Positions 1 to 42,830 of a stretch of DNA of 42,830 nt are shown one piece after another (position 1 is the stretch's first letter; each line of letters opens with the position of its first letter). The notes under the pieces were generated by a model. That model did no database searches and was not told the DNA's origin. It saw only the letters and a program-made list of their open reading frames with translations. A program made the position numbers and the translations under genes. Source of the stretch: a virus. The stretch lies in the IMG/VR virus record IMGVR_UViG_3300009285_000023, positions 1-42,830 of that record; one strand, given 5' to 3'.

Positions 1-77
1 TTGGCAACTTAGAAAAGTCAAAAAGGTAAACAGTGGTTCGCAGGAGTTGTTACCCTCCACTCCAGCGACGAAAGTGG
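1..77. repeat. Terminal overlap, identical to 42754-42830 (circular-assembly redundancy)
   Basis: The first 77 nt and last 77 nt are identical on direct comparison. An ORF reads in frame across the junction. Confidence 0.95.
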
Positions 78-217
78 TGGGGACGCCAGCCACTGACCAT
101 GAAATGTTAGTAGAGATTCTGGATATAGTCCGCAAGCTAAGCGACTCAGTTCCCGATATAGTCGCAGACGTCGACCCAGAGGAAGAAATAGATTTAGACT
201 CTATACCTGATGAATAA
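2..217 (+). CDS. 3' part of a junction-spanning hypothetical protein (5' part at 42563-42830; about 135 aa in total)
   Basis: Frame 2 is open from base 2 to TAA at 215-217. It continues the ORF that starts at ATG 42563, and the frame is conserved through the 77-nt overlap. Confidence 0.6.
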   Translation, partial: WQLRKVKKVNSGSQELLPSTPATKVVGTPATDHEMLVEILDIVRKLSDSVPDIVADVDPEEEIDLDSIPDE

Positions 218-407
218 ATATCTGCAAATCCTGGAGTCCGATGGTCAGGAAAAAGCCAGCCAGTACATGAAACAAGTCCGCTCCCATGTCACTAATCATC
301 CTGGGGGGAGTTTCAAGAACAAGAAATTCGCCCGCCAAGCCCAGTTATTAAGTGCCAAAAAGAGACAACAAAACCGTGAAAAAATCAATCGAAAAAAGAC
401 TGGATAA
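210..407 (+). CDS. Hypothetical small basic protein (65 aa)
   Basis: ATG at 210 overlaps the upstream stop. The C-terminus is Lys/Arg-rich. No motif recognised. Confidence 0.4.
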   Translation: MNKYLQILESDGQEKASQYMKQVRSHVTNHPGGSFKNKKFARQAQLLSAKKRQQNREKINRKKTG

Positions 408-762
408 AGTCTTTTCAGAGTATGTCCGCAAAAAAGAAACCAAGAATGGCTGGGGTAAATGCGTTAGTTGCGGAACTCCCAAATCCTATGAACAACTGGA
501 CGCTGGGCATTTTATCAACCGGAAATGGCGTGCAACTAGGTGGCTGGAGGAAAATGTCCACATCCAATGTATCGCCTGTAACCGTTTCGGAGAAGGCGAC
601 GCCGCTGGCTATGCCCTTTATATGCTTGGAAGGTATGGCCAGAAAAAAGTCGAGTATCTCCAAGCCCTCTCGCGGGAAACAGCCAAATTCACAGACAGTG
701 AAGGGGAGTTGATGATTAAAGACTTTAGACAAAAGCTTGACGAATTAAATAAAAAGATTTAA
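352..762 (+). CDS. ninG: NinG/Rap-like recombination endonuclease
   Basis: The pattern FSEYVRKK...CVSCGT...DAGHF...NVHIQCIACN matches the lambda NinG family (CxxC...DAGH...CxxCN). The start (GTG 352 or GTG 376) is uncertain. Confidence 0.8.
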   Translation: MPKRDNKTVKKSIEKRLDKVFSEYVRKKETKNGWGKCVSCGTPKSYEQLDAGHFINRKWRATRWLEENVHIQCIACNRFGEGDAAGYALYMLGRYGQKKVEYLQALSRETAKFTDSEGELMIKDFRQKLDELNKKI

Positions 763-778
763 GCTCTAAAGTAACTAT

Positions 779-806
779 TTGACTTTATTGCAAAGACAAA
801 TAGCGT
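779..806 (+). promoter_or_regulatory. Possible sigma70-type promoter (TTGACT-N16-TAGCGT)
   Basis: Hexamers read directly, just downstream of the ninG stop. It could drive the ORF-free region. Confidence 0.3.
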
Positions 807-1443
807 TACAGAGCCAAAGAAAAACGGCACATATAGTGCCGCTGACTTTATTGCTACTTATATAATAGCACACAAGTCAAGCCTTTGTAGCCGCACTTTA
901 AAACTTTTCGAGACTACCCTTAGTGGGTAAAAACCCAGGCTCTGCTAGTCCACTAATAAGCGTTCTGACGAATGGTAGGAAATGATCTGACTTATTGTGA
1001 ATGACCCCCTGTTACGGCAACCTGGTCTAATTGCTAAGGGTTTATCGCTTGAGGAGTGACTGTTTTTCAGCACGAGTCTTGATATAAGCCCTTTGCAATA
1101 CTAATTAAGGATGCCACCTCAATCGTTTTAAATCACATCAAACCCTGAATAGCTGCAAGAGCAAAGGGGGTTCTATGGTAGAATTAAATGGGTAGTGGCG
1201 AATATAACAACTGCCTATAGAAAGTAATCTTCGTACGTTGAACTTACTTTCAGACGATGAAGGTAGGATAAAGCCTGCTGGAGGCTGCAATTTCCAGTTT
1301 TCGGGTTACTCGTCAATAAATCCCGACCACTACCCACCGTTAATTATTATAATTCCCCACTCCAACTAACGTAGTTTATACACAGTTTTTCTCACCCACC
1401 TAACAACAACTTTCGTAAGCCATAATTATAAGATTTAGGTAGA

Positions 1444-1471
1444 TTGACATCATATTTGGGTGTGCTAACGT
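1444..1471 (+). promoter_or_regulatory. Possible sigma70-type promoter (TTGACA-N16-TAACGT)
   Basis: Perfect -35 hexamer and a TAnnnT -10, about 45 nt upstream of the 1514 ORF. Confidence 0.4.
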
Positions 1472-1513
1472 GGAAGGGTTATGCAAGGACTTGCTGGGCT
1501 TTAGCCCGCCACT

Positions 1514-2203
1514 TTGAAGCACAAACGTAAGTACGAGTTATTCTTTGAGGATGTGCCATTCAAACCCTTTAAAAACAGGGTAAGGGGTTCTTTGGTCAAA
1601 GACATCCGCAGGGAGTTTTGGTTCGGTGTTATAAATCTAATATATAAAAAACTGAGCGTGGTGTTTCACAGGCTCAGTGGGTTTAACAAGAAAATTATAT
1701 CACGTTTCAAGAAGTGGTATCGCAAACCTCGCAAGCATCTCAAAATTGAAATACACCTGACGTGGACTAAAGTGTTTATCTTGTGTTTACTGGGGGCGGT
1801 CTGGTGGCCGAACCAACAACAAGTGATTGCCGAACCCCTACCAATACCGGAACTCAAGCGCTACGAGGCCATAGACCCCCTTATAATCGATGAACAACCC
1901 AAAGTCGAGTATTTACCTATTATCGAGTCAGAACCCGTTACAACGGCTTATAATGTGCCGGATTGTAATGGCTATGGTGGGGCAGCGGAGGAGCTTATAA
2001 ATAGAGAATCTAGGTGCGACCCTTACGCTCAAAACCCATTTAGCGGCGCCTGCGGGATAGCACAGGAGTTGCCCTGTGGTAAGAGCGGATGTACCTGGGG
2101 CGACGGGAACTGCCAATTAAGATGGATGGAGTCTTACGTCGTCGAAAGATACGGAAGCTGGGAGAACGCCCTAGCTTTTCACGATAGAAACGGATGGTAT
2201 TAG
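1514..2203 (+). CDS. Membrane-anchored transglycosylase-like protein (Apf C-terminal / SLT-like domain)
   Basis: C-terminal motif ESRCDPYAQNPFSGACGIAQ...RYGSWENALAFHDRNGWY resembles Gram-positive transglycosylase-like domains. TM helix VFILCLLGAVWW. The start is uncertain (TTG at 1514). Confidence 0.65.
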   Translation: MKHKRKYELFFEDVPFKPFKNRVRGSLVKDIRREFWFGVINLIYKKLSVVFHRLSGFNKKIISRFKKWYRKPRKHLKIEIHLTWTKVFILCLLGAVWWPNQQQVIAEPLPIPELKRYEAIDPLIIDEQPKVEYLPIIESEPVTTAYNVPDCNGYGGAAEELINRESRCDPYAQNPFSGACGIAQELPCGKSGCTWGDGNCQLRWMESYVVERYGSWENALAFHDRNGWY

Positions 2204-2327
2204 TCAACGCCTTGGCCATAACAAAGAGATAATCAACAAGACAGTCGCGAAAACGAAGTACCACATAACAAGTTCAACTATAAAACTCATTGATAGACCT
2301 CCTTTTTTGGAGTAATATGGAAGGTCT

Positions 2328-2543
2328 ATGATTCGTGTATTCACTAACAGAAACTGTTCTTATTGTGGGATGGTTAAGCGGTTTCTTACCTACAAAAAGG
2401 TTACTTATAAAGAGATAGATATTGATAAACACCCCGAAGAATACCCGTCCGGTTATGCTACTGTGCCATTGACGATTATCGGTAAGCAGATTATTGTTGG
2501 CTATAATATTCCTCAACTTTCCGAAGCCCTTGAAACTAATTAA
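2328..2543 (+). CDS. nrdH: NrdH-like glutaredoxin/thioredoxin-fold protein
   Basis: 71 aa with an N-terminal CSYC (CxxC) followed by a VPLTIIGKQIIVGYN thioredoxin-fold signature. Confidence 0.75.
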   Translation: MIRVFTNRNCSYCGMVKRFLTYKKVTYKEIDIDKHPEEYPSGYATVPLTIIGKQIIVGYNIPQLSEALETN

Positions 2544-3297
2544 CGAAGTGGACATCAGTCGTCTCCCGTAACCGCTGGGTGCTATAGCCCCCGCAGCTCT
2601 GACATTGGTATTGGATTGCCCAGCCGACTTTAGCGTACTTGCGTTTTTTGTTCCTTATCATTGGTCCACCGCCGCATTTCGGGCAAGCCTCGCGTCCATC
2701 TGTCATCAGGTTGATGGGCGGATGGTTCTCGACATAAGGCCGGAGTTCCAGATACCACTCTTCAAGCCGCTGGACGTCAATCTTGTTGTATTTTTTCATT
2801 AGGGCTAGTTGTTTTTTATCGCCACTATGCGCTCCTAGCCAAAATTCCTCAAAATCCCCGTGCTTGAGTTTTCTGCCGGTTCCCATGAAGTTACCTATAT
2901 CATCCAATTTGTTGGAAGTCAGACGGGCATATTTTTTGCCTAGTTGTTTGGTATCTAGTTGCTTGAAAGGCACTGGCGGACCTAAGCGGTGGTATAGGAA
3001 TCTAGCTCCCATCATTTTATCGTCGAAACTCTTTGAGTTGTGCCCCAGAACTACGTCGGCTTCATTGAATAGATTGTGAACGTGTTTAACTAACTCTAAA
3101 TCGTTGCATTTGTCTTTTTTATATCTCCTGAAGTCATCTAGCCCTAAAACGTGTATCTTATTTTCGTCCAGCCACTTCCAAGCTACGGTTAGTAGGTGCG
3201 GGTAGTGTTCAATGTGTAAAATCTGAGCTTCGTATACCGGCCCGAATGTCCAGCCGAGTATTCCAATGTTTTCTATATCGTAAAGTAAAAAACGCAT
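2536..3297 (-). CDS. DEDD-type 3'-5' exonuclease (RNase H-like) with a C-terminal zinc ribbon
   Basis: YDIE (Exo I) and GHNSKSFD (Exo II). C-terminal CPKCGG...CQSCGG. Confidence 0.7.
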   Translation of the reverse strand: MRFLLYDIENIGILGWTFGPVYEAQILHIEHYPHLLTVAWKWLDENKIHVLGLDDFRRYKKDKCNDLELVKHVHNLFNEADVVLGHNSKSFDDKMMGARFLYHRLGPPVPFKQLDTKQLGKKYARLTSNKLDDIGNFMGTGRKLKHGDFEEFWLGAHSGDKKQLALMKKYNKIDVQRLEEWYLELRPYVENHPPINLMTDGREACPKCGGGPMIRNKKRKYAKVGWAIQYQCQSCGGYSTQRLRETTDVHFVN

Positions 3298-3398
3298 ACA
3301 GCTCCCTTCCTGCTTAGCAGGAAGCTGCCGGTAAAAGAGAGTTTGGAGGTGGGCTTGAGGAACCGGCAGCTCTCTGCTGAGTAGATTTAATCAGTCCA

Positions 3399-3482
3399 TC
3401 AATAACCTCCGTGCAAAAGTAAATATAATTGGATTATCAGAATAATAACTGTCCCTAAAGTTCTAACTGTTTCAAGCGTCAT
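3399..3482 (-). CDS. 27-aa hydrophobic peptide
   Basis: ATGA start/stop overlap with the upstream gene. Translation MTLETVRTLGTVIILIIQLYLLLHGGY. Confidence 0.3.
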   Translation of the reverse strand: MTLETVRTLGTVIILIIQLYLLLHGGY

Positions 3483-3709
3483 GTTAAATCCTTTATATCA
3501 AGTACACTATCGATGGGAAGACACAGGGCGTCGCCGACATCTTCATTACCTTCCTGGACGGACTGGACGATAATGAGCTGTTCTTTGTCTTGGAGTAATA
3601 AATAGCCTATAGACCGACATAGTTGGGGTAGGGTGGCCAGAGCTTCCTCACGGGTCAACCAGCCCGAAGCGGTATTAGCGTCCTTCCAAAGAACCTCAAT
3701 CGCTCGCAT
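3479..3709 (-). CDS. Hypothetical protein (76 aa)
   Basis: ORF overlapping the upstream gene by 14 nt in a co-directional gene string. No motif recognised. Confidence 0.5.
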   Translation of the reverse strand: MRAIEVLWKDANTASGWLTREEALATLPQLCRSIGYLLLQDKEQLIIVQSVQEGNEDVGDALCLPIDSVLDIKDLT

Positions 3710-3923
3710 GGTCTATCTCTAAGGGTATTATCTTAACTTCTTTACCGAGAGTCAGTCGGATAAACTCCTCTGACCGCCAAACTTCAGGGTCATAAATATC
3801 CTCGACTTCAAGGATATTTAACCTCTCCAATCTGGCTTTAAGAAACCCCAAATAATTTTCTATATCACGGCTTTCCCTTATCAGCCGGTCTTTTTCGAGT
3901 TCATGGGTCGTCAGACTTTCCAC
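3696..3923 (-). CDS. Hypothetical protein (75 aa)
   Basis: ORF in a co-directional gene string. Predicted helical. Confidence 0.5.
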   Translation of the reverse strand: MESLTTHELEKDRLIRESRDIENYLGFLKARLERLNILEVEDIYDPEVWRSEEFIRLTLGKEVKIIPLEIDHASD

Positions 3924-4053
3924 AATAGATACCCTCCTAATGCTAACGCCCCGACCGATACAGCTAACATGGTTTTGACGGGAATTTCCACCCCCATCTC
4001 CGGTTTTTGGGGTTTAAGGGGGTATGTCGTATTACCGCTGGCTCGTCGTTCTA

Positions 4054-5079
4054 TCATCGTATTTGCTCGCTTTCTATTAGATAATCGGCCAAGACTTTAC
4101 CGCCACCGACAGTCAGAAATCGCTGGCAGGCTGGAGCTGGTAAACGGGTTCCGGCGAGGGAAAAATCATCTTTTCCTTTGAGCGCACCATTAACAAATAG
4201 GCTGCCGCTACCTAGATTCAATCTAGTTGGAGTGTGAAAGTGGTGAAGCATCATATCATCAAAGTCACCAACCTGGTCTCGCATATTTCCCCACTTCCAG
4301 CCCTCTTTCATAAATCCATATACGGGAAGACCCATCGAGTTTTGCTGTTTGATAGTGTCGCCGTGCATAACTAAAAACTTCCGCTCCTCGACATTTATTA
4401 TTGTCCAAAAACTTTCAGGCGTATGGAACTTTAGGTTGGGTTGGTTGACGCCTTTGGCTTCTAACATTTTATACAGCATAAAGTCTAAAGATTCAATCTG
4501 CTTGCGGTTATAAAAGGGGACACGGTACATCCGGGGATGGTTGCCGGAGACACCCACGAAGTTGACCTCTGGAAAGGCTTGGCAAAGTTTTTCCAACCCC
4601 CCATACATCATCTCGGCACACTCTAAGGTCTGCTCAATCGGCATGACCTCGTTGGAGCGGCTCAAATCATCGTGGATGTCTCCCGAAATCATATCGCCCC
4701 CACCAATTACCCAGATTGAGGAGATTTTATGTTCTTTGCCTAAACGGATAGCTTCCTTAACTGTGTAATCAAATCTGGCTTTGGCTATTTCTGGGCTGTA
4801 CTCGGCCACCCCTCCGGTGCTTCTACTTGTAACGAGTTCCCCATAATGAACGTCACCTATGTCCAAAATACCTGATGTTTTGACGGCCAGACGACCCAAT
4901 TTTAAGGCTTTGGCTGGCGGAACTTCCCTGCGGGCTGGCACGACCTCTTTTAGAGCGTCAATTACCAATCGGGTCTGCGAATCGGCACGAGCGTTATCCC
5001 GTAAAAGTTTGCGGGTATCAGCTAGTTCCTGTTTAAGCCGCTCGACTTCGCCTATCTGCTCATAGCTTTTAGTTTCCAT
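4054..5079 (-). CDS. Calcineurin-like metallophosphoesterase (Mre11/SbcD-like)
   Basis: Ordered motifs GDVHYG, GGGDMISGD, SGNHP, MHGD and HHFHTP. Confidence 0.8.
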   Translation of the reverse strand: METKSYEQIGEVERLKQELADTRKLLRDNARADSQTRLVIDALKEVVPARREVPPAKALKLGRLAVKTSGILDIGDVHYGELVTSRSTGGVAEYSPEIAKARFDYTVKEAIRLGKEHKISSIWVIGGGDMISGDIHDDLSRSNEVMPIEQTLECAEMMYGGLEKLCQAFPEVNFVGVSGNHPRMYRVPFYNRKQIESLDFMLYKMLEAKGVNQPNLKFHTPESFWTIINVEERKFLVMHGDTIKQQNSMGLPVYGFMKEGWKWGNMRDQVGDFDDMMLHHFHTPTRLNLGSGSLFVNGALKGKDDFSLAGTRLPAPACQRFLTVGGGKVLADYLIESEQIR

Positions 5080-5479
5080 CGAAATCCTCCCTTAGAGCTT
5101 TGGCTAAATCTGAGTGCAGATGTTCGTCATCATCCAGGGCATGGCCAATTAGGTGTTGGGTATATAGTTCGGTCTCTGCTTTGGTAGGTTCGTCTTCGAT
5201 TAGAACTGGCGGGTTCCAGTCAGTTTGGTCTTTAAAAGTTCCATGACTACGTTCGGCTAGTTGTAACTCTCGCTGGTCGACCGGGTGTAAAGCTATCCCC
5301 CCAATCCATCTAGCCACTAGAGGGTTAAAACTCCACCAATGTTCCTGTGCATCATCATCTCGCACTTCCCAGTAATCGAGGTAATCGTATTCAGGCTTGT
5401 TACGAAACAGAGCCACCCCACAGTTCTCACGGGTCAGGTATTTAATCTCGCCATCTATGGCGATGCCGTAATCTTTCAT
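5069..5479 (-). CDS. Hypothetical protein (136 aa)
   Basis: ORF overlapping both neighbours. No motif recognised. Confidence 0.5.
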   Translation of the reverse strand: MKDYGIAIDGEIKYLTRENCGVALFRNKPEYDYLDYWEVRDDDAQEHWWSFNPLVARWIGGIALHPVDQRELQLAERSHGTFKDQTDWNPPVLIEDEPTKAETELYTQHLIGHALDDDEHLHSDLAKALREDFDGN

Positions 5480-5766
5480 GGCCTGCCTAGCGGCCTAACG
5501 GCCAGTTCTCTGCGGGTACGTTCCGCCTCTACACAGTAGCGCATGACTTCTTTGGTCGGTTTGGGTGGCGGTTGGTCTAAAAGATGGAGTTCGTGTTCCT
5601 CTTGGGCGCACATTGGCACACGATTAGTCCACAACTCCCTAAACTCTACTTCTAGTTTGGTTTTATAAGCACTTTCAGGGAACCAGATATGGTGCTGCAC
5701 TACGGTACAGCCGCGTTTGCTTAGTCTACGAGGGCAGTCTGCCCTAGCTTTTGGGCAACGCTCCAT
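5476..5766 (-). CDS. Cys/His-rich protein, possibly an HNH-like fold
   Basis: CPKARADCP...C..VQHHIW...NRVPMC..EEHELH resembles a degenerate HNH pattern. Weak call. Confidence 0.35.
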   Translation of the reverse strand: MERCPKARADCPRRLSKRGCTVVQHHIWFPESAYKTKLEVEFRELWTNRVPMCAQEEHELHLLDQPPPKPTKEVMRYCVEAERTRRELAVRPLGRP

Positions 5767-5773
5767 CTCATAC

Positions 5774-5956
5774 CTACAACGTCTCTTTTACGAATGTCTT
5801 GAGAGCCGAGATACCGGCTGCGAGTGCCGCAGCTCGGGTAGTTACACCACCGGAAACTGGCGTAACTAAGGCAACGGCAGCGAATGCCTGGACAAAAGTC
5901 CAAGCGGCGCGTTCCAATAAGTCGCTAAACTTCTTTTGGGTTGCTTTTTTCATCAT
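5774..5956 (-). CDS. Putative holin (r1t-holin-like)
   Basis: 60 aa with an ERAAWTFVQAFAAVALV motif and a second hydrophobic segment. It lies directly downstream of the lysin gene. Confidence 0.55.
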   Translation of the reverse strand: MMKKATQKKFSDLLERAAWTFVQAFAAVALVTPVSGGVTTRAAALAAGISALKTFVKETL

Positions 5957-5961
5957 TACTC

Positions 5962-6597
5962 CTAACTTATTAGTTGCTTAATCAGAGCCTTGAGGGTCTG
6001 CCATTTAGTGCCATCTCCAGCGGCAGCCTGGGCAATCTCTAACTTACGAGTTAAATCATTCACGGTTCTGTTCTTGGCATCAATATTAGATAACGCCTCA
6101 TCGGTGGCGGCGACCTCGTCTTTTACTCTTGATGGGTCAACGCCCGCCCCATTCCATAACCTGTCTAAAAGCCCTCGTCTAATGTTTGCGATTACGTCTC
6201 CTTGATTCATATTTCCCTTTCTTCTTAAATAACCTATTGGTGAACCTACGGGTCTGATAGCGACCGGCTTGAAAACTGGCGTACCGAGCTGTCCGGCAAC
6301 CCTTCCACTACCTATGTAAACCGCTACGTCACCGTACTTAGTACCATTATAAACCGCTATGTCACCGACTTTCGGCACATTAACTTTATCATAATACTTG
6401 GCCATCGCCGGAGTAAATTTTAGCCACATGTTCTTAGCTTTGTCTTCGGGGACGTATAGAACCGAATCGGCGTTTGGCACGTCCTGGGCTTCCTGAGCAT
6501 AGCGTTTGATAAACGACACGCACTCGCCTCGGTAGTTGCCGGAGTTATCAGCTATCTGCTGACCTAGATATTGATTAGCCCAAGCGTTAGCGCTCAT
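5962..6597 (-). CDS. CHAP-like peptidoglycan hydrolase (putative endolysin) lacking any histidine
   Basis: GECVSF (catalytic Cys context) and GDIAVY...YGDVAVYIG (Asp where CHAP/NlpC enzymes have GHV). It sits in the lysis cassette. Confidence 0.55.
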   Translation of the reverse strand: MSANAWANQYLGQQIADNSGNYRGECVSFIKRYAQEAQDVPNADSVLYVPEDKAKNMWLKFTPAMAKYYDKVNVPKVGDIAVYNGTKYGDVAVYIGSGRVAGQLGTPVFKPVAIRPVGSPIGYLRRKGNMNQGDVIANIRRGLLDRLWNGAGVDPSRVKDEVAATDEALSNIDAKNRTVNDLTRKLEIAQAAAGDGTKWQTLKALIKQLIS

Positions 6598-6598
6598 T

Positions 6599-6814
6599 CT
6601 ACCACCATTTGTTAATTGCTATCTGCACAAGAGTCAGTAGGACGAACAAAGCGCCTGAAGCATAAGCTAGTCGGAGGTTAATCTTTTGGATTTTAACATC
6701 GAGATTGTTCAAGGCCGTAGGTATATGGTTTTCAACAGCTCTTTTTACAAACTTCATATCAGCTTCTAGGGTTGCCAAGCGTTCAATTTCTTTAACTGTC
6801 ATGTTATTCACCAA
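6599..6814 (-). CDS. Tail-anchored membrane protein (holin/spanin-like accessory)
   Basis: Helical N-terminus and C-terminal TM ASGALFVLLTLVQIAI. Adjacent to the lysin. Confidence 0.45.
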   Translation of the reverse strand: MVNNMTVKEIERLATLEADMKFVKRAVENHIPTALNNLDVKIQKINLRLAYASGALFVLLTLVQIAINKWW

Positions 6815-6959
6815 GTCTTATTCTTACGCCATGGGTTCGGATAGTCTTTAGAGCTTTTTTAGGTAGGGACTTCCTGGGAGTTTCTTTTTCCCATCTTTTA
6901 GCAATTTCAAGATGTTTAGCCCACATAAATTTTCTCTGAGCTTCACTCTTGAACGGCAT
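6804..6959 (-). CDS. DUF3008-like small phage protein
   Basis: MPFKSEAQRKFMWA...LPKK motif. An internal ATG at 6959 is chosen because the upstream ORF ends at 6961. Confidence 0.5.
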   Translation of the reverse strand: MPFKSEAQRKFMWAKHLEIAKRWEKETPRKSLPKKALKTIRTHGVRIRLGE

Positions 6960-6960
6960 T

Positions 6961-7167
6961 TTAGACCTTCTTAGATTTAGCCAAGTTAGATGTGCCAGAA
7001 GCCGTAGTCTTAGCCATAGTTGTATTCTTGGCCCGCATCTGAAAACCGCCCATTTTAGGCTGGCCATCTGACATTGAACTAGTCTGCGCTCGATAAGAAG
7101 TATCAACACTATCAATCATGTGCTTCTCAGCTTTTGAATCCGTAGCATGTTTATGGGTCTTGCTCAT
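6961..7167 (-). CDS. Hypothetical protein (68 aa)
   Basis: ATG preceded by AAAGGAAA. Hydrophilic. Confidence 0.45.
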   Translation of the reverse strand: MSKTHKHATDSKAEKHMIDSVDTSYRAQTSSMSDGQPKMGGFQMRAKNTTMAKTTASGTSNLAKSKKV

Positions 7168-7193
7168 TATATTTCCTTTCTTTAGTTAGCTCT

Positions 7194-7961
7194 TTAGTTA
7201 GCCTCATAGCCACCACCAGCAGTAAACTGGTCGGCATTACCGAAAGTGAAGGGGTTTGTGGTACTGGCCTCAGCACCAAAAACAGCGTTGGTCCCAGCCG
7301 CATTTACCGGTCGCATATGGGCCTGACTAGAAGCTGCATAGGTTATTTTAGCGTCATAAAGGTTATTAGCAGCATCTAAAAAAGCTCCCCTAGCGTCAAG
7401 AATGTCATCTGCGGCATAGTCTGAACTAGCAGCAATCGGTAGAGTCCAAGTGATAGCACCGCCAATATTAGCTCCATTCATAACATATTTAAGTCGCCAT
7501 TTAACATCTTTACCGTCTTGATTGTATTTGGCGTAGCTCAATGACCCGCCGCTGACATTACTGAAGGTCGGTGTCCATGATTGCCATGCCCATGTTGAAC
7601 CGGTGCCAGCGGCTAGATTAGAGGGTTTGATTGAACCAGCAGCCATACCTGTTCCGTCTTGTAGGGCTTCCCACATTTCAGCTACGGTGTTCATTTCAAC
7701 TGTCGAGTTGATGGCATGGGAGGCAGCGGTTGTACCGCCCACGCCTCGTCCAGCAGCAGCCGAAGGGCAGACTACAGCCGAACCAGTCTTCGAAGTGTAA
7801 TAAATTATCTCCCTAGCTGTCGAAGAATCGGGTTCAATGACCAGATAACCCTCTGAAGCTGTTGGTAGGGCATTAAGCGAGATAGTCGTATCTGATGCTG
7901 TAATGCCAGCGCTCAAAGTCGTTGAAAAGAAATTGTCGTACCCTAGAGCCGTGGTTGCCAC
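7194..7961 (-). CDS. Tail fibre / receptor-binding protein
   Basis: N-terminal TISLNALP...GYLVIE...REIIYY...RGVGGTTAASH pattern, common in phage fibre N-domains. Located just upstream of the lysis genes. GTG start with an AAGGA RBS. Confidence 0.55.
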   Translation of the reverse strand: MATTALGYDNFFSTTLSAGITASDTTISLNALPTASEGYLVIEPDSSTAREIIYYTSKTGSAVVCPSAAAGRGVGGTTAASHAINSTVEMNTVAEMWEALQDGTGMAAGSIKPSNLAAGTGSTWAWQSWTPTFSNVSGGSLSYAKYNQDGKDVKWRLKYVMNGANIGGAITWTLPIAASSDYAADDILDARGAFLDAANNLYDAKITYAASSQAHMRPVNAAGTNAVFGAEASTTNPFTFGNADQFTAGGGYEAN

Positions 7962-8019
7962 AATAATCCTTGGGTTGAGGACATTTGCAGATTACATTTG
8001 AGGACAGTGTAACATACTT

Positions 8020-11000
8020 TCATCGTTTGACCCTGATTTTACGAGGTTTTTTTACTCTGATTCTGCTGGATTTAGTCCGAAACTTCTTAACCTTACGGAT
8101 TCGAGACTTGGCTATTTTTAATTTGGGTGCTCTAGGCGCTTTAGATAGTTTTAGTTTGGCAGTCCGTTTACTGCCTGACCTTCCCGACCCCCTAGGTCTA
8201 CCCCTAGGACGACCAGTGCTTTTCCGTCCACTTTTTTGGGCTGTTAGACCAGTTTTGAATTTTGGGGTTTTAATCAGACCAGCGGTTGAAAGAGCATTAT
8301 CGTATTGTTGAAGCTGGGAGTAGACTTGGTCTTTATTAGGATTGTTAGCTAGCTGGGTAGCAATTTCGGTTTTACTCTTGGCATAGAGGTCGATAACGCT
8401 CTGGTCGAATTTGGTCTGGATATTCTCTCTCTTATCGGCTTTTATAGTTCCGCTGTAATCGGGTATTCCACCAGCCTTGATAGTCTCCTCATTTTTCTTA
8501 CCCGTCCCACCGAAGAGTTGAAGTTTAGCCGCTCTTAGGGCGTCGCTTACACTATTGCTGACCAATTTAGCCTTCAAGCCATCGTCAGCTTGTTGATATT
8601 CGGGACTGTTGAAAAGGTTGCTCAATAGGCGTTTATTGGTCTGGCCGTAAATTGTTTGTAGCCTGGAGTATTGTTCAGGGTCGAGAATCAGACTCTTGCC
8701 ACCGATATTTTGCGTACCACTAATAGGATTGGGTACGATTTTCTTATCACCAGTTTCGTTATAGAGTCTAGTGACCTCGCCAGTAACTTCATTGGGCTTG
8801 AAATTACTAACAAAAGCTGGGTTGACAGCTACGTTGAATGGATTATTGCCACCCTGCGGATAGACTTCGTTGACATCGCCCAAAGGACTAACTTGGGGTG
8901 ATAGACGTTTTGATAAACCAGGGATAGCATTCTCAATCGTAGCCACTACTTTACCGCCGAATGTTGGGTCATAGGTATTCCGGGCTGTATTATCCGTTAG
9001 TTGTCTAGCCTGCCTAACTAATGCTGGGATAAAAGCTGAAGGGGCGGCTTGAGCGGTCGCTGCTACTCCCTGGATAAGTCCACCTCGATTACCGACTAGA
9101 CGCTGCACGCCCTGTAAAAGGGGTTGCTCAGTCAGTGTTTCGACTCCGGCGGCGGCGTTTCCGATAGTACCACCCAGAGCAACCTTCAATTTATCCTTAC
9201 CACCCGTCTGGCTATTAGCTTCATCCAAATTGGCCCCCATAGCCAAAGAGATGGCCAGGGGTTGTGCCCAATCATAACTCACTAATTGGTCGCCGACTTG
9301 GAGTTTGGCGTCATCGGTCTCAAATCCGCCCAGAACATAACGCTTGAGGGCTGATACATTTATTTTGTATTTACCTAAACCGGTGCTTTTCTGTAGGGCA
9401 CCCAAGTCCCTATTCTCTTTGTTCTCGTCGGTCGTGATAATTCCTAGTTTATGGAGCATTGCTCCCGTTCCGACCAAACCACCAGTGCCAGTTATACCCC
9501 TTGAAACATTCCTGACGAATAAATCTTTATTAAAAGCTCCTTTGCGAACTAGGGGTTTGGCGACATCTACTAGACCTTTTATTAGACCACCGGGCGAAAA
9601 ATCAATTGCCATGTTCACTAAATTAGCAGGAATGCGGGGGTAGTTGAGGACTATACTACCAACCCCAAACTCTTTACCGGCATTTAGTACGTCTTTTTTG
9701 AGTTTTATCGCTCCCCTAGCCAAAAGCCCCTCATCCTCAAAAACCATATTGGTAGCGTACTCGTCAGCTTTCCGCATCAATTCTCTGGTTGGTTTTTGAA
9801 CCTTAGCTCCTTTCATCAGATTTTTGAGCTTCTGGTCATAGGCTGCCCTTCTAAAACCTTTGTCGGCTACTCCCAATACAAAACCTAGACCCTTTTCCAG
9901 ATTCTTACCGACCCTTCCCTTAAAGACTCCAGCCCTATAACCGTATTTACTTTCACCGCCTAGGCTGACTCCCAGTTTCGCTTCCTGAAAACCTTCTTTT
10001 ACGCCTCTCCCGAGTCCCTTAGCCTGAGTTATGAGATTGGGAAAATAAGTAGAGCGGGGCTTACGGGTGACTGCGCTCACCACGGCGTCTAGGGATGTGC
10101 CGATAACATCAGCTACATTCTGTCCTATGTTAGCAATTATGTTACCGCCAATATTTCGGGCGGCAGTTTTGGCATTAAGCAACTGCGCCAGATAAAGTGA
10201 CATCTGCGCTTTTTCACCGCCAGAGCTAGTATCCAACAAAGCTGTATCTCGTAATAGAACGGCCCGAGCTAAATCTTTTTCTCGGCCTTTGGGGATTTTT
10301 TCAATGTCAACTGCCCGCCGGTAAAACTTCATGGCTGTTGGTGAATCAGCTCCTAGCTTAGTTGCCCAGTGAAAAGCTCCACTGGGAGTAGTACGATTGA
10401 TGGCATTAAACATCGCTAGTCCTCTAGCAGTTTCAGTGCCACCAGGAGCTAGAGCCTTAGTTATTTGCCCAGCAACCTCTCCCTCGCCCTGTCTAAGGTG
10501 GTGGGCCAAAAGGACTAATCTGTCGGCCGTTTGTTTATCGGTTAGGGCTTTTTTGGCTGGTACCAGGGCAGTTGCTAGAGCCTGTCCTGGGTTCTTGTTG
10601 AAATCTTTGACCGCCAGTTTTAATACACTTTTTTGTGGTCGTACCATATAAGGAACTTCATCAATTATCTGGTTTAATTCTTTAGCCGTTAGGGGTGTGT
10701 TGGCTTGAACTATTTGAGAGGTTTTGACTGTTTCTGGGAATTGTCTTATCTTTAATTTCGGAATAACCTTAGCTCCTTCTTTAGTGGCTGAGGAAGCAAC
10801 TGCACCCTTAACCCCTTTTATAGTTTTGCCTGGCCCGATGGGTAGGTCGCCGAGAACTGAACCCAGTAACAAACCAGAGGCCGCCAATGCTCCTCGGTTC
10901 TGTTGATTTTCTGCAAAGCTTTTCTGATAAGTATCAATCGGAGTAGTACCCAATAAATTAGTTTGTATTCTGCCTGATGGACTAAATTGTTGTGGCATCG

Positions 11001-11322
11001 GTATCTCAGGATGAAGAGCCTTGGTAATGCTCTGAGCACCTCTAACTCCGCCCCTGAGAATTGGCTGGACTAGTACTCTCTGAGTCGCCTGTCCAGCCGC
11101 ACCAGCAATGTTCCCTGGACTGTATTTTCCAGGTGGAGGTGGACCAGAGAGCTGTCTGAGGAACTGCTCCCTGCTTATCTGTTGTTTTCTAAGAGCCTCT
11201 TTAAGTTGAGCGACGTTTATCTTTTTCGGAGGTGGATTATATGTCCCGAAAGTCCTGCCCCTGTCGAAAGGACTAACTTGGGCAACTGCGCCCCGGAGGA
11301 GATTCCCAAGGCTCAAAGCCAT
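8020..11322 (-). CDS. Large virion protein (internal/ejection or tape-measure-like), 1100 aa
   Basis: Called from size, position, Gly-rich hydrophobic stretches and an extremely basic C-terminal tail. Confidence 0.5.
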   Translation of the reverse strand: MALSLGNLLRGAVAQVSPFDRGRTFGTYNPPPKKINVAQLKEALRKQQISREQFLRQLSGPPPPGKYSPGNIAGAAGQATQRVLVQPILRGGVRGAQSITKALHPEIPMPQQFSPSGRIQTNLLGTTPIDTYQKSFAENQQNRGALAASGLLLGSVLGDLPIGPGKTIKGVKGAVASSATKEGAKVIPKLKIRQFPETVKTSQIVQANTPLTAKELNQIIDEVPYMVRPQKSVLKLAVKDFNKNPGQALATALVPAKKALTDKQTADRLVLLAHHLRQGEGEVAGQITKALAPGGTETARGLAMFNAINRTTPSGAFHWATKLGADSPTAMKFYRRAVDIEKIPKGREKDLARAVLLRDTALLDTSSGGEKAQMSLYLAQLLNAKTAARNIGGNIIANIGQNVADVIGTSLDAVVSAVTRKPRSTYFPNLITQAKGLGRGVKEGFQEAKLGVSLGGESKYGYRAGVFKGRVGKNLEKGLGFVLGVADKGFRRAAYDQKLKNLMKGAKVQKPTRELMRKADEYATNMVFEDEGLLARGAIKLKKDVLNAGKEFGVGSIVLNYPRIPANLVNMAIDFSPGGLIKGLVDVAKPLVRKGAFNKDLFVRNVSRGITGTGGLVGTGAMLHKLGIITTDENKENRDLGALQKSTGLGKYKINVSALKRYVLGGFETDDAKLQVGDQLVSYDWAQPLAISLAMGANLDEANSQTGGKDKLKVALGGTIGNAAAGVETLTEQPLLQGVQRLVGNRGGLIQGVAATAQAAPSAFIPALVRQARQLTDNTARNTYDPTFGGKVVATIENAIPGLSKRLSPQVSPLGDVNEVYPQGGNNPFNVAVNPAFVSNFKPNEVTGEVTRLYNETGDKKIVPNPISGTQNIGGKSLILDPEQYSRLQTIYGQTNKRLLSNLFNSPEYQQADDGLKAKLVSNSVSDALRAAKLQLFGGTGKKNEETIKAGGIPDYSGTIKADKRENIQTKFDQSVIDLYAKSKTEIATQLANNPNKDQVYSQLQQYDNALSTAGLIKTPKFKTGLTAQKSGRKSTGRPRGRPRGSGRSGSKRTAKLKLSKAPRAPKLKIAKSRIRKVKKFRTKSSRIRVKKPRKIRVKR

Positions 11323-11323
11323 T

Positions 11324-12475
11324 TTAGGTTCCTTGGGCTAGAAGCTGTTGCCAGTAATTTTGCCAATAATTGACGGCGTTGGGGTCTTGTAAATTAGCGG
11401 CTTTTATAAGACCAGCGGCAATTTGTTTCTTAGCGAAAATGGGTGCTGAGGAGGTCGTTAATCTCTGGAGCTGGGCGGCTAACTGTGCGGTGCCTTGATT
11501 TTGGATAGGAGTAATTGCCTGCAACCCGCCCATGAACTTCTGATTGGTACCGACTCCAGCAGCAGCTGAAGTCGCATCTTGTAAGCTACCAGTCAGAGAA
11601 CCCTGCAAGGACTGCAGGTCACTTGGGCTATATTGGCCTAGATTCGGAGCTAGGGCTTGGTATTGCGATAGAACATTCTGATAGGGGAGTCGGGCGGTGG
11701 CCGCATATTGACCTATTTGCCCGAGAGTACCAGTCTGATTCTGAATAATCTGGTCGAGGTTCTGGCCGTAAGTGCTGGCAGCGTCTTCCAAAGCCGAGGT
11801 TTGATAAGAACTTGACCCTAAACCTCTGGCGCCATAAATATTAGCCAACTGGCCAGTTGTTTTCCCATAGGTCTGACCCAGATTTTCTGCCTGCTGGCCG
11901 TAATTCCCTATAGCTTGATTTGCCTGCTCGCCAATGTACTGGTTCTGGTTACTGAATAAGGTATTATAGGTACCCTGAAGGGCTGAAATTTTACCTAGAA
12001 TGTCTTGCTGAAGGGCTGTAGTTGTGGGGTTAGCCGTCCCAGCACCACCTCCGCCAGCACCACCTCCGCCAGCACCACCGCCGCCGACTCCACCAGAGGG
12101 CGTAACGCCAAAGAAATCTGCATATTGCTGTTGGCTAGCCGCATCAGACCATAAATTAGTTTGAGGGTTATAGCCAGGGATAGCAAAGGGCACCCCACTG
12201 CCCGTTTTTTGAGCTTTATCGTAAAAACCCCCGTAGGTTGTTCCTTGTGCGGAAGTCGCCTTACCCTTATTGACTATTAGTTTTTTGACGTAATCCAGAA
12301 AAGCCATACTAGTAAATTCTCGTTTGACGACATGTGAATTTACATTTTGCTGATTAAGTGGAGGATACCACAGAAGTCCAATAAAGGTCAACAGGATTAG
12401 AATTTTGGGTACAGAAGCCCCCTCCTTGTAGCCAGGCTTAGGGGTGTGTCTTTTACGTTTTAGCAAAGTAACCAT
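11324..12475 (-). CDS. Gly/Gln-rich virion protein
   Basis: GGVGGGGAGGGGAGGGGAG tract and a Q/N-rich C-terminal part. An N-terminal TM is present if ATG 12475 is used; an alternative start is MAFLDY. Confidence 0.45.
   Translation of the reverse strand: MVTLLKRKRHTPKPGYKEGASVPKILILLTFIGLLWYPPLNQQNVNSHVVKREFTSMAFLDYVKKLIVNKGKATSAQGTTYGGFYDKAQKTGSGVPFAIPGYNPQTNLWSDAASQQQYADFFGVTPSGGVGGGGAGGGGAGGGGAGTANPTTTALQQDILGKISALQGTYNTLFSNQNQYIGEQANQAIGNYGQQAENLGQTYGKTTGQLANIYGARGLGSSSYQTSALEDAASTYGQNLDQIIQNQTGTLGQIGQYAATARLPYQNVLSQYQALAPNLGQYSPSDLQSLQGSLTGSLQDATSAAAGVGTNQKFMGGLQAITPIQNQGTAQLAAQLQRLTTSSAPIFAKKQIAAGLIKAANLQDPNAVNYWQNYWQQLLAQGT
12041..12085. repeat. Three tandem copies of a 15-nt unit (AGCACCACCTCCGCC; third copy has 1 mismatch)
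   Basis: Read directly. It encodes the (GGGGA)n tract on the minus strand. Confidence 0.9.
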
Positions 12476-12640
12476 TCTGGTAGCACCGCGTAGCTAGGAG
12501 CGACGTTACAGGGGCTAGTATATCTGACTCCTAGACTTAGCGCTACCACCAGACTTTCCTTATAGTAAATGATTGTTCGCTTGGTTTTGGGTAGGCCGAA
12601 AACTACAGTTTGTAAAAGTATATGTCATTTAGGTTACATT

Positions 12641-12676
12641 TATAAAAAGAAAACGCCCGCCTAAACACGGTGGGCG
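12641..12676 (-). terminator. Rho-independent terminator
   Basis: On the minus strand: CGCCCACC-GTGTTTA-GGCGGGCG (8 bp including one G-U), followed by TTTTCTTTTTATA. Confidence 0.75.
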
Positions 12677-12750
12677 AGCGCTTTCTGAATACAATTATAT
12701 TCTAAGCTACCGTGTTTAGCATTTTAATAATACCATACTTGTCAAGTTTT

Positions 12751-13566
12751 TTAACGTACTTGGGGTTGGGAAAAAATAGTCGGGAAAGTCCTCTGTAACG
12801 AACGCTTGGTTCTTTCTCTTTCAGCCGCTCCAGCTATATCGAAAAACTGATTATAGTAATCCCTCAAAGCTGGCGATATTGGTTCAGGGTATGTCCCCCG
12901 CTTCCGCAGCATTGCTTGCAATTTAGGCATACCCGTCTGATAAACGGGAGCTACATTAGTATAGTATTCAGGAATATATGAATGTATTTCATTCTGAACT
13001 TCTGGCGGCAAAGACTCCAACCTGGAAAAATCATTCAATTTTTGACCTGCTGAATATCCAGCTAACTGACCCTGAAGATACTCTCGTAGGCCAGGAGAAA
13101 TCCCTTGATTGTAGGCCGCCTTAAAAACATCTCTGCCTGTCCCTCTGGCATATACGTCATGTAATCCCTCGTGGGTTAGAGTACCGACTTGTTGTGCGCC
13201 CCGATAATCAGCTATAAGAATTTTATTGAAAGGATTGGACGCCCCTAGATAAAGACCAGCTGCCCCTCCTCCTGTCAATCCACCGCCAGACTCTAAACCC
13301 AGACTGGCTTGGACAACTTCAGGCCTAGTCGCAGCCAATAAACTCCGAAACTTAGGCGTATATCGGTAGACCTTATCAGCCGAGTGTAAAGCTGCGCCGC
13401 CAGCTGCCTGGCTACCCGGCGTCTGGGGCAGATAATAGTTGGTAATTGAGTCAGGTTTGGAGAACGGGTCATGAGATTGACCCAATATCGGCTGGTAGGG
13501 TCTTTGAGAGCGATAAGCAGTTTTTTCTGCCGCCTCGAATAATCTTTTAAGTTTGCTCGGATTCAT
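12751..13566 (-). CDS. Virion-module protein with an HExxH motif (possible zinc metallopeptidase)
   Basis: LTHEGLHD contains HEGLH. Otherwise no recognised family. Confidence 0.35.
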   Translation of the reverse strand: MNPSKLKRLFEAAEKTAYRSQRPYQPILGQSHDPFSKPDSITNYYLPQTPGSQAAGGAALHSADKVYRYTPKFRSLLAATRPEVVQASLGLESGGGLTGGGAAGLYLGASNPFNKILIADYRGAQQVGTLTHEGLHDVYARGTGRDVFKAAYNQGISPGLREYLQGQLAGYSAGQKLNDFSRLESLPPEVQNEIHSYIPEYYTNVAPVYQTGMPKLQAMLRKRGTYPEPISPALRDYYNQFFDIAGAAERERTKRSLQRTFPTIFSQPQVR

Positions 13567-13567
13567 C

Positions 13568-15556
13568 TTATGTCACCTTCAAACTACTAGGCCAACTGAA
13601 TGGGCTATATGGTCTATGCCTAAAGGCTAGACCTAAGATTACAAAAGTTTCATTGTTCCTAGCGTTGGAAACCTTTACTTTGATGGTTCGGCTTTTGACA
13701 TTTAATTTTACCCTATAAGGGATATTATTGGTAGCGGTGGCTACCGAAGAACTGGAAGCTGCCGACCCACCTAAAAGTTCTTCGCCGAGAGTTTCAGTTC
13801 CCATTCCCCCAGAGACGCTGGAAGTAATCGTGGTCGATTTCGAGACCGTGCCGTTATCGGTGATAAAGTCTAACGTAACCTGTCCAACTAACTGACGGAA
13901 TAGAATCGTACAGTCAACCCATCGCTTGTAAACATTGAAATCACCCAGGTCAAAAGACTTAGAAGTCCACTGAGCGGTGATGGCCGACCCATTAGCGTTA
14001 GAGATGTTAGTTATCTCGTAAACATTTGCCGCCGCTGCATCAGTAAAATAGAAGTGGTCGACATTGGAAGAATCGGTGAACATCGTAAAACACTCAGGCG
14101 TGTAGTGGTCGAGTAAACTCCAAGCTAAAAATCGTCTGTCATAAGTCAGAACTTTATTGTTGGTTGTACCGGAAGTAGTGACACCACAGTAGTAAACATA
14201 CTGATTGAAGATAGCTGTGGCGTTAGCGTAGTAGGCTGGTGAAAGAGTTTCAATGGTTGGGTGGATTCGGGAAGATAGCTCATTGGTTCGGATAACATTA
14301 TAGAAGTTGGGTTCGTTCCCTAGGACATAGACTCCGTTTCTCGACAAGAAGAAGACATCGTTCTCGACATTATCTATGGAGCGGTGCGAAACACAGCCGT
14401 AGTTTTTGGAAATAGCAGCTACCACTGGCGTACCAGTGGAATCAAAGGTCATTTGGAAAACAGCTTTCTCTTTAAAGATAATCAAAGCATCCTGGAACTT
14501 TGCCAGGCCGGTGATTTTATCACCGTCAAGTTTATTGATGTCGACATAATTAGCTCCAGTTCCAGCGAAAGTCGTAGCTCCAGGTACGCCTGTGGCGTCG
14601 GAAAGTTCCCCAGTGGCGTTTGTGAAGTCGGCAGCATCGGTCGAGACTGATATATAAATTCGGTTTAGTTGTCCAGCTACACCGGATGCAATATGATAAC
14701 CAGCATAAAAGATAGAAAAACTGGCTTTAGGGGTCGTGGTGGGGCGGGTCAAGGTAGCGGCCGCCAGTTTACAGCCCCCGCTGGTAGCGTCCCAGATGTA
14801 CATATTGCCCAATCCTTGAGTAAAGTTAATCTGAGCCGAGGAACTTAGAGTGGCTCCTGAAATTGTCGTCCAGGTCGAACCATCGAGGTATTTGAGAGCC
14901 GTCCCGTCTACAGTAAGAAGATAACGGTCATCATTCGCCGTATCGTTATAAAAGCCTAACCCTCTAGGGGCGCTGGATAGACCACTGCCGACAGCCGTGT
15001 AGCCATAGGCTTTCGCCGCCGCCCCACCTTCTACAAATTGGATATTCTGTAGGGACGAGGCTTCTCGGTCATCAATGAGATTATCTGAAATAAGATTATT
15101 AAGACCTCGCCCGACATTTATGACTTCCATTGATTGTAGGGGAGATTGTTCTCTTCTTTGAGGAACAGCCTCTGATTGGACTGGTTGCGTCGTGACGGCT
15201 CGTTTGGGCTGGGAGGCTTTTCTAGGTAGCATCACGGGCGCCCTAAAAGAGTAGGTTTGTTTGATAGACCTACCACCACCCTTCTCAGAAATGGCTATAG
15301 GTCTCCTGATAGGGCTATTGGAAACTAGCCGTGGTTTGGCGGTTTGTTTAGCTGGAATAGCGGTCAGTCTTTGTGTGGGACGTAAAACCTTGCGCTCGGC
15401 AGAGACTTTTTTGGGCAATACCGTAGGCCGCCGAGCGGGTAATTGTAAAACCTTGCGCTCGGCAGACTTTTTAGGCGGTATTGCAATCTTCGGCCTAACC
15501 TGATACTGCGGTTCAAATTGGCGTCGGAATACCTTTTTGGGTACCCGTAAGGCCAT
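13568..15556 (-). CDS. Tail structural protein (662 aa)
   Basis: Called from position and size. Basic repeated N-terminus (SAERKVL twice) and a beta-rich remainder. Confidence 0.45.
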   Translation of the reverse strand: MALRVPKKVFRRQFEPQYQVRPKIAIPPKKSAERKVLQLPARRPTVLPKKVSAERKVLRPTQRLTAIPAKQTAKPRLVSNSPIRRPIAISEKGGGRSIKQTYSFRAPVMLPRKASQPKRAVTTQPVQSEAVPQRREQSPLQSMEVINVGRGLNNLISDNLIDDREASSLQNIQFVEGGAAAKAYGYTAVGSGLSSAPRGLGFYNDTANDDRYLLTVDGTALKYLDGSTWTTISGATLSSSAQINFTQGLGNMYIWDATSGGCKLAAATLTRPTTTPKASFSIFYAGYHIASGVAGQLNRIYISVSTDAADFTNATGELSDATGVPGATTFAGTGANYVDINKLDGDKITGLAKFQDALIIFKEKAVFQMTFDSTGTPVVAAISKNYGCVSHRSIDNVENDVFFLSRNGVYVLGNEPNFYNVIRTNELSSRIHPTIETLSPAYYANATAIFNQYVYYCGVTTSGTTNNKVLTYDRRFLAWSLLDHYTPECFTMFTDSSNVDHFYFTDAAAANVYEITNISNANGSAITAQWTSKSFDLGDFNVYKRWVDCTILFRQLVGQVTLDFITDNGTVSKSTTITSSVSGGMGTETLGEELLGGSAASSSSVATATNNIPYRVKLNVKSRTIKVKVSNARNNETFVILGLAFRHRPYSPFSWPSSLKVT

Positions 15557-16209
15557 TAGAAGTTGCCTATATCACCTGGATAGGTTGAAGCAGCCTCATG
15601 GACACTGCGGCCTCGACGTTGCGGTCGAGAACGATTGTACTGGGAGATGACTTCTTCTAGTTCTTTTTGGAACAAAGCCTCTTCTTGGGACAGATCAGCA
15701 TTGGGGTCTTCGGCTTGGCGGAAGTAGACCAATGCGCCTCTTGCCAAACACATACTCGATGGGAATGGTGTAGTCACAGAAGCATTGATGGACGGTGTGG
15801 TGGTGGTGTAGCGAATGGTCAGTAGCGGTGTACCAGACTCACTAGTGTTTAACAAATAGGTTCCCGTACCTTCTTGGCCGGTTAGCCAATATTTGTAAGT
15901 CCCGGCGGCGTAGTTGTCCTGGTACTCGTAAGGGATTTGTTGGTAGACATTATCGGCATTAGCACCAGAAGTCAGCACGCGGACATCAAGAATCGAATCC
16001 TGACGAATAGCTGCCGGTAGAGTGGCAATACCACTGGCGACCGAAACGGTTGCCGTGGCTTTGGTGAACGGAAAATCGTAACTACGATAAGCTCGTTCCA
16101 GGGCCATTGCCACGAAGCGCTGTCTATCTTCTGTACCGGAAGGCGGCACAGAGCTTTCACCCAGCAGATAGCTGAGGTCTTGCATTATGGTTGTTAGCGT
16201 TAGAGCCAT
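15556..16209 (-). CDS. Head-tail adaptor-like protein
   Basis: ATG 16209 is preceded by GAAAGGAG and the upstream ORF ends at 16223. Function is guessed from position downstream of the capsid gene. Confidence 0.4.
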   Translation of the reverse strand: MALTLTTIMQDLSYLLGESSVPPSGTEDRQRFVAMALERAYRSYDFPFTKATATVSVASGIATLPAAIRQDSILDVRVLTSGANADNVYQQIPYEYQDNYAAGTYKYWLTGQEGTGTYLLNTSESGTPLLTIRYTTTTPSINASVTTPFPSSMCLARGALVYFRQAEDPNADLSQEEALFQKELEEVISQYNRSRPQRRGRSVHEAASTYPGDIGNF

Positions 16210-16222
16210 TATTTTCTCCTTT

Positions 16223-16549
16223 CTATGGAATCCTCGAATATTCGGGGAAGGTTCTAATGAATTTCTTTTCGTTGTCCCGACTAAAGGCTTGTGGGTCGGC
16301 TCGCTCGATGGCGTATTTAGCACCCACGGGAAGCCGGTAGGCAGCTTTCCAGTTGGATTTTTTATTTTTGACTATGTTCCGTCTGAACTCGGCGTTATCC
16401 TCAGCGCACATCCGATTGATTGTTGGGTTGTCGGGGTTGAGGGAAAACCAGAGTTTTCTAGCCTCCAGCCATCTCGAAGGCCCGGGCGGTTCTTTCATTA
16501 CCCGGTCTATGGCTTTAGAAAAGGTGTTTAGGGCTTGGGTTGGAAACAT
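16223..16549 (-). CDS. Hypothetical protein (108 aa)
   Basis: ORF between the capsid gene and the adaptor-like gene. Confidence 0.5.
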   Translation of the reverse strand: MFPTQALNTFSKAIDRVMKEPPGPSRWLEARKLWFSLNPDNPTINRMCAEDNAEFRRNIVKNKKSNWKAAYRLPVGAKYAIERADPQAFSRDNEKKFIRTFPEYSRIP

Positions 16550-16555
16550 GGTGAT

Positions 16556-16574
16556 GAGGGGCCTTTCACCCCTC
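16556..16574 (-). promoter_or_regulatory. Stem-loop immediately after the capsid stop codon
   Basis: GAGGGG-7 nt-CCCCTC with no U-tract. Possible attenuator or RNA stabiliser. Confidence 0.25.
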
Positions 16575-16579
16575 TGGTT

Positions 16580-17460
16580 TTAAAGGTGAGCGAAGCCAAT
16601 GAATGAGCTGTTTTCAGCTCGGGCTTCGACTGTTAGTTCCCCGGCAATCATGCCCTTACTGGAAAGACCAGTTTTGGCAATCTCCTCGTAGTGAGGTTCG
16701 TCGAGGTGGGCAATAGCCCATTTTTCTTTTTCTAGGCCAACGATGTCTAGGTTGTTGTCCCCAGAAACAGTTACCCAACGGTGTTTGTGTACTTCAACTC
16801 GACCGAAGTCGGAGTCATAAGTATCAATGGCGTTGTAAACTTGTTTGGTGTCAGCGTTGACGAAGCGGGTGTTGGTGTTAGTGAAGCCACTGATGCGTCG
16901 CTTCAGGGTGCCACCGACGAGTAACATATTGACATTTCCACCTTGGTTCCAAGCATTTTGGAGGTAGGTGTTCATTATGTTCTCAGACAGCGAAACGCCT
17001 GATTGTGCAGTAGAAAGTGTGCTTATCGCATACTTAATACCTTGCATCTGGCGAGCAGCCGAACCGGTACCGGAGATGAGGGTCGAACGAAGGACGGCGT
17101 AATCCGCAAAGCGGCGCCATTCCCTCATAGCCTTCTGCATCTCGTAGGAGTATCGGTCTTTGAAACCGGCTGGATTGGAAGCTCGGTCCGAACTTGAAAC
17201 TTGGAATTCAGACGTAATAATCTGAGTCCAGTTTGAACTTCGGGTTGGATTGGTACGAGCGGCGAATGTCGCATCGGCACCTTCCACACGGGCTACCAAG
17301 GATATAGCGGCCAAAGTATCAGTATTCCATTGGTGTTGGACGGCTGTAGCCTTTGACTTTTGTAAACCAACATACAACTGGTCTTCATCGGGAGAAATGT
17401 TGACGATGAGGTCAAGCAAGCTCTCACGAATGGCCCGGTTATCGTCAGTGTTGTTACTTT
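16580..17460 (-). CDS. Major capsid protein, SU10-type, proposed exon 2
   Basis: LLDLIVNISPDEDQLY...HQWNTDTLAA...EGAD... matches the SU10-like MCP pattern. The frame is open upstream to 17472 but has no ATG or GTG start; the only start-type codon is TTG at 17419. Confidence 0.8.
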
Positions 17461-18031
17461 CCCTGTCGGGATGGCTGGGTCATTTCTGCCCAACTCTGCA
17501 TATTCCTATGCAGCTCAGACTATAGCTTCACCCGCAAACATTAATTGCGGGGTCTCTCGCTTAGTCGTTACACGCGCTCTATGCTGCTCTAAAGTCATTA
17601 AGAGTTCTTCGCATTTCTGCTTTTTCTCACCAGCCATGAAGGGGGCAATGAGTGGTAATAGATATCGTAGGTCATCTATTCGCTTCAACGATATCACATA
17701 ACAGGGTTTAGTCCATCTAAAAGACTGTGGATACCGCTTGATGCTGGCAGTTTTACGAACTCTACTGTATTTGAGCTTTAGTGTATCGTATATTTCGCAT
17801 ACTCTATCGAGTAATCTTTCGTCAGAGTTTACAATTAAGATACCCCTATTGTAGTTGTACTGGCCGTTTCCTGGACGTAATTTCTTAGCGTAGTTCGCGA
17901 TGGAACCTTCGCCCTCAATTATCCCAGCAAGCCAGGCTAGAGCTTCGCTCGGTGTTGTCCCATACTTTTCAGCTGTAGGAGTTCCACCGAATTCAGAGAG
18001 ATATTTTTTCACAGAGATTACTCCCTGCGTA
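17461..18031 (-). mobile_element. Intervening sequence in the capsid gene (putative self-splicing intron carrying a homing endonuclease)
   Basis: It separates a 31-nt ATG-initiated exon with a strong RBS from the capsid body. ACAGGG is present at both boundaries, and joining the exons restores the frame. Confidence 0.5.
17515..18012 (-). CDS. LAGLIDADG homing endonuclease (single-motif, 165 aa)
   Basis: LAGIIEGEGS motif about 28 aa from the N-terminus. Size is typical of homodimeric LAGLIDADG enzymes. GTG start. Confidence 0.75.
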   Translation of the reverse strand: MKKYLSEFGGTPTAEKYGTTPSEALAWLAGIIEGEGSIANYAKKLRPGNGQYNYNRGILIVNSDERLLDRVCEIYDTLKLKYSRVRKTASIKRYPQSFRWTKPCYVISLKRIDDLRYLLPLIAPFMAGEKKQKCEELLMTLEQHRARVTTKRETPQLMFAGEAIV

Positions 18032-18062
18032 CCCTGTTGGCCAAGGTATAGGTAATAGCCAT
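18032..18062 (-). CDS. Major capsid protein, proposed exon 1 (MAITYTLANR)
   Basis: AGAAAGGATTACC-ATG lies 44 nt after the scaffold stop. If unspliced, the frame stops after 14 codons. Confidence 0.5.
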
Positions 18063-18106
18063 GGTAATCCTTTCTAAATTCTAGTTAAAGAATTTTATTT
18101 AAGTTG

Positions 18107-18868
18107 TTATTTCTCGCTACCGAATAATGCGGTTTTGAGGATTTCCCTTTGAGCTTTTTCCGCAACGATTGGGTTGGGGTCAGCTATCTGGGACAGTAGT
18201 TGGTCTTGTCCACTAGCCGGAACTGTCGAAGCAGTCTCAAGATGGGCGGATTGTTGAACCCGGACATTCTCGATGGTCTGCTTGACGCCTTCGGTCTTGG
18301 CGGCGCCAACTTTCTTGAAGAACTTATCGGCGACTTGAGCGGGGGTCGGGAATTTTACATCCTTCTGCCCTTTATCCAGAGCTTGCAAAACTTCTCCCAT
18401 ACGGGTGTTTTGAATCATGTCTCTAGTCTCATTATCGTTTTTAAGGTCAGGGTATTTTTCGAAGGCTTTATCCCAAAGCTGCTCTTCCTGACGCTGTTCA
18501 GCGACTTCTGCCCGAACTTGCGCTCTGGCAGCTTCGGCTATAGCAACATTATTTTGATTGATAGCTGTCGCCAGACTGTTGAGGTCTGTATAGCCGCTTT
18601 CGTCGACTGGTAGCTGAGTTAGGTCGAGCTGAGGTACCGGCGGTGCAGGCAGAGGTGTTGCCTCTTCCTCGGCTGGCGCCTCTTCTTCAGCTGGCACGAC
18701 TGGCGGTTCAGTCGGAGCCGGAGCTTCAACTGGCGCAGGCGCTTCAGCTGGTGGGTCATCTGGTACATTTGATTCATTTGGGGCCGGTGTTTCCGGCTCG
18801 CCGACTGCCGCATTAACTACGGCATCCAGCTTTGCCTGATTATCAGGCGATGGAGTATTATCATCCAT
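18107..18868 (-). CDS. Scaffolding protein
   Basis: Acidic Pro/Ala/Glu-rich N-terminus and a helical C-terminus. It lies between the portal and capsid genes. Confidence 0.6.
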   Translation of the reverse strand: MDDNTPSPDNQAKLDAVVNAAVGEPETPAPNESNVPDDPPAEAPAPVEAPAPTEPPVVPAEEEAPAEEEATPLPAPPVPQLDLTQLPVDESGYTDLNSLATAINQNNVAIAEAARAQVRAEVAEQRQEEQLWDKAFEKYPDLKNDNETRDMIQNTRMGEVLQALDKGQKDVKFPTPAQVADKFFKKVGAAKTEGVKQTIENVRVQQSAHLETASTVPASGQDQLLSQIADPNPIVAEKAQREILKTALFGSEK

Positions 18869-18938
18869 TATTTAACCTTTCATTTACGTTTGAGCCTTAA
18901 ATGGCTCCTTATAACGCTCCTTGAAGCACTATAAGCAG

Positions 18939-19148
18939 CTATCTAATCTTATGTAATTTCTTGGCCTCCTTTTCTGGTAAAAACCAGCCAACAGGACAAT
19001 CGAAGCAACCAACCTCTACGGCATCGCCGATTCTATCTGTCCCCCGTTTCAGTCTCAGATGACGGCACTTTGGGTCGTTCAGGGGACGTAGTTTGTCCTT
19101 CTCTATCATCTCGACTATCTCGCCGTCGTAATCTTCAGCCATTTTCAA
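18939..19148 (-). CDS. Hypothetical Cys-containing protein (69 aa)
   Basis: ORF in a co-directional string. Confidence 0.45.
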   Translation of the reverse strand: MKMAEDYDGEIVEMIEKDKLRPLNDPKCRHLRLKRGTDRIGDAVEVGCFDCPVGWFLPEKEAKKLHKIR

Positions 19149-19437
19149 ACTCCTTCAAGTCTTTAGCTTTTTGTCTGGCTCGGTCGGCGACCTCAGAAAA
19201 ACGATTAGGGGTTTCGACAATCATCTTCAGACCCATCACAATACCCCTAGCAATCCAGTCTTCTTTGTCGGTGGCGATTTCGCCATTCATTATCCGACGG
19301 ACATATTCTTCAATGGTCGGATTAATGACTGATTCGACATACCATTTCCACTCTTCGGTATTCATAAAAGCCTCAACCTTGCGCCCATCAGTTATCTCAC
19401 GTTCGTAGCGGGCTTTGATTTTGTCTAGTTCATTCAC
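19135..19437 (-). CDS. Hypothetical protein (100 aa)
   Basis: ORF overlapping the portal stop. Confidence 0.5.
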   Translation of the reverse strand: MNELDKIKARYEREITDGRKVEAFMNTEEWKWYVESVINPTIEEYVRRIMNGEIATDKEDWIARGIVMGLKMIVETPNRFSEVADRARQKAKDLKEFENG

Positions 19438-21434
19438 GACGTAACCTCCGGCGCTCTAGTGTAATTCGATACAGGGTTAGGTGGCGGGGGTAGAAAATCT
19501 AAGACCGAAGGGTCTAGGAAACCACTGTTAGCCAGCTCATTAGCCATAGACGAAGTTTCAGCGTCGACTTCTGGGTCGAGCGGTTCACCGGCTTGCGAGG
19601 GTTGAAAACCGGCCTCAGCTTCCATTTGTCGCTTAAGGTCAGGTGGAGCGGAGTCATATTTGATACCGAATCTCTCGGCTGGTGATTTGGGTGGTTTCTG
19701 TTTGGCTTGAGCCATCGTCGCTTGCATCTGTTGCATATTAGATTGAGCTTCTTCAGCGGGTAGCAAAAGTGAGTTGAAGTTCTGATAACCAAAGTCTTCA
19801 GCTAGGTTTTGAGCCATTTCCGTGAAGTTCAGCGGTAGTGGCGGAGTGCCAGCAGTCTGGCTCTGAACATCGGCCGCTTGTTTTAGTAGCAGTAGTTGTT
19901 GATTAAATGTCAATCGGTTAAGTCGCTTCTGGTCTTTGGTCATCGGTTGCATGGATGCTTCGTCGATAATTAACTGCATATCACCCTGTAGGTCAGCTGG
20001 AGAAACGGTCATCGGCATCATTTGCCCTCCCTGAGAAACCATAATTCGTTGGGGGGACTGCATGAACTGCTGGTTATTAGACAGCCACATCCGACCAATT
20101 TGCAAGATTGACTGAGAAAAGTTTTCCTTGAAGAAGGATATTACATCCCCAGCAGCTTCCTGTAATCGCATGATACCGGTAGCCGTGCCTTGAGTTTTAT
20201 CGGCCTGGGAATTTGGTACACCGCTGGCATACTGGGAAATCGTCACGCCTTCTACGGCTTGGTCTAAGAGAGTTAGGATAGTGCTAAGGTTATTAGGATT
20301 GGGGTCGGCGTGTTTAAACTGGGTTGGCGGTTGATTGCCCCGATAGCTGACCACCCCGCCTGGCTCAACCACATAGTCATTAACATTGCCGGATTCCGGC
20401 ACCATCAGCATAGAGTTTTCGGATAGATTCCACTGGTCAAAGAAGTGATTGAAGGCGTCGTTATAAGCCGCCTGTAGGCGATAGGTAATTTCGAACAATC
20501 CTTCTCCCCAAAACTGGTAGGGTTTTTTCTTAACGTGAAATTTGACCAGTGGAACTTTGCCGTGCCAGTAGGGGTTTTTTCGTTCAGACAGCAATATCCA
20601 GCCAGTGTCAGAGGCTTTATCGCCACTCTCGGCATAGGTGCAGATTTTCCCATTCTCATAACACTCATAAATACAGGCCATATCAACGGTTTTGTCGTTC
20701 TGTTCCTGTTCCGAGAGTAGGCGGTTTCGAGAGCGATTATAGTTATTGGGGTCGGCTGAAGTAGAACCGCTAACCTGAGAGAGATTCTGATAAAACGGCT
20801 TACCATTGAAATCCAGTCGGGCTTCCAATTCAGCCAGAGGTTTGTATTCTCTAATAATTACCCAGGGAGCTTTATATAGGTCGGTAGCTGAAGGACTGAC
20901 AAAGACATTGAAAATATTAACTGGTTCCAGTTCGTTATAACCAACCGTCTTAGTAAAAACAGTTTCTTTGGTTAAGTCGGCAGTGCCGTCTTCATCAACT
21001 TGACGTTCGTAGCGTTCTTTCTTCTCGACACACCACGGCACTTTAGCCATTCCTGTTCCACAAACTACGGCGTCCAGTAGCGGAGAAAATAATTTATCTC
21101 TAATACTTTCGCTGAAATCGGGATTATTATAATCATATTCTAATTTACGTTGGGCTTTTTCGGCTCTGAGTTGAGCATCCTCTTCAGCCTCTTCATCCAA
21201 AACACGGACTTCAAAGCCAGGCTTGAGGGTTAGGAACTTAGACACCAGGCTCCATGTCTGTCTGGCTAAAATCGGCAAATAAACCTGACTGCGCCACGGA
21301 GCGGCTTCGACGGACACGACCGAATAGAGCGCGTCATACCAATGGGTGTAACGCCTGAACATCTGTTCCTGATTGCCCGAAGCCGTGGAAAATCTTTTCT
21401 TCCACTGAGCCACAGGAGTTTTCTTATATGCCAC
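19434..21434 (-). CDS. Portal protein
   Basis: 666 aa, upstream of scaffold and capsid, with an acidic C-terminus. Called from size and synteny. Confidence 0.7.
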   Translation of the reverse strand: MAYKKTPVAQWKKRFSTASGNQEQMFRRYTHWYDALYSVVSVEAAPWRSQVYLPILARQTWSLVSKFLTLKPGFEVRVLDEEAEEDAQLRAEKAQRKLEYDYNNPDFSESIRDKLFSPLLDAVVCGTGMAKVPWCVEKKERYERQVDEDGTADLTKETVFTKTVGYNELEPVNIFNVFVSPSATDLYKAPWVIIREYKPLAELEARLDFNGKPFYQNLSQVSGSTSADPNNYNRSRNRLLSEQEQNDKTVDMACIYECYENGKICTYAESGDKASDTGWILLSERKNPYWHGKVPLVKFHVKKKPYQFWGEGLFEITYRLQAAYNDAFNHFFDQWNLSENSMLMVPESGNVNDYVVEPGGVVSYRGNQPPTQFKHADPNPNNLSTILTLLDQAVEGVTISQYASGVPNSQADKTQGTATGIMRLQEAAGDVISFFKENFSQSILQIGRMWLSNNQQFMQSPQRIMVSQGGQMMPMTVSPADLQGDMQLIIDEASMQPMTKDQKRLNRLTFNQQLLLLKQAADVQSQTAGTPPLPLNFTEMAQNLAEDFGYQNFNSLLLPAEEAQSNMQQMQATMAQAKQKPPKSPAERFGIKYDSAPPDLKRQMEAEAGFQPSQAGEPLDPEVDAETSSMANELANSGFLDPSVLDFLPPPPNPVSNYTRAPEVTS

Positions 21435-21501
21435 TAAGAAGACCTATAAAGCCATCTGCGGTTACATTTAGTTGTATGGTATCAATAAATAGGGGTTTTG
21501 T

Positions 21502-22515
21502 CTAACTGACACCCATGGTCATAAGTGGGTTGGTGGATGGAGCGTCGCCACCGGCTGCCGCCGTAGTATAGGTAATAACTAGTTTGGGGTCATTAGTGGT
21601 TCCAGCCTGGTCAGCAAAATAACACTTCCAATAAAAGAGGGTTCCTGATGCCCATGCGGGCGCCACAGCTCCTACGTCAAAGTTAGCGTTTCTAAGACTA
21701 AACTTAGAGATACTAGTGAGAGAGATAGCCGCTAGTCCCGAGGCATTTAACGCCCAATCAACATAGGCGCTTTCAGAGAGGTTGGCATGGGTTACGGCCG
21801 TGGAAAAAGCCGTAGTTCCTAAACTATCATAATCCCCGACCCCCAAAGCAGTGTTCGAGGCTGGAGCCGAGGAATACACGTTTGTAGTAGGAGCATTTGG
21901 AACGCCATCATATTTTTCAAATCCGAAGAACGATAGGGTTGCAGCAGATACAGTTGCCCCAGCTCCTAGTCCAGAAGTGTCGAATAGGGCTATTCCCCTC
22001 CTGAGTCTCGCAAACTGATTGGTAGTGACAGAACCCGATACCCAGATAATTGATACCCCTGTCTCGGTGTCGACAGCAGAATCACCGTCGGCGGCGGCTA
22101 TCATTGTAGCCCAGGTTTCATCCCTCCCGTCTCTCCCAACCCAACCATCTACCGATGTAGTTTCAGGGTTCGGGTCAGGATAAGCTGTGAGAGTAGCAAA
22201 ACCAAAACTCAGTCTCGGGGCATACCTATCGGCTATTGACCAGTCCCAGAAGTGAAATGTCCACCACAGAGGTTTAAAAGCGAAATATAATCTTTTACCA
22301 TATTTTTCATGGGTACGGAACTCCCAAGTATTTCCCCAACGGATAGCATGGGGCAGAATTTGGTCAATTCGATTATTCCCGACAGAGCTGCTGTCGGCAT
22401 GGATTCTCAGGATATACCGGAACCAGTAACAAGTTAGCCTATTGTTTAATAGCCAAAGCAGTTTGTTTTGGTGCTTTTCAAAAAAATCCTTATTTAACGC
22501 TCGATAATTATACAT
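21502..22515 (-). CDS. Hypothetical protein (337 aa) with a beta-rich C-terminal domain
   Basis: ORF overlapping the upstream repeat-protein gene. No confident family. Confidence 0.5.
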   Translation of the reverse strand: MYNYRALNKDFFEKHQNKLLWLLNNRLTCYWFRYILRIHADSSSVGNNRIDQILPHAIRWGNTWEFRTHEKYGKRLYFAFKPLWWTFHFWDWSIADRYAPRLSFGFATLTAYPDPNPETTSVDGWVGRDGRDETWATMIAAADGDSAVDTETGVSIIWVSGSVTTNQFARLRRGIALFDTSGLGAGATVSAATLSFFGFEKYDGVPNAPTTNVYSSAPASNTALGVGDYDSLGTTAFSTAVTHANLSESAYVDWALNASGLAAISLTSISKFSLRNANFDVGAVAPAWASGTLFYWKCYFADQAGTTNDPKLVITYTTAAAGGDAPSTNPLMTMGVS

Positions 22516-23521
22516 ATCGCACGAAACCGGTCAAACCGGTAGGGACAACTGACGCTCCATTGGTGTTGGTCGTAGCGGCTATTTTAATACCGGCGGTGTG
22601 TTTGATACCAACTTCCAGTGGCAAGACAAATCCGGCACCGTTAGCGGCGGTAGCACTCGATGGAAGCGGCAGAACGTAAGAAGGAATATTGACACCCAGC
22701 GTGACAGCAGAGCTTCCGGCCACATCAAAGACCTGTATGAAAACTGGAGTTGCATTCAGATTCAGGAACATCCCGCCACCGAATTTACCAGCTGCGGCCG
22801 ATACCGTAGCCTGCGAACCAAGTGAGAGGGCTGAAAAAACACTCCAGCCACCGGAGGCTAGAGCAGTGAGATTAACGTCATTGCCGATGCTCAGGGTACC
22901 GCTAGATACCGTGACGGCGTGAGAGTTTCCGACTGATACCGTTCCCGAAGATACACTAACTACTGGGCTATTCCCGACGCTTACAGTTCCGGCCGAAACC
23001 GTCGGTACGTTTCCGATAGAAATGGTTCCGGAAGTAATCGTACCAGAGATAGGTAGCGGCAGCGTTGCTTGTATGACCGTTGGATTGGAAGAAAGAGATA
23101 CAGGTAGTGGTAGGGTGGCTTGGGTATTAGTAACTACTCCCGATACCGTGACCGCCGGAATATTACCGACCGATACCGTGCCACTGGAAGTGACTGAACC
23201 TGAAATCGGAAGCGGTAAAGTAGCTTGAATAACTGTGGGATTAGTCGATAAAGCGACCGGTAGGGGAAGGGTTGAGGAGGTGGTTGTTACAATATTCCCT
23301 ACCGAAACTGTCCCAGCCGAAACTGTTGGCACATTCCCTACTGAAATAGTACCCGAGGTAATAACACCAGAGATAGGGAGAGGGAGAGTAGCTTGAGATA
23401 CCGGTATAGGGTTACCGGCGTCATTAGTAATTTCTAAAGCACTAGCAATGGTAACTGGTAAAGAACCAACAACCTTTACACGCTGTGTGTTGTCGACTGA
23501 ATCGTAACCGGGAGCGCCCAT
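22508..23521 (-). CDS. Ser/Thr/Val-rich tandem-repeat fibrous protein
   Basis: Three units of about 52-64 aa starting ATLPLPISG, with seven xGT[VIL]S[VI]GN sub-repeats. Confidence 0.6.
   Translation of the reverse strand: MGAPGYDSVDNTQRVKVVGSLPVTIASALEITNDAGNPIPVSQATLPLPISGVITSGTISVGNVPTVSAGTVSVGNIVTTTSSTLPLPVALSTNPTVIQATLPLPISGSVTSSGTVSVGNIPAVTVSGVVTNTQATLPLPVSLSSNPTVIQATLPLPISGTITSGTISIGNVPTVSAGTVSVGNSPVVSVSSGTVSVGNSHAVTVSSGTLSIGNDVNLTALASGGWSVFSALSLGSQATVSAAAGKFGGGMFLNLNATPVFIQVFDVAGSSAVTLGVNIPSYVLPLPSSATAANGAGFVLPLEVGIKHTAGIKIAATTNTNGASVVPTGLTGFVRYV
22877..23392 (-). repeat. Coding tandem repeats (about 3 units) within the fibrous protein gene
   Basis: Repeat boundaries derived from the translation (residues about 44-215). 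Confidence 0.8.
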
Positions 23522-23572
23522 AAAAAAATCCGCTTATGGTCATCTAGGGGGTTACATATGAAGTTAGGTCGA

Positions 23573-24484
23573 TTATATCACATTTTTAATTACTGCAAAC
23601 AATTTATCAGTGGATTCCTTAATAGTAGTAAAATGCTCCTGAAGCAATTTTTCTCTATAGTCATAACTATTAGTCAAGGCCTGGATTAGTCCGGCGGCAT
23701 AGTTTTCCTTTGTTAGAAAGAATCCATGTTTTACTGTTTCATAAAGCGCCATAGTTGGAATAATTACTGGGACGCAACCAGCCGCTTGAGCCTTCATTCC
23801 AGTGATACACTGAAGTTCTCCGCCATTGGCTGGGTGGCACCAAATGTCGCTCGTCCGATAAAGTTCGTTCATTGTATCTTCGTCAACTTCACCGAGAGCA
23901 GTAACGCCTGGCAGATTAGCGTGGCCGCCGTATGTTAAGACTAAATTTGCGTCTGGGTGAGCCTCATATACTCTAGGCCACGCCTCTAATAGTGTATCAA
24001 GTCCTCTGTCTGGTGAGGAAGCATAAAGACATTGTTTGGGAATTTTCATACCTGGGAAAATCTTTTTCGGGTCATAGCCATGAGGCACCACAAAAACATT
24101 CGGGTTATTGACTGGGATATTTTCCTTAGCCCAATTAGAGATGTGAATAACTGCTTTGTATCTGGATAGGTCTTTTTGGGAAGCGTCAACCTCATTAGTA
24201 TAATAAATTGTCGGCTCCAGGGGTTCTATCTCCGAGGATTTAATGTTTATACAAACATCACCACCTCCGTAATAATCACTCCGATAATCGAACCAAGCGC
24301 CGTTCTCGATACGAGTCACGGAGCGATAATCATCGAACCTGGAGTTTCTGTAAACATGAACATCGTGTCCTCTACCAGACAACTCTATCGCCCAATCACG
24401 GACACCCTCTTCAGTACCTCCCAGTCGAGTATCTGTGGGTTCCCAGCCATCGAAAACGGCATTAACAATGAAGTTAATTTTCAT
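23573..24484 (-). CDS. GT-B fold glycosyltransferase (GT4-like)
   Basis: N-terminal W.P...GGTEEG...GHDVHVY and C-terminal GGELQCITGMKAQAAGCVPVI. Paralogous to the split GT-B at 29086-30400. Confidence 0.7.
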   Translation of the reverse strand: MKINFIVNAVFDGWEPTDTRLGGTEEGVRDWAIELSGRGHDVHVYRNSRFDDYRSVTRIENGAWFDYRSDYYGGGDVCINIKSSEIEPLEPTIYYTNEVDASQKDLSRYKAVIHISNWAKENIPVNNPNVFVVPHGYDPKKIFPGMKIPKQCLYASSPDRGLDTLLEAWPRVYEAHPDANLVLTYGGHANLPGVTALGEVDEDTMNELYRTSDIWCHPANGGELQCITGMKAQAAGCVPVIIPTMALYETVKHGFFLTKENYAAGLIQALTNSYDYREKLLQEHFTTIKESTDKLFAVIKNVI

Positions 24485-24486
24485 AA

Positions 24487-25173
24487 TTACCAGATGGAAC
24501 CGTGTTTTTTCTTAAACTTAATTTTGGACTCTTCGTACTGAGTGTCTTCGGGGTCAACTAATTTATAGGTTGATTTGGGTTGGTGGGTAATAGCTAATTC
24601 ATAGTTCTTACCAACCCTAAAACCAGCGTCCTCGGCTCGTTTCTGGAAATCTAAGTCAGTGAAATAACCCCGACCCAAACCTTCGTCTAGGCCGCCTAGT
24701 TTATCGTAAACCGCTCGTTTGAAAGCAAAAATACTGCCAAACTTCTCACCTTCGCTTATCCGCTGGCTAGTAGTAACCCCAGCACCAGGTTCCACTGTTG
24801 GCAGGGATGAAATATCATATCCGTTGAGAAGAGGTTTTATTAATGCCGTCAACCATTTATCTGGGAACAGAAGGTCATTATTGCCAACAATTAAGATTGA
24901 CCCAGAAACGTCTTTTAAACCGGCGTTTACGGCTTTAGTGTAGCCCTGATTGCTGGGTAAGCGAATTATCTTGGCATTTACTAATTTAACAAAATAGTTA
25001 TCTTCACCCAAAGACAAGGGTGAACCATCGTCAACTATAATCACTTTATTCGGAGTCTCCTGAGACATCGACATTAGACAACGCTCAGTGGCTTCCAGCA
25101 ATTCGTTGTTAATTAAATAAATCGGTAAGATAAAACTTGTCCATTGTTTTGTCATACTAGCTCCTTTAACCAT
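24487..25173 (-). CDS. Family 2 glycosyltransferase
   Basis: SFILPIY...VIIVDDGSP...GYTKAVNAG motifs. Confidence 0.75.
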   Translation of the reverse strand: MVKGASMTKQWTSFILPIYLINNELLEATERCLMSMSQETPNKVIIVDDGSPLSLGEDNYFVKLVNAKIIRLPSNQGYTKAVNAGLKDVSGSILIVGNNDLLFPDKWLTALIKPLLNGYDISSLPTVEPGAGVTTSQRISEGEKFGSIFAFKRAVYDKLGGLDEGLGRGYFTDLDFQKRAEDAGFRVGKNYELAITHQPKSTYKLVDPEDTQYEESKIKFKKKHGSIW

Positions 25174-25916
25174 TTTATTACATCTAGCGTCGGGGTAGCG
25201 GATTTAGACTTGGTCGATTTCATCTCACCCACCTCTTCTGGTACAAACTTTATTTTATCACTTATGGTTCGAGCTACTTCTAGGGTAGTATGGTCAATAC
25301 CCGAACCCACCTCAAAAGTCCCCAGAGTATCTTTAAGTGCTAGGGTTTTTTTGACAGCATCCCCCACATAAATATAATCCCGTTTCATCGAGCCATCTCC
25401 CCTAACCGTTAGAGCCTCGCCACGGCTCCTTTGTTCTAACCAAACGGGGATGGCTAAGTCGGGTCTCATACGTTCGCCAAAGACATTGAAGTAGCGCAGA
25501 ATTGTATATTTTACCCCATAGTTGCGGTGGTAAAATTCAATATAGGCTTCACAGGCTTGTTTCTGAATACCGTATGGAATGTTTTGACCAACGGCCGAAG
25601 AAGAAGCAAAAATAAACCTCGCCCCAGTTTTGCGAGCTAAGTCTAGTAATCTAATAGTCCCCAGTACGTTGTTAATTTCGCTGGCTAGCGGGTCGGCATT
25701 GGCGTCAACTATACTAACTGTCGCCGCGAAATGAAAGATATAGTCTAGTCTCTCGTTAGTATTAGTAAAAAGAATATTTTTCCCCTCTTTGACGTCCCAA
25801 CCAATAGCATCTTCGAGGGTCTCCATTAGGTGCGAGCCAATAAAACCCCTATGGCCGGTTATCAGGCTTCGAGAGCGTGACGGAAAGATTTTCCGGGTAA
25901 TCACTGTACTTCTCAT
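25152..25916 (-). CDS. NAD-dependent sugar epimerase/dehydratase (extended SDR)
   Basis: ITGHRGFIGSHL (GxxGxxG) and PYGIQK (YxxxK). Start uncertain. Confidence 0.7.
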   Translation of the reverse strand: MRSTVITRKIFPSRSRSLITGHRGFIGSHLMETLEDAIGWDVKEGKNILFTNTNERLDYIFHFAATVSIVDANADPLASEINNVLGTIRLLDLARKTGARFIFASSSAVGQNIPYGIQKQACEAYIEFYHRNYGVKYTILRYFNVFGERMRPDLAIPVWLEQRSRGEALTVRGDGSMKRDYIYVGDAVKKTLALKDTLGTFEVGSGIDHTTLEVARTISDKIKFVPEEVGEMKSTKSKSATPTLDVIKWLKELV

Positions 25917-26367
25917 TGTTTACTTTCATTTTAAAACCTAGCGGTAGACAAATTTTTTCCAACCTAGCCCAATTCCAAGGGTTACGATGAATAGAAGCGG
26001 CGTTATTTTCCCAATCACTGTAGCGCTCTTTATCCCAAGGACGATAATACTCTCCAACAAGGTTATAAATCCATTTATCTAATAAGCCCTCTTTCAAGAT
26101 AGCTCGGCAAATATAATCTATGTCGGGAGTTTCTATAGTTGCTGTGCCACCAAATTTTAATACTCGGTATATTTCTTCAAACATTTGTTTGGACTTCCAA
26201 TAGGGTATGTGTTCAATCACCTGATGGGCTGTAATCTCCTTAACCGACTCGTTGTCGAATGGTAGTTCACAAATATCAGCTCTGACATCAGCCGCTTCAT
26301 CATACAAATCAACTGAGGTAAATCCAGGTATTATATGGTCTCCGCTACCTAAATCAAGCTTCAACAT
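25849..26367 (-). CDS. Class I SAM-dependent methyltransferase
   Basis: LKLDLGSGDH motif I. ATG 26367 is chosen because it overlaps the upstream stop by only 14 nt. Confidence 0.65.
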   Translation of the reverse strand: MLKLDLGSGDHIIPGFTSVDLYDEAADVRADICELPFDNESVKEITAHQVIEHIPYWKSKQMFEEIYRVLKFGGTATIETPDIDYICRAILKEGLLDKWIYNLVGEYYRPWDKERYSDWENNAASIHRNPWNWARLEKICLPLGFKMKVNNEKYSDYPENLSVTLSKPDNRP

Positions 26368-27052
26368 AGGCCGCTTCCCGTACTGAAGCTGTCGATGGAG
26401 AGAAACTCGGGACTCTAGCCACCAATAATCCACATTCAGTTGCCAAAATCTCCGTATCAGGGTACTTGGCGAACATATAGTCAACGAAATCAGCACACTC
26501 GCTCCGCCGGTCATTGACATTATCGGCTAGGATTAGGGCGCCAGGCACCAGTCTAGGTTCCAATAATTGAAAGTCCTTCAAGTAGGAGCCTTTGTCGTGG
26601 TCCATAAATACTAAATCCGGTTTAGGCACAGTCGTACGGATAGCACTCTCAGCCGTCCCATGAAATACGAAAGCTTCCAATCCAGCCTCATCTAAATTAG
26701 CTTGAGCTTCACTAGCCACATCAGTCTCAAACTCAACTGTTATTATCCGACTCTGGGAACTGCCTAGACCTAAATGCAAAGTAGAAAAACCGTAGGCCGT
26801 CCCCATTTCAAAGATTTGCCTAGGTTTGAGTAGTGCGGCGTAGGCTTGAAGGAGTGGTGCCGTGTCCTCTCTGACTGGGTTGCGACGGCTCTTATGTTCC
26901 GTGCTACCGCTGCCCTGGTATTCCTCTCCACCCTGACCCCTGATTCGTTCAATAACTGCTAAAATCCTGTACTGTCGTTCTGGGAACATATTTAAATCCA
27001 GCATTGGTTCTCCTTTTGGTTGATAAAATTCTTTGCTAAAATCAAGGCTCAT
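26354..27052 (-). CDS. Family 3-like O-methyltransferase
   Basis: IFEMGTAYGFSTLHL ... VFMDHDKGSYL ... ILADN pattern. Confidence 0.6.
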   Translation of the reverse strand: MSLDFSKEFYQPKGEPMLDLNMFPERQYRILAVIERIRGQGGEEYQGSGSTEHKSRRNPVREDTAPLLQAYAALLKPRQIFEMGTAYGFSTLHLGLGSSQSRIITVEFETDVASEAQANLDEAGLEAFVFHGTAESAIRTTVPKPDLVFMDHDKGSYLKDFQLLEPRLVPGALILADNVNDRRSECADFVDYMFAKYPDTEILATECGLLVARVPSFSPSTASVREAAYVEA

Positions 27053-27717
27053 CGCTCCCTCCTAAATATTCTCACATAACCACAACGTGAATCTTCTTCG
27101 AACCGTTCATCGGTCTGAGCAAATTCGTCCACAACTCGGCTGACATCAGGCAAACCCTTGAACCAGTTGCCAAAATCACCTAGATTGCACCCAGCATCAT
27201 CGAAAACCAGATAGCCGCCGACTTTAACTTCTCCGGCAAACCGCTCAATATCATTACGGACAGTTTTCTCATCATGCCCACCGTCAATAAATAATAGGTC
27301 CAGGTCTTTGATTGGTTTAATTTTCTCGTCGGTTGAAAAACCATCGCTAATGGTCGCTTTGGTCTCAAACTCATCGAGGATTCTATCTATGTCTTTTTGA
27401 CTAACCGCTGGATGGCTTCCGTAACCGTCGGTTGTTTCCTGGTTGAGTGGCGCAAGACCAAAAATATCAAATTTTTTATGCAGTTTTTTCCCGATTAATC
27501 CCCACAGGCTGATTACCTGTCCCTTGTAAACACCTATTTCCATCAATCTAGCCTCATCGGGTAGCTCCTTGAGAAGTTTATACCACATGTAGTGTAGGGC
27601 ACGGTCGCCATAACCCCACCGGTTCTTCTCAACCCAATCCCGATGGGCTTTTAGATAATCTTTGGAATCAGTCTTAACTATATAATCAACCCAATCAGCT
27701 ACTTTTACTTTGGCCAC
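27049..27717 (-). CDS. Class I SAM-dependent methyltransferase (Methyltransf_24/TylF-like)
   Basis: LMEIGVYKGQ ... FIDGGHDEKTV ... GGYLVFDD. GTG 27717 is preceded by AAGGAGGT. Confidence 0.6.
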   Translation of the reverse strand: MAKVKVADWVDYIVKTDSKDYLKAHRDWVEKNRWGYGDRALHYMWYKLLKELPDEARLMEIGVYKGQVISLWGLIGKKLHKKFDIFGLAPLNQETTDGYGSHPAVSQKDIDRILDEFETKATISDGFSTDEKIKPIKDLDLLFIDGGHDEKTVRNDIERFAGEVKVGGYLVFDDAGCNLGDFGNWFKGLPDVSRVVDEFAQTDERFEEDSRCGYVRIFRRER

Positions 27718-27911
27718 TTGCTTACCTCCTTGATATATCTCATGGCTGCTTTGGTACAATGAGATAAGAGCCAATCCTCTTGTTCTCTGGTAAGCGCTTT
27801 ACCATCCCAACCATCACGAAAGTCAAGACCTACTTTAACAAAAAGACCATAGATGTGTGCCTCTACCGCTTTAAGATGCTGCTCAATTGTTATTTTGGTC
27901 ATTTGAGCCAT
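27705..27911 (-). CDS. Hypothetical small protein (68 aa)
   Basis: ATG 27911 with a GAGGT RBS. It lies between GT and MT genes. Confidence 0.4.
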   Translation of the reverse strand: MAQMTKITIEQHLKAVEAHIYGLFVKVGLDFRDGWDGKALTREQEDWLLSHCTKAAMRYIKEVSKWPK

Positions 27912-27936
27912 AGCAGATAACCTCGTATTGAATAAT

Positions 27937-28644
27937 CTACGGCCATAGATGTAGCCTTTCAATTTCGGGAGGCGGATTAGCCGGGATAAAATGGTGCAGG
28001 GTTTCAGGTGTAACGGGGTGGACATCAGTTACGCCTAGTTGCCAACGCTTCCAGACGTCCTCGTACCATTCTTTTACATTAAAATCGTGAGCATGGGCAT
28101 AATGGGTAATTTTATTAAGTATCTCGTCGTCGGTTCTAGCCCAAGAAAAATGGTGTAGGTCTATTGGTGCAACTCCGAATCCCTCATTTATAACCCGCTT
28201 ATCGATAAACTTAGCCGGAGAGCGAACAGCTACTAGCATTTTATAGTCCCTTGGTGGGTGGGCTACCCAACCGTTCTTCCAATAAGTAAACTGTCTCTTG
28301 ACGACATAAGCATTGATTTCTGTAGGTGAGTTATTCAGCGTTTCGACTAACTTCTCCCAATTCTTATTATCTATAAATTCATCCGGGTCGAGCACAATCA
28401 CCCATCCGTCACCAAAATACTCTAGCCCAGCGTTACGTTGGTCTTGCTCGGTCGGCCAGTTATACTCCACGACTGAAGCACCCAATTTACGGGCTATCTC
28501 AGCTGAATTATCTACTCCGGTCTGTTCGCCGAACCAGGGTTCAGTCGAATTAAGTACCAGGATTTCGCTGGCTTTATCCTTATAATACTCGATAAATTTT
28601 GGCAGAAAACGCTCTTCTTTATAGGCGACGGTCATTATTCTCAT
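27937..28644 (-). CDS. GT-A type glycosyltransferase (Glyco_tranf_2_4-like)
   Basis: MTVAYKEERFLPKFIEYY and a DPDEF (DxD) motif. Confidence 0.55.
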   Translation of the reverse strand: MRIMTVAYKEERFLPKFIEYYKDKASEILVLNSTEPWFGEQTGVDNSAEIARKLGASVVEYNWPTEQDQRNAGLEYFGDGWVIVLDPDEFIDNKNWEKLVETLNNSPTEINAYVVKRQFTYWKNGWVAHPPRDYKMLVAVRSPAKFIDKRVINEGFGVAPIDLHHFSWARTDDEILNKITHYAHAHDFNVKEWYEDVWKRWQLGVTDVHPVTPETLHHFIPANPPPEIERLHLWP

Positions 28645-29222
28645 ATTGGATATAGCTCCCTCTTGGCTTGTTCGTAGGCAGCGCTAGCTTCCTCGGGCGT
28701 ATTGAAACTCCCAAGTCTACGATACTTACCATTGAGCCCTATCAGAACTATCCATTTTTGGCGGTCTTTACGGTATTGTACGCCAGTATATCCACTACTA
28801 TTATTCCGCTGTCTGCCACGATTCATAATATTTATGCTAAAGTCCACCAAGCGTAAATTAGAACAACGATTATCTAATTTATCTCTGTTAATGTGGTCAA
28901 CTAATCTATCGGGGGGAGCATTAATAATCAGACGGTGCATCGGTAGCGTCCTCTGGTATTTAATTCCTCTGCGACCCAACCCATAGGGTATAATTCTGGT
29001 CTGCCGACAGGCATAGCCGTCATAATTATCTCGTTTGTAGAACCACTTAAAGTTTTTAACCAAATCATAATGACAATCACAGACTTTAGCCACTTTCCCC
29101 TGGGTGAGAGGACATAGCTTTATCCCAGACACGGGCGATTTTGTCCCAATAACTTTTAGCCGCCCACTCCTGAGCTGGTTTTGGGTCATAATCTTCTTGT
29201 TTAAGTGCCTTAACGAGCGCAT
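28641..29222 (-). CDS. HNH endonuclease with a C-terminal AP2 DNA-binding domain (homing-type)
   Basis: VDHINRDKLDNRCSNLR (HNH) and SGYTGVQYRKDRQKWIVLIGLNGKYRRLGSFNTPEEASAAYEQA (AP2). The true start is probably downstream, for example GTG near 29129. Confidence 0.8.
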   Translation of the reverse strand: MRSLRHLNKKIMTQNQLRSGRLKVIGTKSPVSGIKLCPLTQGKVAKVCDCHYDLVKNFKWFYKRDNYDGYACRQTRIIPYGLGRRGIKYQRTLPMHRLIINAPPDRLVDHINRDKLDNRCSNLRLVDFSINIMNRGRQRNNSSGYTGVQYRKDRQKWIVLIGLNGKYRRLGSFNTPEEASAAYEQAKRELYPI

Positions 29223-29700
29223 CTACAAATTCTTTCTGTTTCTCTTCATTGCGGTAAATATCATCACACCTAACAGTATACCCAAATCCACCCTGAGTTT
29301 CAAGTACTGCCCCAACACCAGTCGTTACGGGGATGCACCCTGCTGCTAGAACTTTTATCATTGTTATCATATTTATTTCTGTGAACTCACTAGGATAAGC
29401 AAGCACCTTGATATCTTTCATAGCTTCAGCCAACTTCTCATGCGAGACTCGGCCATTTTCTTTGACTCCGTCCAGTTGATGTATCATTTTAATCATTTGC
29501 CACTTCCACTTCATGTTTTCAGGATTTTGGGAGTGAAATTTATCATACATATCCCAACCATAATAAATATCCAAAGTGGCTTCTGGGACTTTTTCTTTAA
29601 CCCTAGGCCACAATCCCAAAAGAATCACCAAACCCCTGTCATAGGAAGAAAAATAACCAACACTATAAGGACGCTTTATATTACCTTTTGGTTCATTCAT
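29086..29700 (-). CDS. C-terminal half of a GT-B glycosyltransferase, as a separate ORF
   Basis: YFSSYDRGLVILLGLWPRV...PSEFTEINMITMIKVLAAGCIPV parallels residues about 160-270 of the intact 303-aa GT-B. Confidence 0.65.
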   Translation of the reverse strand: MNEPKGNIKRPYSVGYFSSYDRGLVILLGLWPRVKEKVPEATLDIYYGWDMYDKFHSQNPENMKWKWQMIKMIHQLDGVKENGRVSHEKLAEAMKDIKVLAYPSEFTEINMITMIKVLAAGCIPVTTGVGAVLETQGGFGYTVRCDDIYRNEEKQKEFVDALVKALKQEDYDPKPAQEWAAKSYWDKIARVWDKAMSSHPGESG

Positions 29701-31406
29701 AGAAAGTGTGACCTCATTATTCCATTACTAACAATTTTAATATGGTCGTCATCAACTTCCGGATACCAGTCCCGATGGTACTTACTCTTAACCATAAACA
29801 TGGCCTGTGGATTAGCCCTGGCAACCGCATAAATCCGGCCTGGTTCGGCAGTATCATGTAGGTCTATGAGAACTTTGCGGGCTTTAACGCCCATGGCATT
29901 TTCCGGTAGCCGCGAGGCAATAAAAACATCAAACTCATCATTTGGGTTGAGTAACGACCACGGCTTATAAATAATTCCGTTATCATTATATTCAACCTCC
30001 CTATCGTTAAAGACTGTCACCTGCCAGCCTAACTTAGACAGCTCCCTGGAGAGATAAATTACCGCTTCCTCACTACCACCCATACCTTTATCGAGGGTGT
30101 CCGGTCCCCAATCTTCAAGTCCCTGTCCACAATAATAAGCGACTGATTTAGGGGGCCATTTTTGGGGCGGGAATAACTGAATACGTTCGGCATTTAGACG
30201 GGGGTCAGCCATCAACCGATAGGGCAAGGCTTCCAGAATTTTCTCCGGTTTACCTTTCATACCTTTAGCGTAGTGTAGAAGATAACGGGAGGAATCAACG
30301 GCTTTATCATCGGCATAGGCCTCCTCAAAAAGTTTACGCCAATCGACGTTTGTTTCTTTGGAGTGAGCGTCGATAAAATGCGACGCCCGTTTATCCGTCT
30401 CCTGATAAAGCTGGTAGGCCTCTTTTATCATACCCGCCCAGAGATGAACCTGGGCAGCCATAAAAATACCCCGATATTGCCAGAGGGTCGGGTCAACCAT
30501 CCGTAGCGTCTGAATCGGCGGTTTCGACAGAGCCACTTTGCTCCATTCAATCGCCTTGAATAGTTCATTAGTAGCCCCATAAATCATAACTTTCATATAA
30601 TAGCCTTCGGGTTTTTCGGGGAAAAGACGTAACGCCATATCCGTACAAACAATCGCTTCCGGGTAACCTTTAGTCCGGTAGTGGCAGTCGGCTATTTTCA
30701 ACCAAGCATCATATTTTTCCTCATCCCAGCCACCGTTATCTATTAGGAAATGATAATACTCGGCCGCTTGGCGGGCATTACCCTCGGATAGAAAGTTCTC
30801 ACCCAGATAAAAAGCTGTTCGGGGGTCTTTGGTTTTTTTAAAATGCTCCAAAAGAAGTTTACGGTTGCGGCCATGGGAGCGTTTTATCCCCTTTTCGTCT
30901 TTATGGTGGATGATGGTAATGTCTTCAACGGCGACGGAGCGGGCGAACTCGCCCATAATCGTTTCGTGGACGGGGACTGATGACCAGTACAGTGGGGCGG
31001 CGGTTCGAACAATTCTCTCCCGGCGGTGGTCGTTAATACCCTCACCGTGGATATTCTGGAAATAGTTATAATTAAAGTACATAATATCGAGTTCATTCTT
31101 GAGCATAAAATCAACCATTTCCCGTAGTTTTTCAGGGTGGTCGATAGTATCGTCGGTATCTATCCAAAACCAATAATCAGTATCAATTTGTTTCCGGTTA
31201 AACTCTCTGGTCAGTCCGAAATTATCGACCCATTCAAAGTAGGACAAAATAATCTTACCATCCAGTTTTTGATTTTTAAGTTTGTTGTAGGTCGGACGAT
31301 GAGTGACGGTTAAGAAAATTTTATCGAAATACTGGCCATACCCACCAAGTATTCGTTTCAGGTCTTTGACCTGATTTTTCATAATCATGGACAGCCCCAA
31401 GGTCAT
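29697..31406 (-). CDS. Multidomain GT2 - TPR - GT-B (N-terminal half) protein
   Basis: GT-A region with WIDTDDTI, TPR-like repeats (AFYLGENFLSEGNARQAAEYY...), and C-terminal GMGGSEEAVIYLSRELSKLGWQVTVF. ATG 31406 overlaps the upstream stop as ATGA. Confidence 0.65.
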   Translation of the reverse strand: MTLGLSMIMKNQVKDLKRILGGYGQYFDKIFLTVTHRPTYNKLKNQKLDGKIILSYFEWVDNFGLTREFNRKQIDTDYWFWIDTDDTIDHPEKLREMVDFMLKNELDIMYFNYNYFQNIHGEGINDHRRERIVRTAAPLYWSSVPVHETIMGEFARSVAVEDITIIHHKDEKGIKRSHGRNRKLLLEHFKKTKDPRTAFYLGENFLSEGNARQAAEYYHFLIDNGGWDEEKYDAWLKIADCHYRTKGYPEAIVCTDMALRLFPEKPEGYYMKVMIYGATNELFKAIEWSKVALSKPPIQTLRMVDPTLWQYRGIFMAAQVHLWAGMIKEAYQLYQETDKRASHFIDAHSKETNVDWRKLFEEAYADDKAVDSSRYLLHYAKGMKGKPEKILEALPYRLMADPRLNAERIQLFPPQKWPPKSVAYYCGQGLEDWGPDTLDKGMGGSEEAVIYLSRELSKLGWQVTVFNDREVEYNDNGIIYKPWSLLNPNDEFDVFIASRLPENAMGVKARKVLIDLHDTAEPGRIYAVARANPQAMFMVKSKYHRDWYPEVDDDHIKIVSNGIMRSHFL

Positions 31407-31699
31407 AATTTCTCCAGCTGAGCCATAGAGACTGAATTTTTCAACTCCCTGGAACAATGATGCATCTTCATGTAGAACTTCCTATGACCGCCCCTGTCGG
31501 AGTTCCAGTCATCAATGTGCATGAGAATATCCTCGGACATATACTCATGTTTGGACTCATCGGGGTGGGACAAAACAAAAGATTTCCTGGGATTGGTCCT
31601 AACATCGTAGTCTTTGTTTGTGACCACACCCAAAAGCGTATAACCATTAAAACACAGGTAGGCGGCTATCCCTATGTCAGTAGTCATATAATGTTTCAT
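31403..31699 (-). CDS. DUF5659-like small protein
   Basis: TDIGIAAYLCFNGYTLLGV...RKSFVL pattern. Confidence 0.4.
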   Translation of the reverse strand: MKHYMTTDIGIAAYLCFNGYTLLGVVTNKDYDVRTNPRKSFVLSHPDESKHEYMSEDILMHIDDWNSDRGGHRKFYMKMHHCSRELKNSVSMAQLEKL

Positions 31700-31740
31700 T
31701 TCAGAGATTTACTGATATTTACTCCGTTTGAGATTCGTGT

Positions 31741-33039
31741 TCAAGATAACATCCTACCGGTAATTTTGTCAAACCGCTTTTCCTTTTTAGGTTTTAGAAC
31801 CGTCTCCGGCCCACGATTGTCAACCTCCCAACAGTAATACTCGAAGGCTCTAGCACCGTGGCTGAAACGGTCGTGAATTGGGATTTCGTTGGACTGGTTA
31901 ATGGCCGATTCCCGTTTGGAACCCGGATAGCGATAGTTATTCAAAACGTCTATAAACCCCTTGGTCGGTTCACATTGTCTGATGAACAGCCTAGGAATGT
32001 ATTTGTGGGCGATTCTAACCTGGGAAGGAATATCCGGGATTTGGTTGGTCCGCACAAACACGCCTAATTTTTCCAACTCTTCCACTGCCGAAGTGCCGGT
32101 AACTAGGTTCCTGGCTCGTCCAGCGGCATCGCCGACGTGCATGGCTACCGTCCCATAGGGTTTAGAAGTCAAGACTTGAACGAAGTGAGCGATGTTGACA
32201 TCGCTGGCTTCATAGTAATCAATCACCCGTAGTTCGGATTCGTGGGGCTGAAGCCATATCATAGCCGTCGGGTCATTAACCCCAAAATCCCAGGCCACAT
32301 GGAGCGGTAGGTTGGAGTCATAGTCAAATTTCTTAATTTGAGTTTGTTCGTTAAATTCTTTATAAACCACACCCAGAGGTTTAATGTATTCGGCCATTAT
32401 TTCCTGTTGGTAAAAGTCTTCGCCGTAAGATTGATACTCAGCCTCTAGTTCCTTCAGCTCATCCTTGGACAGCTCGGGGTTATCGTAAGAGGAGAAATGA
32501 AACTCCTTAAAGTTACCGGTCTCCGACAGGCGGAACATCCCCCGTTTACCTTTTGGGGTCCCGGCGATTATCGCCCAAGCCTTGTGAGGAATGAGATTCG
32601 GTCGAATGATAAGCGGCCAGATGTCTTCCTGCCAGTCGTCATATTCGTCCATTCCTATTCCACCCCAATTAGAAATCCCTCTTAGGGCCTCTTTATTCTC
32701 CACTCCATAGAGCTGCACCTTTCCACCGTTAGGGAAAGTGACCGAGAGGTCCGCTTCATTCAGTTTATAAGGAACCTTTAACTCCTTGAAGTGGTCTAAC
32801 AAACGATAGATATGGTCGTTCCAGACGATATTCTTGGCCTGAAGTTTGTTGGGAGCGATATAAGGAAAGGTCAACCCCGTTCCTAGCGCCCCTTCAAAAA
32901 GACGGGAAACAATCAAAGATGTCTTCCTCCACTTGCGACCAGCTCGCAATAAAATGAACCTATCGCCCTTATCAATCGCCTCCAGAACTTTTAGTTGAGA
33001 TGGATGGGGCGAGCTAGGGTAGAAGACATTAATGTCCAC
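31741..33039 (-). CDS. terL: Terminase large subunit
   Basis: RAGRKWRKTS (Walker A-like), GMDEYDDW (Walker B) and a C-terminal nuclease-like region. Confidence 0.9.
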   Translation of the reverse strand: MDINVFYPSSPHPSQLKVLEAIDKGDRFILLRAGRKWRKTSLIVSRLFEGALGTGLTFPYIAPNKLQAKNIVWNDHIYRLLDHFKELKVPYKLNEADLSVTFPNGGKVQLYGVENKEALRGISNWGGIGMDEYDDWQEDIWPLIIRPNLIPHKAWAIIAGTPKGKRGMFRLSETGNFKEFHFSSYDNPELSKDELKELEAEYQSYGEDFYQQEIMAEYIKPLGVVYKEFNEQTQIKKFDYDSNLPLHVAWDFGVNDPTAMIWLQPHESELRVIDYYEASDVNIAHFVQVLTSKPYGTVAMHVGDAAGRARNLVTGTSAVEELEKLGVFVRTNQIPDIPSQVRIAHKYIPRLFIRQCEPTKGFIDVLNNYRYPGSKRESAINQSNEIPIHDRFSHGARAFEYYCWEVDNRGPETVLKPKKEKRFDKITGRMLS

Positions 33040-33342
33040 CTATTTACACCAATTTTGTTTGCGGGTTTTATCCCATTTAGCGTGCTTACAAAATTTAGGG
33101 TCGGCTCCATGCGGACAGGATTTTATGACCTGTAAGGCATCGGCCAGCGGGGTTTTGAGAGGTTTAACTATCGGGGCTAGGCCCTTTAAGTCACCACCCA
33201 AGTTTTTTTCAACTGCATCGAGTACATACTTTTCAAAATCCCCAACATTATTCAGGGCATTATGGATAAACTCCGACTTATTCGCTACCCCATCCCATTT
33301 CTCTAAATCCAGCTTCCGTATATAAACTGTTCTATTAGGCAT
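33040..33342 (-). CDS. Ribbon-helix-helix-like small protein upstream of terL
   Basis: MPNRTVYIRKLDLEKWDGVANKSEFIHNAL resembles an RHH N-terminus. The upstream part of the ORF is translated repeat DNA. Confidence 0.4.
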   Translation of the reverse strand: MPNRTVYIRKLDLEKWDGVANKSEFIHNALNNVGDFEKYVLDAVEKNLGGDLKGLAPIVKPLKTPLADALQVIKSCPHGADPKFCKHAKWDKTRKQNWCK

Positions 33343-33349
33343 AGTTATA

Positions 33350-33378
33350 AGCATATACATATACACATATTTTGTCAA
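33350..33378 (-). promoter_or_regulatory. Sigma70-type promoter (TTGACA-N17-TATGCT) facing the RHH-like gene and terL
   Basis: Hexamers read on the minus strand. The -10 element ends 7 nt before ATG 33342. Confidence 0.45.
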
Positions 33379-33667
33379 CTGGTAAAAAATTTTAGGGTTT
33401 TATGTATCAGGAGAAATGTCTAGAGAAAATATTTATAGACGAGGGGATACATTATCGACTAAAGGTAGACGCAACGGGACTCCACTGTTTGTTTCTTTCT
33501 TAACCTACCATAAAGCATGCTTATACCACCATATGTAGCGTGCCACCTACCTATATATGTATATGCATACTTCCACCCCTGGCGCTCGCTACGCACAATG
33601 TCTATTTTACGACTGTATGTTTATATGTATATAGGTATACTTGTATAGGTATATGTATATAAACGGC

Positions 33668-34126
33668 TTAAATGGGCTTAGAATGGGTCGTTTTGGGGCG
33701 TGGGCCTACGTCTATCACCTTACCGCGTGTTACCTTAAATGAAACATTAGTGTTCTGTTGTACCTCTTGTCGGTCTGAATAACCGTAGTGGTTCTTAAGT
33801 AAGAAAATGCACATTGGTACGCTTCTACTCCCCCTTAAACCGGCTTCAATCAACCTTGATTCGAGTATTTCATCTATTTTTTTATTTAACTCATGTATAA
33901 GCTTAGATTCAGAATACTTAGCCCTCCACTGATAAAATCTACTACTACTATAATTCCTTTCCCTGAAGAGTTGTACCTTACTCATTATGGCTGGGTCGGC
34001 CAATAATATACTTATCATATCCCGTAGTTCATTAGCTACAAATGTAGGAGTGTATTTATAGGCTTGATGGGGTGGGTGGGCTAGGTCTGGGGTTCGTTTG
34101 ATTAAGTCTTTAGTATTTTCAGGCAT
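33668..34126 (-). CDS. terS: Terminase small subunit
   Basis: ILESRLIEAGLRGSRSVPMCIFLLKNHYGYSD matches the small-terminase signature (..IF.LKN..GY.D). Confidence 0.7.
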   Translation of the reverse strand: MPENTKDLIKRTPDLAHPPHQAYKYTPTFVANELRDMISILLADPAIMSKVQLFRERNYSSSRFYQWRAKYSESKLIHELNKKIDEILESRLIEAGLRGSRSVPMCIFLLKNHYGYSDRQEVQQNTNVSFKVTRGKVIDVGPRPKTTHSKPI

Positions 34127-34198
34127 AGGTTTATTCTAACATAATTATCTATCTATATTATAGATGGGCGGGTTTTTAGTTATGCACAACAAAACTAC

Positions 34199-34227
34199 TT
34201 GACATGATTCCTTGTCAATGCTAGACT
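34199..34227 (+). promoter_or_regulatory. Early promoter P1 (TTGACA-N17-TAGACT)
   Basis: Perfect -35 hexamer. The spacer contains TGTCAATGC, the inverted copy of the -35. Confidence 0.6.
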
Positions 34228-34612
34228 AGAGGCATAGTCAATCGGCAACGATACCTCATAGCAGGCACAGGACTCGCAGATCAGACAAGTTTACAGCCGC
34301 CTAACCACTAGACAGCCTATATGGTTATAATTTCTAGGATTGGGTGGGCGGCCAACTCAAGCTGGCACTGTGCACTTAAACGCTTTAATGAGGGTCTTAG
34401 TGCCACCCTCGCCAGCACTTTAACAATTTTCGAGCACAGTAGTAGTCGGCAGTAGGTAGCGACCAGTTATAGCAATATATCGTCGTTGAAGTCAGCCTGA
34501 AGCGTAGGAACAACGCTAGAATGGTTTAGCCTTGTGTCGGCTACCATGTGCTCGATCAAATATAGCAATCTATAAGTGAGTTGGGCGGTCTTTAGCTGAT
34601 AAGGAGTTAAAG

Positions 34613-34789
34613 ATGAGAAAACTAGACGAATTACAGGCGTTAGACCTGTACGATGAAATGTTGGACGATGTTTATGCCAATTTTATGGACATTTACCCAG
34701 CATCAAGGGTGTTAAAAGAAGTTGACCCTATCGCCTATCAAGTCGGTTTTAATGACTGGTGTGATAGCGAAGAAATAGAGGTAAACTAA
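34613..34789 (+). CDS. Hypothetical early protein (58 aa)
   Basis: AAGGAG lies 6 nt upstream of the ATG. The frame was checked manually. Confidence 0.55.
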   Translation: MRKLDELQALDLYDEMLDDVYANFMDIYPASRVLKEVDPIAYQVGFNDWCDSEEIEVN

Positions 34790-34790
34790 A

Positions 34791-35093
34791 ATGAGCATGA
34801 CTAAAAAAGACTACATAAGAATAGCTGAACCTTTTAAGTGGCGACTTGATGTAATTGGTGGTACAGGCTACCCGTTAAGTCCACATGAAGTTGACATAGC
34901 TAGACACGAAGTAAAAGTCTTGGCTGAACAACTGGCAAGTTGGTTCGAGCTGGACAACCCACTCTTTAACAGAAGCATGTTTTTACAGGGTTGCGGAGTT
35001 GAACGAGTAAAACACGATTGGAATAGTCAAACAATGGTCTGTAGAAATTGTGGGCTTGAATACCATCAAGCAAACAGTGATTTTTGCAGATAA
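34791..35093 (+). CDS. Hypothetical early protein (100 aa)
   Basis: ORF 1 nt after the previous stop. Confidence 0.55.
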   Translation: MSMTKKDYIRIAEPFKWRLDVIGGTGYPLSPHEVDIARHEVKVLAEQLASWFELDNPLFNRSMFLQGCGVERVKHDWNSQTMVCRNCGLEYHQANSDFCR

Positions 35094-35208
35094 AGCGATA
35101 GCAGATTAACAACGGCAATTTAGCCAAATTAACAGCACGCTAAAGACTGACCGACTCATTTATAGATACATACAGCTTACAGTGGCTTTTGGTAGAAATG
35201 AGGACAAG

Positions 35209-35457
35209 ATGAACTATAAGGGATTTAAAATAGTCCAACAATATGTAAGATATGAGGTTTGGGACTTGGACAAAGAGGGTAATGCTGATTATGCAATAAC
35301 AGATTACGAAAGTGAAGCAGACGGCTACCAAGTTTGGGACAAAACAAATGATTGGCAGTCTGAGGACTTAAATGGTACTTACGATAGTTTAGATGAGGTC
35401 AAGCAAGCCATAGATGAGCATATTGAACAAGTGGCATTTGAGGCCAAGACTCGATGA
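35209..35457 (+). CDS. Hypothetical acidic early protein (82 aa)
   Basis: ATG 35209 lies inside the tracked ORF, preceded by AGGACAAG. Confidence 0.5.
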   Translation: MNYKGFKIVQQYVRYEVWDLDKEGNADYAITDYESEADGYQVWDKTNDWQSEDLNGTYDSLDEVKQAIDEHIEQVAFEAKTR

Positions 35458-35630
35458 AGCGCATAACCACAACACTGACTTATGACCAAATAAGACATTT
35501 AGAAAACTTACTTTGGGATGACCAAAAGAATTCCCGAGACTTTGAAAATACAGAGGCTTGGGAAGGAATGCAATCAGCTTACGCATTTAGTAAGCGATTA
35601 AGCGAACTACTGGCAAAAGCCAAGAGTTAG
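35454..35630 (+). CDS. Hypothetical early protein (58 aa)
   Basis: ATGA overlap with the upstream stop. The frame was checked manually. Confidence 0.45.
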   Translation: MKRITTTLTYDQIRHLENLLWDDQKNSRDFENTEAWEGMQSAYAFSKRLSELLAKAKS

Positions 35631-35754
35631 TTAAACGTACGATAACTAAATAATACGCCAGAAGTCACTGTTAGCTGTATGAATTATAGATGGGTGGCTC
35701 GACTCAGTTTGCGAGCACAGTGGAACCACCCACAATATAATTTAAGGAGTACAT

Positions 35755-35832
35755 ATGCTAAACGACATACTAGAGTTATTTGGTTGGGTGGCGGTTGGTT
35801 TTGGTATTCTGGTACTGTTGTGGATTATATAA
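35755..35832 (+). CDS. 25-aa hydrophobic peptide
   Basis: AAGGAG RBS. Translation MLNDILELFGWVAVGFGILVLLWII. Confidence 0.4.
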   Translation: MLNDILELFGWVAVGFGILVLLWII

Positions 35833-35846
35833 GCTGTGCATAAGTC

Positions 35847-35875
35847 TTGACAACGCTAATAGCATTGACTAATAT
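35847..35875 (+). promoter_or_regulatory. Early promoter P2 (TTGACA-N17-TAATAT)
   Basis: Shares the 18-nt AAGTCTTGACAACGCTAA with the promoter at 41349. Confidence 0.6.
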
Positions 35876-35904
35876 AAGATAGGAGTTAGGGGACAGGTTA
35901 TAAA

Positions 35905-36006
35905 ATGAGAATCCAAGTCAAAGATTTAACAACCCATATCACACATTATAAGTGGTATATATGGGAGGGGCGACTGGTCTGCAGTATTTGGGAAGAGAAT
36001 ATATGA
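35905..36006 (+). CDS. Possible 33-aa ORF
   Basis: ATG after GGGGACAGG. It ends in an ATGA overlap with the next start. Confidence 0.25.
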   Translation: MRIQVKDLTTHITHYKWYIWEGRLVCSIWEENI

Positions 36007-36185
36007 GTATCAGTGAGTACCCCATAACGCATTATTGCGTTTGCGACCAGCCACTGATTGAGTATGACAAGGAAACCGACCAGAATTTTTGTGGCAACTG
36101 CACCGGAGTTATTCGCATGATTGAGAGTGAATTGACTAAAGGAGAAATGGATTTTGAAGAGAACAAAGATGACGAAAAAGATTAA
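36003..36185 (+). CDS. Cys-rich small protein (60 aa)
   Basis: CVC...CGNC suggests a zinc ribbon. An internal ATG of the tracked ORF is used. Confidence 0.45.
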   Translation: MSISEYPITHYCVCDQPLIEYDKETDQNFCGNCTGVIRMIESELTKGEMDFEENKDDEKD

Positions 36186-36303
36186 ATTTACTCAAGACCA
36201 AATGGAATTACACAATGCCCTTATAGGGATAGGCGAGCAGTTAGAATATATAAAATGGCTGTGTGGACAGTTGGGCTATATCCAACCCAGAAAGGATAAA
36301 TAA
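36169..36303 (+). CDS. Possible 44-aa ORF
   Basis: Manually translated. Weak RBS. Confidence 0.3.
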   Translation: MTKKIKFTQDQMELHNALIGIGEQLEYIKWLCGQLGYIQPRKDK

Positions 36304-36401
36304 TGGGCGAACCCTACCTAAATGATGATGGAGAAATAATATGGATATATTCTGGGCCGGAGTTTGAGGATGAGTGAATTGGATAAACCTCTGGAGGGGC
36401 T

Positions 36402-36638
36402 ATGAAAAAGCTGTTTAAGAAGTTTGTATGGGTGCGCCGTACCCTATTCGGTTATACCGTGATGTTTGTGAGTGTGGAGCGTAACTATACAGTAGTCCAC
36501 CGACCATTCAGACAACCGCTGATGACTTCCGAGAAAACCACCCCCACATCATTTAGAGGTAAGTCTTACACAGCTATTATTTTCGATGAAGTCGTCCCCT
36601 ACCCAAAGAAGAACCATAAAGGAGAGAATCTCAAATGA
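36402..36638 (+). CDS. Hypothetical early protein (78 aa)
   Basis: ATG preceded by CTGGAGGGGC. Confidence 0.5.
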   Translation: MKKLFKKFVWVRRTLFGYTVMFVSVERNYTVVHRPFRQPLMTSEKTTPTSFRGKSYTAIIFDEVVPYPKKNHKGENLK

Positions 36639-36802
36639 ATCGTCCACAACTAAGTGCTGGAATCTCAACATCGGTTAGTTTAAGTACGTCCGCTGGAGAA
36701 TTTTACCCTGATTGGTTAAAACGGTGGGATAAAAAGCATGGATACAATCGAAGAACAGGTCAATACAACACAAAAAAAGGAGTCAAGAATGAACCAGTCT
36801 AG
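36635..36802 (+). CDS. Hypothetical early protein (55 aa)
   Basis: ATGA overlap. The frame was checked manually. Confidence 0.4.
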   Translation: MNRPQLSAGISTSVSLSTSAGEFYPDWLKRWDKKHGYNRRTGQYNTKKGVKNEPV

Positions 36803-36825
36803 CTCTAAATCATTAAGGGGTCGGG

Positions 36826-36987
36826 ATGATTGTAAGTAAATCTTATTTTTGTGAACACGTCAAAAAAGTTACACGGGGCAAGTGCTATAAATGCATGGAA
36901 GCTACAGACCATCCTTTAAGTGGGTGGGTTCGGGCGAAGGCAAAACCTAAAAGTAAGCTAGTCAATAAATTAAAGAGAAAGGAATAA
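36826..36987 (+). CDS. Hypothetical Cys-containing basic protein (53 aa)
   Basis: Manually translated. FCEH...KCYKC. Confidence 0.35.
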   Translation: MIVSKSYFCEHVKKVTRGKCYKCMEATDHPLSGWVRAKAKPKSKLVNKLKRKE

Positions 36988-36990
36988 GTA

Positions 36991-37206
36991 ATGGGTAAAT
37001 ATAGTAGTTCAAGTTCGTCAAGTTCTGGTCTAGGTTTCACTGGGGCACTGACAATAGTCTTTATAGTCCTTAAACTAACCCACGTAATAGATTGGTCATG
37101 GTGGTGGGTGTTGTCACCCATTTGGATAAGTACACTAATCGTGATAGCAGTTTTGATATTATTAGGTCTGGGATACTTAATCTATAAATTGGCGAAAAAT
37201 AAATGA
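36991..37206 (+). CDS. Two-TM membrane protein with a poly-Ser N-terminus
   Basis: SSSSSSSS tract, two hydrophobic helices and an IDWSWWWVLSPIW motif. Confidence 0.55.
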   Translation: MGKYSSSSSSSSGLGFTGALTIVFIVLKLTHVIDWSWWWVLSPIWISTLIVIAVLILLGLGYLIYKLAKNK

Positions 37207-37240
37207 CCAAATCAGATAAACCTCTGGAGGAACTAGAATA

Positions 37241-37393
37241 ATGGGTACTCAGGGATGGGTGGCCGATTTTGTTGTTTATTCTACAAGTAGAGGTGAGGGT
37301 TTTAGGCAGTTTTGCTACTTCCGTATTAAGGCGAAAAATCTTTTTCTCACCTACGAACGCTCAGCTCTAACAGGGGTCGTATATCATGCCTAA
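37241..37393 (+). CDS. Hypothetical early protein (50 aa)
   Basis: CTGGAGG RBS. Manually translated. Confidence 0.4.
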   Translation: MGTQGWVADFVVYSTSRGEGFRQFCYFRIKAKNLFLTYERSALTGVVYHA

Positions 37394-37394
37394 T

Positions 37395-37423
37395 TTGACT
37401 TGTCAATACATCCGTGTTAAACT
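37395..37423 (+). promoter_or_regulatory. Promoter P4 (TTGACT-N17-TAAACT)
   Basis: The -35 hexamer is immediately followed by its inverted copy TGTCAA. Confidence 0.45.
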
Positions 37424-37488
37424 GGTGTTGAGTCGTAATGGCTCAATGGCGTTCTTTAACAATGTGGTATCCGAGAAAGTGAGAAATT

Positions 37489-37659
37489 ATGGCGACATTT
37501 AAAATGCCAGCTAAGTGCTATGTTTGCAACAAGCGTTGCGATGGACATATTTTCTGTTCGGATAAGTGCCGAGAAACTTACGAGAGCCACACCAAGATGA
37601 AAACATTAGGTGAGGAACTCGGCAGGATATTTCGACGAGAAGCCAAGAGAATAAAATAA
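37489..37659 (+). CDS. Zinc-ribbon-like small protein (56 aa)
   Basis: CYVCNKRC...FCSDKC. Manually translated. Confidence 0.4.
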   Translation: MATFKMPAKCYVCNKRCDGHIFCSDKCRETYESHTKMKTLGEELGRIFRREAKRIK

Positions 37660-37675
37660 GACTCCCGTAGGAGTC
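37660..37675 (+). terminator. Hairpin GACTCC-CGTA-GGAGTC, weak terminator candidate
   Basis: Perfect 6-bp stem directly after the stop codon, but no U-tract. Confidence 0.25.
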
Positions 37676-37701
37676 CTATCTAACTAAGTAAAGGATACTA
37701 C

Positions 37702-38064
37702 ATGAACGCCAAATTATCAACCGAACCCACCCAATCAAAGTTATCTGCTGAATTAGAAGCCATTAAACAAATCTTAAGTGACTATGCAGTAGCAGCGGAG
37801 CAAATAGCCAATGACCCTGACTTTGATACAACTCACGCTATTAAAGCGGATGATGAAGCCTTAGCCGAAGCCACCCAAGCCATATCTGAGCTACTTATAG
37901 AGGCTGAGAGAAAAGGCATTTTGACATTAGCTAGTAGGTTTAGAGGCAAGAAAAATACTAGTCTATCAGGACGAGAAATGGCTATCAAGATTATGGAAAC
38001 CGAAGCTAACAAACTTTTAGACCGCCTGGAGGCACTTAAATCTAAGGAACTATCTAATGGATAA
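37702..38064 (+). CDS. Hypothetical helical protein (120 aa)
   Basis: ORF with an AAAGGA RBS. Confidence 0.55.
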   Translation: MNAKLSTEPTQSKLSAELEAIKQILSDYAVAAEQIANDPDFDTTHAIKADDEALAEATQAISELLIEAERKGILTLASRFRGKKNTSLSGREMAIKIMETEANKLLDRLEALKSKELSNG

Positions 38065-38176
38065 GGTTAATTATGGTTATGTGGGGCGGCTGATTTCAGT
38101 CTGGGGCAGTAGCAAGAACTTGTCCGCTGCTCACGACTCGGCCTCCCCACTAAATCTTAATGGTTGGGAGGGGTGA

Positions 38177-38380
38177 ATGAGTAAATGGATTGATATAGGG
38201 GTGCGTGAGGCTGCTGGTGGCACTCATTATCTCCTGCAAATGAAAGTCCGTAAGAGTGGGCGTAAAATCTTCCGCAACCGCAAAATAGACCAACACCCGT
38301 GGAGTCCATTTTATACCCTGTTCCATGGCTTCCAAGAAATTGAAAAGAAGATACTAGTGTCGCCCAAACCAAATAAATGA
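38177..38380 (+). CDS. Hypothetical basic protein (67 aa)
   Basis: ATG preceded by GGGAGGGG. Confidence 0.5.
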   Translation: MSKWIDIGVREAAGGTHYLLQMKVRKSGRKIFRNRKIDQHPWSPFYTLFHGFQEIEKKILVSPKPNK

Positions 38381-38433
38381 AAGGAAGCAGTGATGAGTAA
38401 GTTACCTAAAGGCTGGTTCTACCTAACAAAGGA

Positions 38434-38458
38434 AAGGATAAAACAATAGAATGAGTAA
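38434..38458. repeat. Left copy of a perfect 25-nt direct repeat (AAGGATAAAACAATAGAATGAGTAA)
   Basis: Identical to 39113-39137. It contains the RBS, the ATG and 2 codons of the methyltransferase gene. Confidence 0.95.
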
Positions 38459-39086
38459 GATTATTCTTGGTGACTGCTTAGAAGTTATGCGTGGGTGGCA
38501 GGACAATCAATTTGACCTTGTGCTTACTGACCCGCCTTATGGCAAGATGTGGACTAGAGGCAAAAATGCCATCGGTATGCTCAAAGACCAGAATGAAAAT
38601 GACCCGACAGCTTGGGACAAAACTACACCTACCCAAGAATATTTTGATGAGATGATACGAGTAAGCAAGCACCAGATTATCTTTGGTGGGAACCATTTTA
38701 CCGATAAACTACCGCCAAGCAACTGCTGGATTGTTTGGGATAAATTGGGCAACTTCCCAAGAGGTGAGCAAATACCATTTGCCGACTGTGAGCTGGCGTG
38801 GACTTCGTTTAACAAAGTGATTAAGAAGTTTACTGTTATTCAACAAGGATTTGTCAAAGATACCAAAGACGAGCGGGAACATCCTACCCAAAAGCCAAGT
38901 GAGCTTATGAGACAGATAATTGCTTTTTACACTAAAGAGGATTGGACGATTTTAGACCCGTTTGCTGGCTCTGGTTCAACATTACGAGCCGCCAAAGACC
39001 TAAGCCGACCCTGCACAGTAATTGAAATCAACCCTAAATATATTGAGATTATTAAAAAACGTGAAAGACAAGAGGTTCTATTATGA
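38451..39086 (+). CDS. Beta-class N6-adenine/N4-cytosine DNA methyltransferase
   Basis: DLVLTDPPYG (motif IV) precedes ILDPFAGSGSTLRAA (motif I). Confidence 0.85.
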   Translation: MSKIILGDCLEVMRGWQDNQFDLVLTDPPYGKMWTRGKNAIGMLKDQNENDPTAWDKTTPTQEYFDEMIRVSKHQIIFGGNHFTDKLPPSNCWIVWDKLGNFPRGEQIPFADCELAWTSFNKVIKKFTVIQQGFVKDTKDEREHPTQKPSELMRQIIAFYTKEDWTILDPFAGSGSTLRAAKDLSRPCTVIEINPKYIEIIKKRERQEVLL

Positions 39087-39112
39087 CCCAACCCAACCAC
39101 ACCCATAAAGCC

Positions 39113-39137
39113 AAGGATAAAACAATAGAATGAGTAA
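39113..39137. repeat. Right copy of the perfect 25-nt direct repeat
   Basis: Identical to 38434-38458. It contains the RBS, the ATG and 2 codons of the next gene. Confidence 0.95.
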
Positions 39138-39324
39138 ACACCGCATAGAGCTTTCCAGCAACGACATCGAAAGGGCCTTAGATGGGTTGGAGATTTTCCT
39201 TACAGGAGATTATTGGAGAGCCCACCCCATTAAAGCTAAGAGATACTATGACACTTACCAGAACTTTGGACAGGCGTTAGGCGAAGAAAATATAATCTTA
39301 GAATTTGAATCGGAGAAGCTATGA
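39130..39324 (+). CDS. Hypothetical protein (64 aa)
   Basis: ORF starting inside the right repeat copy. Confidence 0.5.
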   Translation: MSKHRIELSSNDIERALDGLEIFLTGDYWRAHPIKAKRYYDTYQNFGQALGEENIILEFESEKL

Positions 39325-39656
39325 AACCTAAGCCAACAGCAAAGCATACAGTTGCAGTAGACCGGATACTTAGAGATTATGGAATGCAGATTGGCGAGAT
39401 TACTAAGCAAGCTTTAAATGATAGAGATGCCACCACAGCCGCTAAGGAAAGCTATCAAACCGAGCAAAAAGCCAAAGCTGAATTAGGAAAGCTGTTTATG
39501 GATGAAATTATTGGGGCGGATGAAGTTGACGAATATTACCCAGCAGACCGAACTAATCCAGAAGATATGGAAGCTCAGGGAGTGACTATTGGGCGTAACC
39601 AACTTAGAGCCGAACTTCGCCAACGCATAACTGATACTTTTGGAGTTAAGGAGTAA
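39321..39656 (+). CDS. Hypothetical protein (111 aa)
   Basis: ATGA overlap with the upstream gene. Confidence 0.55.
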   Translation: MKPKPTAKHTVAVDRILRDYGMQIGEITKQALNDRDATTAAKESYQTEQKAKAELGKLFMDEIIGADEVDEYYPADRTNPEDMEAQGVTIGRNQLRAELRQRITDTFGVKE

Positions 39657-39662
39657 AGGATT

Positions 39663-39776
39663 ATGAGTAATAAGCAAGCTGGAATAATTTTAGTAATTTC
39701 GTTAATTTTGGGGTTTAGTATATTCTTTGGCGGAATTTGGTTAATAGTAAAGTTAGTCAAATCTGCGTGGGAGTAA
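39663..39776 (+). CDS. 37-aa single-TM peptide
   Basis: AAGGA RBS. Translation MSNKQAGIILVISLILGFSIFFGGIWLIVKLVKSAWE. Confidence 0.4.
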   Translation: MSNKQAGIILVISLILGFSIFFGGIWLIVKLVKSAWE

Positions 39777-39782
39777 AGGATT

Positions 39783-39884
39783 ATGGTTAAGAAGTTTTGG
39801 ACTAAAGAGCGCCGGCATTTAAGTATTATCGATGTACTGATTCTTTCAGTTATATTGTGGGCGGCGGACAGGTGGCTACCATGA
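39783..39884 (+). CDS. 33-aa single-TM peptide
   Basis: Same 16-nt junction module as the previous gene. It ends in an ATGA overlap. Confidence 0.35.
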   Translation: MVKKFWTKERRHLSIIDVLILSVILWAADRWLP

Positions 39885-40198
39885 CCTCTAAACCTCCTGT
39901 AATAGATTGGGATGGTGGCTGGGGGCTACGAGGGCTGTTTGTCAATTTCCAGCAACTACGCACCGACGAACTTAGAGAGAAGCACTTAGATAAATTCGTC
40001 ACCCAAGCAGAACACTTAATAGATAAAGCCAAGGTAGAGGGGGCGACTGAGGAGCTTGAATATCTAATAAATAATTTGGTTGATGGGCAGACTCACCACC
40101 CAGCCGCTCCACACCATAATAATTACATATTAAAAGTAGATGTTGTAGCTGACCGCCTCACCCAGCTCAAAGACCAACTTAATGCTAAAGGAGAATGA
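39881..40198 (+). CDS. Hypothetical protein (105 aa)
   Basis: ATG 39881 lies inside the tracked ORF and is coupled to the upstream stop. Confidence 0.5.
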   Translation: MTSKPPVIDWDGGWGLRGLFVNFQQLRTDELREKHLDKFVTQAEHLIDKAKVEGATEELEYLINNLVDGQTHHPAAPHHNNYILKVDVVADRLTQLKDQLNAKGE

Positions 40199-40199
40199 A

Positions 40200-40418
40200 A
40201 TGGACAAAGAAACTATAGATAGATTGAAGGGCTTGGCTTACACTTACTGCCTAGAGAAGCGGACTAATTATATGGGCGGCCAGCAAATGACCTACAACGA
40301 GCTAAACAAAACTAACTATGAAAAGCTGTCTGGCTTCGTAAACTGGATTGAAATGGAAAATTCACCGCAAGCTAAAAGCACTCAGCCCGCCCAAACCAAG
40401 TCTGCTAAAGGGAAATAA
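40200..40418 (+). CDS. Hypothetical protein (72 aa)
   Basis: ATG after AAAGGAGAATGAA. Confidence 0.5.
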   Translation: MDKETIDRLKGLAYTYCLEKRTNYMGGQQMTYNELNKTNYEKLSGFVNWIEMENSPQAKSTQPAQTKSAKGK

Positions 40419-40612
40419 TGGATAAAGACATGCCAGAACAATCAAACGCAACCTACGAATCAAGAAGGTCACAACTTGAAAGAGAAATACCAGATTTAGA
40501 AAGATATGTGGAGGTTTTGAAAGCTGAACTTAGCAATCTGATAACAGAGAGAACAAAGATAGATGAGTTTCAAACTCCCACCTCAGTAAAGGAGAGAAGA
40601 AGTGGGTTATAA
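40418..40612 (+). CDS. Hypothetical coiled-coil protein (64 aa)
   Basis: ATG overlaps the upstream stop. Confidence 0.5.
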   Translation: MDKDMPEQSNATYESRRSQLEREIPDLERYVEVLKAELSNLITERTKIDEFQTPTSVKERRSGL

Positions 40613-40680
40613 TTTAGGTAGCTCCTTGACAATCTGCCGCCAAAGTTCACTTGGAAGAAGTGAAAAGAAAGGAAAACATC

Positions 40681-41046
40681 ATGGAAGATGGTGTAACACT
40701 AGAACCATATAAACCGACAAAAGAAGAGGTCATCAAGCGACAGTATGACGATAAAGCCAAGGACATTAGGATTAGTCTTGCCAGGGCCACAGTCGTCAAG
40801 TCCCAAGCTTCTCAAGCCTATAATCTACTGGAAAATATACGGTTTGATTATTTGGGGGATAGCGCTTTTAGGGATGAGCTTACCCAAGCCAAGAAACACT
40901 TGGAGTATTTCATTGGGGACTTTCTGCTAGATGACCATTACTGGCACGAAAGAAAAGCTGAACATAAAAAAATGACCCCCAAACAATACGATGCATACCT
41001 AAAATCTATCCCCACGCAAACAGCATCAAGTAAAAAAATAACTTAA
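40681..41046 (+). CDS. Hypothetical protein (121 aa)
   Basis: ATG after GAAAGGAAAACATC. Confidence 0.5.
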   Translation: MEDGVTLEPYKPTKEEVIKRQYDDKAKDIRISLARATVVKSQASQAYNLLENIRFDYLGDSAFRDELTQAKKHLEYFIGDFLLDDHYWHERKAEHKKMTPKQYDAYLKSIPTQTASSKKIT

Positions 41047-41148
41047 TTTAATGGCGGCAACAAGGAGTTTTTATTATGAGCCGACCCACCCCAGAGGAAC
41101 TAAATAAGTAATGGCAGTATTCCTAGTTAAAAATGAGGGTTGGATAAA

Positions 41149-41352
41149 ATGGAAGTTACGAGTGCTCAAACGGAAGGTTTTATATTGGCTAAAATAATAG
41201 AAGTCTTGGGCTGGGAGAATAAAGGCTCTTACGCTAAAGTCCACGTCCTACTAGATGATGGGTTAGAGGCTTATGTTTGGGTTGGCGGGGAAGTGGAAGT
41301 TTTTATGGATAAGAGCCAGACTAAGGCTTTTGTGAAACGGAGGAAGTCTTGA
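41149..41352 (+). CDS. Hypothetical protein (67 aa)
   Basis: Internal ATG of the tracked ORF. Confidence 0.45.
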   Translation: MEVTSAQTEGFILAKIIEVLGWENKGSYAKVHVLLDDGLEAYVWVGGEVEVFMDKSQTKAFVKRRKS

Positions 41353-41377
41353 CAACGCTAACTGTCAATGCTAGTAT
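41349..41377 (+). promoter_or_regulatory. Promoter P3 (TTGACA-N17-TAGTAT)
   Basis: Shares an 18-nt core with P2 and TGTCAATGCTAG with P1. Confidence 0.55.
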
Positions 41378-41552
41378 GGAAAGTATGGAACTAGAAATCG
41401 AAGAAGAAACTTTAGAACCGATAATCCCTAATAGTTGGGTAGACGAGCAGGGAATAAGACACGCGGTTATTTGGGAAGCTGGATTGCCGGAACGAATGCG
41501 AATTAAAAAGGAAAATGATAAATGGGTGCTGATACCGGAACCGCCGTTTTAG
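41376..41552 (+). CDS. Hypothetical acidic protein (55-58 aa)
   Basis: In-frame ATGs at 41376 and 41385. The latter sits at the predicted transcription start of P3. Confidence 0.45.
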   Translation: MESMELEIEEETLEPIIPNSWVDEQGIRHAVIWEAGLPERMRIKKENDKWVLIPEPPF

Positions 41553-42319
41553 AACTTTATGGTGGGAAGGTACGCCTAGAGTTCGGCGAGAAAGACCATA
41601 AATATCTCGTCAGCAAGCTGGTCAAAGATGACCTTTGGACTATCCCGTCACCTGTATTAGGTGTAACAACTATCTGTGGGGTGATTTCCAAACCCGCGCT
41701 GATGACTTATCCGATGAACAAAGCTCTGGAATACCTTAAAACTCGTACCGAGCCATTAAGCGACCTAGATTATAGACAAGCTCGTCAGGCGCACATAGAC
41801 CACTCTAACGCCGGAAAGAAGGCCGGAAAGGTCGGACACGCCCTTATAGAAGCATTACTCACTGGGAAGACCGTAAAACTGCCCACAGACAAGGAATTAA
41901 AAGCCCAGATAGAATCAGTACAGAATGTCTTTAATGAATGGGTGGAGGATTTCAGCCCGAAGATACTTGGAACCGAACAGGCCGTCTATTCCCTCTTGTA
42001 TGATTATGCTGGAACCTATGACCTCCTGGCTGAAATTGACGGCAAGAAATATATCTGTGATTTTAAGACGACCTCTCCCTCCTACTACAACCCGGATGGT
42101 ATCTATGCCGAGTATTACTGCCAGCTTGGTGGATATTTGATAGCCTACGAGGAGCAGAACGAGGCTGAGGTTGATGGGGCGATGATAGTCAATCTACCCA
42201 AAGACGGTTCGGAATATAAGGTTAAGGGATTGGAAGATATAGGTAAAACAATGACCGACGCTAAGTGCTACTTTTTGCACGCTTTAGGATTATTTAATAG
42301 TAATAGGGATTTTAATTGA
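41522..42319 (+). CDS. PD-(D/E)xK nuclease (RecB/Cas4-like)
   Basis: GTYDLL...ICDFKTT (D...DxK) and CQLGGY (QxxxY). Confidence 0.7.
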   Translation: MGADTGTAVLELYGGKVRLEFGEKDHKYLVSKLVKDDLWTIPSPVLGVTTICGVISKPALMTYPMNKALEYLKTRTEPLSDLDYRQARQAHIDHSNAGKKAGKVGHALIEALLTGKTVKLPTDKELKAQIESVQNVFNEWVEDFSPKILGTEQAVYSLLYDYAGTYDLLAEIDGKKYICDFKTTSPSYYNPDGIYAEYYCQLGGYLIAYEEQNEAEVDGAMIVNLPKDGSEYKVKGLEDIGKTMTDAKCYFLHALGLFNSNRDFN

Positions 42320-42328
42320 GGAGGAACA

Positions 42329-42553
42329 ATGTTTCAGTTAAACATTTTAGAAAAGACAAGACCATTAACCAAAGCCAAAAAAGTAGAATTGCTTTTAAGG
42401 GATAATGGCTGGCGGGGGACGTCAAATGTCGCCCTTAATCACATCACTTACAGATATGGCTCCGTCATACACAACTTGCGTAAAAATGGGCATATAATCA
42501 AGACTGGACCCACCGATAAATATGGCAAAGTAATTTATTACTGGGAAAGATAA
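42329..42553 (+). CDS. Winged-helix DNA-binding protein
   Basis: YRYGSVIHNLRKNGHIIKT...GKVIYYW is typical of small phage wHTH proteins. Confidence 0.55.
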   Translation: MFQLNILEKTRPLTKAKKVELLLRDNGWRGTSNVALNHITYRYGSVIHNLRKNGHIIKTGPTDKYGKVIYYWER

Positions 42554-42562
42554 AGGATAATC

Positions 42563-42830
42563 ATGGAAATTTTTACACTAACTGAAGACGCTGGAATATT
42601 GGGAAAGAAGAATGAAGAATATGGTTTCACCTATTGGGTGGCAGTCGAGGAAACAGATATTCCGGTCCGTTTTTCCAGCCACAATACAAACTTTACCGTG
42701 GGGCAGAAAATCGTAGCCGAAGAAAAGTACAAACCAAAATCCGGTAAGGATTATTGGCAACTTAGAAAAGTCAAAAAGGTAAACAGTGGTTCGCAGGAGT
42801 TGTTACCCTCCACTCCAGCGACGAAAGTGG
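42563..42830 (+). CDS. 5' part of the junction-spanning hypothetical protein (continues at 78-217)
   Basis: ATG after AAAGGATAATC. The frame runs off the window end and matches frame 2 at the window start. Confidence 0.6.
   Translation, partial: MEIFTLTEDAGILGKKNEEYGFTYWVAVEETDIPVRFSSHNTNFTVGQKIVAEEKYKPKSGKDYWQLRKVKKVNSGSQELLPSTPATKV
42754..42830. repeat. Terminal overlap, identical to 1-77
   Basis: Direct comparison. Confidence 0.95.

Follow-up and report, generated by a model that had tools for sequence, protein, structure and literature searches.

A probable group I intron with an I-CreI-like homing endonuclease gene in the major capsid gene of an uncultured SU10-like phage

The capsid gene of mycobacteriophage LittleE carries an intron with the endonuclease gp14, and its splicing was demonstrated by RT-PCR and N-terminal sequencing (Pope et al. 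2013, PMC3706429); a capsid intron of the lactococcal phage Tuc2009 is cited in the same paper. The commonest endonuclease classes of phage introns are HNH, GIY-YIG, PD-(D/E)xK, and EDxHD (PMC3984707), and an endonuclease ORF that reaches into the group I core is a recognised arrangement (Hausner, Hafez & Edgell 2014, PMC3984707, Fig. 2b). In the chloroplast 23S rRNA introns that encode I-CreI, I-MsoI, and I-CvuI, the ORF occupies a peripheral ribozyme loop, P6 in the case of I-CreI, and specifies a LAGLIDADG enzyme of about 150-165 aa with a single motif. Group I introns of protein-coding phage genes include the T7-like and N4-like DNA polymerase and ribonucleotide reductase introns (Salmonella phage Vi06, PhAPEC5/7, Pseudoalteromonas pYD6-A) and the T4 introns of td, nrdB, and sunY. 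In the T4 introns, the frame of the upstream exon stops before the core.

The window analysed here is a 42,830-nucleotide stretch of viral DNA (IMG/VR record IMGVR_UViG_3300009285_000023), and its major capsid gene probably carries an ordinary, canonical mobile group I intron with an I-CreI-like homing endonuclease gene (probability about 0.88), for which we infer splicing and mobility from sequence. By its published description, the LittleE element likewise interrupts a phage major capsid gene as a (probable) group I intron, its exon terminates in U and its intron in G, and its endonuclease is related to I-CreI. However, the LittleE endonuclease gene lies on the opposite strand and its product has an HNH-like C-terminus, whereas the window ORF is co-oriented and spans the whole catalytic core. 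The LittleE intron follows the delta-domain cleavage site of an HK97-like capsid, whereas the window intron lies in codon 7 of an unrelated, SU10-type capsid gene from uncultured phages of groundwater and other metagenomes. The chloroplast introns share the single-motif enzyme and the location of the ORF in a peripheral loop, but reside in an organellar rRNA, between untranslated exons. The phage polymerase, reductase, and T4 introns resemble the window intron in their protein-coding hosts, in short P7'-J7/9-P9 stretches (87-97% identical), and in an upstream exon frame that is stopped before the core, but encode HNH or GIY-YIG endonucleases at other insertion sites, in contrast to the LAGLIDADG enzyme and the lack of P7.1/P7.2 here. 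As in the core-extending ORFs described in PMC3984707, the window ORF overlaps core helices rather than being confined to a loop, and its overlap is maximal. The elements of the locus are as follows.

18068 to 18073, minus strand: Shine-Dalgarno-like AAAGGA of the capsid gene, with ATG 18062 5 nt downstream
18044 to 18062, minus strand: predicted capsid exon 1, 19 nt (ATG GCT ATT ACC TAT ACC T), with the U of the U.G wobble as its 3'-terminal base
17446 to 18043, minus strand: predicted group I intron, 598 nt, first base U18043, terminal G17446, placed by RF00028 and covariation
17515 to 18012, minus strand: putative homing endonuclease ORF, 165 aa, GTG start at 18012, single LAGLIDADG motif WLAGIIEGEGS
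16580 to 17445, minus strand: predicted capsid exon 2 (starting AC GAT AAC CGG…), stop codon 16582-16580, placed by the empty site in L001

The original prediction, made from the sequence alone, held that an intron-like LAGLIDADG-encoding element splits the capsid gene near its 5' end, and this was borne out by the N-termini of homologues, by an empty site in the uninterrupted allele L001, and by the ORF. The gene was correctly proposed to start at ATG 18062, 44 nt past the scaffold stop. The frame from this ATG, MAITYTLANRVRRE, ends at TAA 18020-18018, after 14 codons. The SU10-type capsid body was identified by its Pfam match to PF17236 (E=2e-67), and its frame was found to contain no ATG or GTG start, as had been noticed; gene callers resort to TTG 17419, yielding a 279-aa protein (P0001), and L003 was called in the same way. 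The capsid search gave 345 matches, of which 24 sequences were read. Their N-termini follow the pattern MAxTYTYDDRAIRE, unlike the one originally predicted, and their lengths are 294-298 aa. Joining exon 1 to exon 2 would produce a 294-aa SU10-type major capsid protein, MAITYTYDNRAIRESLL… (MAITYT-Y-DNRAIRESLL…), in agreement with the uninterrupted homologues (MAQTYTYDDRAIRESLL…, 294 aa). The insertion point is thereby placed at 18044|17445, in codon 7 (Tyr, T|AC), 19 bases from the start of the capsid ORF. This junction (…ATTACCTATACCT|ACGATAACCGGGCC…) alone conforms to the U…G rule and yields 294 aa with T-Y-T-Y-D-N-R-A-I-R-E. The L001 allele reads TTTACCT.ACGATGATCCGGC, and the ligated exons of the window would read ATACCT|ACGATAACCGGGC. 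The best match among deposited phage capsids is 34% identical, and no close cultured relative was found.

Nine distinct introns (that of the window and eight others) were found in SU10-type capsid genes, all within this Tyr codon; additional members, the ORF-less ones included, came from a core-motif search. Exon 1 measures 16-25 nt in all of them, and in the six members whose capsid gene is complete and has no other interruption, removal of the intron gives full-length capsid ORFs of 294-304 aa. The helices assigned to the window intron are listed below.

18030 to 18048, minus strand: P1, UACCU|U 18048-18043 with the guide strand AGGGUA 18035-18030, loop GGCCAAC
18012 to 18027, minus strand: P2 hairpin, CAGGGA-GUAA-UCUCUG, compensatory changes in 4/6 pairs
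17940 to 18001, minus strand: 5' half of the core, P3 to the P6 5' strand, comprising the P3 5' strand 18001-17996, P4 17990-17985, P5 17980-17976 / 17962-17958, P4' 17954-17949, and the P6 5' strand 17948-17947 and 17943-17940
17518 to 17579, minus strand: 3' half of the core, P6' to P7', comprising P6' 17579-17574, J6/7 17573-17567, P7 17566-17562, P3' 17558-17553, P8 17551-17545 / 17537-17531, J8/7 17530-17523, and P7' 17522-17518
17446 to 17515, minus strand: 3' domain with P9.0, P9, P9.1, P9.2, conserved GUAACAACACU, and terminal G17446
17514 to 17515 and 17447 to 17448, minus strand: P9.0, 2 bp, AG 17515-17514 with CU 17448-17447
17496 to 17513, minus strand: P9, GGAA loop
17474 to 17494, minus strand: P9.1, invariant loop CAGAAAUGA
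17460 to 17471, minus strand: P9.2, including the second ACAGGG copy

A search with the Rfam group I model RF00028, proposed together with the original prediction, gave a full-length match at 17496..18055 with 38.6 bits (E=3.7e-8 for the region and E=1.8e-6 for the whole window, where it was the only Rfam match reported at that level). The score is below the curated gathering threshold of 50 bits because the endonuclease ORF is inserted in P6, and the 360-nt ORF loop also causes the model to misplace P6'-P8 in the window. Two ORF-less introns at the same capsid site, which at 258-269 nt consist of the ribozyme alone, score 79.9 and 58.3 bits, above the cutoff. Rfam group II families gave no match, either in the region (E<=10) or in the window (E<=0.01), and a group II intron was rejected on this basis and on size and ORF type. 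An intein was also rejected, as the reading frame of exon 1 closes after 14 codons, the endonuclease uses another frame, and the capsid frame contains a TGA ahead of exon 2.

All canonical helices from P1 to P9.2 are present and covary among the nine sequences. The structure was tested with an anchor-based, N-padded alignment, since MAFFT misaligned the P1 loops, L5, and the P6 of one member (L020); P9.2 stems were picked by hand, and the remaining blocks were taken at set distances from anchor sequences. Across P1-P9.2, 96.6% of cells were paired, compared with 33-47% when the strands were slid, and compensatory changes were found in 34 of 62 pairs, a result equalled by none of 500 shuffles. 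P3, P6, P7, and P8 were 100% paired, P4 98%, P5 89%, and the 2-bp P6a 72%; compensatory changes occur in P3-P8, except P6a, which has none, and include 3/4 pairs of P6 and an A-U to G-C replacement in step in the P7 of L006 and L007. P1 was 94% paired, with compensatory changes in 3/6 pairs, and the minimum free energy (MFE) fold gives the same P1. The wobble at the 5' splice site is U18044.G18034; U.G is present in 8/9 members and the flanking pairs covary. The helices P9.0-P9.2 of the 3' domain were 100% paired, and the pair types of P9.0 vary as AU/GC/UA and GC/UA/AU/CG. Because this 2-bp helix covaries, it fixes the position of the terminal G: G17446 is invariant, and the two bases before it pair with J7/9 in 9/9 members. 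For P10, pairing of the guide region with the beginning of exon 2 was not convincing in the window, and visual inspection of L007 gave no more than 3 bp; P2.1, P5abc, and P7.1/P7.2 are absent. A 3' splice site directly after P9, with GUUGG 17493-17489 pairing as P10 with CCAAC of the P1 loop, was rejected, since it leaves stops in every frame and GUUGG instead covaries with CCCAGC as P9.1. Two hairpins originally noticed at the 3' end proved to be P9 (17513-17496) and P8 (17551-17531).

These boundaries differ from those first proposed, in which a 571-nt element, non-canonical or with a ribozyme too small for group I, was removed between 18032 and 17460 (an ACAGGG-ambiguous junction), leaving a 303-aa capsid that starts MAITYTLANRESNN. 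That junction does restore an open frame, the element would terminate in G, and ACAGGG is indeed present at both ends (18037-18032 and 17466-17461). However, its product carries nine extra residues relative to the 294-298-aa homologues, found in 0/24 of those examined, and thus lacks the typical family N-terminus that had been claimed for it; its 5' site follows G or A instead of U, and its junction reads AACAGGG|AAAGTAAC rather than ACCT|ACGAT. The hexamer itself is no boundary signal, with 20 occurrences in the window against 20.9 expected: one copy overlaps the 3' (guide) strand of P1, and the other is in the covarying P9.2 hairpin, with the conserved GUAACAACACUG tail and the P9.0 pairing further downstream. 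The CTCTGT thought to guide ACAGGG pairs instead with the adjacent CAGGGA, placing CUCUG inside P2 with its GUAA loop. In addition, the eight sister introns are without such a repeat, and all of them join in frame at U|…G|A sites. The 571-nt element is therefore extremely unlikely, and the predicted splice sites lie 12 nt upstream of its 5' site (after U18044) and 15 nt downstream of its 3' site (after G17446), defining an intron of 598 nt (18043..17446).

Another in-frame junction, 18032-18034 | 17433-17435, would give MAITYTLANR-AIRESLL…, a 294-aa product as long as the homologues, and 8/13 bases are common to the exon-1-proximal TTGGCCAACAGGG and the exon-2 TACGATAACCGGG. Its 5' site, however, follows a G within the P1 guide strand, and its 3' site lies 11-13 nt past the P9.0/terminal-G position that covariation fixes. 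Nearly all homologues examined have Y/N-D/T/S-[DNS]-x at this position rather than L-A-N-R, and the empty-site DNA of L001 is instead colinear with ACCT|ACGAT, which leaves this junction with hardly any likelihood.

It is also conceivable that no splicing takes place, and that the endonuclease gene is free-standing or a dead insertion, as in endonuclease-split genes such as Aeh1 nrdA/mobE; the capsid would then be the 279-aa protein started at TTG 17419 or nearby, lacking the 15 N-terminal residues. Endonuclease insertions that do not splice have been described (discussed in PMC7344957), and automatic annotation gives precisely the shortened protein in the window and in L003. On the other hand, no convincing ribosome-binding site was seen for TTG 17419, and a complete ribozyme with compensatory changes has been kept around the ORF in nine lineages. 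Exons 1 and 2 recreate the conserved N-terminus exactly, and at the same site in relatives with ORF-less introns, only splicing could rescue the gene. These findings make an unspliced capsid gene very improbable, and point to a ribozyme that probably self-splices in vivo.

The original prediction had considered the element too compact for a canonical group I intron and had offered, as an alternative to a non-canonical mechanism, a core that overlaps extensively with the coding sequence. The complete set of helices and the existence of 258-269-nt relatives contradict the former, and the latter was found to be correct: the ORF takes in all core helices, P3 through P7' (18001-17518), and GTG 18012, 5 nt past the stop of the 14-codon frame, had been rightly identified as its start. 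The impression of compactness came from misplaced intron ends and from an endonuclease gene whose tails share their sequence with the ribozyme core. The N-terminal part of the ORF overlaps P2'-P3-P4-P5-P4' and the C-terminal part overlaps P6'-P7-P3'-P8-P7', so that about 120 nt double as ribozyme and codons, while the folded domain (residues 22-143) is encoded inside the P6 stem-loop (17943-17576). In the AF2 model, this domain is predicted with high confidence as a single alpha-beta-beta-alpha-beta-beta-alpha unit per chain (H22-35, E36-44, E52-62, H65-77, E83-87, E104-109, H112-125), and the tails, residues 1-17 and 147-165, have pLDDT values below 50. As these tails are predicted to be unstructured, the overlap with the core may cost the protein little. 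The relatives suggest that such an ORF arises by extension from a start in L5 or L6 together with late stops.

The modelled domain belongs to the I-CreI-like fold class: its best Foldseek matches were I-CreI, I-MsoI, and I-CvuI (probability 1.00, TM 0.54-0.61, identity 13-21%). Searches with the single sequence were weak, with sub-threshold Pfam scores of 14.9 and 14.3 bits (E=0.03-0.08) and a PDB match at E=0.18, and the family profile and the structure model were thus needed. PF14528 was matched by 7/9 family members (best 1.3e-10), and the family profile matched I-HjeMI, I-AniI, I-OnuI, and I-CreI (E=2e-7). In the motif W27-L-A-G-I-I-E-G-E35-G, the residues W, L, A, G, I, G, E, and G are invariant among the nine members. 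In other phage contigs, endonuclease relatives lie between the scaffold gene and the capsid gene in 7/7 cases, and the adjacent SU10-type capsid was confirmed by Pfam for P0121 and P0123-P0125. The putative homing target is the ligated-exon (intron-less) sequence, ATTACCTATACCTACGATAACCGGGCC / ATGGCTATTACCTATACCTACGATAACCGGGCCATTCG, in which no convincing pseudo-palindrome was found (5/11 half-site positions palindromic).

It is possible, though clearly less probable than a mobile intron, that the ribozyme is functional and the endonuclease is inactive or unexpressed, leaving the intron immobile in this phage; only the mobility step would then differ. An in-frame ATG in L5 is available to the endonuclease in five of six relatives at the site, and an in-frame TTG in the sixth, L028, whereas in the window this ATG is out of frame after shortening of L5, and the sole possible start is the GTG buried in P2, so that the enzyme could be poorly expressed or decaying. 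The sub-threshold Pfam scores and the lack of an evident palindromic target point in the same direction. Against this, the 165-codon ORF is intact and identical on four contigs and in the window (with places shown for three, from three ENA samples), and the invariant WLAGI-EGEG includes the putative catalytic acidic residue, aligned by motif with the catalytic Asp of I-CreI. The high-confidence domain model and a GGAG 8 nt upstream of the GTG also argue for a functional enzyme.

According to the favoured reading of a mobile group I intron, the last five bases of exon 1 would pair with the guide sequence to form P1, with the U.G wobble at the cleavage site, and the core P3-P8 and the 3' domain P9.0-P9.2 would fold around it. 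Guanosine-initiated splicing would then ligate U18044 to A17445, rebuilding the Tyr codon and the 294-aa capsid. The endonuclease, with its domain housed in the P6 loop, a normal peripheral position, and presumably acting as a homodimer, would cut the capsid gene of co-infecting relatives where it has no intron (…TACCT·ACGAT…), and the intron would be copied in during repair.

The arrangement of the 5' end also hints that translation and splicing may be linked. The 5' strand of P1 spans +15 to +20 from the AUG, within or at the edge of the footprint of the initiating ribosome, and the UAA that ends the 14-codon leader frame is in the loop of P2, before the core; the exon-1 frame ends upstream of P3 in 9/9 members. 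P2 contains the GGAG of the endonuclease, and its last base is G18012 of the GUG. The 5' 58 nt alone fold as P1 and P2 (z=-3.2), and the MFE fold lengthens P2 to 8 bp, with the whole GUG paired. Coupling of GTG translation to the 14-codon ORF, as originally suggested, is possible. Ribosomes on unspliced RNA might block P1 and open P2, terminate, and re-initiate 5 nt downstream, producing endonuclease from precisely the transcripts left unspliced, whereas capsid would come from those that fold and splice. Such a coupling of translation start, splicing, and endonuclease expression, in a lineage that specialises in the first 16-25 nt of the capsid message and whose intron position is no accident, is a doubtful and rather unlikely proposal; if true, it would constitute a built-in control that sets capsid output and homing.

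The intron belongs to an already known type, and current understanding is not overturned. It adds a well-supported case of a group I intron that carries LAGLIDADG, an unusual phage-intron cargo, in a phage structural gene, and reveals a site-specific family in which some introns contain an ORF and others do not. It also provides a clean illustration of an endonuclease ORF spread over an entire ribozyme core, with dual coding limited to unstructured protein tails. For annotation, gene callers shorten the window capsid by starting it at TTG 17419, and start that of one relative at an AUG within the P9.1 loop of its intron. With the same unrecognised intron in at least nine lineages of uncultured SU10-like phages, capsid N-termini are probably mis-called systematically in such metagenomic phages.

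The element interrupting the SU10-type major capsid gene is, with a probability of about 0.88, a group I intron with boundaries at 18043..17446. The features concerned are listed 5′ to 3′.

Features of the interrupted capsid gene
18868..18107, minus: scaffold-like gene, stop 44 nt before the capsid ATG
18073-18068, minus: AAAGGA preceding the capsid ATG (sequence)
18062, minus: capsid start ATG; frame reads MAITYTLANRVRRE and ends at TAA 18020-18018
18062..18044, minus: capsid exon 1, 19 nt (join enumeration)
18043..17446, minus: intron, 598 nt (join enumeration)
18035-18030, minus: P1 guide strand AGGGUA
minus: P2 hairpin CAGGGA-GUAA-UCUCUG (covaries in nine-sequence test)
18012..17515, minus: endonuclease ORF, 165 codons, GTG start 18012, 5 nt past TAA 18020-18018
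minus: J6/7 GUGUAAC, then P7 GACUA, then P3′ GAGAGA (inspection and comparison)
minus: P8 CCCGCAA/UUGCGGG, then J8/7 UGAAGCUA, then P7′ UAGUC (inspection and comparison)
minus: P9 CUGCAUA-GGAA-UAUGCAG, then P9.1, P9.2 and GUAACAACACUG (inspection and comparison)
from 17445, minus: capsid exon 2 (join enumeration)
down to 16580, minus: SU10-type major capsid body (PF17236, E=2e-67)

Overall, what the original prediction observed is partly confirmed, and its reading of the element is partly supported. The raw observations of the original prediction (AAAGGA, ATG 18062, the 14-codon frame, the GTG ORF and the startless capsid body) were correct when re-read in the sequence. Upstream of the capsid body, the open frame reaches back only to a TGA at ~17481 and lacks an ATG or GTG start, so public gene calls give a 279-aa capsid (16580-17419) from TTG 17419 (P0001, and likewise the related contig L003), a call that leaves out 15 N-terminal residues because no intron was recognised. 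Capsid homologues span 294-298 aa, with N-termini MAQTYTYDDRAIRESLLD…, MALAYTYDDKAVRE… or MAQTSNFTYDDRAIRE… (24 sequences read, of 345 matches). When all in-frame joins of the two exons were enumerated, a single join combined an exon 1 ending in U, an intron ending in G, and the N-terminus and length of the family. The predicted spliced capsid, MAITYT-Y-DNRAIRESLLDL…, has 294 aa, with its Tyr codon split T|AC. The empty site of an uninterrupted allele (L001, capsid 69% identical) reads …TTTACCT·ACGATGATCCGGC…; the corresponding ligated-exon sequence of the window is …ATACCT|ACGATAACCGGGC…. Comparison with homologues supports 18044|17445, against the junction first proposed, 18032|17460, whose 303-aa product (MAITYTLANRESNNTDDNRAIRE…) contains nine residues absent from all 24 homologues read. 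The ACAGGG repeat taken to mark that junction occurs 20 times in the window versus 20.9 expected; its upstream copy (18037-18032) overlaps the P1 guide strand, and its downstream copy (17466-17461) falls within the P9.2 hairpin UCCC-GACA-GGGA. CTCTGT, interpreted as a guide for ACAGGG, is actually the 3′ strand of P2, covarying and formed in the minimum free energy (MFE) fold. The two 7-bp hairpins are real, and are P9 and P8 of the ribozyme.

The proposed covariance search with Rfam RF00028 returned a single match in the window, spanning the full model at 17496..18055 with 38.6 bits (E=3.7e-8 when the region was searched, E=1.8e-6 for the whole window). This score falls short of the 50-bit Rfam cutoff, at which nothing matched, since the ORF cannot be bridged by the model, which puts P6′-P8 in the wrong place. 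The 3′ half of the core was instead assigned by inspection and comparison. Folded on their own, the 5′ 58 nt adopt both P1 and P2 at minimum free energy (z=-3.2).

Nine distinct introns share the Tyr codon (window, L006, L007, L008, L009, L020, L028, L030 and L035, the latter eight on related contigs), two of them ORF-less (L020, 258 nt; L030, 269 nt) and exceeding the Rfam cutoff (79.9 and 58.3 bits); further loci were added by searching for the J6/7-P7-P3′ motif. Six members have a capsid gene that is complete and otherwise uninterrupted; in each, applying the U|…G| boundaries restores a capsid ORF of full length (294-304 aa). For alignment, each sequence was divided at set distances from sequence anchors, with manual choice limited to the P9.2 stems, and variable loops were N-padded; MAFFT left the 250 columns unchanged. 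Across the nine introns, the proposed structure gave standard pairs in 96.6% of 557 cells, versus 33-47% with partners slid by 1-3 columns, and compensatory changes in 34 of 62 pairs; on every measure, all 500 shuffles fell short of the observed value. Pairing is complete (100%) in P6, the helix that encloses the whole ORF body (GCUC/GAGC, GGUU/AACC, GCGU/ACGC, GCCU/AGGC, GAUA/UAUC), and P7 of L006 and L007 shows a coordinated A-U to G-C switch. All nine also pair at P9.0, a 2-bp helix between J7/9 and the two bases preceding the terminal G (AG/CU, UU/AA, GU/AC, AA/UU, GC/GC); 17446|17445 is thereby fixed as the 3′ splice site. The 5′ splice site is a U.G in P1 in eight of nine, and neighbouring pairs covary.

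Several members show individual features. In L028 (~445-470), the last exon-1 base is C, not U, and lies opposite a guide-strand A (C.A instead of U.G). The 9-nt P9.1 loop CAGAAAUGA (window 17488-17480) is invariant in all nine and present in most other family members; in L009, gene callers start a 309-aa capsid at its AUG, an annotation artefact. In L008 (2250-3024), the capsid frame without the intron stops at codon 162 and is called as two fragments (90 and 177 aa), which could reflect a further interruption or an assembly error.

The original prediction regarded the element as too compact for a canonical group I intron, and proposed either extensive overlap of a ribozyme core with the coding sequence or a non-canonical mechanism; the element is neither too compact nor non-canonical, as the ORF overlaps the core and the predicted folded domain lies in the P6 loop. 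Every core helix from P3 (18001) to P7′ (17518) lies inside the ORF. An AF2 model (7-sequence alignment, mean pLDDT 73) has a confident alpha-beta-beta-alpha-beta-beta-alpha domain at residues 22-143, and tails (1-17 and 147-165) with pLDDT <50. The stretch 18012-17950 (P2′, P3, P4, P5, P4′) codes for residues 1-21, and 17574-17518 (J6/7, P7, P3′, P8, P7′) for residues 147-165. The folded enzyme is therefore placed in the P6 stem-loop, a usual location for ORFs in introns; the parts that overwrite the ribozyme are unstructured tails alone. ORFs overlapping the core are a recognised arrangement (PMC3984707, Fig. 2b). Among the six ORF-bearing relatives at the capsid site, five have an in-frame ATG in L5 and L028 an in-frame TTG there, with stops varying from P7 to P9.1; in the window, L5 is short and its ATG falls outside the reading frame, which happens to continue open back to the GTG in P2.

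A search of 5.8 billion proteins detected only seven endonuclease relatives, all encoded between a scaffold gene and a capsid gene on other phage contigs; the neighbouring capsid is SU10-type by Pfam for P0121 and P0123-P0125. An invariant WLAGIIEGEGS motif, acidic residue included, characterises the family. Taken alone, the window endonuclease stays below threshold in sequence searches of Pfam and PDB. A profile of the family matches I-HjeMI (2e-7), I-AniI, I-OnuI and I-CreI, and seven of nine family members match PF14528. By Foldseek, the model lies closest to I-CreI, I-MsoI and I-CvuI, homodimeric enzymes of introns (probability 1.00, TM ~0.54-0.61). Endonuclease activity and target are predicted; palindromic symmetry is not obvious in the ligated-exon site. 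The most distant relatives (32-33% identity; L013 2873-3700, and L015 3424-3608 and 4597-4853) lie in introns at another site of a different capsid-type gene, after an exon 1 of ~32 codons (…FKFR|). A second intron at that site in L015 carries an HNH gene (RF00028, 68 bits). Motifs of the 3′ domain are partly common to these introns (loop CAGAAAUGA in L013, a GUAACAG…G tail).

Splicing would begin with folding of the late capsid transcript and attack by exogenous G after U18044; the freed exon 1 would then attack after G17446, rebuilding the Tyr codon. The exon-1 frame ends before P3 in all nine members (in the window, at the UAA in the GUAA loop of P2), so ribosomes from the capsid start would not reach the core, as is the case for well-characterised introns of phages such as T4. 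In the MFE fold, the GGAG and GUG of the endonuclease gene are base-paired within P2, so the gene is probably either translated at a low level or reliant on ribosomes that melt P2 as they read the 14-codon leader.

At least three further ENA metagenome samples contain this segment of the phage, its endonuclease unchanged (L003, L004, L005; four contigs read, one of them titled groundwater metagenome); L004 differs from the window by a single base in exon 2 (CCGGGAC vs CCGGGCC). In L020, the capsid gene has two group I introns ~70 nt apart (238-454, 527-757): the ORF-less Tyr-codon intron (79.9 bits) and, just downstream, a second (62.2 bits); removing the first alone leaves a capsid frame of 22 codons. 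The same core motif, J6/7-P7-P3′, recurs in ORF-less introns at further sites and in further genes on other viral or metagenomic contigs (L017, L018, L019/L024/L025, L021, L034), with RF00028 scores of 44-64.5 bits for L018, L021 and L034.

Spliced capsid-gene introns are documented in Tuc2009 and mycobacteriophage LittleE, whose intron bears a gene related to I-CreI, encoded on the other strand (PMC3706429); phage intron enzymes are usually HNH, GIY-YIG, PD-(D/E)xK or EDxHD rather than LAGLIDADG (PMC3984707). T7-like and N4-like DNA polymerase introns and one ribonucleotide reductase intron resemble the window over short P7′-P9 stretches. Deposited phages contain no close capsid homologue (best, 34% identity). 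The capsid-site introns therefore apparently form a site-specific family, so far undescribed, within a known class, group I introns; their expected life cycle would be homing into intron-less capsid alleles on co-infection.

Follow-up and report, generated by a model that had tools for sequence, protein, structure and literature searches.

SunS and ThuS modify a polypeptide directly, at Cys, Ser or Thr residues. In streptococci, the Ser/Thr-rich repeat proteins known as serine-rich-repeat adhesins are targeted by soluble glycosyltransferases encoded nearby (GtfA/B, Gtf3, dGT1 and GalT1), which act sequentially in the cytoplasm. Giant viruses (chlorovirus PBCV-1 with A064R, and mimivirus with its fibrils) use soluble multidomain glycosyltransferases, some of them fused to methyltransferases, to assemble methylated oligosaccharides on their virion proteins without recourse to the lipid-carrier machinery of the host. 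GmaR comprises a GT domain of ~180 aa followed by TPRs and transfers GlcNAc to flagellin, a structural protein that is glycosylated ahead of assembly (PMC9638930). Among phages, the capsids of the mycobacteriophage Che8 and its relatives are glycosylated by phage-encoded glycosyltransferases, the glycans forming a shield (Freeman et al. 2023, Cell Host Microbe 31:1216, as cited in PMC11256854).

Here, we analysed a groundwater phage genome of 42.8 kb (the window, 42,830 nucleotides). Since the contig ends share a 77-nt overlap, the genome is complete. As the original prediction held, the large terminase gene terL, whose product is ~30% identical to pelagiphage TerL, is separated from the portal gene by a 10.3-kb co-directional block (10,306 nt of ORFs, minus strand; Table 1), and the ATGA start/stop overlaps described for this block were found at five junctions (DUF5659-like/TPR-GT, TPR-GT/GT-B(C), HNH/GT2a, MT1/MT2 and SDR/GT2b). 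The GC content of the block (0.41-0.49) is similar to that of the remaining genome. All earlier domain calls could be reproduced with Pfam, the DUF5659-like call being weak. The designation of the whole block as a glycan-synthesis island was found to hold for an enzyme module at positions 23573-31699, comprising five glycosyltransferase units, three methyltransferases and one SDR; it does not extend to the last two genes (21502-23521), which encode non-enzyme proteins. Judging from sequence, we hold with moderate confidence that the module glycosylates a virion protein in the cytoplasm with a probably O-methylated oligosaccharide.

Table 1 Features of the terL-portal block, its flanks and other genes discussed in the text.
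Feature	Position	Strand	Basis
Large terminase terL, upstream flank	31741-33039	-	Pfam Terminase_6N, weak
DUF5659-like protein, 98 aa	31403-31699	-	Pfam DUF5659, weak (E 0.0018, below curated cutoff)
TPR-GT, lead enzyme, 569 aa	29697-31406	-	Pfam GT2, TPR and N part of Glyco_transf_4
GT-B(C), GT-B C-terminal Rossmann half, 204 aa	29086-29700	-	Pfam Glyco_trans_1_4
HNH_3-AP2 homing endonuclease, free-standing	28641-29222	-	Pfam
GT2a, GmaR-like GT-A enzyme, 235 aa	27937-28644	-	Pfam Glycos_transf_2, E 7e-8
68-aa ORF	27705-27911	-	Called as gene in L001; additional to earlier gene list
MT1, class I methyltransferase	27049-27717	-	Pfam Methyltransf_24, E 4e-9
MT2, cation-dependent O-methyltransferase type	26354-27052	-	Pfam Methyltransf_24 and Methyltransf_3
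MT3, class I methyltransferase, 172 aa	25849-26367	-	Pfam Methyltransf_11
SDR, short extended-SDR, 250 aa	25152-25904	-	Pfam Epimerase, E 2e-34
GT2b, generic soluble GT-A enzyme	24487-25155	-	Pfam, 9e-15
GTB2, intact GT4-like GT-B	23573-24484	-	Pfam
Ser/Thr/Val/Gly-rich fibre-like repeat protein, 337 aa	22508-23521	-	Protein repeats; not an enzyme
N-terminal helical domain and CBM96-like beta-sandwich, 337 aa	21502-22515	-	Structure model
Portal, downstream flank	19434-21434	-	Pfam SU10_portal, E 6e-23
Major capsid gene, SU10_MCP type	16580-18080	-	phrog_1328, 3e-61; SU10_MCP in L002
DNA methylase, N6/N4 type	38451-39086		

The lead enzyme was assigned the ATG start at position 31406, which yields a product equal to the called protein P0001, rather than the TTG at 31457 (586-aa ORF). 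It starts with a GmaR/SunS-type GT-A domain (approximately residues 1-190, DxD motif DTDD), continues with a TPR region and ends in the N-terminal Rossmann half of a GT-B of GT4-like type. When only the GT-A domain was used for the profile, GmaR (8e-16, over the whole domain), SunS (5.6e-12) and ThuS (7.7e-8) matched far better than the other GT2 structures in the PDB, which scored 6e-4 or worse. Furthermore, the ThuS match to the full-length TPR-GT profile covers both the GT-A domain and the helical-repeat region. By these profile comparisons the lead enzyme looks to belong to the protein-directed GT2 subgroup, in keeping with what its TPR fusion had suggested originally.

The missing half of the GT-B is supplied by the adjacent gene, the start of which overlaps the TPR-GT stop. 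TPR-GT aligns end to end with a fused 771-aa relative (P0071), and residues 9-196 of GT-B(C) align to residues 583-770 of the same protein, the two halves being fused in some relatives. The division is a clean one, located precisely at the interdomain linker and coupled by ATGA, and it is conserved: in 74 of 74 loci the C half follows TPR-GT. On the other side, the stop of the DUF5659-like gene overlaps the TPR-GT start; L006 and L008 carry homologues of its product at the corresponding position (32-34% identity), and others occur in ~12 window-like loci. This protein could be an adaptor or subunit.

We found 397 homologues of the lead enzyme, mostly on contigs of 35-44 kb, and 193 IMG/VR relatives; in GenBank, it was detected in no cultured phage and no mycobacteriophage, and in four uncultured records only. 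The core pair lies directly after terL in 31 of 80 IMG/VR relatives and directly after the major capsid gene in 31 of 80. In L091, the terL and portal hits are near each other and the module is instead found after the capsid gene, indicating that its place in the head cluster can change. Across relatives it is tied to head morphogenesis genes. The lead enzyme is common to hundreds of uncultivated phages, always beside head genes, and sugar-coated virions may therefore be common in nature.

It is rather unlikely, in our estimation, that the target is instead a host protein or a non-virion phage protein (flagellin, pilin, S-layer or giant adhesin), in which case the outcome would be receptor masking, a superinfection block or altered host behaviour during infection. 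GmaR, the closest characterised relative, does modify flagellin, and in L010 and L011 cellular copies of the pair stand alone, outside any phage gene context, in L011 beside a surface protein of RHS/PA14 type (2487 aa); a virion target is thus not a requirement of the enzyme. Additionally, the variable slot downstream of the module holds host-glycan-interacting proteins, CBM96-like here and a GH5 cellulase in the corresponding slot of L008. However, in phages the pair always forms part of the head module, following terL or the capsid gene, and is never among early or accessory genes, and it is retained across very divergent phages (~30% identity). Since the hosts of such divergent phages are expected to differ, a phage-encoded acceptor fits better.

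The remaining genes of the module are less uniformly retained. GT2a carries the motif VLDPDEF, has GmaR as its top PDB match (6e-5), shares 44% identity with its L008 homologue and is present in 16 of the 47 loci. The HNH-AP2 gene overlaps the 3' end of the GT-B(C) gene, is absent from L006 and L008 and lies downstream of TPR-GT in one locus of 47; we rejected it as a pathway enzyme and regard it as a mobile homing endonuclease passenger. No Pfam match was obtained for the 68-aa ORF. MT1 (1/47 loci) shows weak PDB matches to O-methyltransferases, while MT2 (0/47) is of the family 3 type, like COMT and YrrM. The MT3 type is the methyltransferase most often retained beside the core pair; either it or a second class I type is found within 4 kb downstream of TPR-GT in 35 of 53 loci. 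These methyltransferases could act on protein or small molecules rather than sugars. The SDR (5/47) possesses the motifs GHRGFIG and YGIQK and is a predicted NDP-sugar epimerase/dehydratase-like enzyme, every NCBIfam equivalog match that might give its specificity falling far below cutoff. GT2b (20/47) has no transmembrane segment and matches the catalytic domains of DPMS and ArnC in the PDB; GTB2 (14/47) matches PimA and is paralogous to the split enzyme (28% identity to P0071 residues 435-709, E 2e-21). For MT1, MT3, SDR and GT2b, the gene models are shorter than the longest ORFs. The enzymes of the module are all soluble. GT2b and GTB2 most resemble enzymes with lipid-linked acceptors, an observation that counts against glycosylation of a virion protein.

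The same resemblance, together with a mix of SDR, glycosyltransferases and methyltransferases typical of polysaccharide loci, would fit a module that makes or remodels a lipid-linked or cell-wall glycopolymer (O-antigen, teichoic acid or capsule) with the host's carrier, flippase and polymerase, as in seroconversion. We nevertheless consider such a role distinctly unlikely. Lipid-carrier machinery had been reported as missing from the block, and across the whole complete genome the ORFs have two hydrophobic segments at most; no polytopic membrane protein, initiating phosphoglycosyl transferase, GtrA/B-like protein, flippase or polymerase was found. Moreover, GT2b is without the transmembrane part seen in DPMS and ArnC, the conserved lead enzyme, with its TPRs, appears to fall in the protein-directed GT2 subgroup, and the phage looks lytic and podovirus-like, with no integrase among the ORFs scanned.

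Hypermodification of the phage DNA with sugars against restriction, as in T4, is very improbable. In its favour, the best structural relative of MT2, YrrM (7e-13), is a tRNA 5-hydroxyuridine O-methyltransferase; a PDB entry under that name was a weaker match in the same search. Metagenomic phage glycosyltransferase clusters that glycosylate 5hmC also occur near structural genes (bioRxiv 10.1101/2023.12.21.572611). DNA glycosylation would, however, need 5hmC-producing enzymes, and the complete genome contains no cytosine-C5 methyltransferase, TET/5mYOX or dCMP or dUMP hydroxymethylase, its sole DNA methylase being of the N6/N4 type; protein substrates are also indicated by the TPR domain and by homology to GmaR/SunS. 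Scarcely credible is a glycocin-like glycosylated peptide, that is, a phage-encoded bacteriocin akin to sublancin: the peptide S/O-glycosyltransferases SunS (prophage-encoded) and ThuS are among the top structural relatives, but no Cys-rich precursor, ABC exporter/peptidase or thiol-disulfide oxidoreductase lies beside the enzyme, the small ORFs (DUF5659-like and 68-aa) are unlike glycocin precursors, and five glycosyltransferase units with three methyltransferases go far beyond the needs of a monoglycosylated peptide.

For glycosylation of a virion protein, the leading candidate acceptor is the major capsid protein, as the core pair is invariably located among head genes; this position implies co-expression at most, not a substrate. 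An apparent group I intron interrupts the major capsid gene, and no obvious Ser/Thr-rich tail was seen in the capsid proteins from this group of phages. For the present phage, the neighbouring fibre-like repeat protein is a secondary candidate. Its tandem repeats, as originally described, are present at the protein level (unit QATLPLPISG..TSGTISVGNVPTVSAGTVSVGN at residues 43, 99 and 151; S+T+V = 41%) and not at the DNA level, where Tandem Repeats Finder detected none. The protein ends in a jelly-roll domain of ~115 aa, shared by its only 10 homologues; the structure model is confident for residues 223-337 only, and the matches of a fold search were not significant. Its designation as the "obvious acceptor" is unsupported, because homologues were detected in 0 of the 47 loci with room for one, whereas the core pair is present in all 74 of 74; likewise, the fetched flanks of the 31 loci with the pair directly after the capsid gene held none. 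It is possible that the repeat protein serves as a non-conserved acceptor in this phage. The original interpretation was thus borne out in part, for the protein-directed glycosyltransferase and the lack of lipid-linked machinery, and not for this acceptor.

Neither 337-aa protein has a Pfam or PHROG match, and we assign both genes to the variable slot, outside the enzyme module. The CBM96-like protein was modeled with a pLDDT of 90.8. Its Foldseek matches include the CBM structures 8wab and 7vbo (2e-5), and it also matches CBM96 and phage tail proteins, with 5927 related cluster representatives; none of the 47 related loci with room for it yielded a homologue. The product is likely a glycan-binding, virion-associated protein.

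In the mechanism that we propose, the module would be expressed with the head genes and decorate a virion structural protein. The TPR domain would dock the folded or assembling phage protein, whereupon the GmaR/SunS-type GT-A would set the first sugar on Ser, Thr or Cys from a nucleotide sugar, and the GT-B formed by the C-terminal half-domain of the lead enzyme and its translationally coupled 204-aa partner would add the second. In this phage the chain might then be extended by GT2a, GT2b and GTB2, with the SDR furnishing an epimerised or modified nucleotide sugar, and its hydroxyl groups may finally be capped by the three methyltransferases.

Compared with the serine-rich-repeat adhesin systems, the phage has no GtfA/B homology and no accessory Sec system, and its repeat protein is not conserved with the module; streptococcal GalT1 is a weak match to GT2b (E 0.005). 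The comparison with giant viruses claims no homology; these viruses are eukaryotic and their linkages differ. In phages of the cluster of Che8 and its relatives, for example Maravista, putative glycosyltransferase genes lie near the genome 3' end (PMC11256854), whereas here they lie in the head module; the enzyme set is larger here (five glycosyltransferase units, three methyltransferases and an SDR), and the lead enzyme has no detectable homologue in any mycobacteriophage in GenBank. As in Alg13/Alg14, the GT-B Rossmann halves are separate polypeptides, although the phage halves are of the GT4-like Glyco_transf_4 and Glyco_trans_1_4 families, not the MurG/Alg13-14 family, and the N half is fused to another enzyme. 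SunS and ThuS share with TPR-GT a GT-A followed by a helical-repeat substrate-binding domain, the ThuS match spanning both, and SunS is encoded by the SPbeta prophage; their substrates are small secreted peptides encoded beside the enzyme with an exporter, of which this phage has none. The best profile match over the whole GT-A domain is GmaR, the Listeria monocytogenes flagellin O-GlcNAc transferase, which like TPR-GT is soluble, with an N-terminal GT-A of ~180-190 aa and TPRs directly behind it. In contrast to GmaR, TPR-GT is without an anti-repressor domain, bears half of a GT-B that is completed by a second polypeptide, and is encoded by a phage, among its head genes.

The first and last 77 nt of the window are identical, which makes it a complete genome of ~42.75 kb, either circularly assembled or terminally redundant. 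Its proteins also occur on groundwater-metagenome contigs (SRR2177362/PRJNA292723) and its TerL is ~30% identical to that of pelagiphage-type podoviruses. No nucleotide-level relative was found among 50,697 GenBank phage records, and a portal-based search of IMG/VR gave no confirmed relative. Between ~2.3 and 34.1 kb the minus strand carries, in order, a terS-like gene, a 112-aa ORF, terL, the glycosyltransferase-rich block, the portal gene (SU10_portal), a scaffold-like gene at 18107-18868, the capsid gene (SU10_MCP), the adaptor gene (SU10_adaptor) at 15556-16209 and tail genes. The originally predicted layout was borne out: 10,306 nt lies between terL and the portal gene, all ORFs in between are co-directional, ATGA start/stop overlaps are present at five junctions, and Pfam recovered each of the domains that had been named. 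Refined gene models with internal start codons fit several of the block genes. A scan of 18-35.5 kb for promoters and terminators returned counts no higher than chance. A recent foreign origin of the block was considered and rejected: its GC content is that of the genome at large, and the module goes back to the ancestor of a wide clade. The scanned window ORFs yielded exonucleases, a NinG-like protein and a PD-(D/E)XK nuclease but no DNA polymerase.

Positions of the genes and sequence features discussed in the text, with the number of compared loci holding a homologue where counted
Feature	Record	Position	Strand	Description	Loci with homologue
Terminal overlap	window	1-77 and 42754-42830		exact, 77 nt	
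N6/N4 DNA methyltransferase	window	38451-39086			
terL	window	31741-33039	-	terminase large subunit	
Lead enzyme	window	29697-31406	-	GT-A, TPR and N half of GT-B	
GT-B C half	window	29086-29700	-	204 aa	
HNH-AP2	window	28641-29222	-	endonuclease	
GT2a	window		-	glycosyltransferase	16/47
68-aa ORF	window	27705-27911	-		
MT1	window		-	class I methyltransferase	1/47
MT2	window		-	class I methyltransferase	0/47
SDR	window		-	extended SDR	5/47
GT2b	window		-	glycosyltransferase	20/47
GTB2	window	23573-24484	-	intact GT-B	14/47
Repeat protein	window	22508-23521	-	337 aa	
Second 337-aa protein	window	21502-22515	-	beta-sandwich	
Portal gene	window	19434-21434	-		
Interrupted major capsid gene	window	17496-18080	-	apparent group I intron	
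Rfam RF00028 match	window	17496-18055		group I intron model	
Intron ORF	window	17515-18012		165 aa	
Small head protein	window	16223-16549		homologue of the layout C small protein	
Slot family member	L006	16230-16511		SEKSxxLDRxEH..AKRV family	
Slot family member	L055	6126-6428		SEKSxxLDRxEH..AKRV family	
Slot family member	L047	9122-10312		SEKSxxLDRxEH..AKRV family	
Repeat-protein relative	L012	10001-11326		Saccharimonadales MAG	
GroEL-type chaperonin	L035	11758-13320			
GroEL-type chaperonin	L093 (MW202497.1)	5640-7208			
Stand-alone lead pair	L010	10001-12246		170-kb cellular contig, split	
Stand-alone lead pair	L011	10001-12193		99-kb cellular contig, fused	

The lead enzyme, whose gene begins at ATG 31406, is a 569-aa protein identical to the database entry P0001. 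Pfam resolves it into a GT-A domain, directly C-terminal TPRs (TPR_16, TPR_6, TPR_19 and TPR_2 at residues 207-284) and the N-terminal Rossmann half of a GT4-like GT-B; no hydrophobic segment is predicted, which fits a soluble cytoplasmic enzyme. Generic TPR matches aside, a search of the whole set of PDB sequences with a profile of 29 lead-enzyme homologues (A1) hit GmaR (1e-14), SunS (1.5e-14) and ThuS (1.3e-11), with the ThuS match spanning both the GT-A and the repeat region (profile positions 3-351). For a second profile restricted to the GT-A domain (A4), the match to GmaR (8e-16) covers the whole domain, profile positions 4-188 aligning with residues 11-197; SunS (5.6e-12) and ThuS (7.7e-8) follow, and the next-best GT2 structures lie at 6e-4 to 0.03. 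A W-x-D-x-D-D motif of the DxD type is invariant in the 29 homologues. The substrates of SunS and ThuS are peptides, which they glycosylate on Cys, Ser or Thr. In GmaR, which adds GlcNAc to flagellin, TPRs come after a glycosyltransferase domain of ~180 aa (PMC9638930). The initial premise that TPR-linked glycosyltransferases are protein-directed has in this way become a tested family assignment: by sequence family the lead enzyme belongs to the GmaR/SunS/ThuS-type GT2-TPR protein glycosyltransferases, with putative sugar transfer to a polypeptide.

The lead enzyme ends in ...NGIMRSHFL and is joined through an ATGA overlap to the next ORF, which begins MNEPKGNIKRPYSV. Aligned with a fused homologue of 771 aa (P0071), the two ORFs cover residues 1-576 and 583-770, placing the break within the interdomain linker with nothing missing. 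The N and C Rossmann halves, although carried on separate polypeptides, are accordingly predicted from this alignment to constitute one complete GT-B. Most of the 397 protein homologues of the lead enzyme in the database are of the split form (560-600 aa), with the fused form (730-780 aa) in the minority. A frameshift or pseudogene was considered and rejected, since the break falls at the linker, no residues are lost and the split is kept in most homologues, a cellular one included. GTB2 is an intact paralogue of the split GT-B (28% identity, E 2e-21).

Scanning IMG/VR with profile A1 gave 193 relatives, of which 80 loci were fetched and the window proteins mapped onto them by tblastn. All 74 loci with room for the GT-B C half encode it after the lead enzyme. 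The upstream neighbour of the lead enzyme among the 80 is terL in 31, with a further two in which an HNH gene intervenes, and a capsid gene in another 31. Three layouts recur. The window-like layout A (e.g. L006 and L008) runs terL, DUF5659-like gene, lead pair (lead enzyme and C half), GT2a, methyltransferase, GT2b, GTB2, variable slot, portal and capsid. In layout B a 520-aa phage GroEL separates the lead enzyme from the GT-B C half; terL precedes them, and a 228-aa class I methyltransferase, portal and capsid come next. Layout C consists of portal, capsid, a small protein, the lead pair and then assorted glycosyltransferases and SDRs. The small protein of layout C was rejected as a module component: its window homologue still adjoins the capsid gene, and it therefore belongs to the head genes.

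As the counts in the table show, none of the extension enzymes is obligatory; of 53 loci, 35 have a class I methyltransferase, belonging to one of two types, no more than 4 kb away. Together with the invariable C half, this defines the conserved unit as the lead pair, usually accompanied by a methyltransferase and always within the head-gene cluster. The window phage carries the most elaborate version of the module among the loci seen. The HNH-AP2 gene, whose sequence overlaps that of the GT-B C-half gene at the latter's 3' end, keeps its domain call from the original prediction; it is a homing endonuclease missing from L006 and L008 and is not a pathway step.

Beyond the conserved unit, the GroEL-type chaperonin (~520 aa) occupies the position between lead enzyme and C half, inside the head module, in relatives whose layout is minimal, namely L035, L042, L050, L062, L071, L049, L057 and the GenBank record MW202497.1; the 228-aa methyltransferase that accompanies it is annotated in GenBank as 'capping protein'. 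Two cellular contigs, L010 and L011, carry the lead pair and no other module gene. In L011 the pair has as neighbours an Lsr2 gene and the gene for an RHS/PA14-type surface protein of 2487 aa.

Gene identities and synteny are observed, and on them the module most likely encodes soluble enzymes that glycosylate a protein stepwise in the cytoplasm and are expressed together with the head genes; substrate, order of steps and methylation target are our inferences. The TPR domain of the lead enzyme would choose the acceptor, its GmaR/SunS-type GT-A domain would attach the first sugar and the split GT-B would add the second. GT2a (for which GmaR is the best PDB match), GT2b and GTB2 would then extend the chain. 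A modified nucleotide sugar may be provided by the SDR, the specificity of which is not resolved by NCBIfam matches, and the glycan may be methylated by the methyltransferases, of which MT2 is of the catechol/hydroxyl O-methyltransferase type. The gene system is well supported and glycosylation itself is its predicted outcome.

The constant linkage to head genes favours the capsid or another head protein as the acceptor. The foremost rival holds that the module modifies host proteins or other non-virion proteins; the stand-alone cellular copies of the lead pair show that the enzyme has no intrinsic need for a virion target. The repeat protein had been put forward as the obvious acceptor. Neither this Ser/Thr-rich, fibre-like neighbour nor the second 337-aa protein is an enzyme, and for neither was a homologue found accompanying the module in any of 47 loci, so the repeat protein loses that standing; it could still serve in this phage, which we consider unlikely.

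Its tandem repeat is evident at the protein level (S+T+V 41%) and not at the DNA level, where Tandem Repeats Finder detected none. Only ten database relatives were found, sharing a C-terminal domain of ~120 aa; one at 63% identity is encoded in a Saccharimonadales MAG next to beta-helix and DUF5907 proteins. The structural model has a mean pLDDT of 47 and is confident in the C-terminal jelly roll only, and the fold matches of this domain (the turret of haloarchaeal virus HFTV1 and a capsid-associated chain of cyanophage Pam1, E ~0.01) are not significant, such that 'head decoration protein' would be a guess. The slot proteins of relatives are likewise rich in Ser, Thr, Ala and Gly and fibre-like. 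Among them are a 679-aa protein with AVTQPVSGTVTAN repeats (L006) and a 140-aa protein with the shared motif EI(S/T)ND(S/A)GNPIPV (L008); the slot of L008 also includes a GH5 cellulase. Between the glycosyltransferase module and the portal, 21 loci (three in the table and 18 others) encode members of one protein family, which share the N-terminal motif SEKSxxLDRxEH..(S)AKRV and vary in their Ser/Thr-rich distal parts; they are probably fibres whose virion anchor is conserved. An HMM of this family did not match the window repeat protein at E 1e-3.

The second 337-aa protein gave a confident model (pLDDT 90.8), with a beta-sandwich resembling the carbohydrate-binding modules 8wab and 7vbo (E 2e-5, TM ~0.65), and also matches phage CBM96, tail and tail-fibre proteins. 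Its family comprises 5927 cluster representatives at E<=1e-3 (1155 at E<=1e-30) and has no Pfam or PHROG model. A conserved N-terminal ~320 aa (helical domain plus CBM96-like sandwich) is frequently followed by long C-terminal extensions, giving proteins of up to 1797 aa. In our reading, the slot is a cassette of variable content that supplies fibre proteins or proteins for recognising host glycans.

The second rival is that the enzymes remodel lipid-linked or wall glycopolymers with the aid of host machinery. GT2b does resemble DPMS and ArnC, in their soluble catalytic domains only. However, the polytopic membrane proteins required for a Wzx/Wzy or Gtr-type pathway were not found in the complete genome: in agreement with the original prediction that lipid-carrier machinery is absent, no ORF of at least 50 aa has more than two hydrophobic segments, and the ORF scans found no phosphoglycosyl transferase, flippase, polymerase or Gtr Pfam family.

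DNA glycosylation ranks third. Sugar-modified DNA must be taken seriously as a possibility for metagenomic phages (bioRxiv 10.1101/2023.12.21.572611). Against this reading, Pfam and/or PHROG scans that covered nearly every plausible ORF of at least 90 aa outside the island found no cytosine-C5 methyltransferase, TET/5mYOX-like dioxygenase or dCMP/dUMP hydroxymethylase; an N6/N4 DNA methyltransferase is the sole DNA-modifying enzyme found in the genome. The window genome differs in this respect from the 5hmC-dependent sugar-hypermodification clusters of phages, whose 5hmC/5hmU source was not found in it. Production of a glycocin-like peptide, of the kind that kinship with SunS and ThuS would bring to mind, is the least likely of the four rivals.

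Separately, a group I intron seems to divide the major capsid gene of the window. The Rfam model RF00028 matches over its full length with 38.6 bits (gathering score 50) and E 3.7e-8. The ORF inside the intron matches a PHROG labelled 'HNH endonuclease', yet carries the LAGLIDADG-like motif LAGIIEGEGS. Upstream of the intron, a ribosome-binding site and ATG lead into MAITYT.., in keeping with the capsid N-terminus of relatives (MA.TYTYDDN.IREDLLD), and the capsid reading frame picks up again at ..DDNRAIRESLLDLIVNISP.

Six full-length lead-enzyme matches were found in GTDB genomes, all on short contigs, four of which carry a capsid gene and one of these also terL and portal. Three of the six were binned with Saccharibacteria MAGs (L094, L097 and L098) and one with Falkowbacteria. 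The lead-enzyme contigs in Saccharibacteria MAGs, along with the C-terminal domain of the repeat protein in the Saccharimonadales MAG, hint weakly at CPR bacteria as hosts.

Taking these observations together, we think it possible, if short of probable, that a large group of uncultivated ~40-kb podovirus-like phages of groundwater, soil and freshwater, with Saccharibacteria or other CPR bacteria as possible hosts, routinely sugar-coat their capsids by means of an undescribed system. At its core, within the head-gene module, would be a TPR glycosyltransferase of the GmaR/SunS type joined to a split GT-B; a methyltransferase usually accompanies it and in some relatives a phage GroEL does so too, and the window phage, with the most elaborate version, would make a methylated oligosaccharide. 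To our knowledge, tailed-phage virions are generally assumed to be unglycosylated, mycobacteriophages apart. If the proposal is true, glycan-coated capsids would be common among environmental phages (397 protein homologues; 193 IMG/VR loci, beside terL or a capsid gene), and virion glycosylation would be a widespread phage trait and not a mycobacteriophage curiosity. Such a coat would bear on how stable the particles are, how they adsorb to surfaces and host envelopes, and how host defences or grazers recognise them. The combination of GT-A, TPR and split GT-B in a predicted protein glycosyltransferase is a new enzyme architecture, directly testable in E. coli, that could serve protein glyco-engineering; the stand-alone cellular lead pairs provide a second route to acceptor choice by the TPR domain.

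Capsid and fibril glycosylation in giant viruses is one near functional precedent for such a system. The other is mycobacteriophage capsid glycosylation (Freeman et al. 2023, as presented in PMC11256854). With the lead enzyme as tblastn query, the 50,697 phage records gave four matches, all uncultured phages from Manatee Spring, with no mycobacteriophage and no cultured phage among them; thus the lead enzyme, the sole glycosyltransferase searched, has no sequence relation that we could find to the mycobacteriophage (Che8-like) glycosyltransferases. Nor did we find a description of its architecture in phage head modules in the literature. The phage GT-B halves do not join the MurG/Alg13-14 sequence family, their Pfam assignments being Glyco_transf_4 and Glyco_trans_1_4 (GT4-like); what they have in common with Alg13/Alg14 is the organisation, two GT-B halves borne on separate polypeptides.
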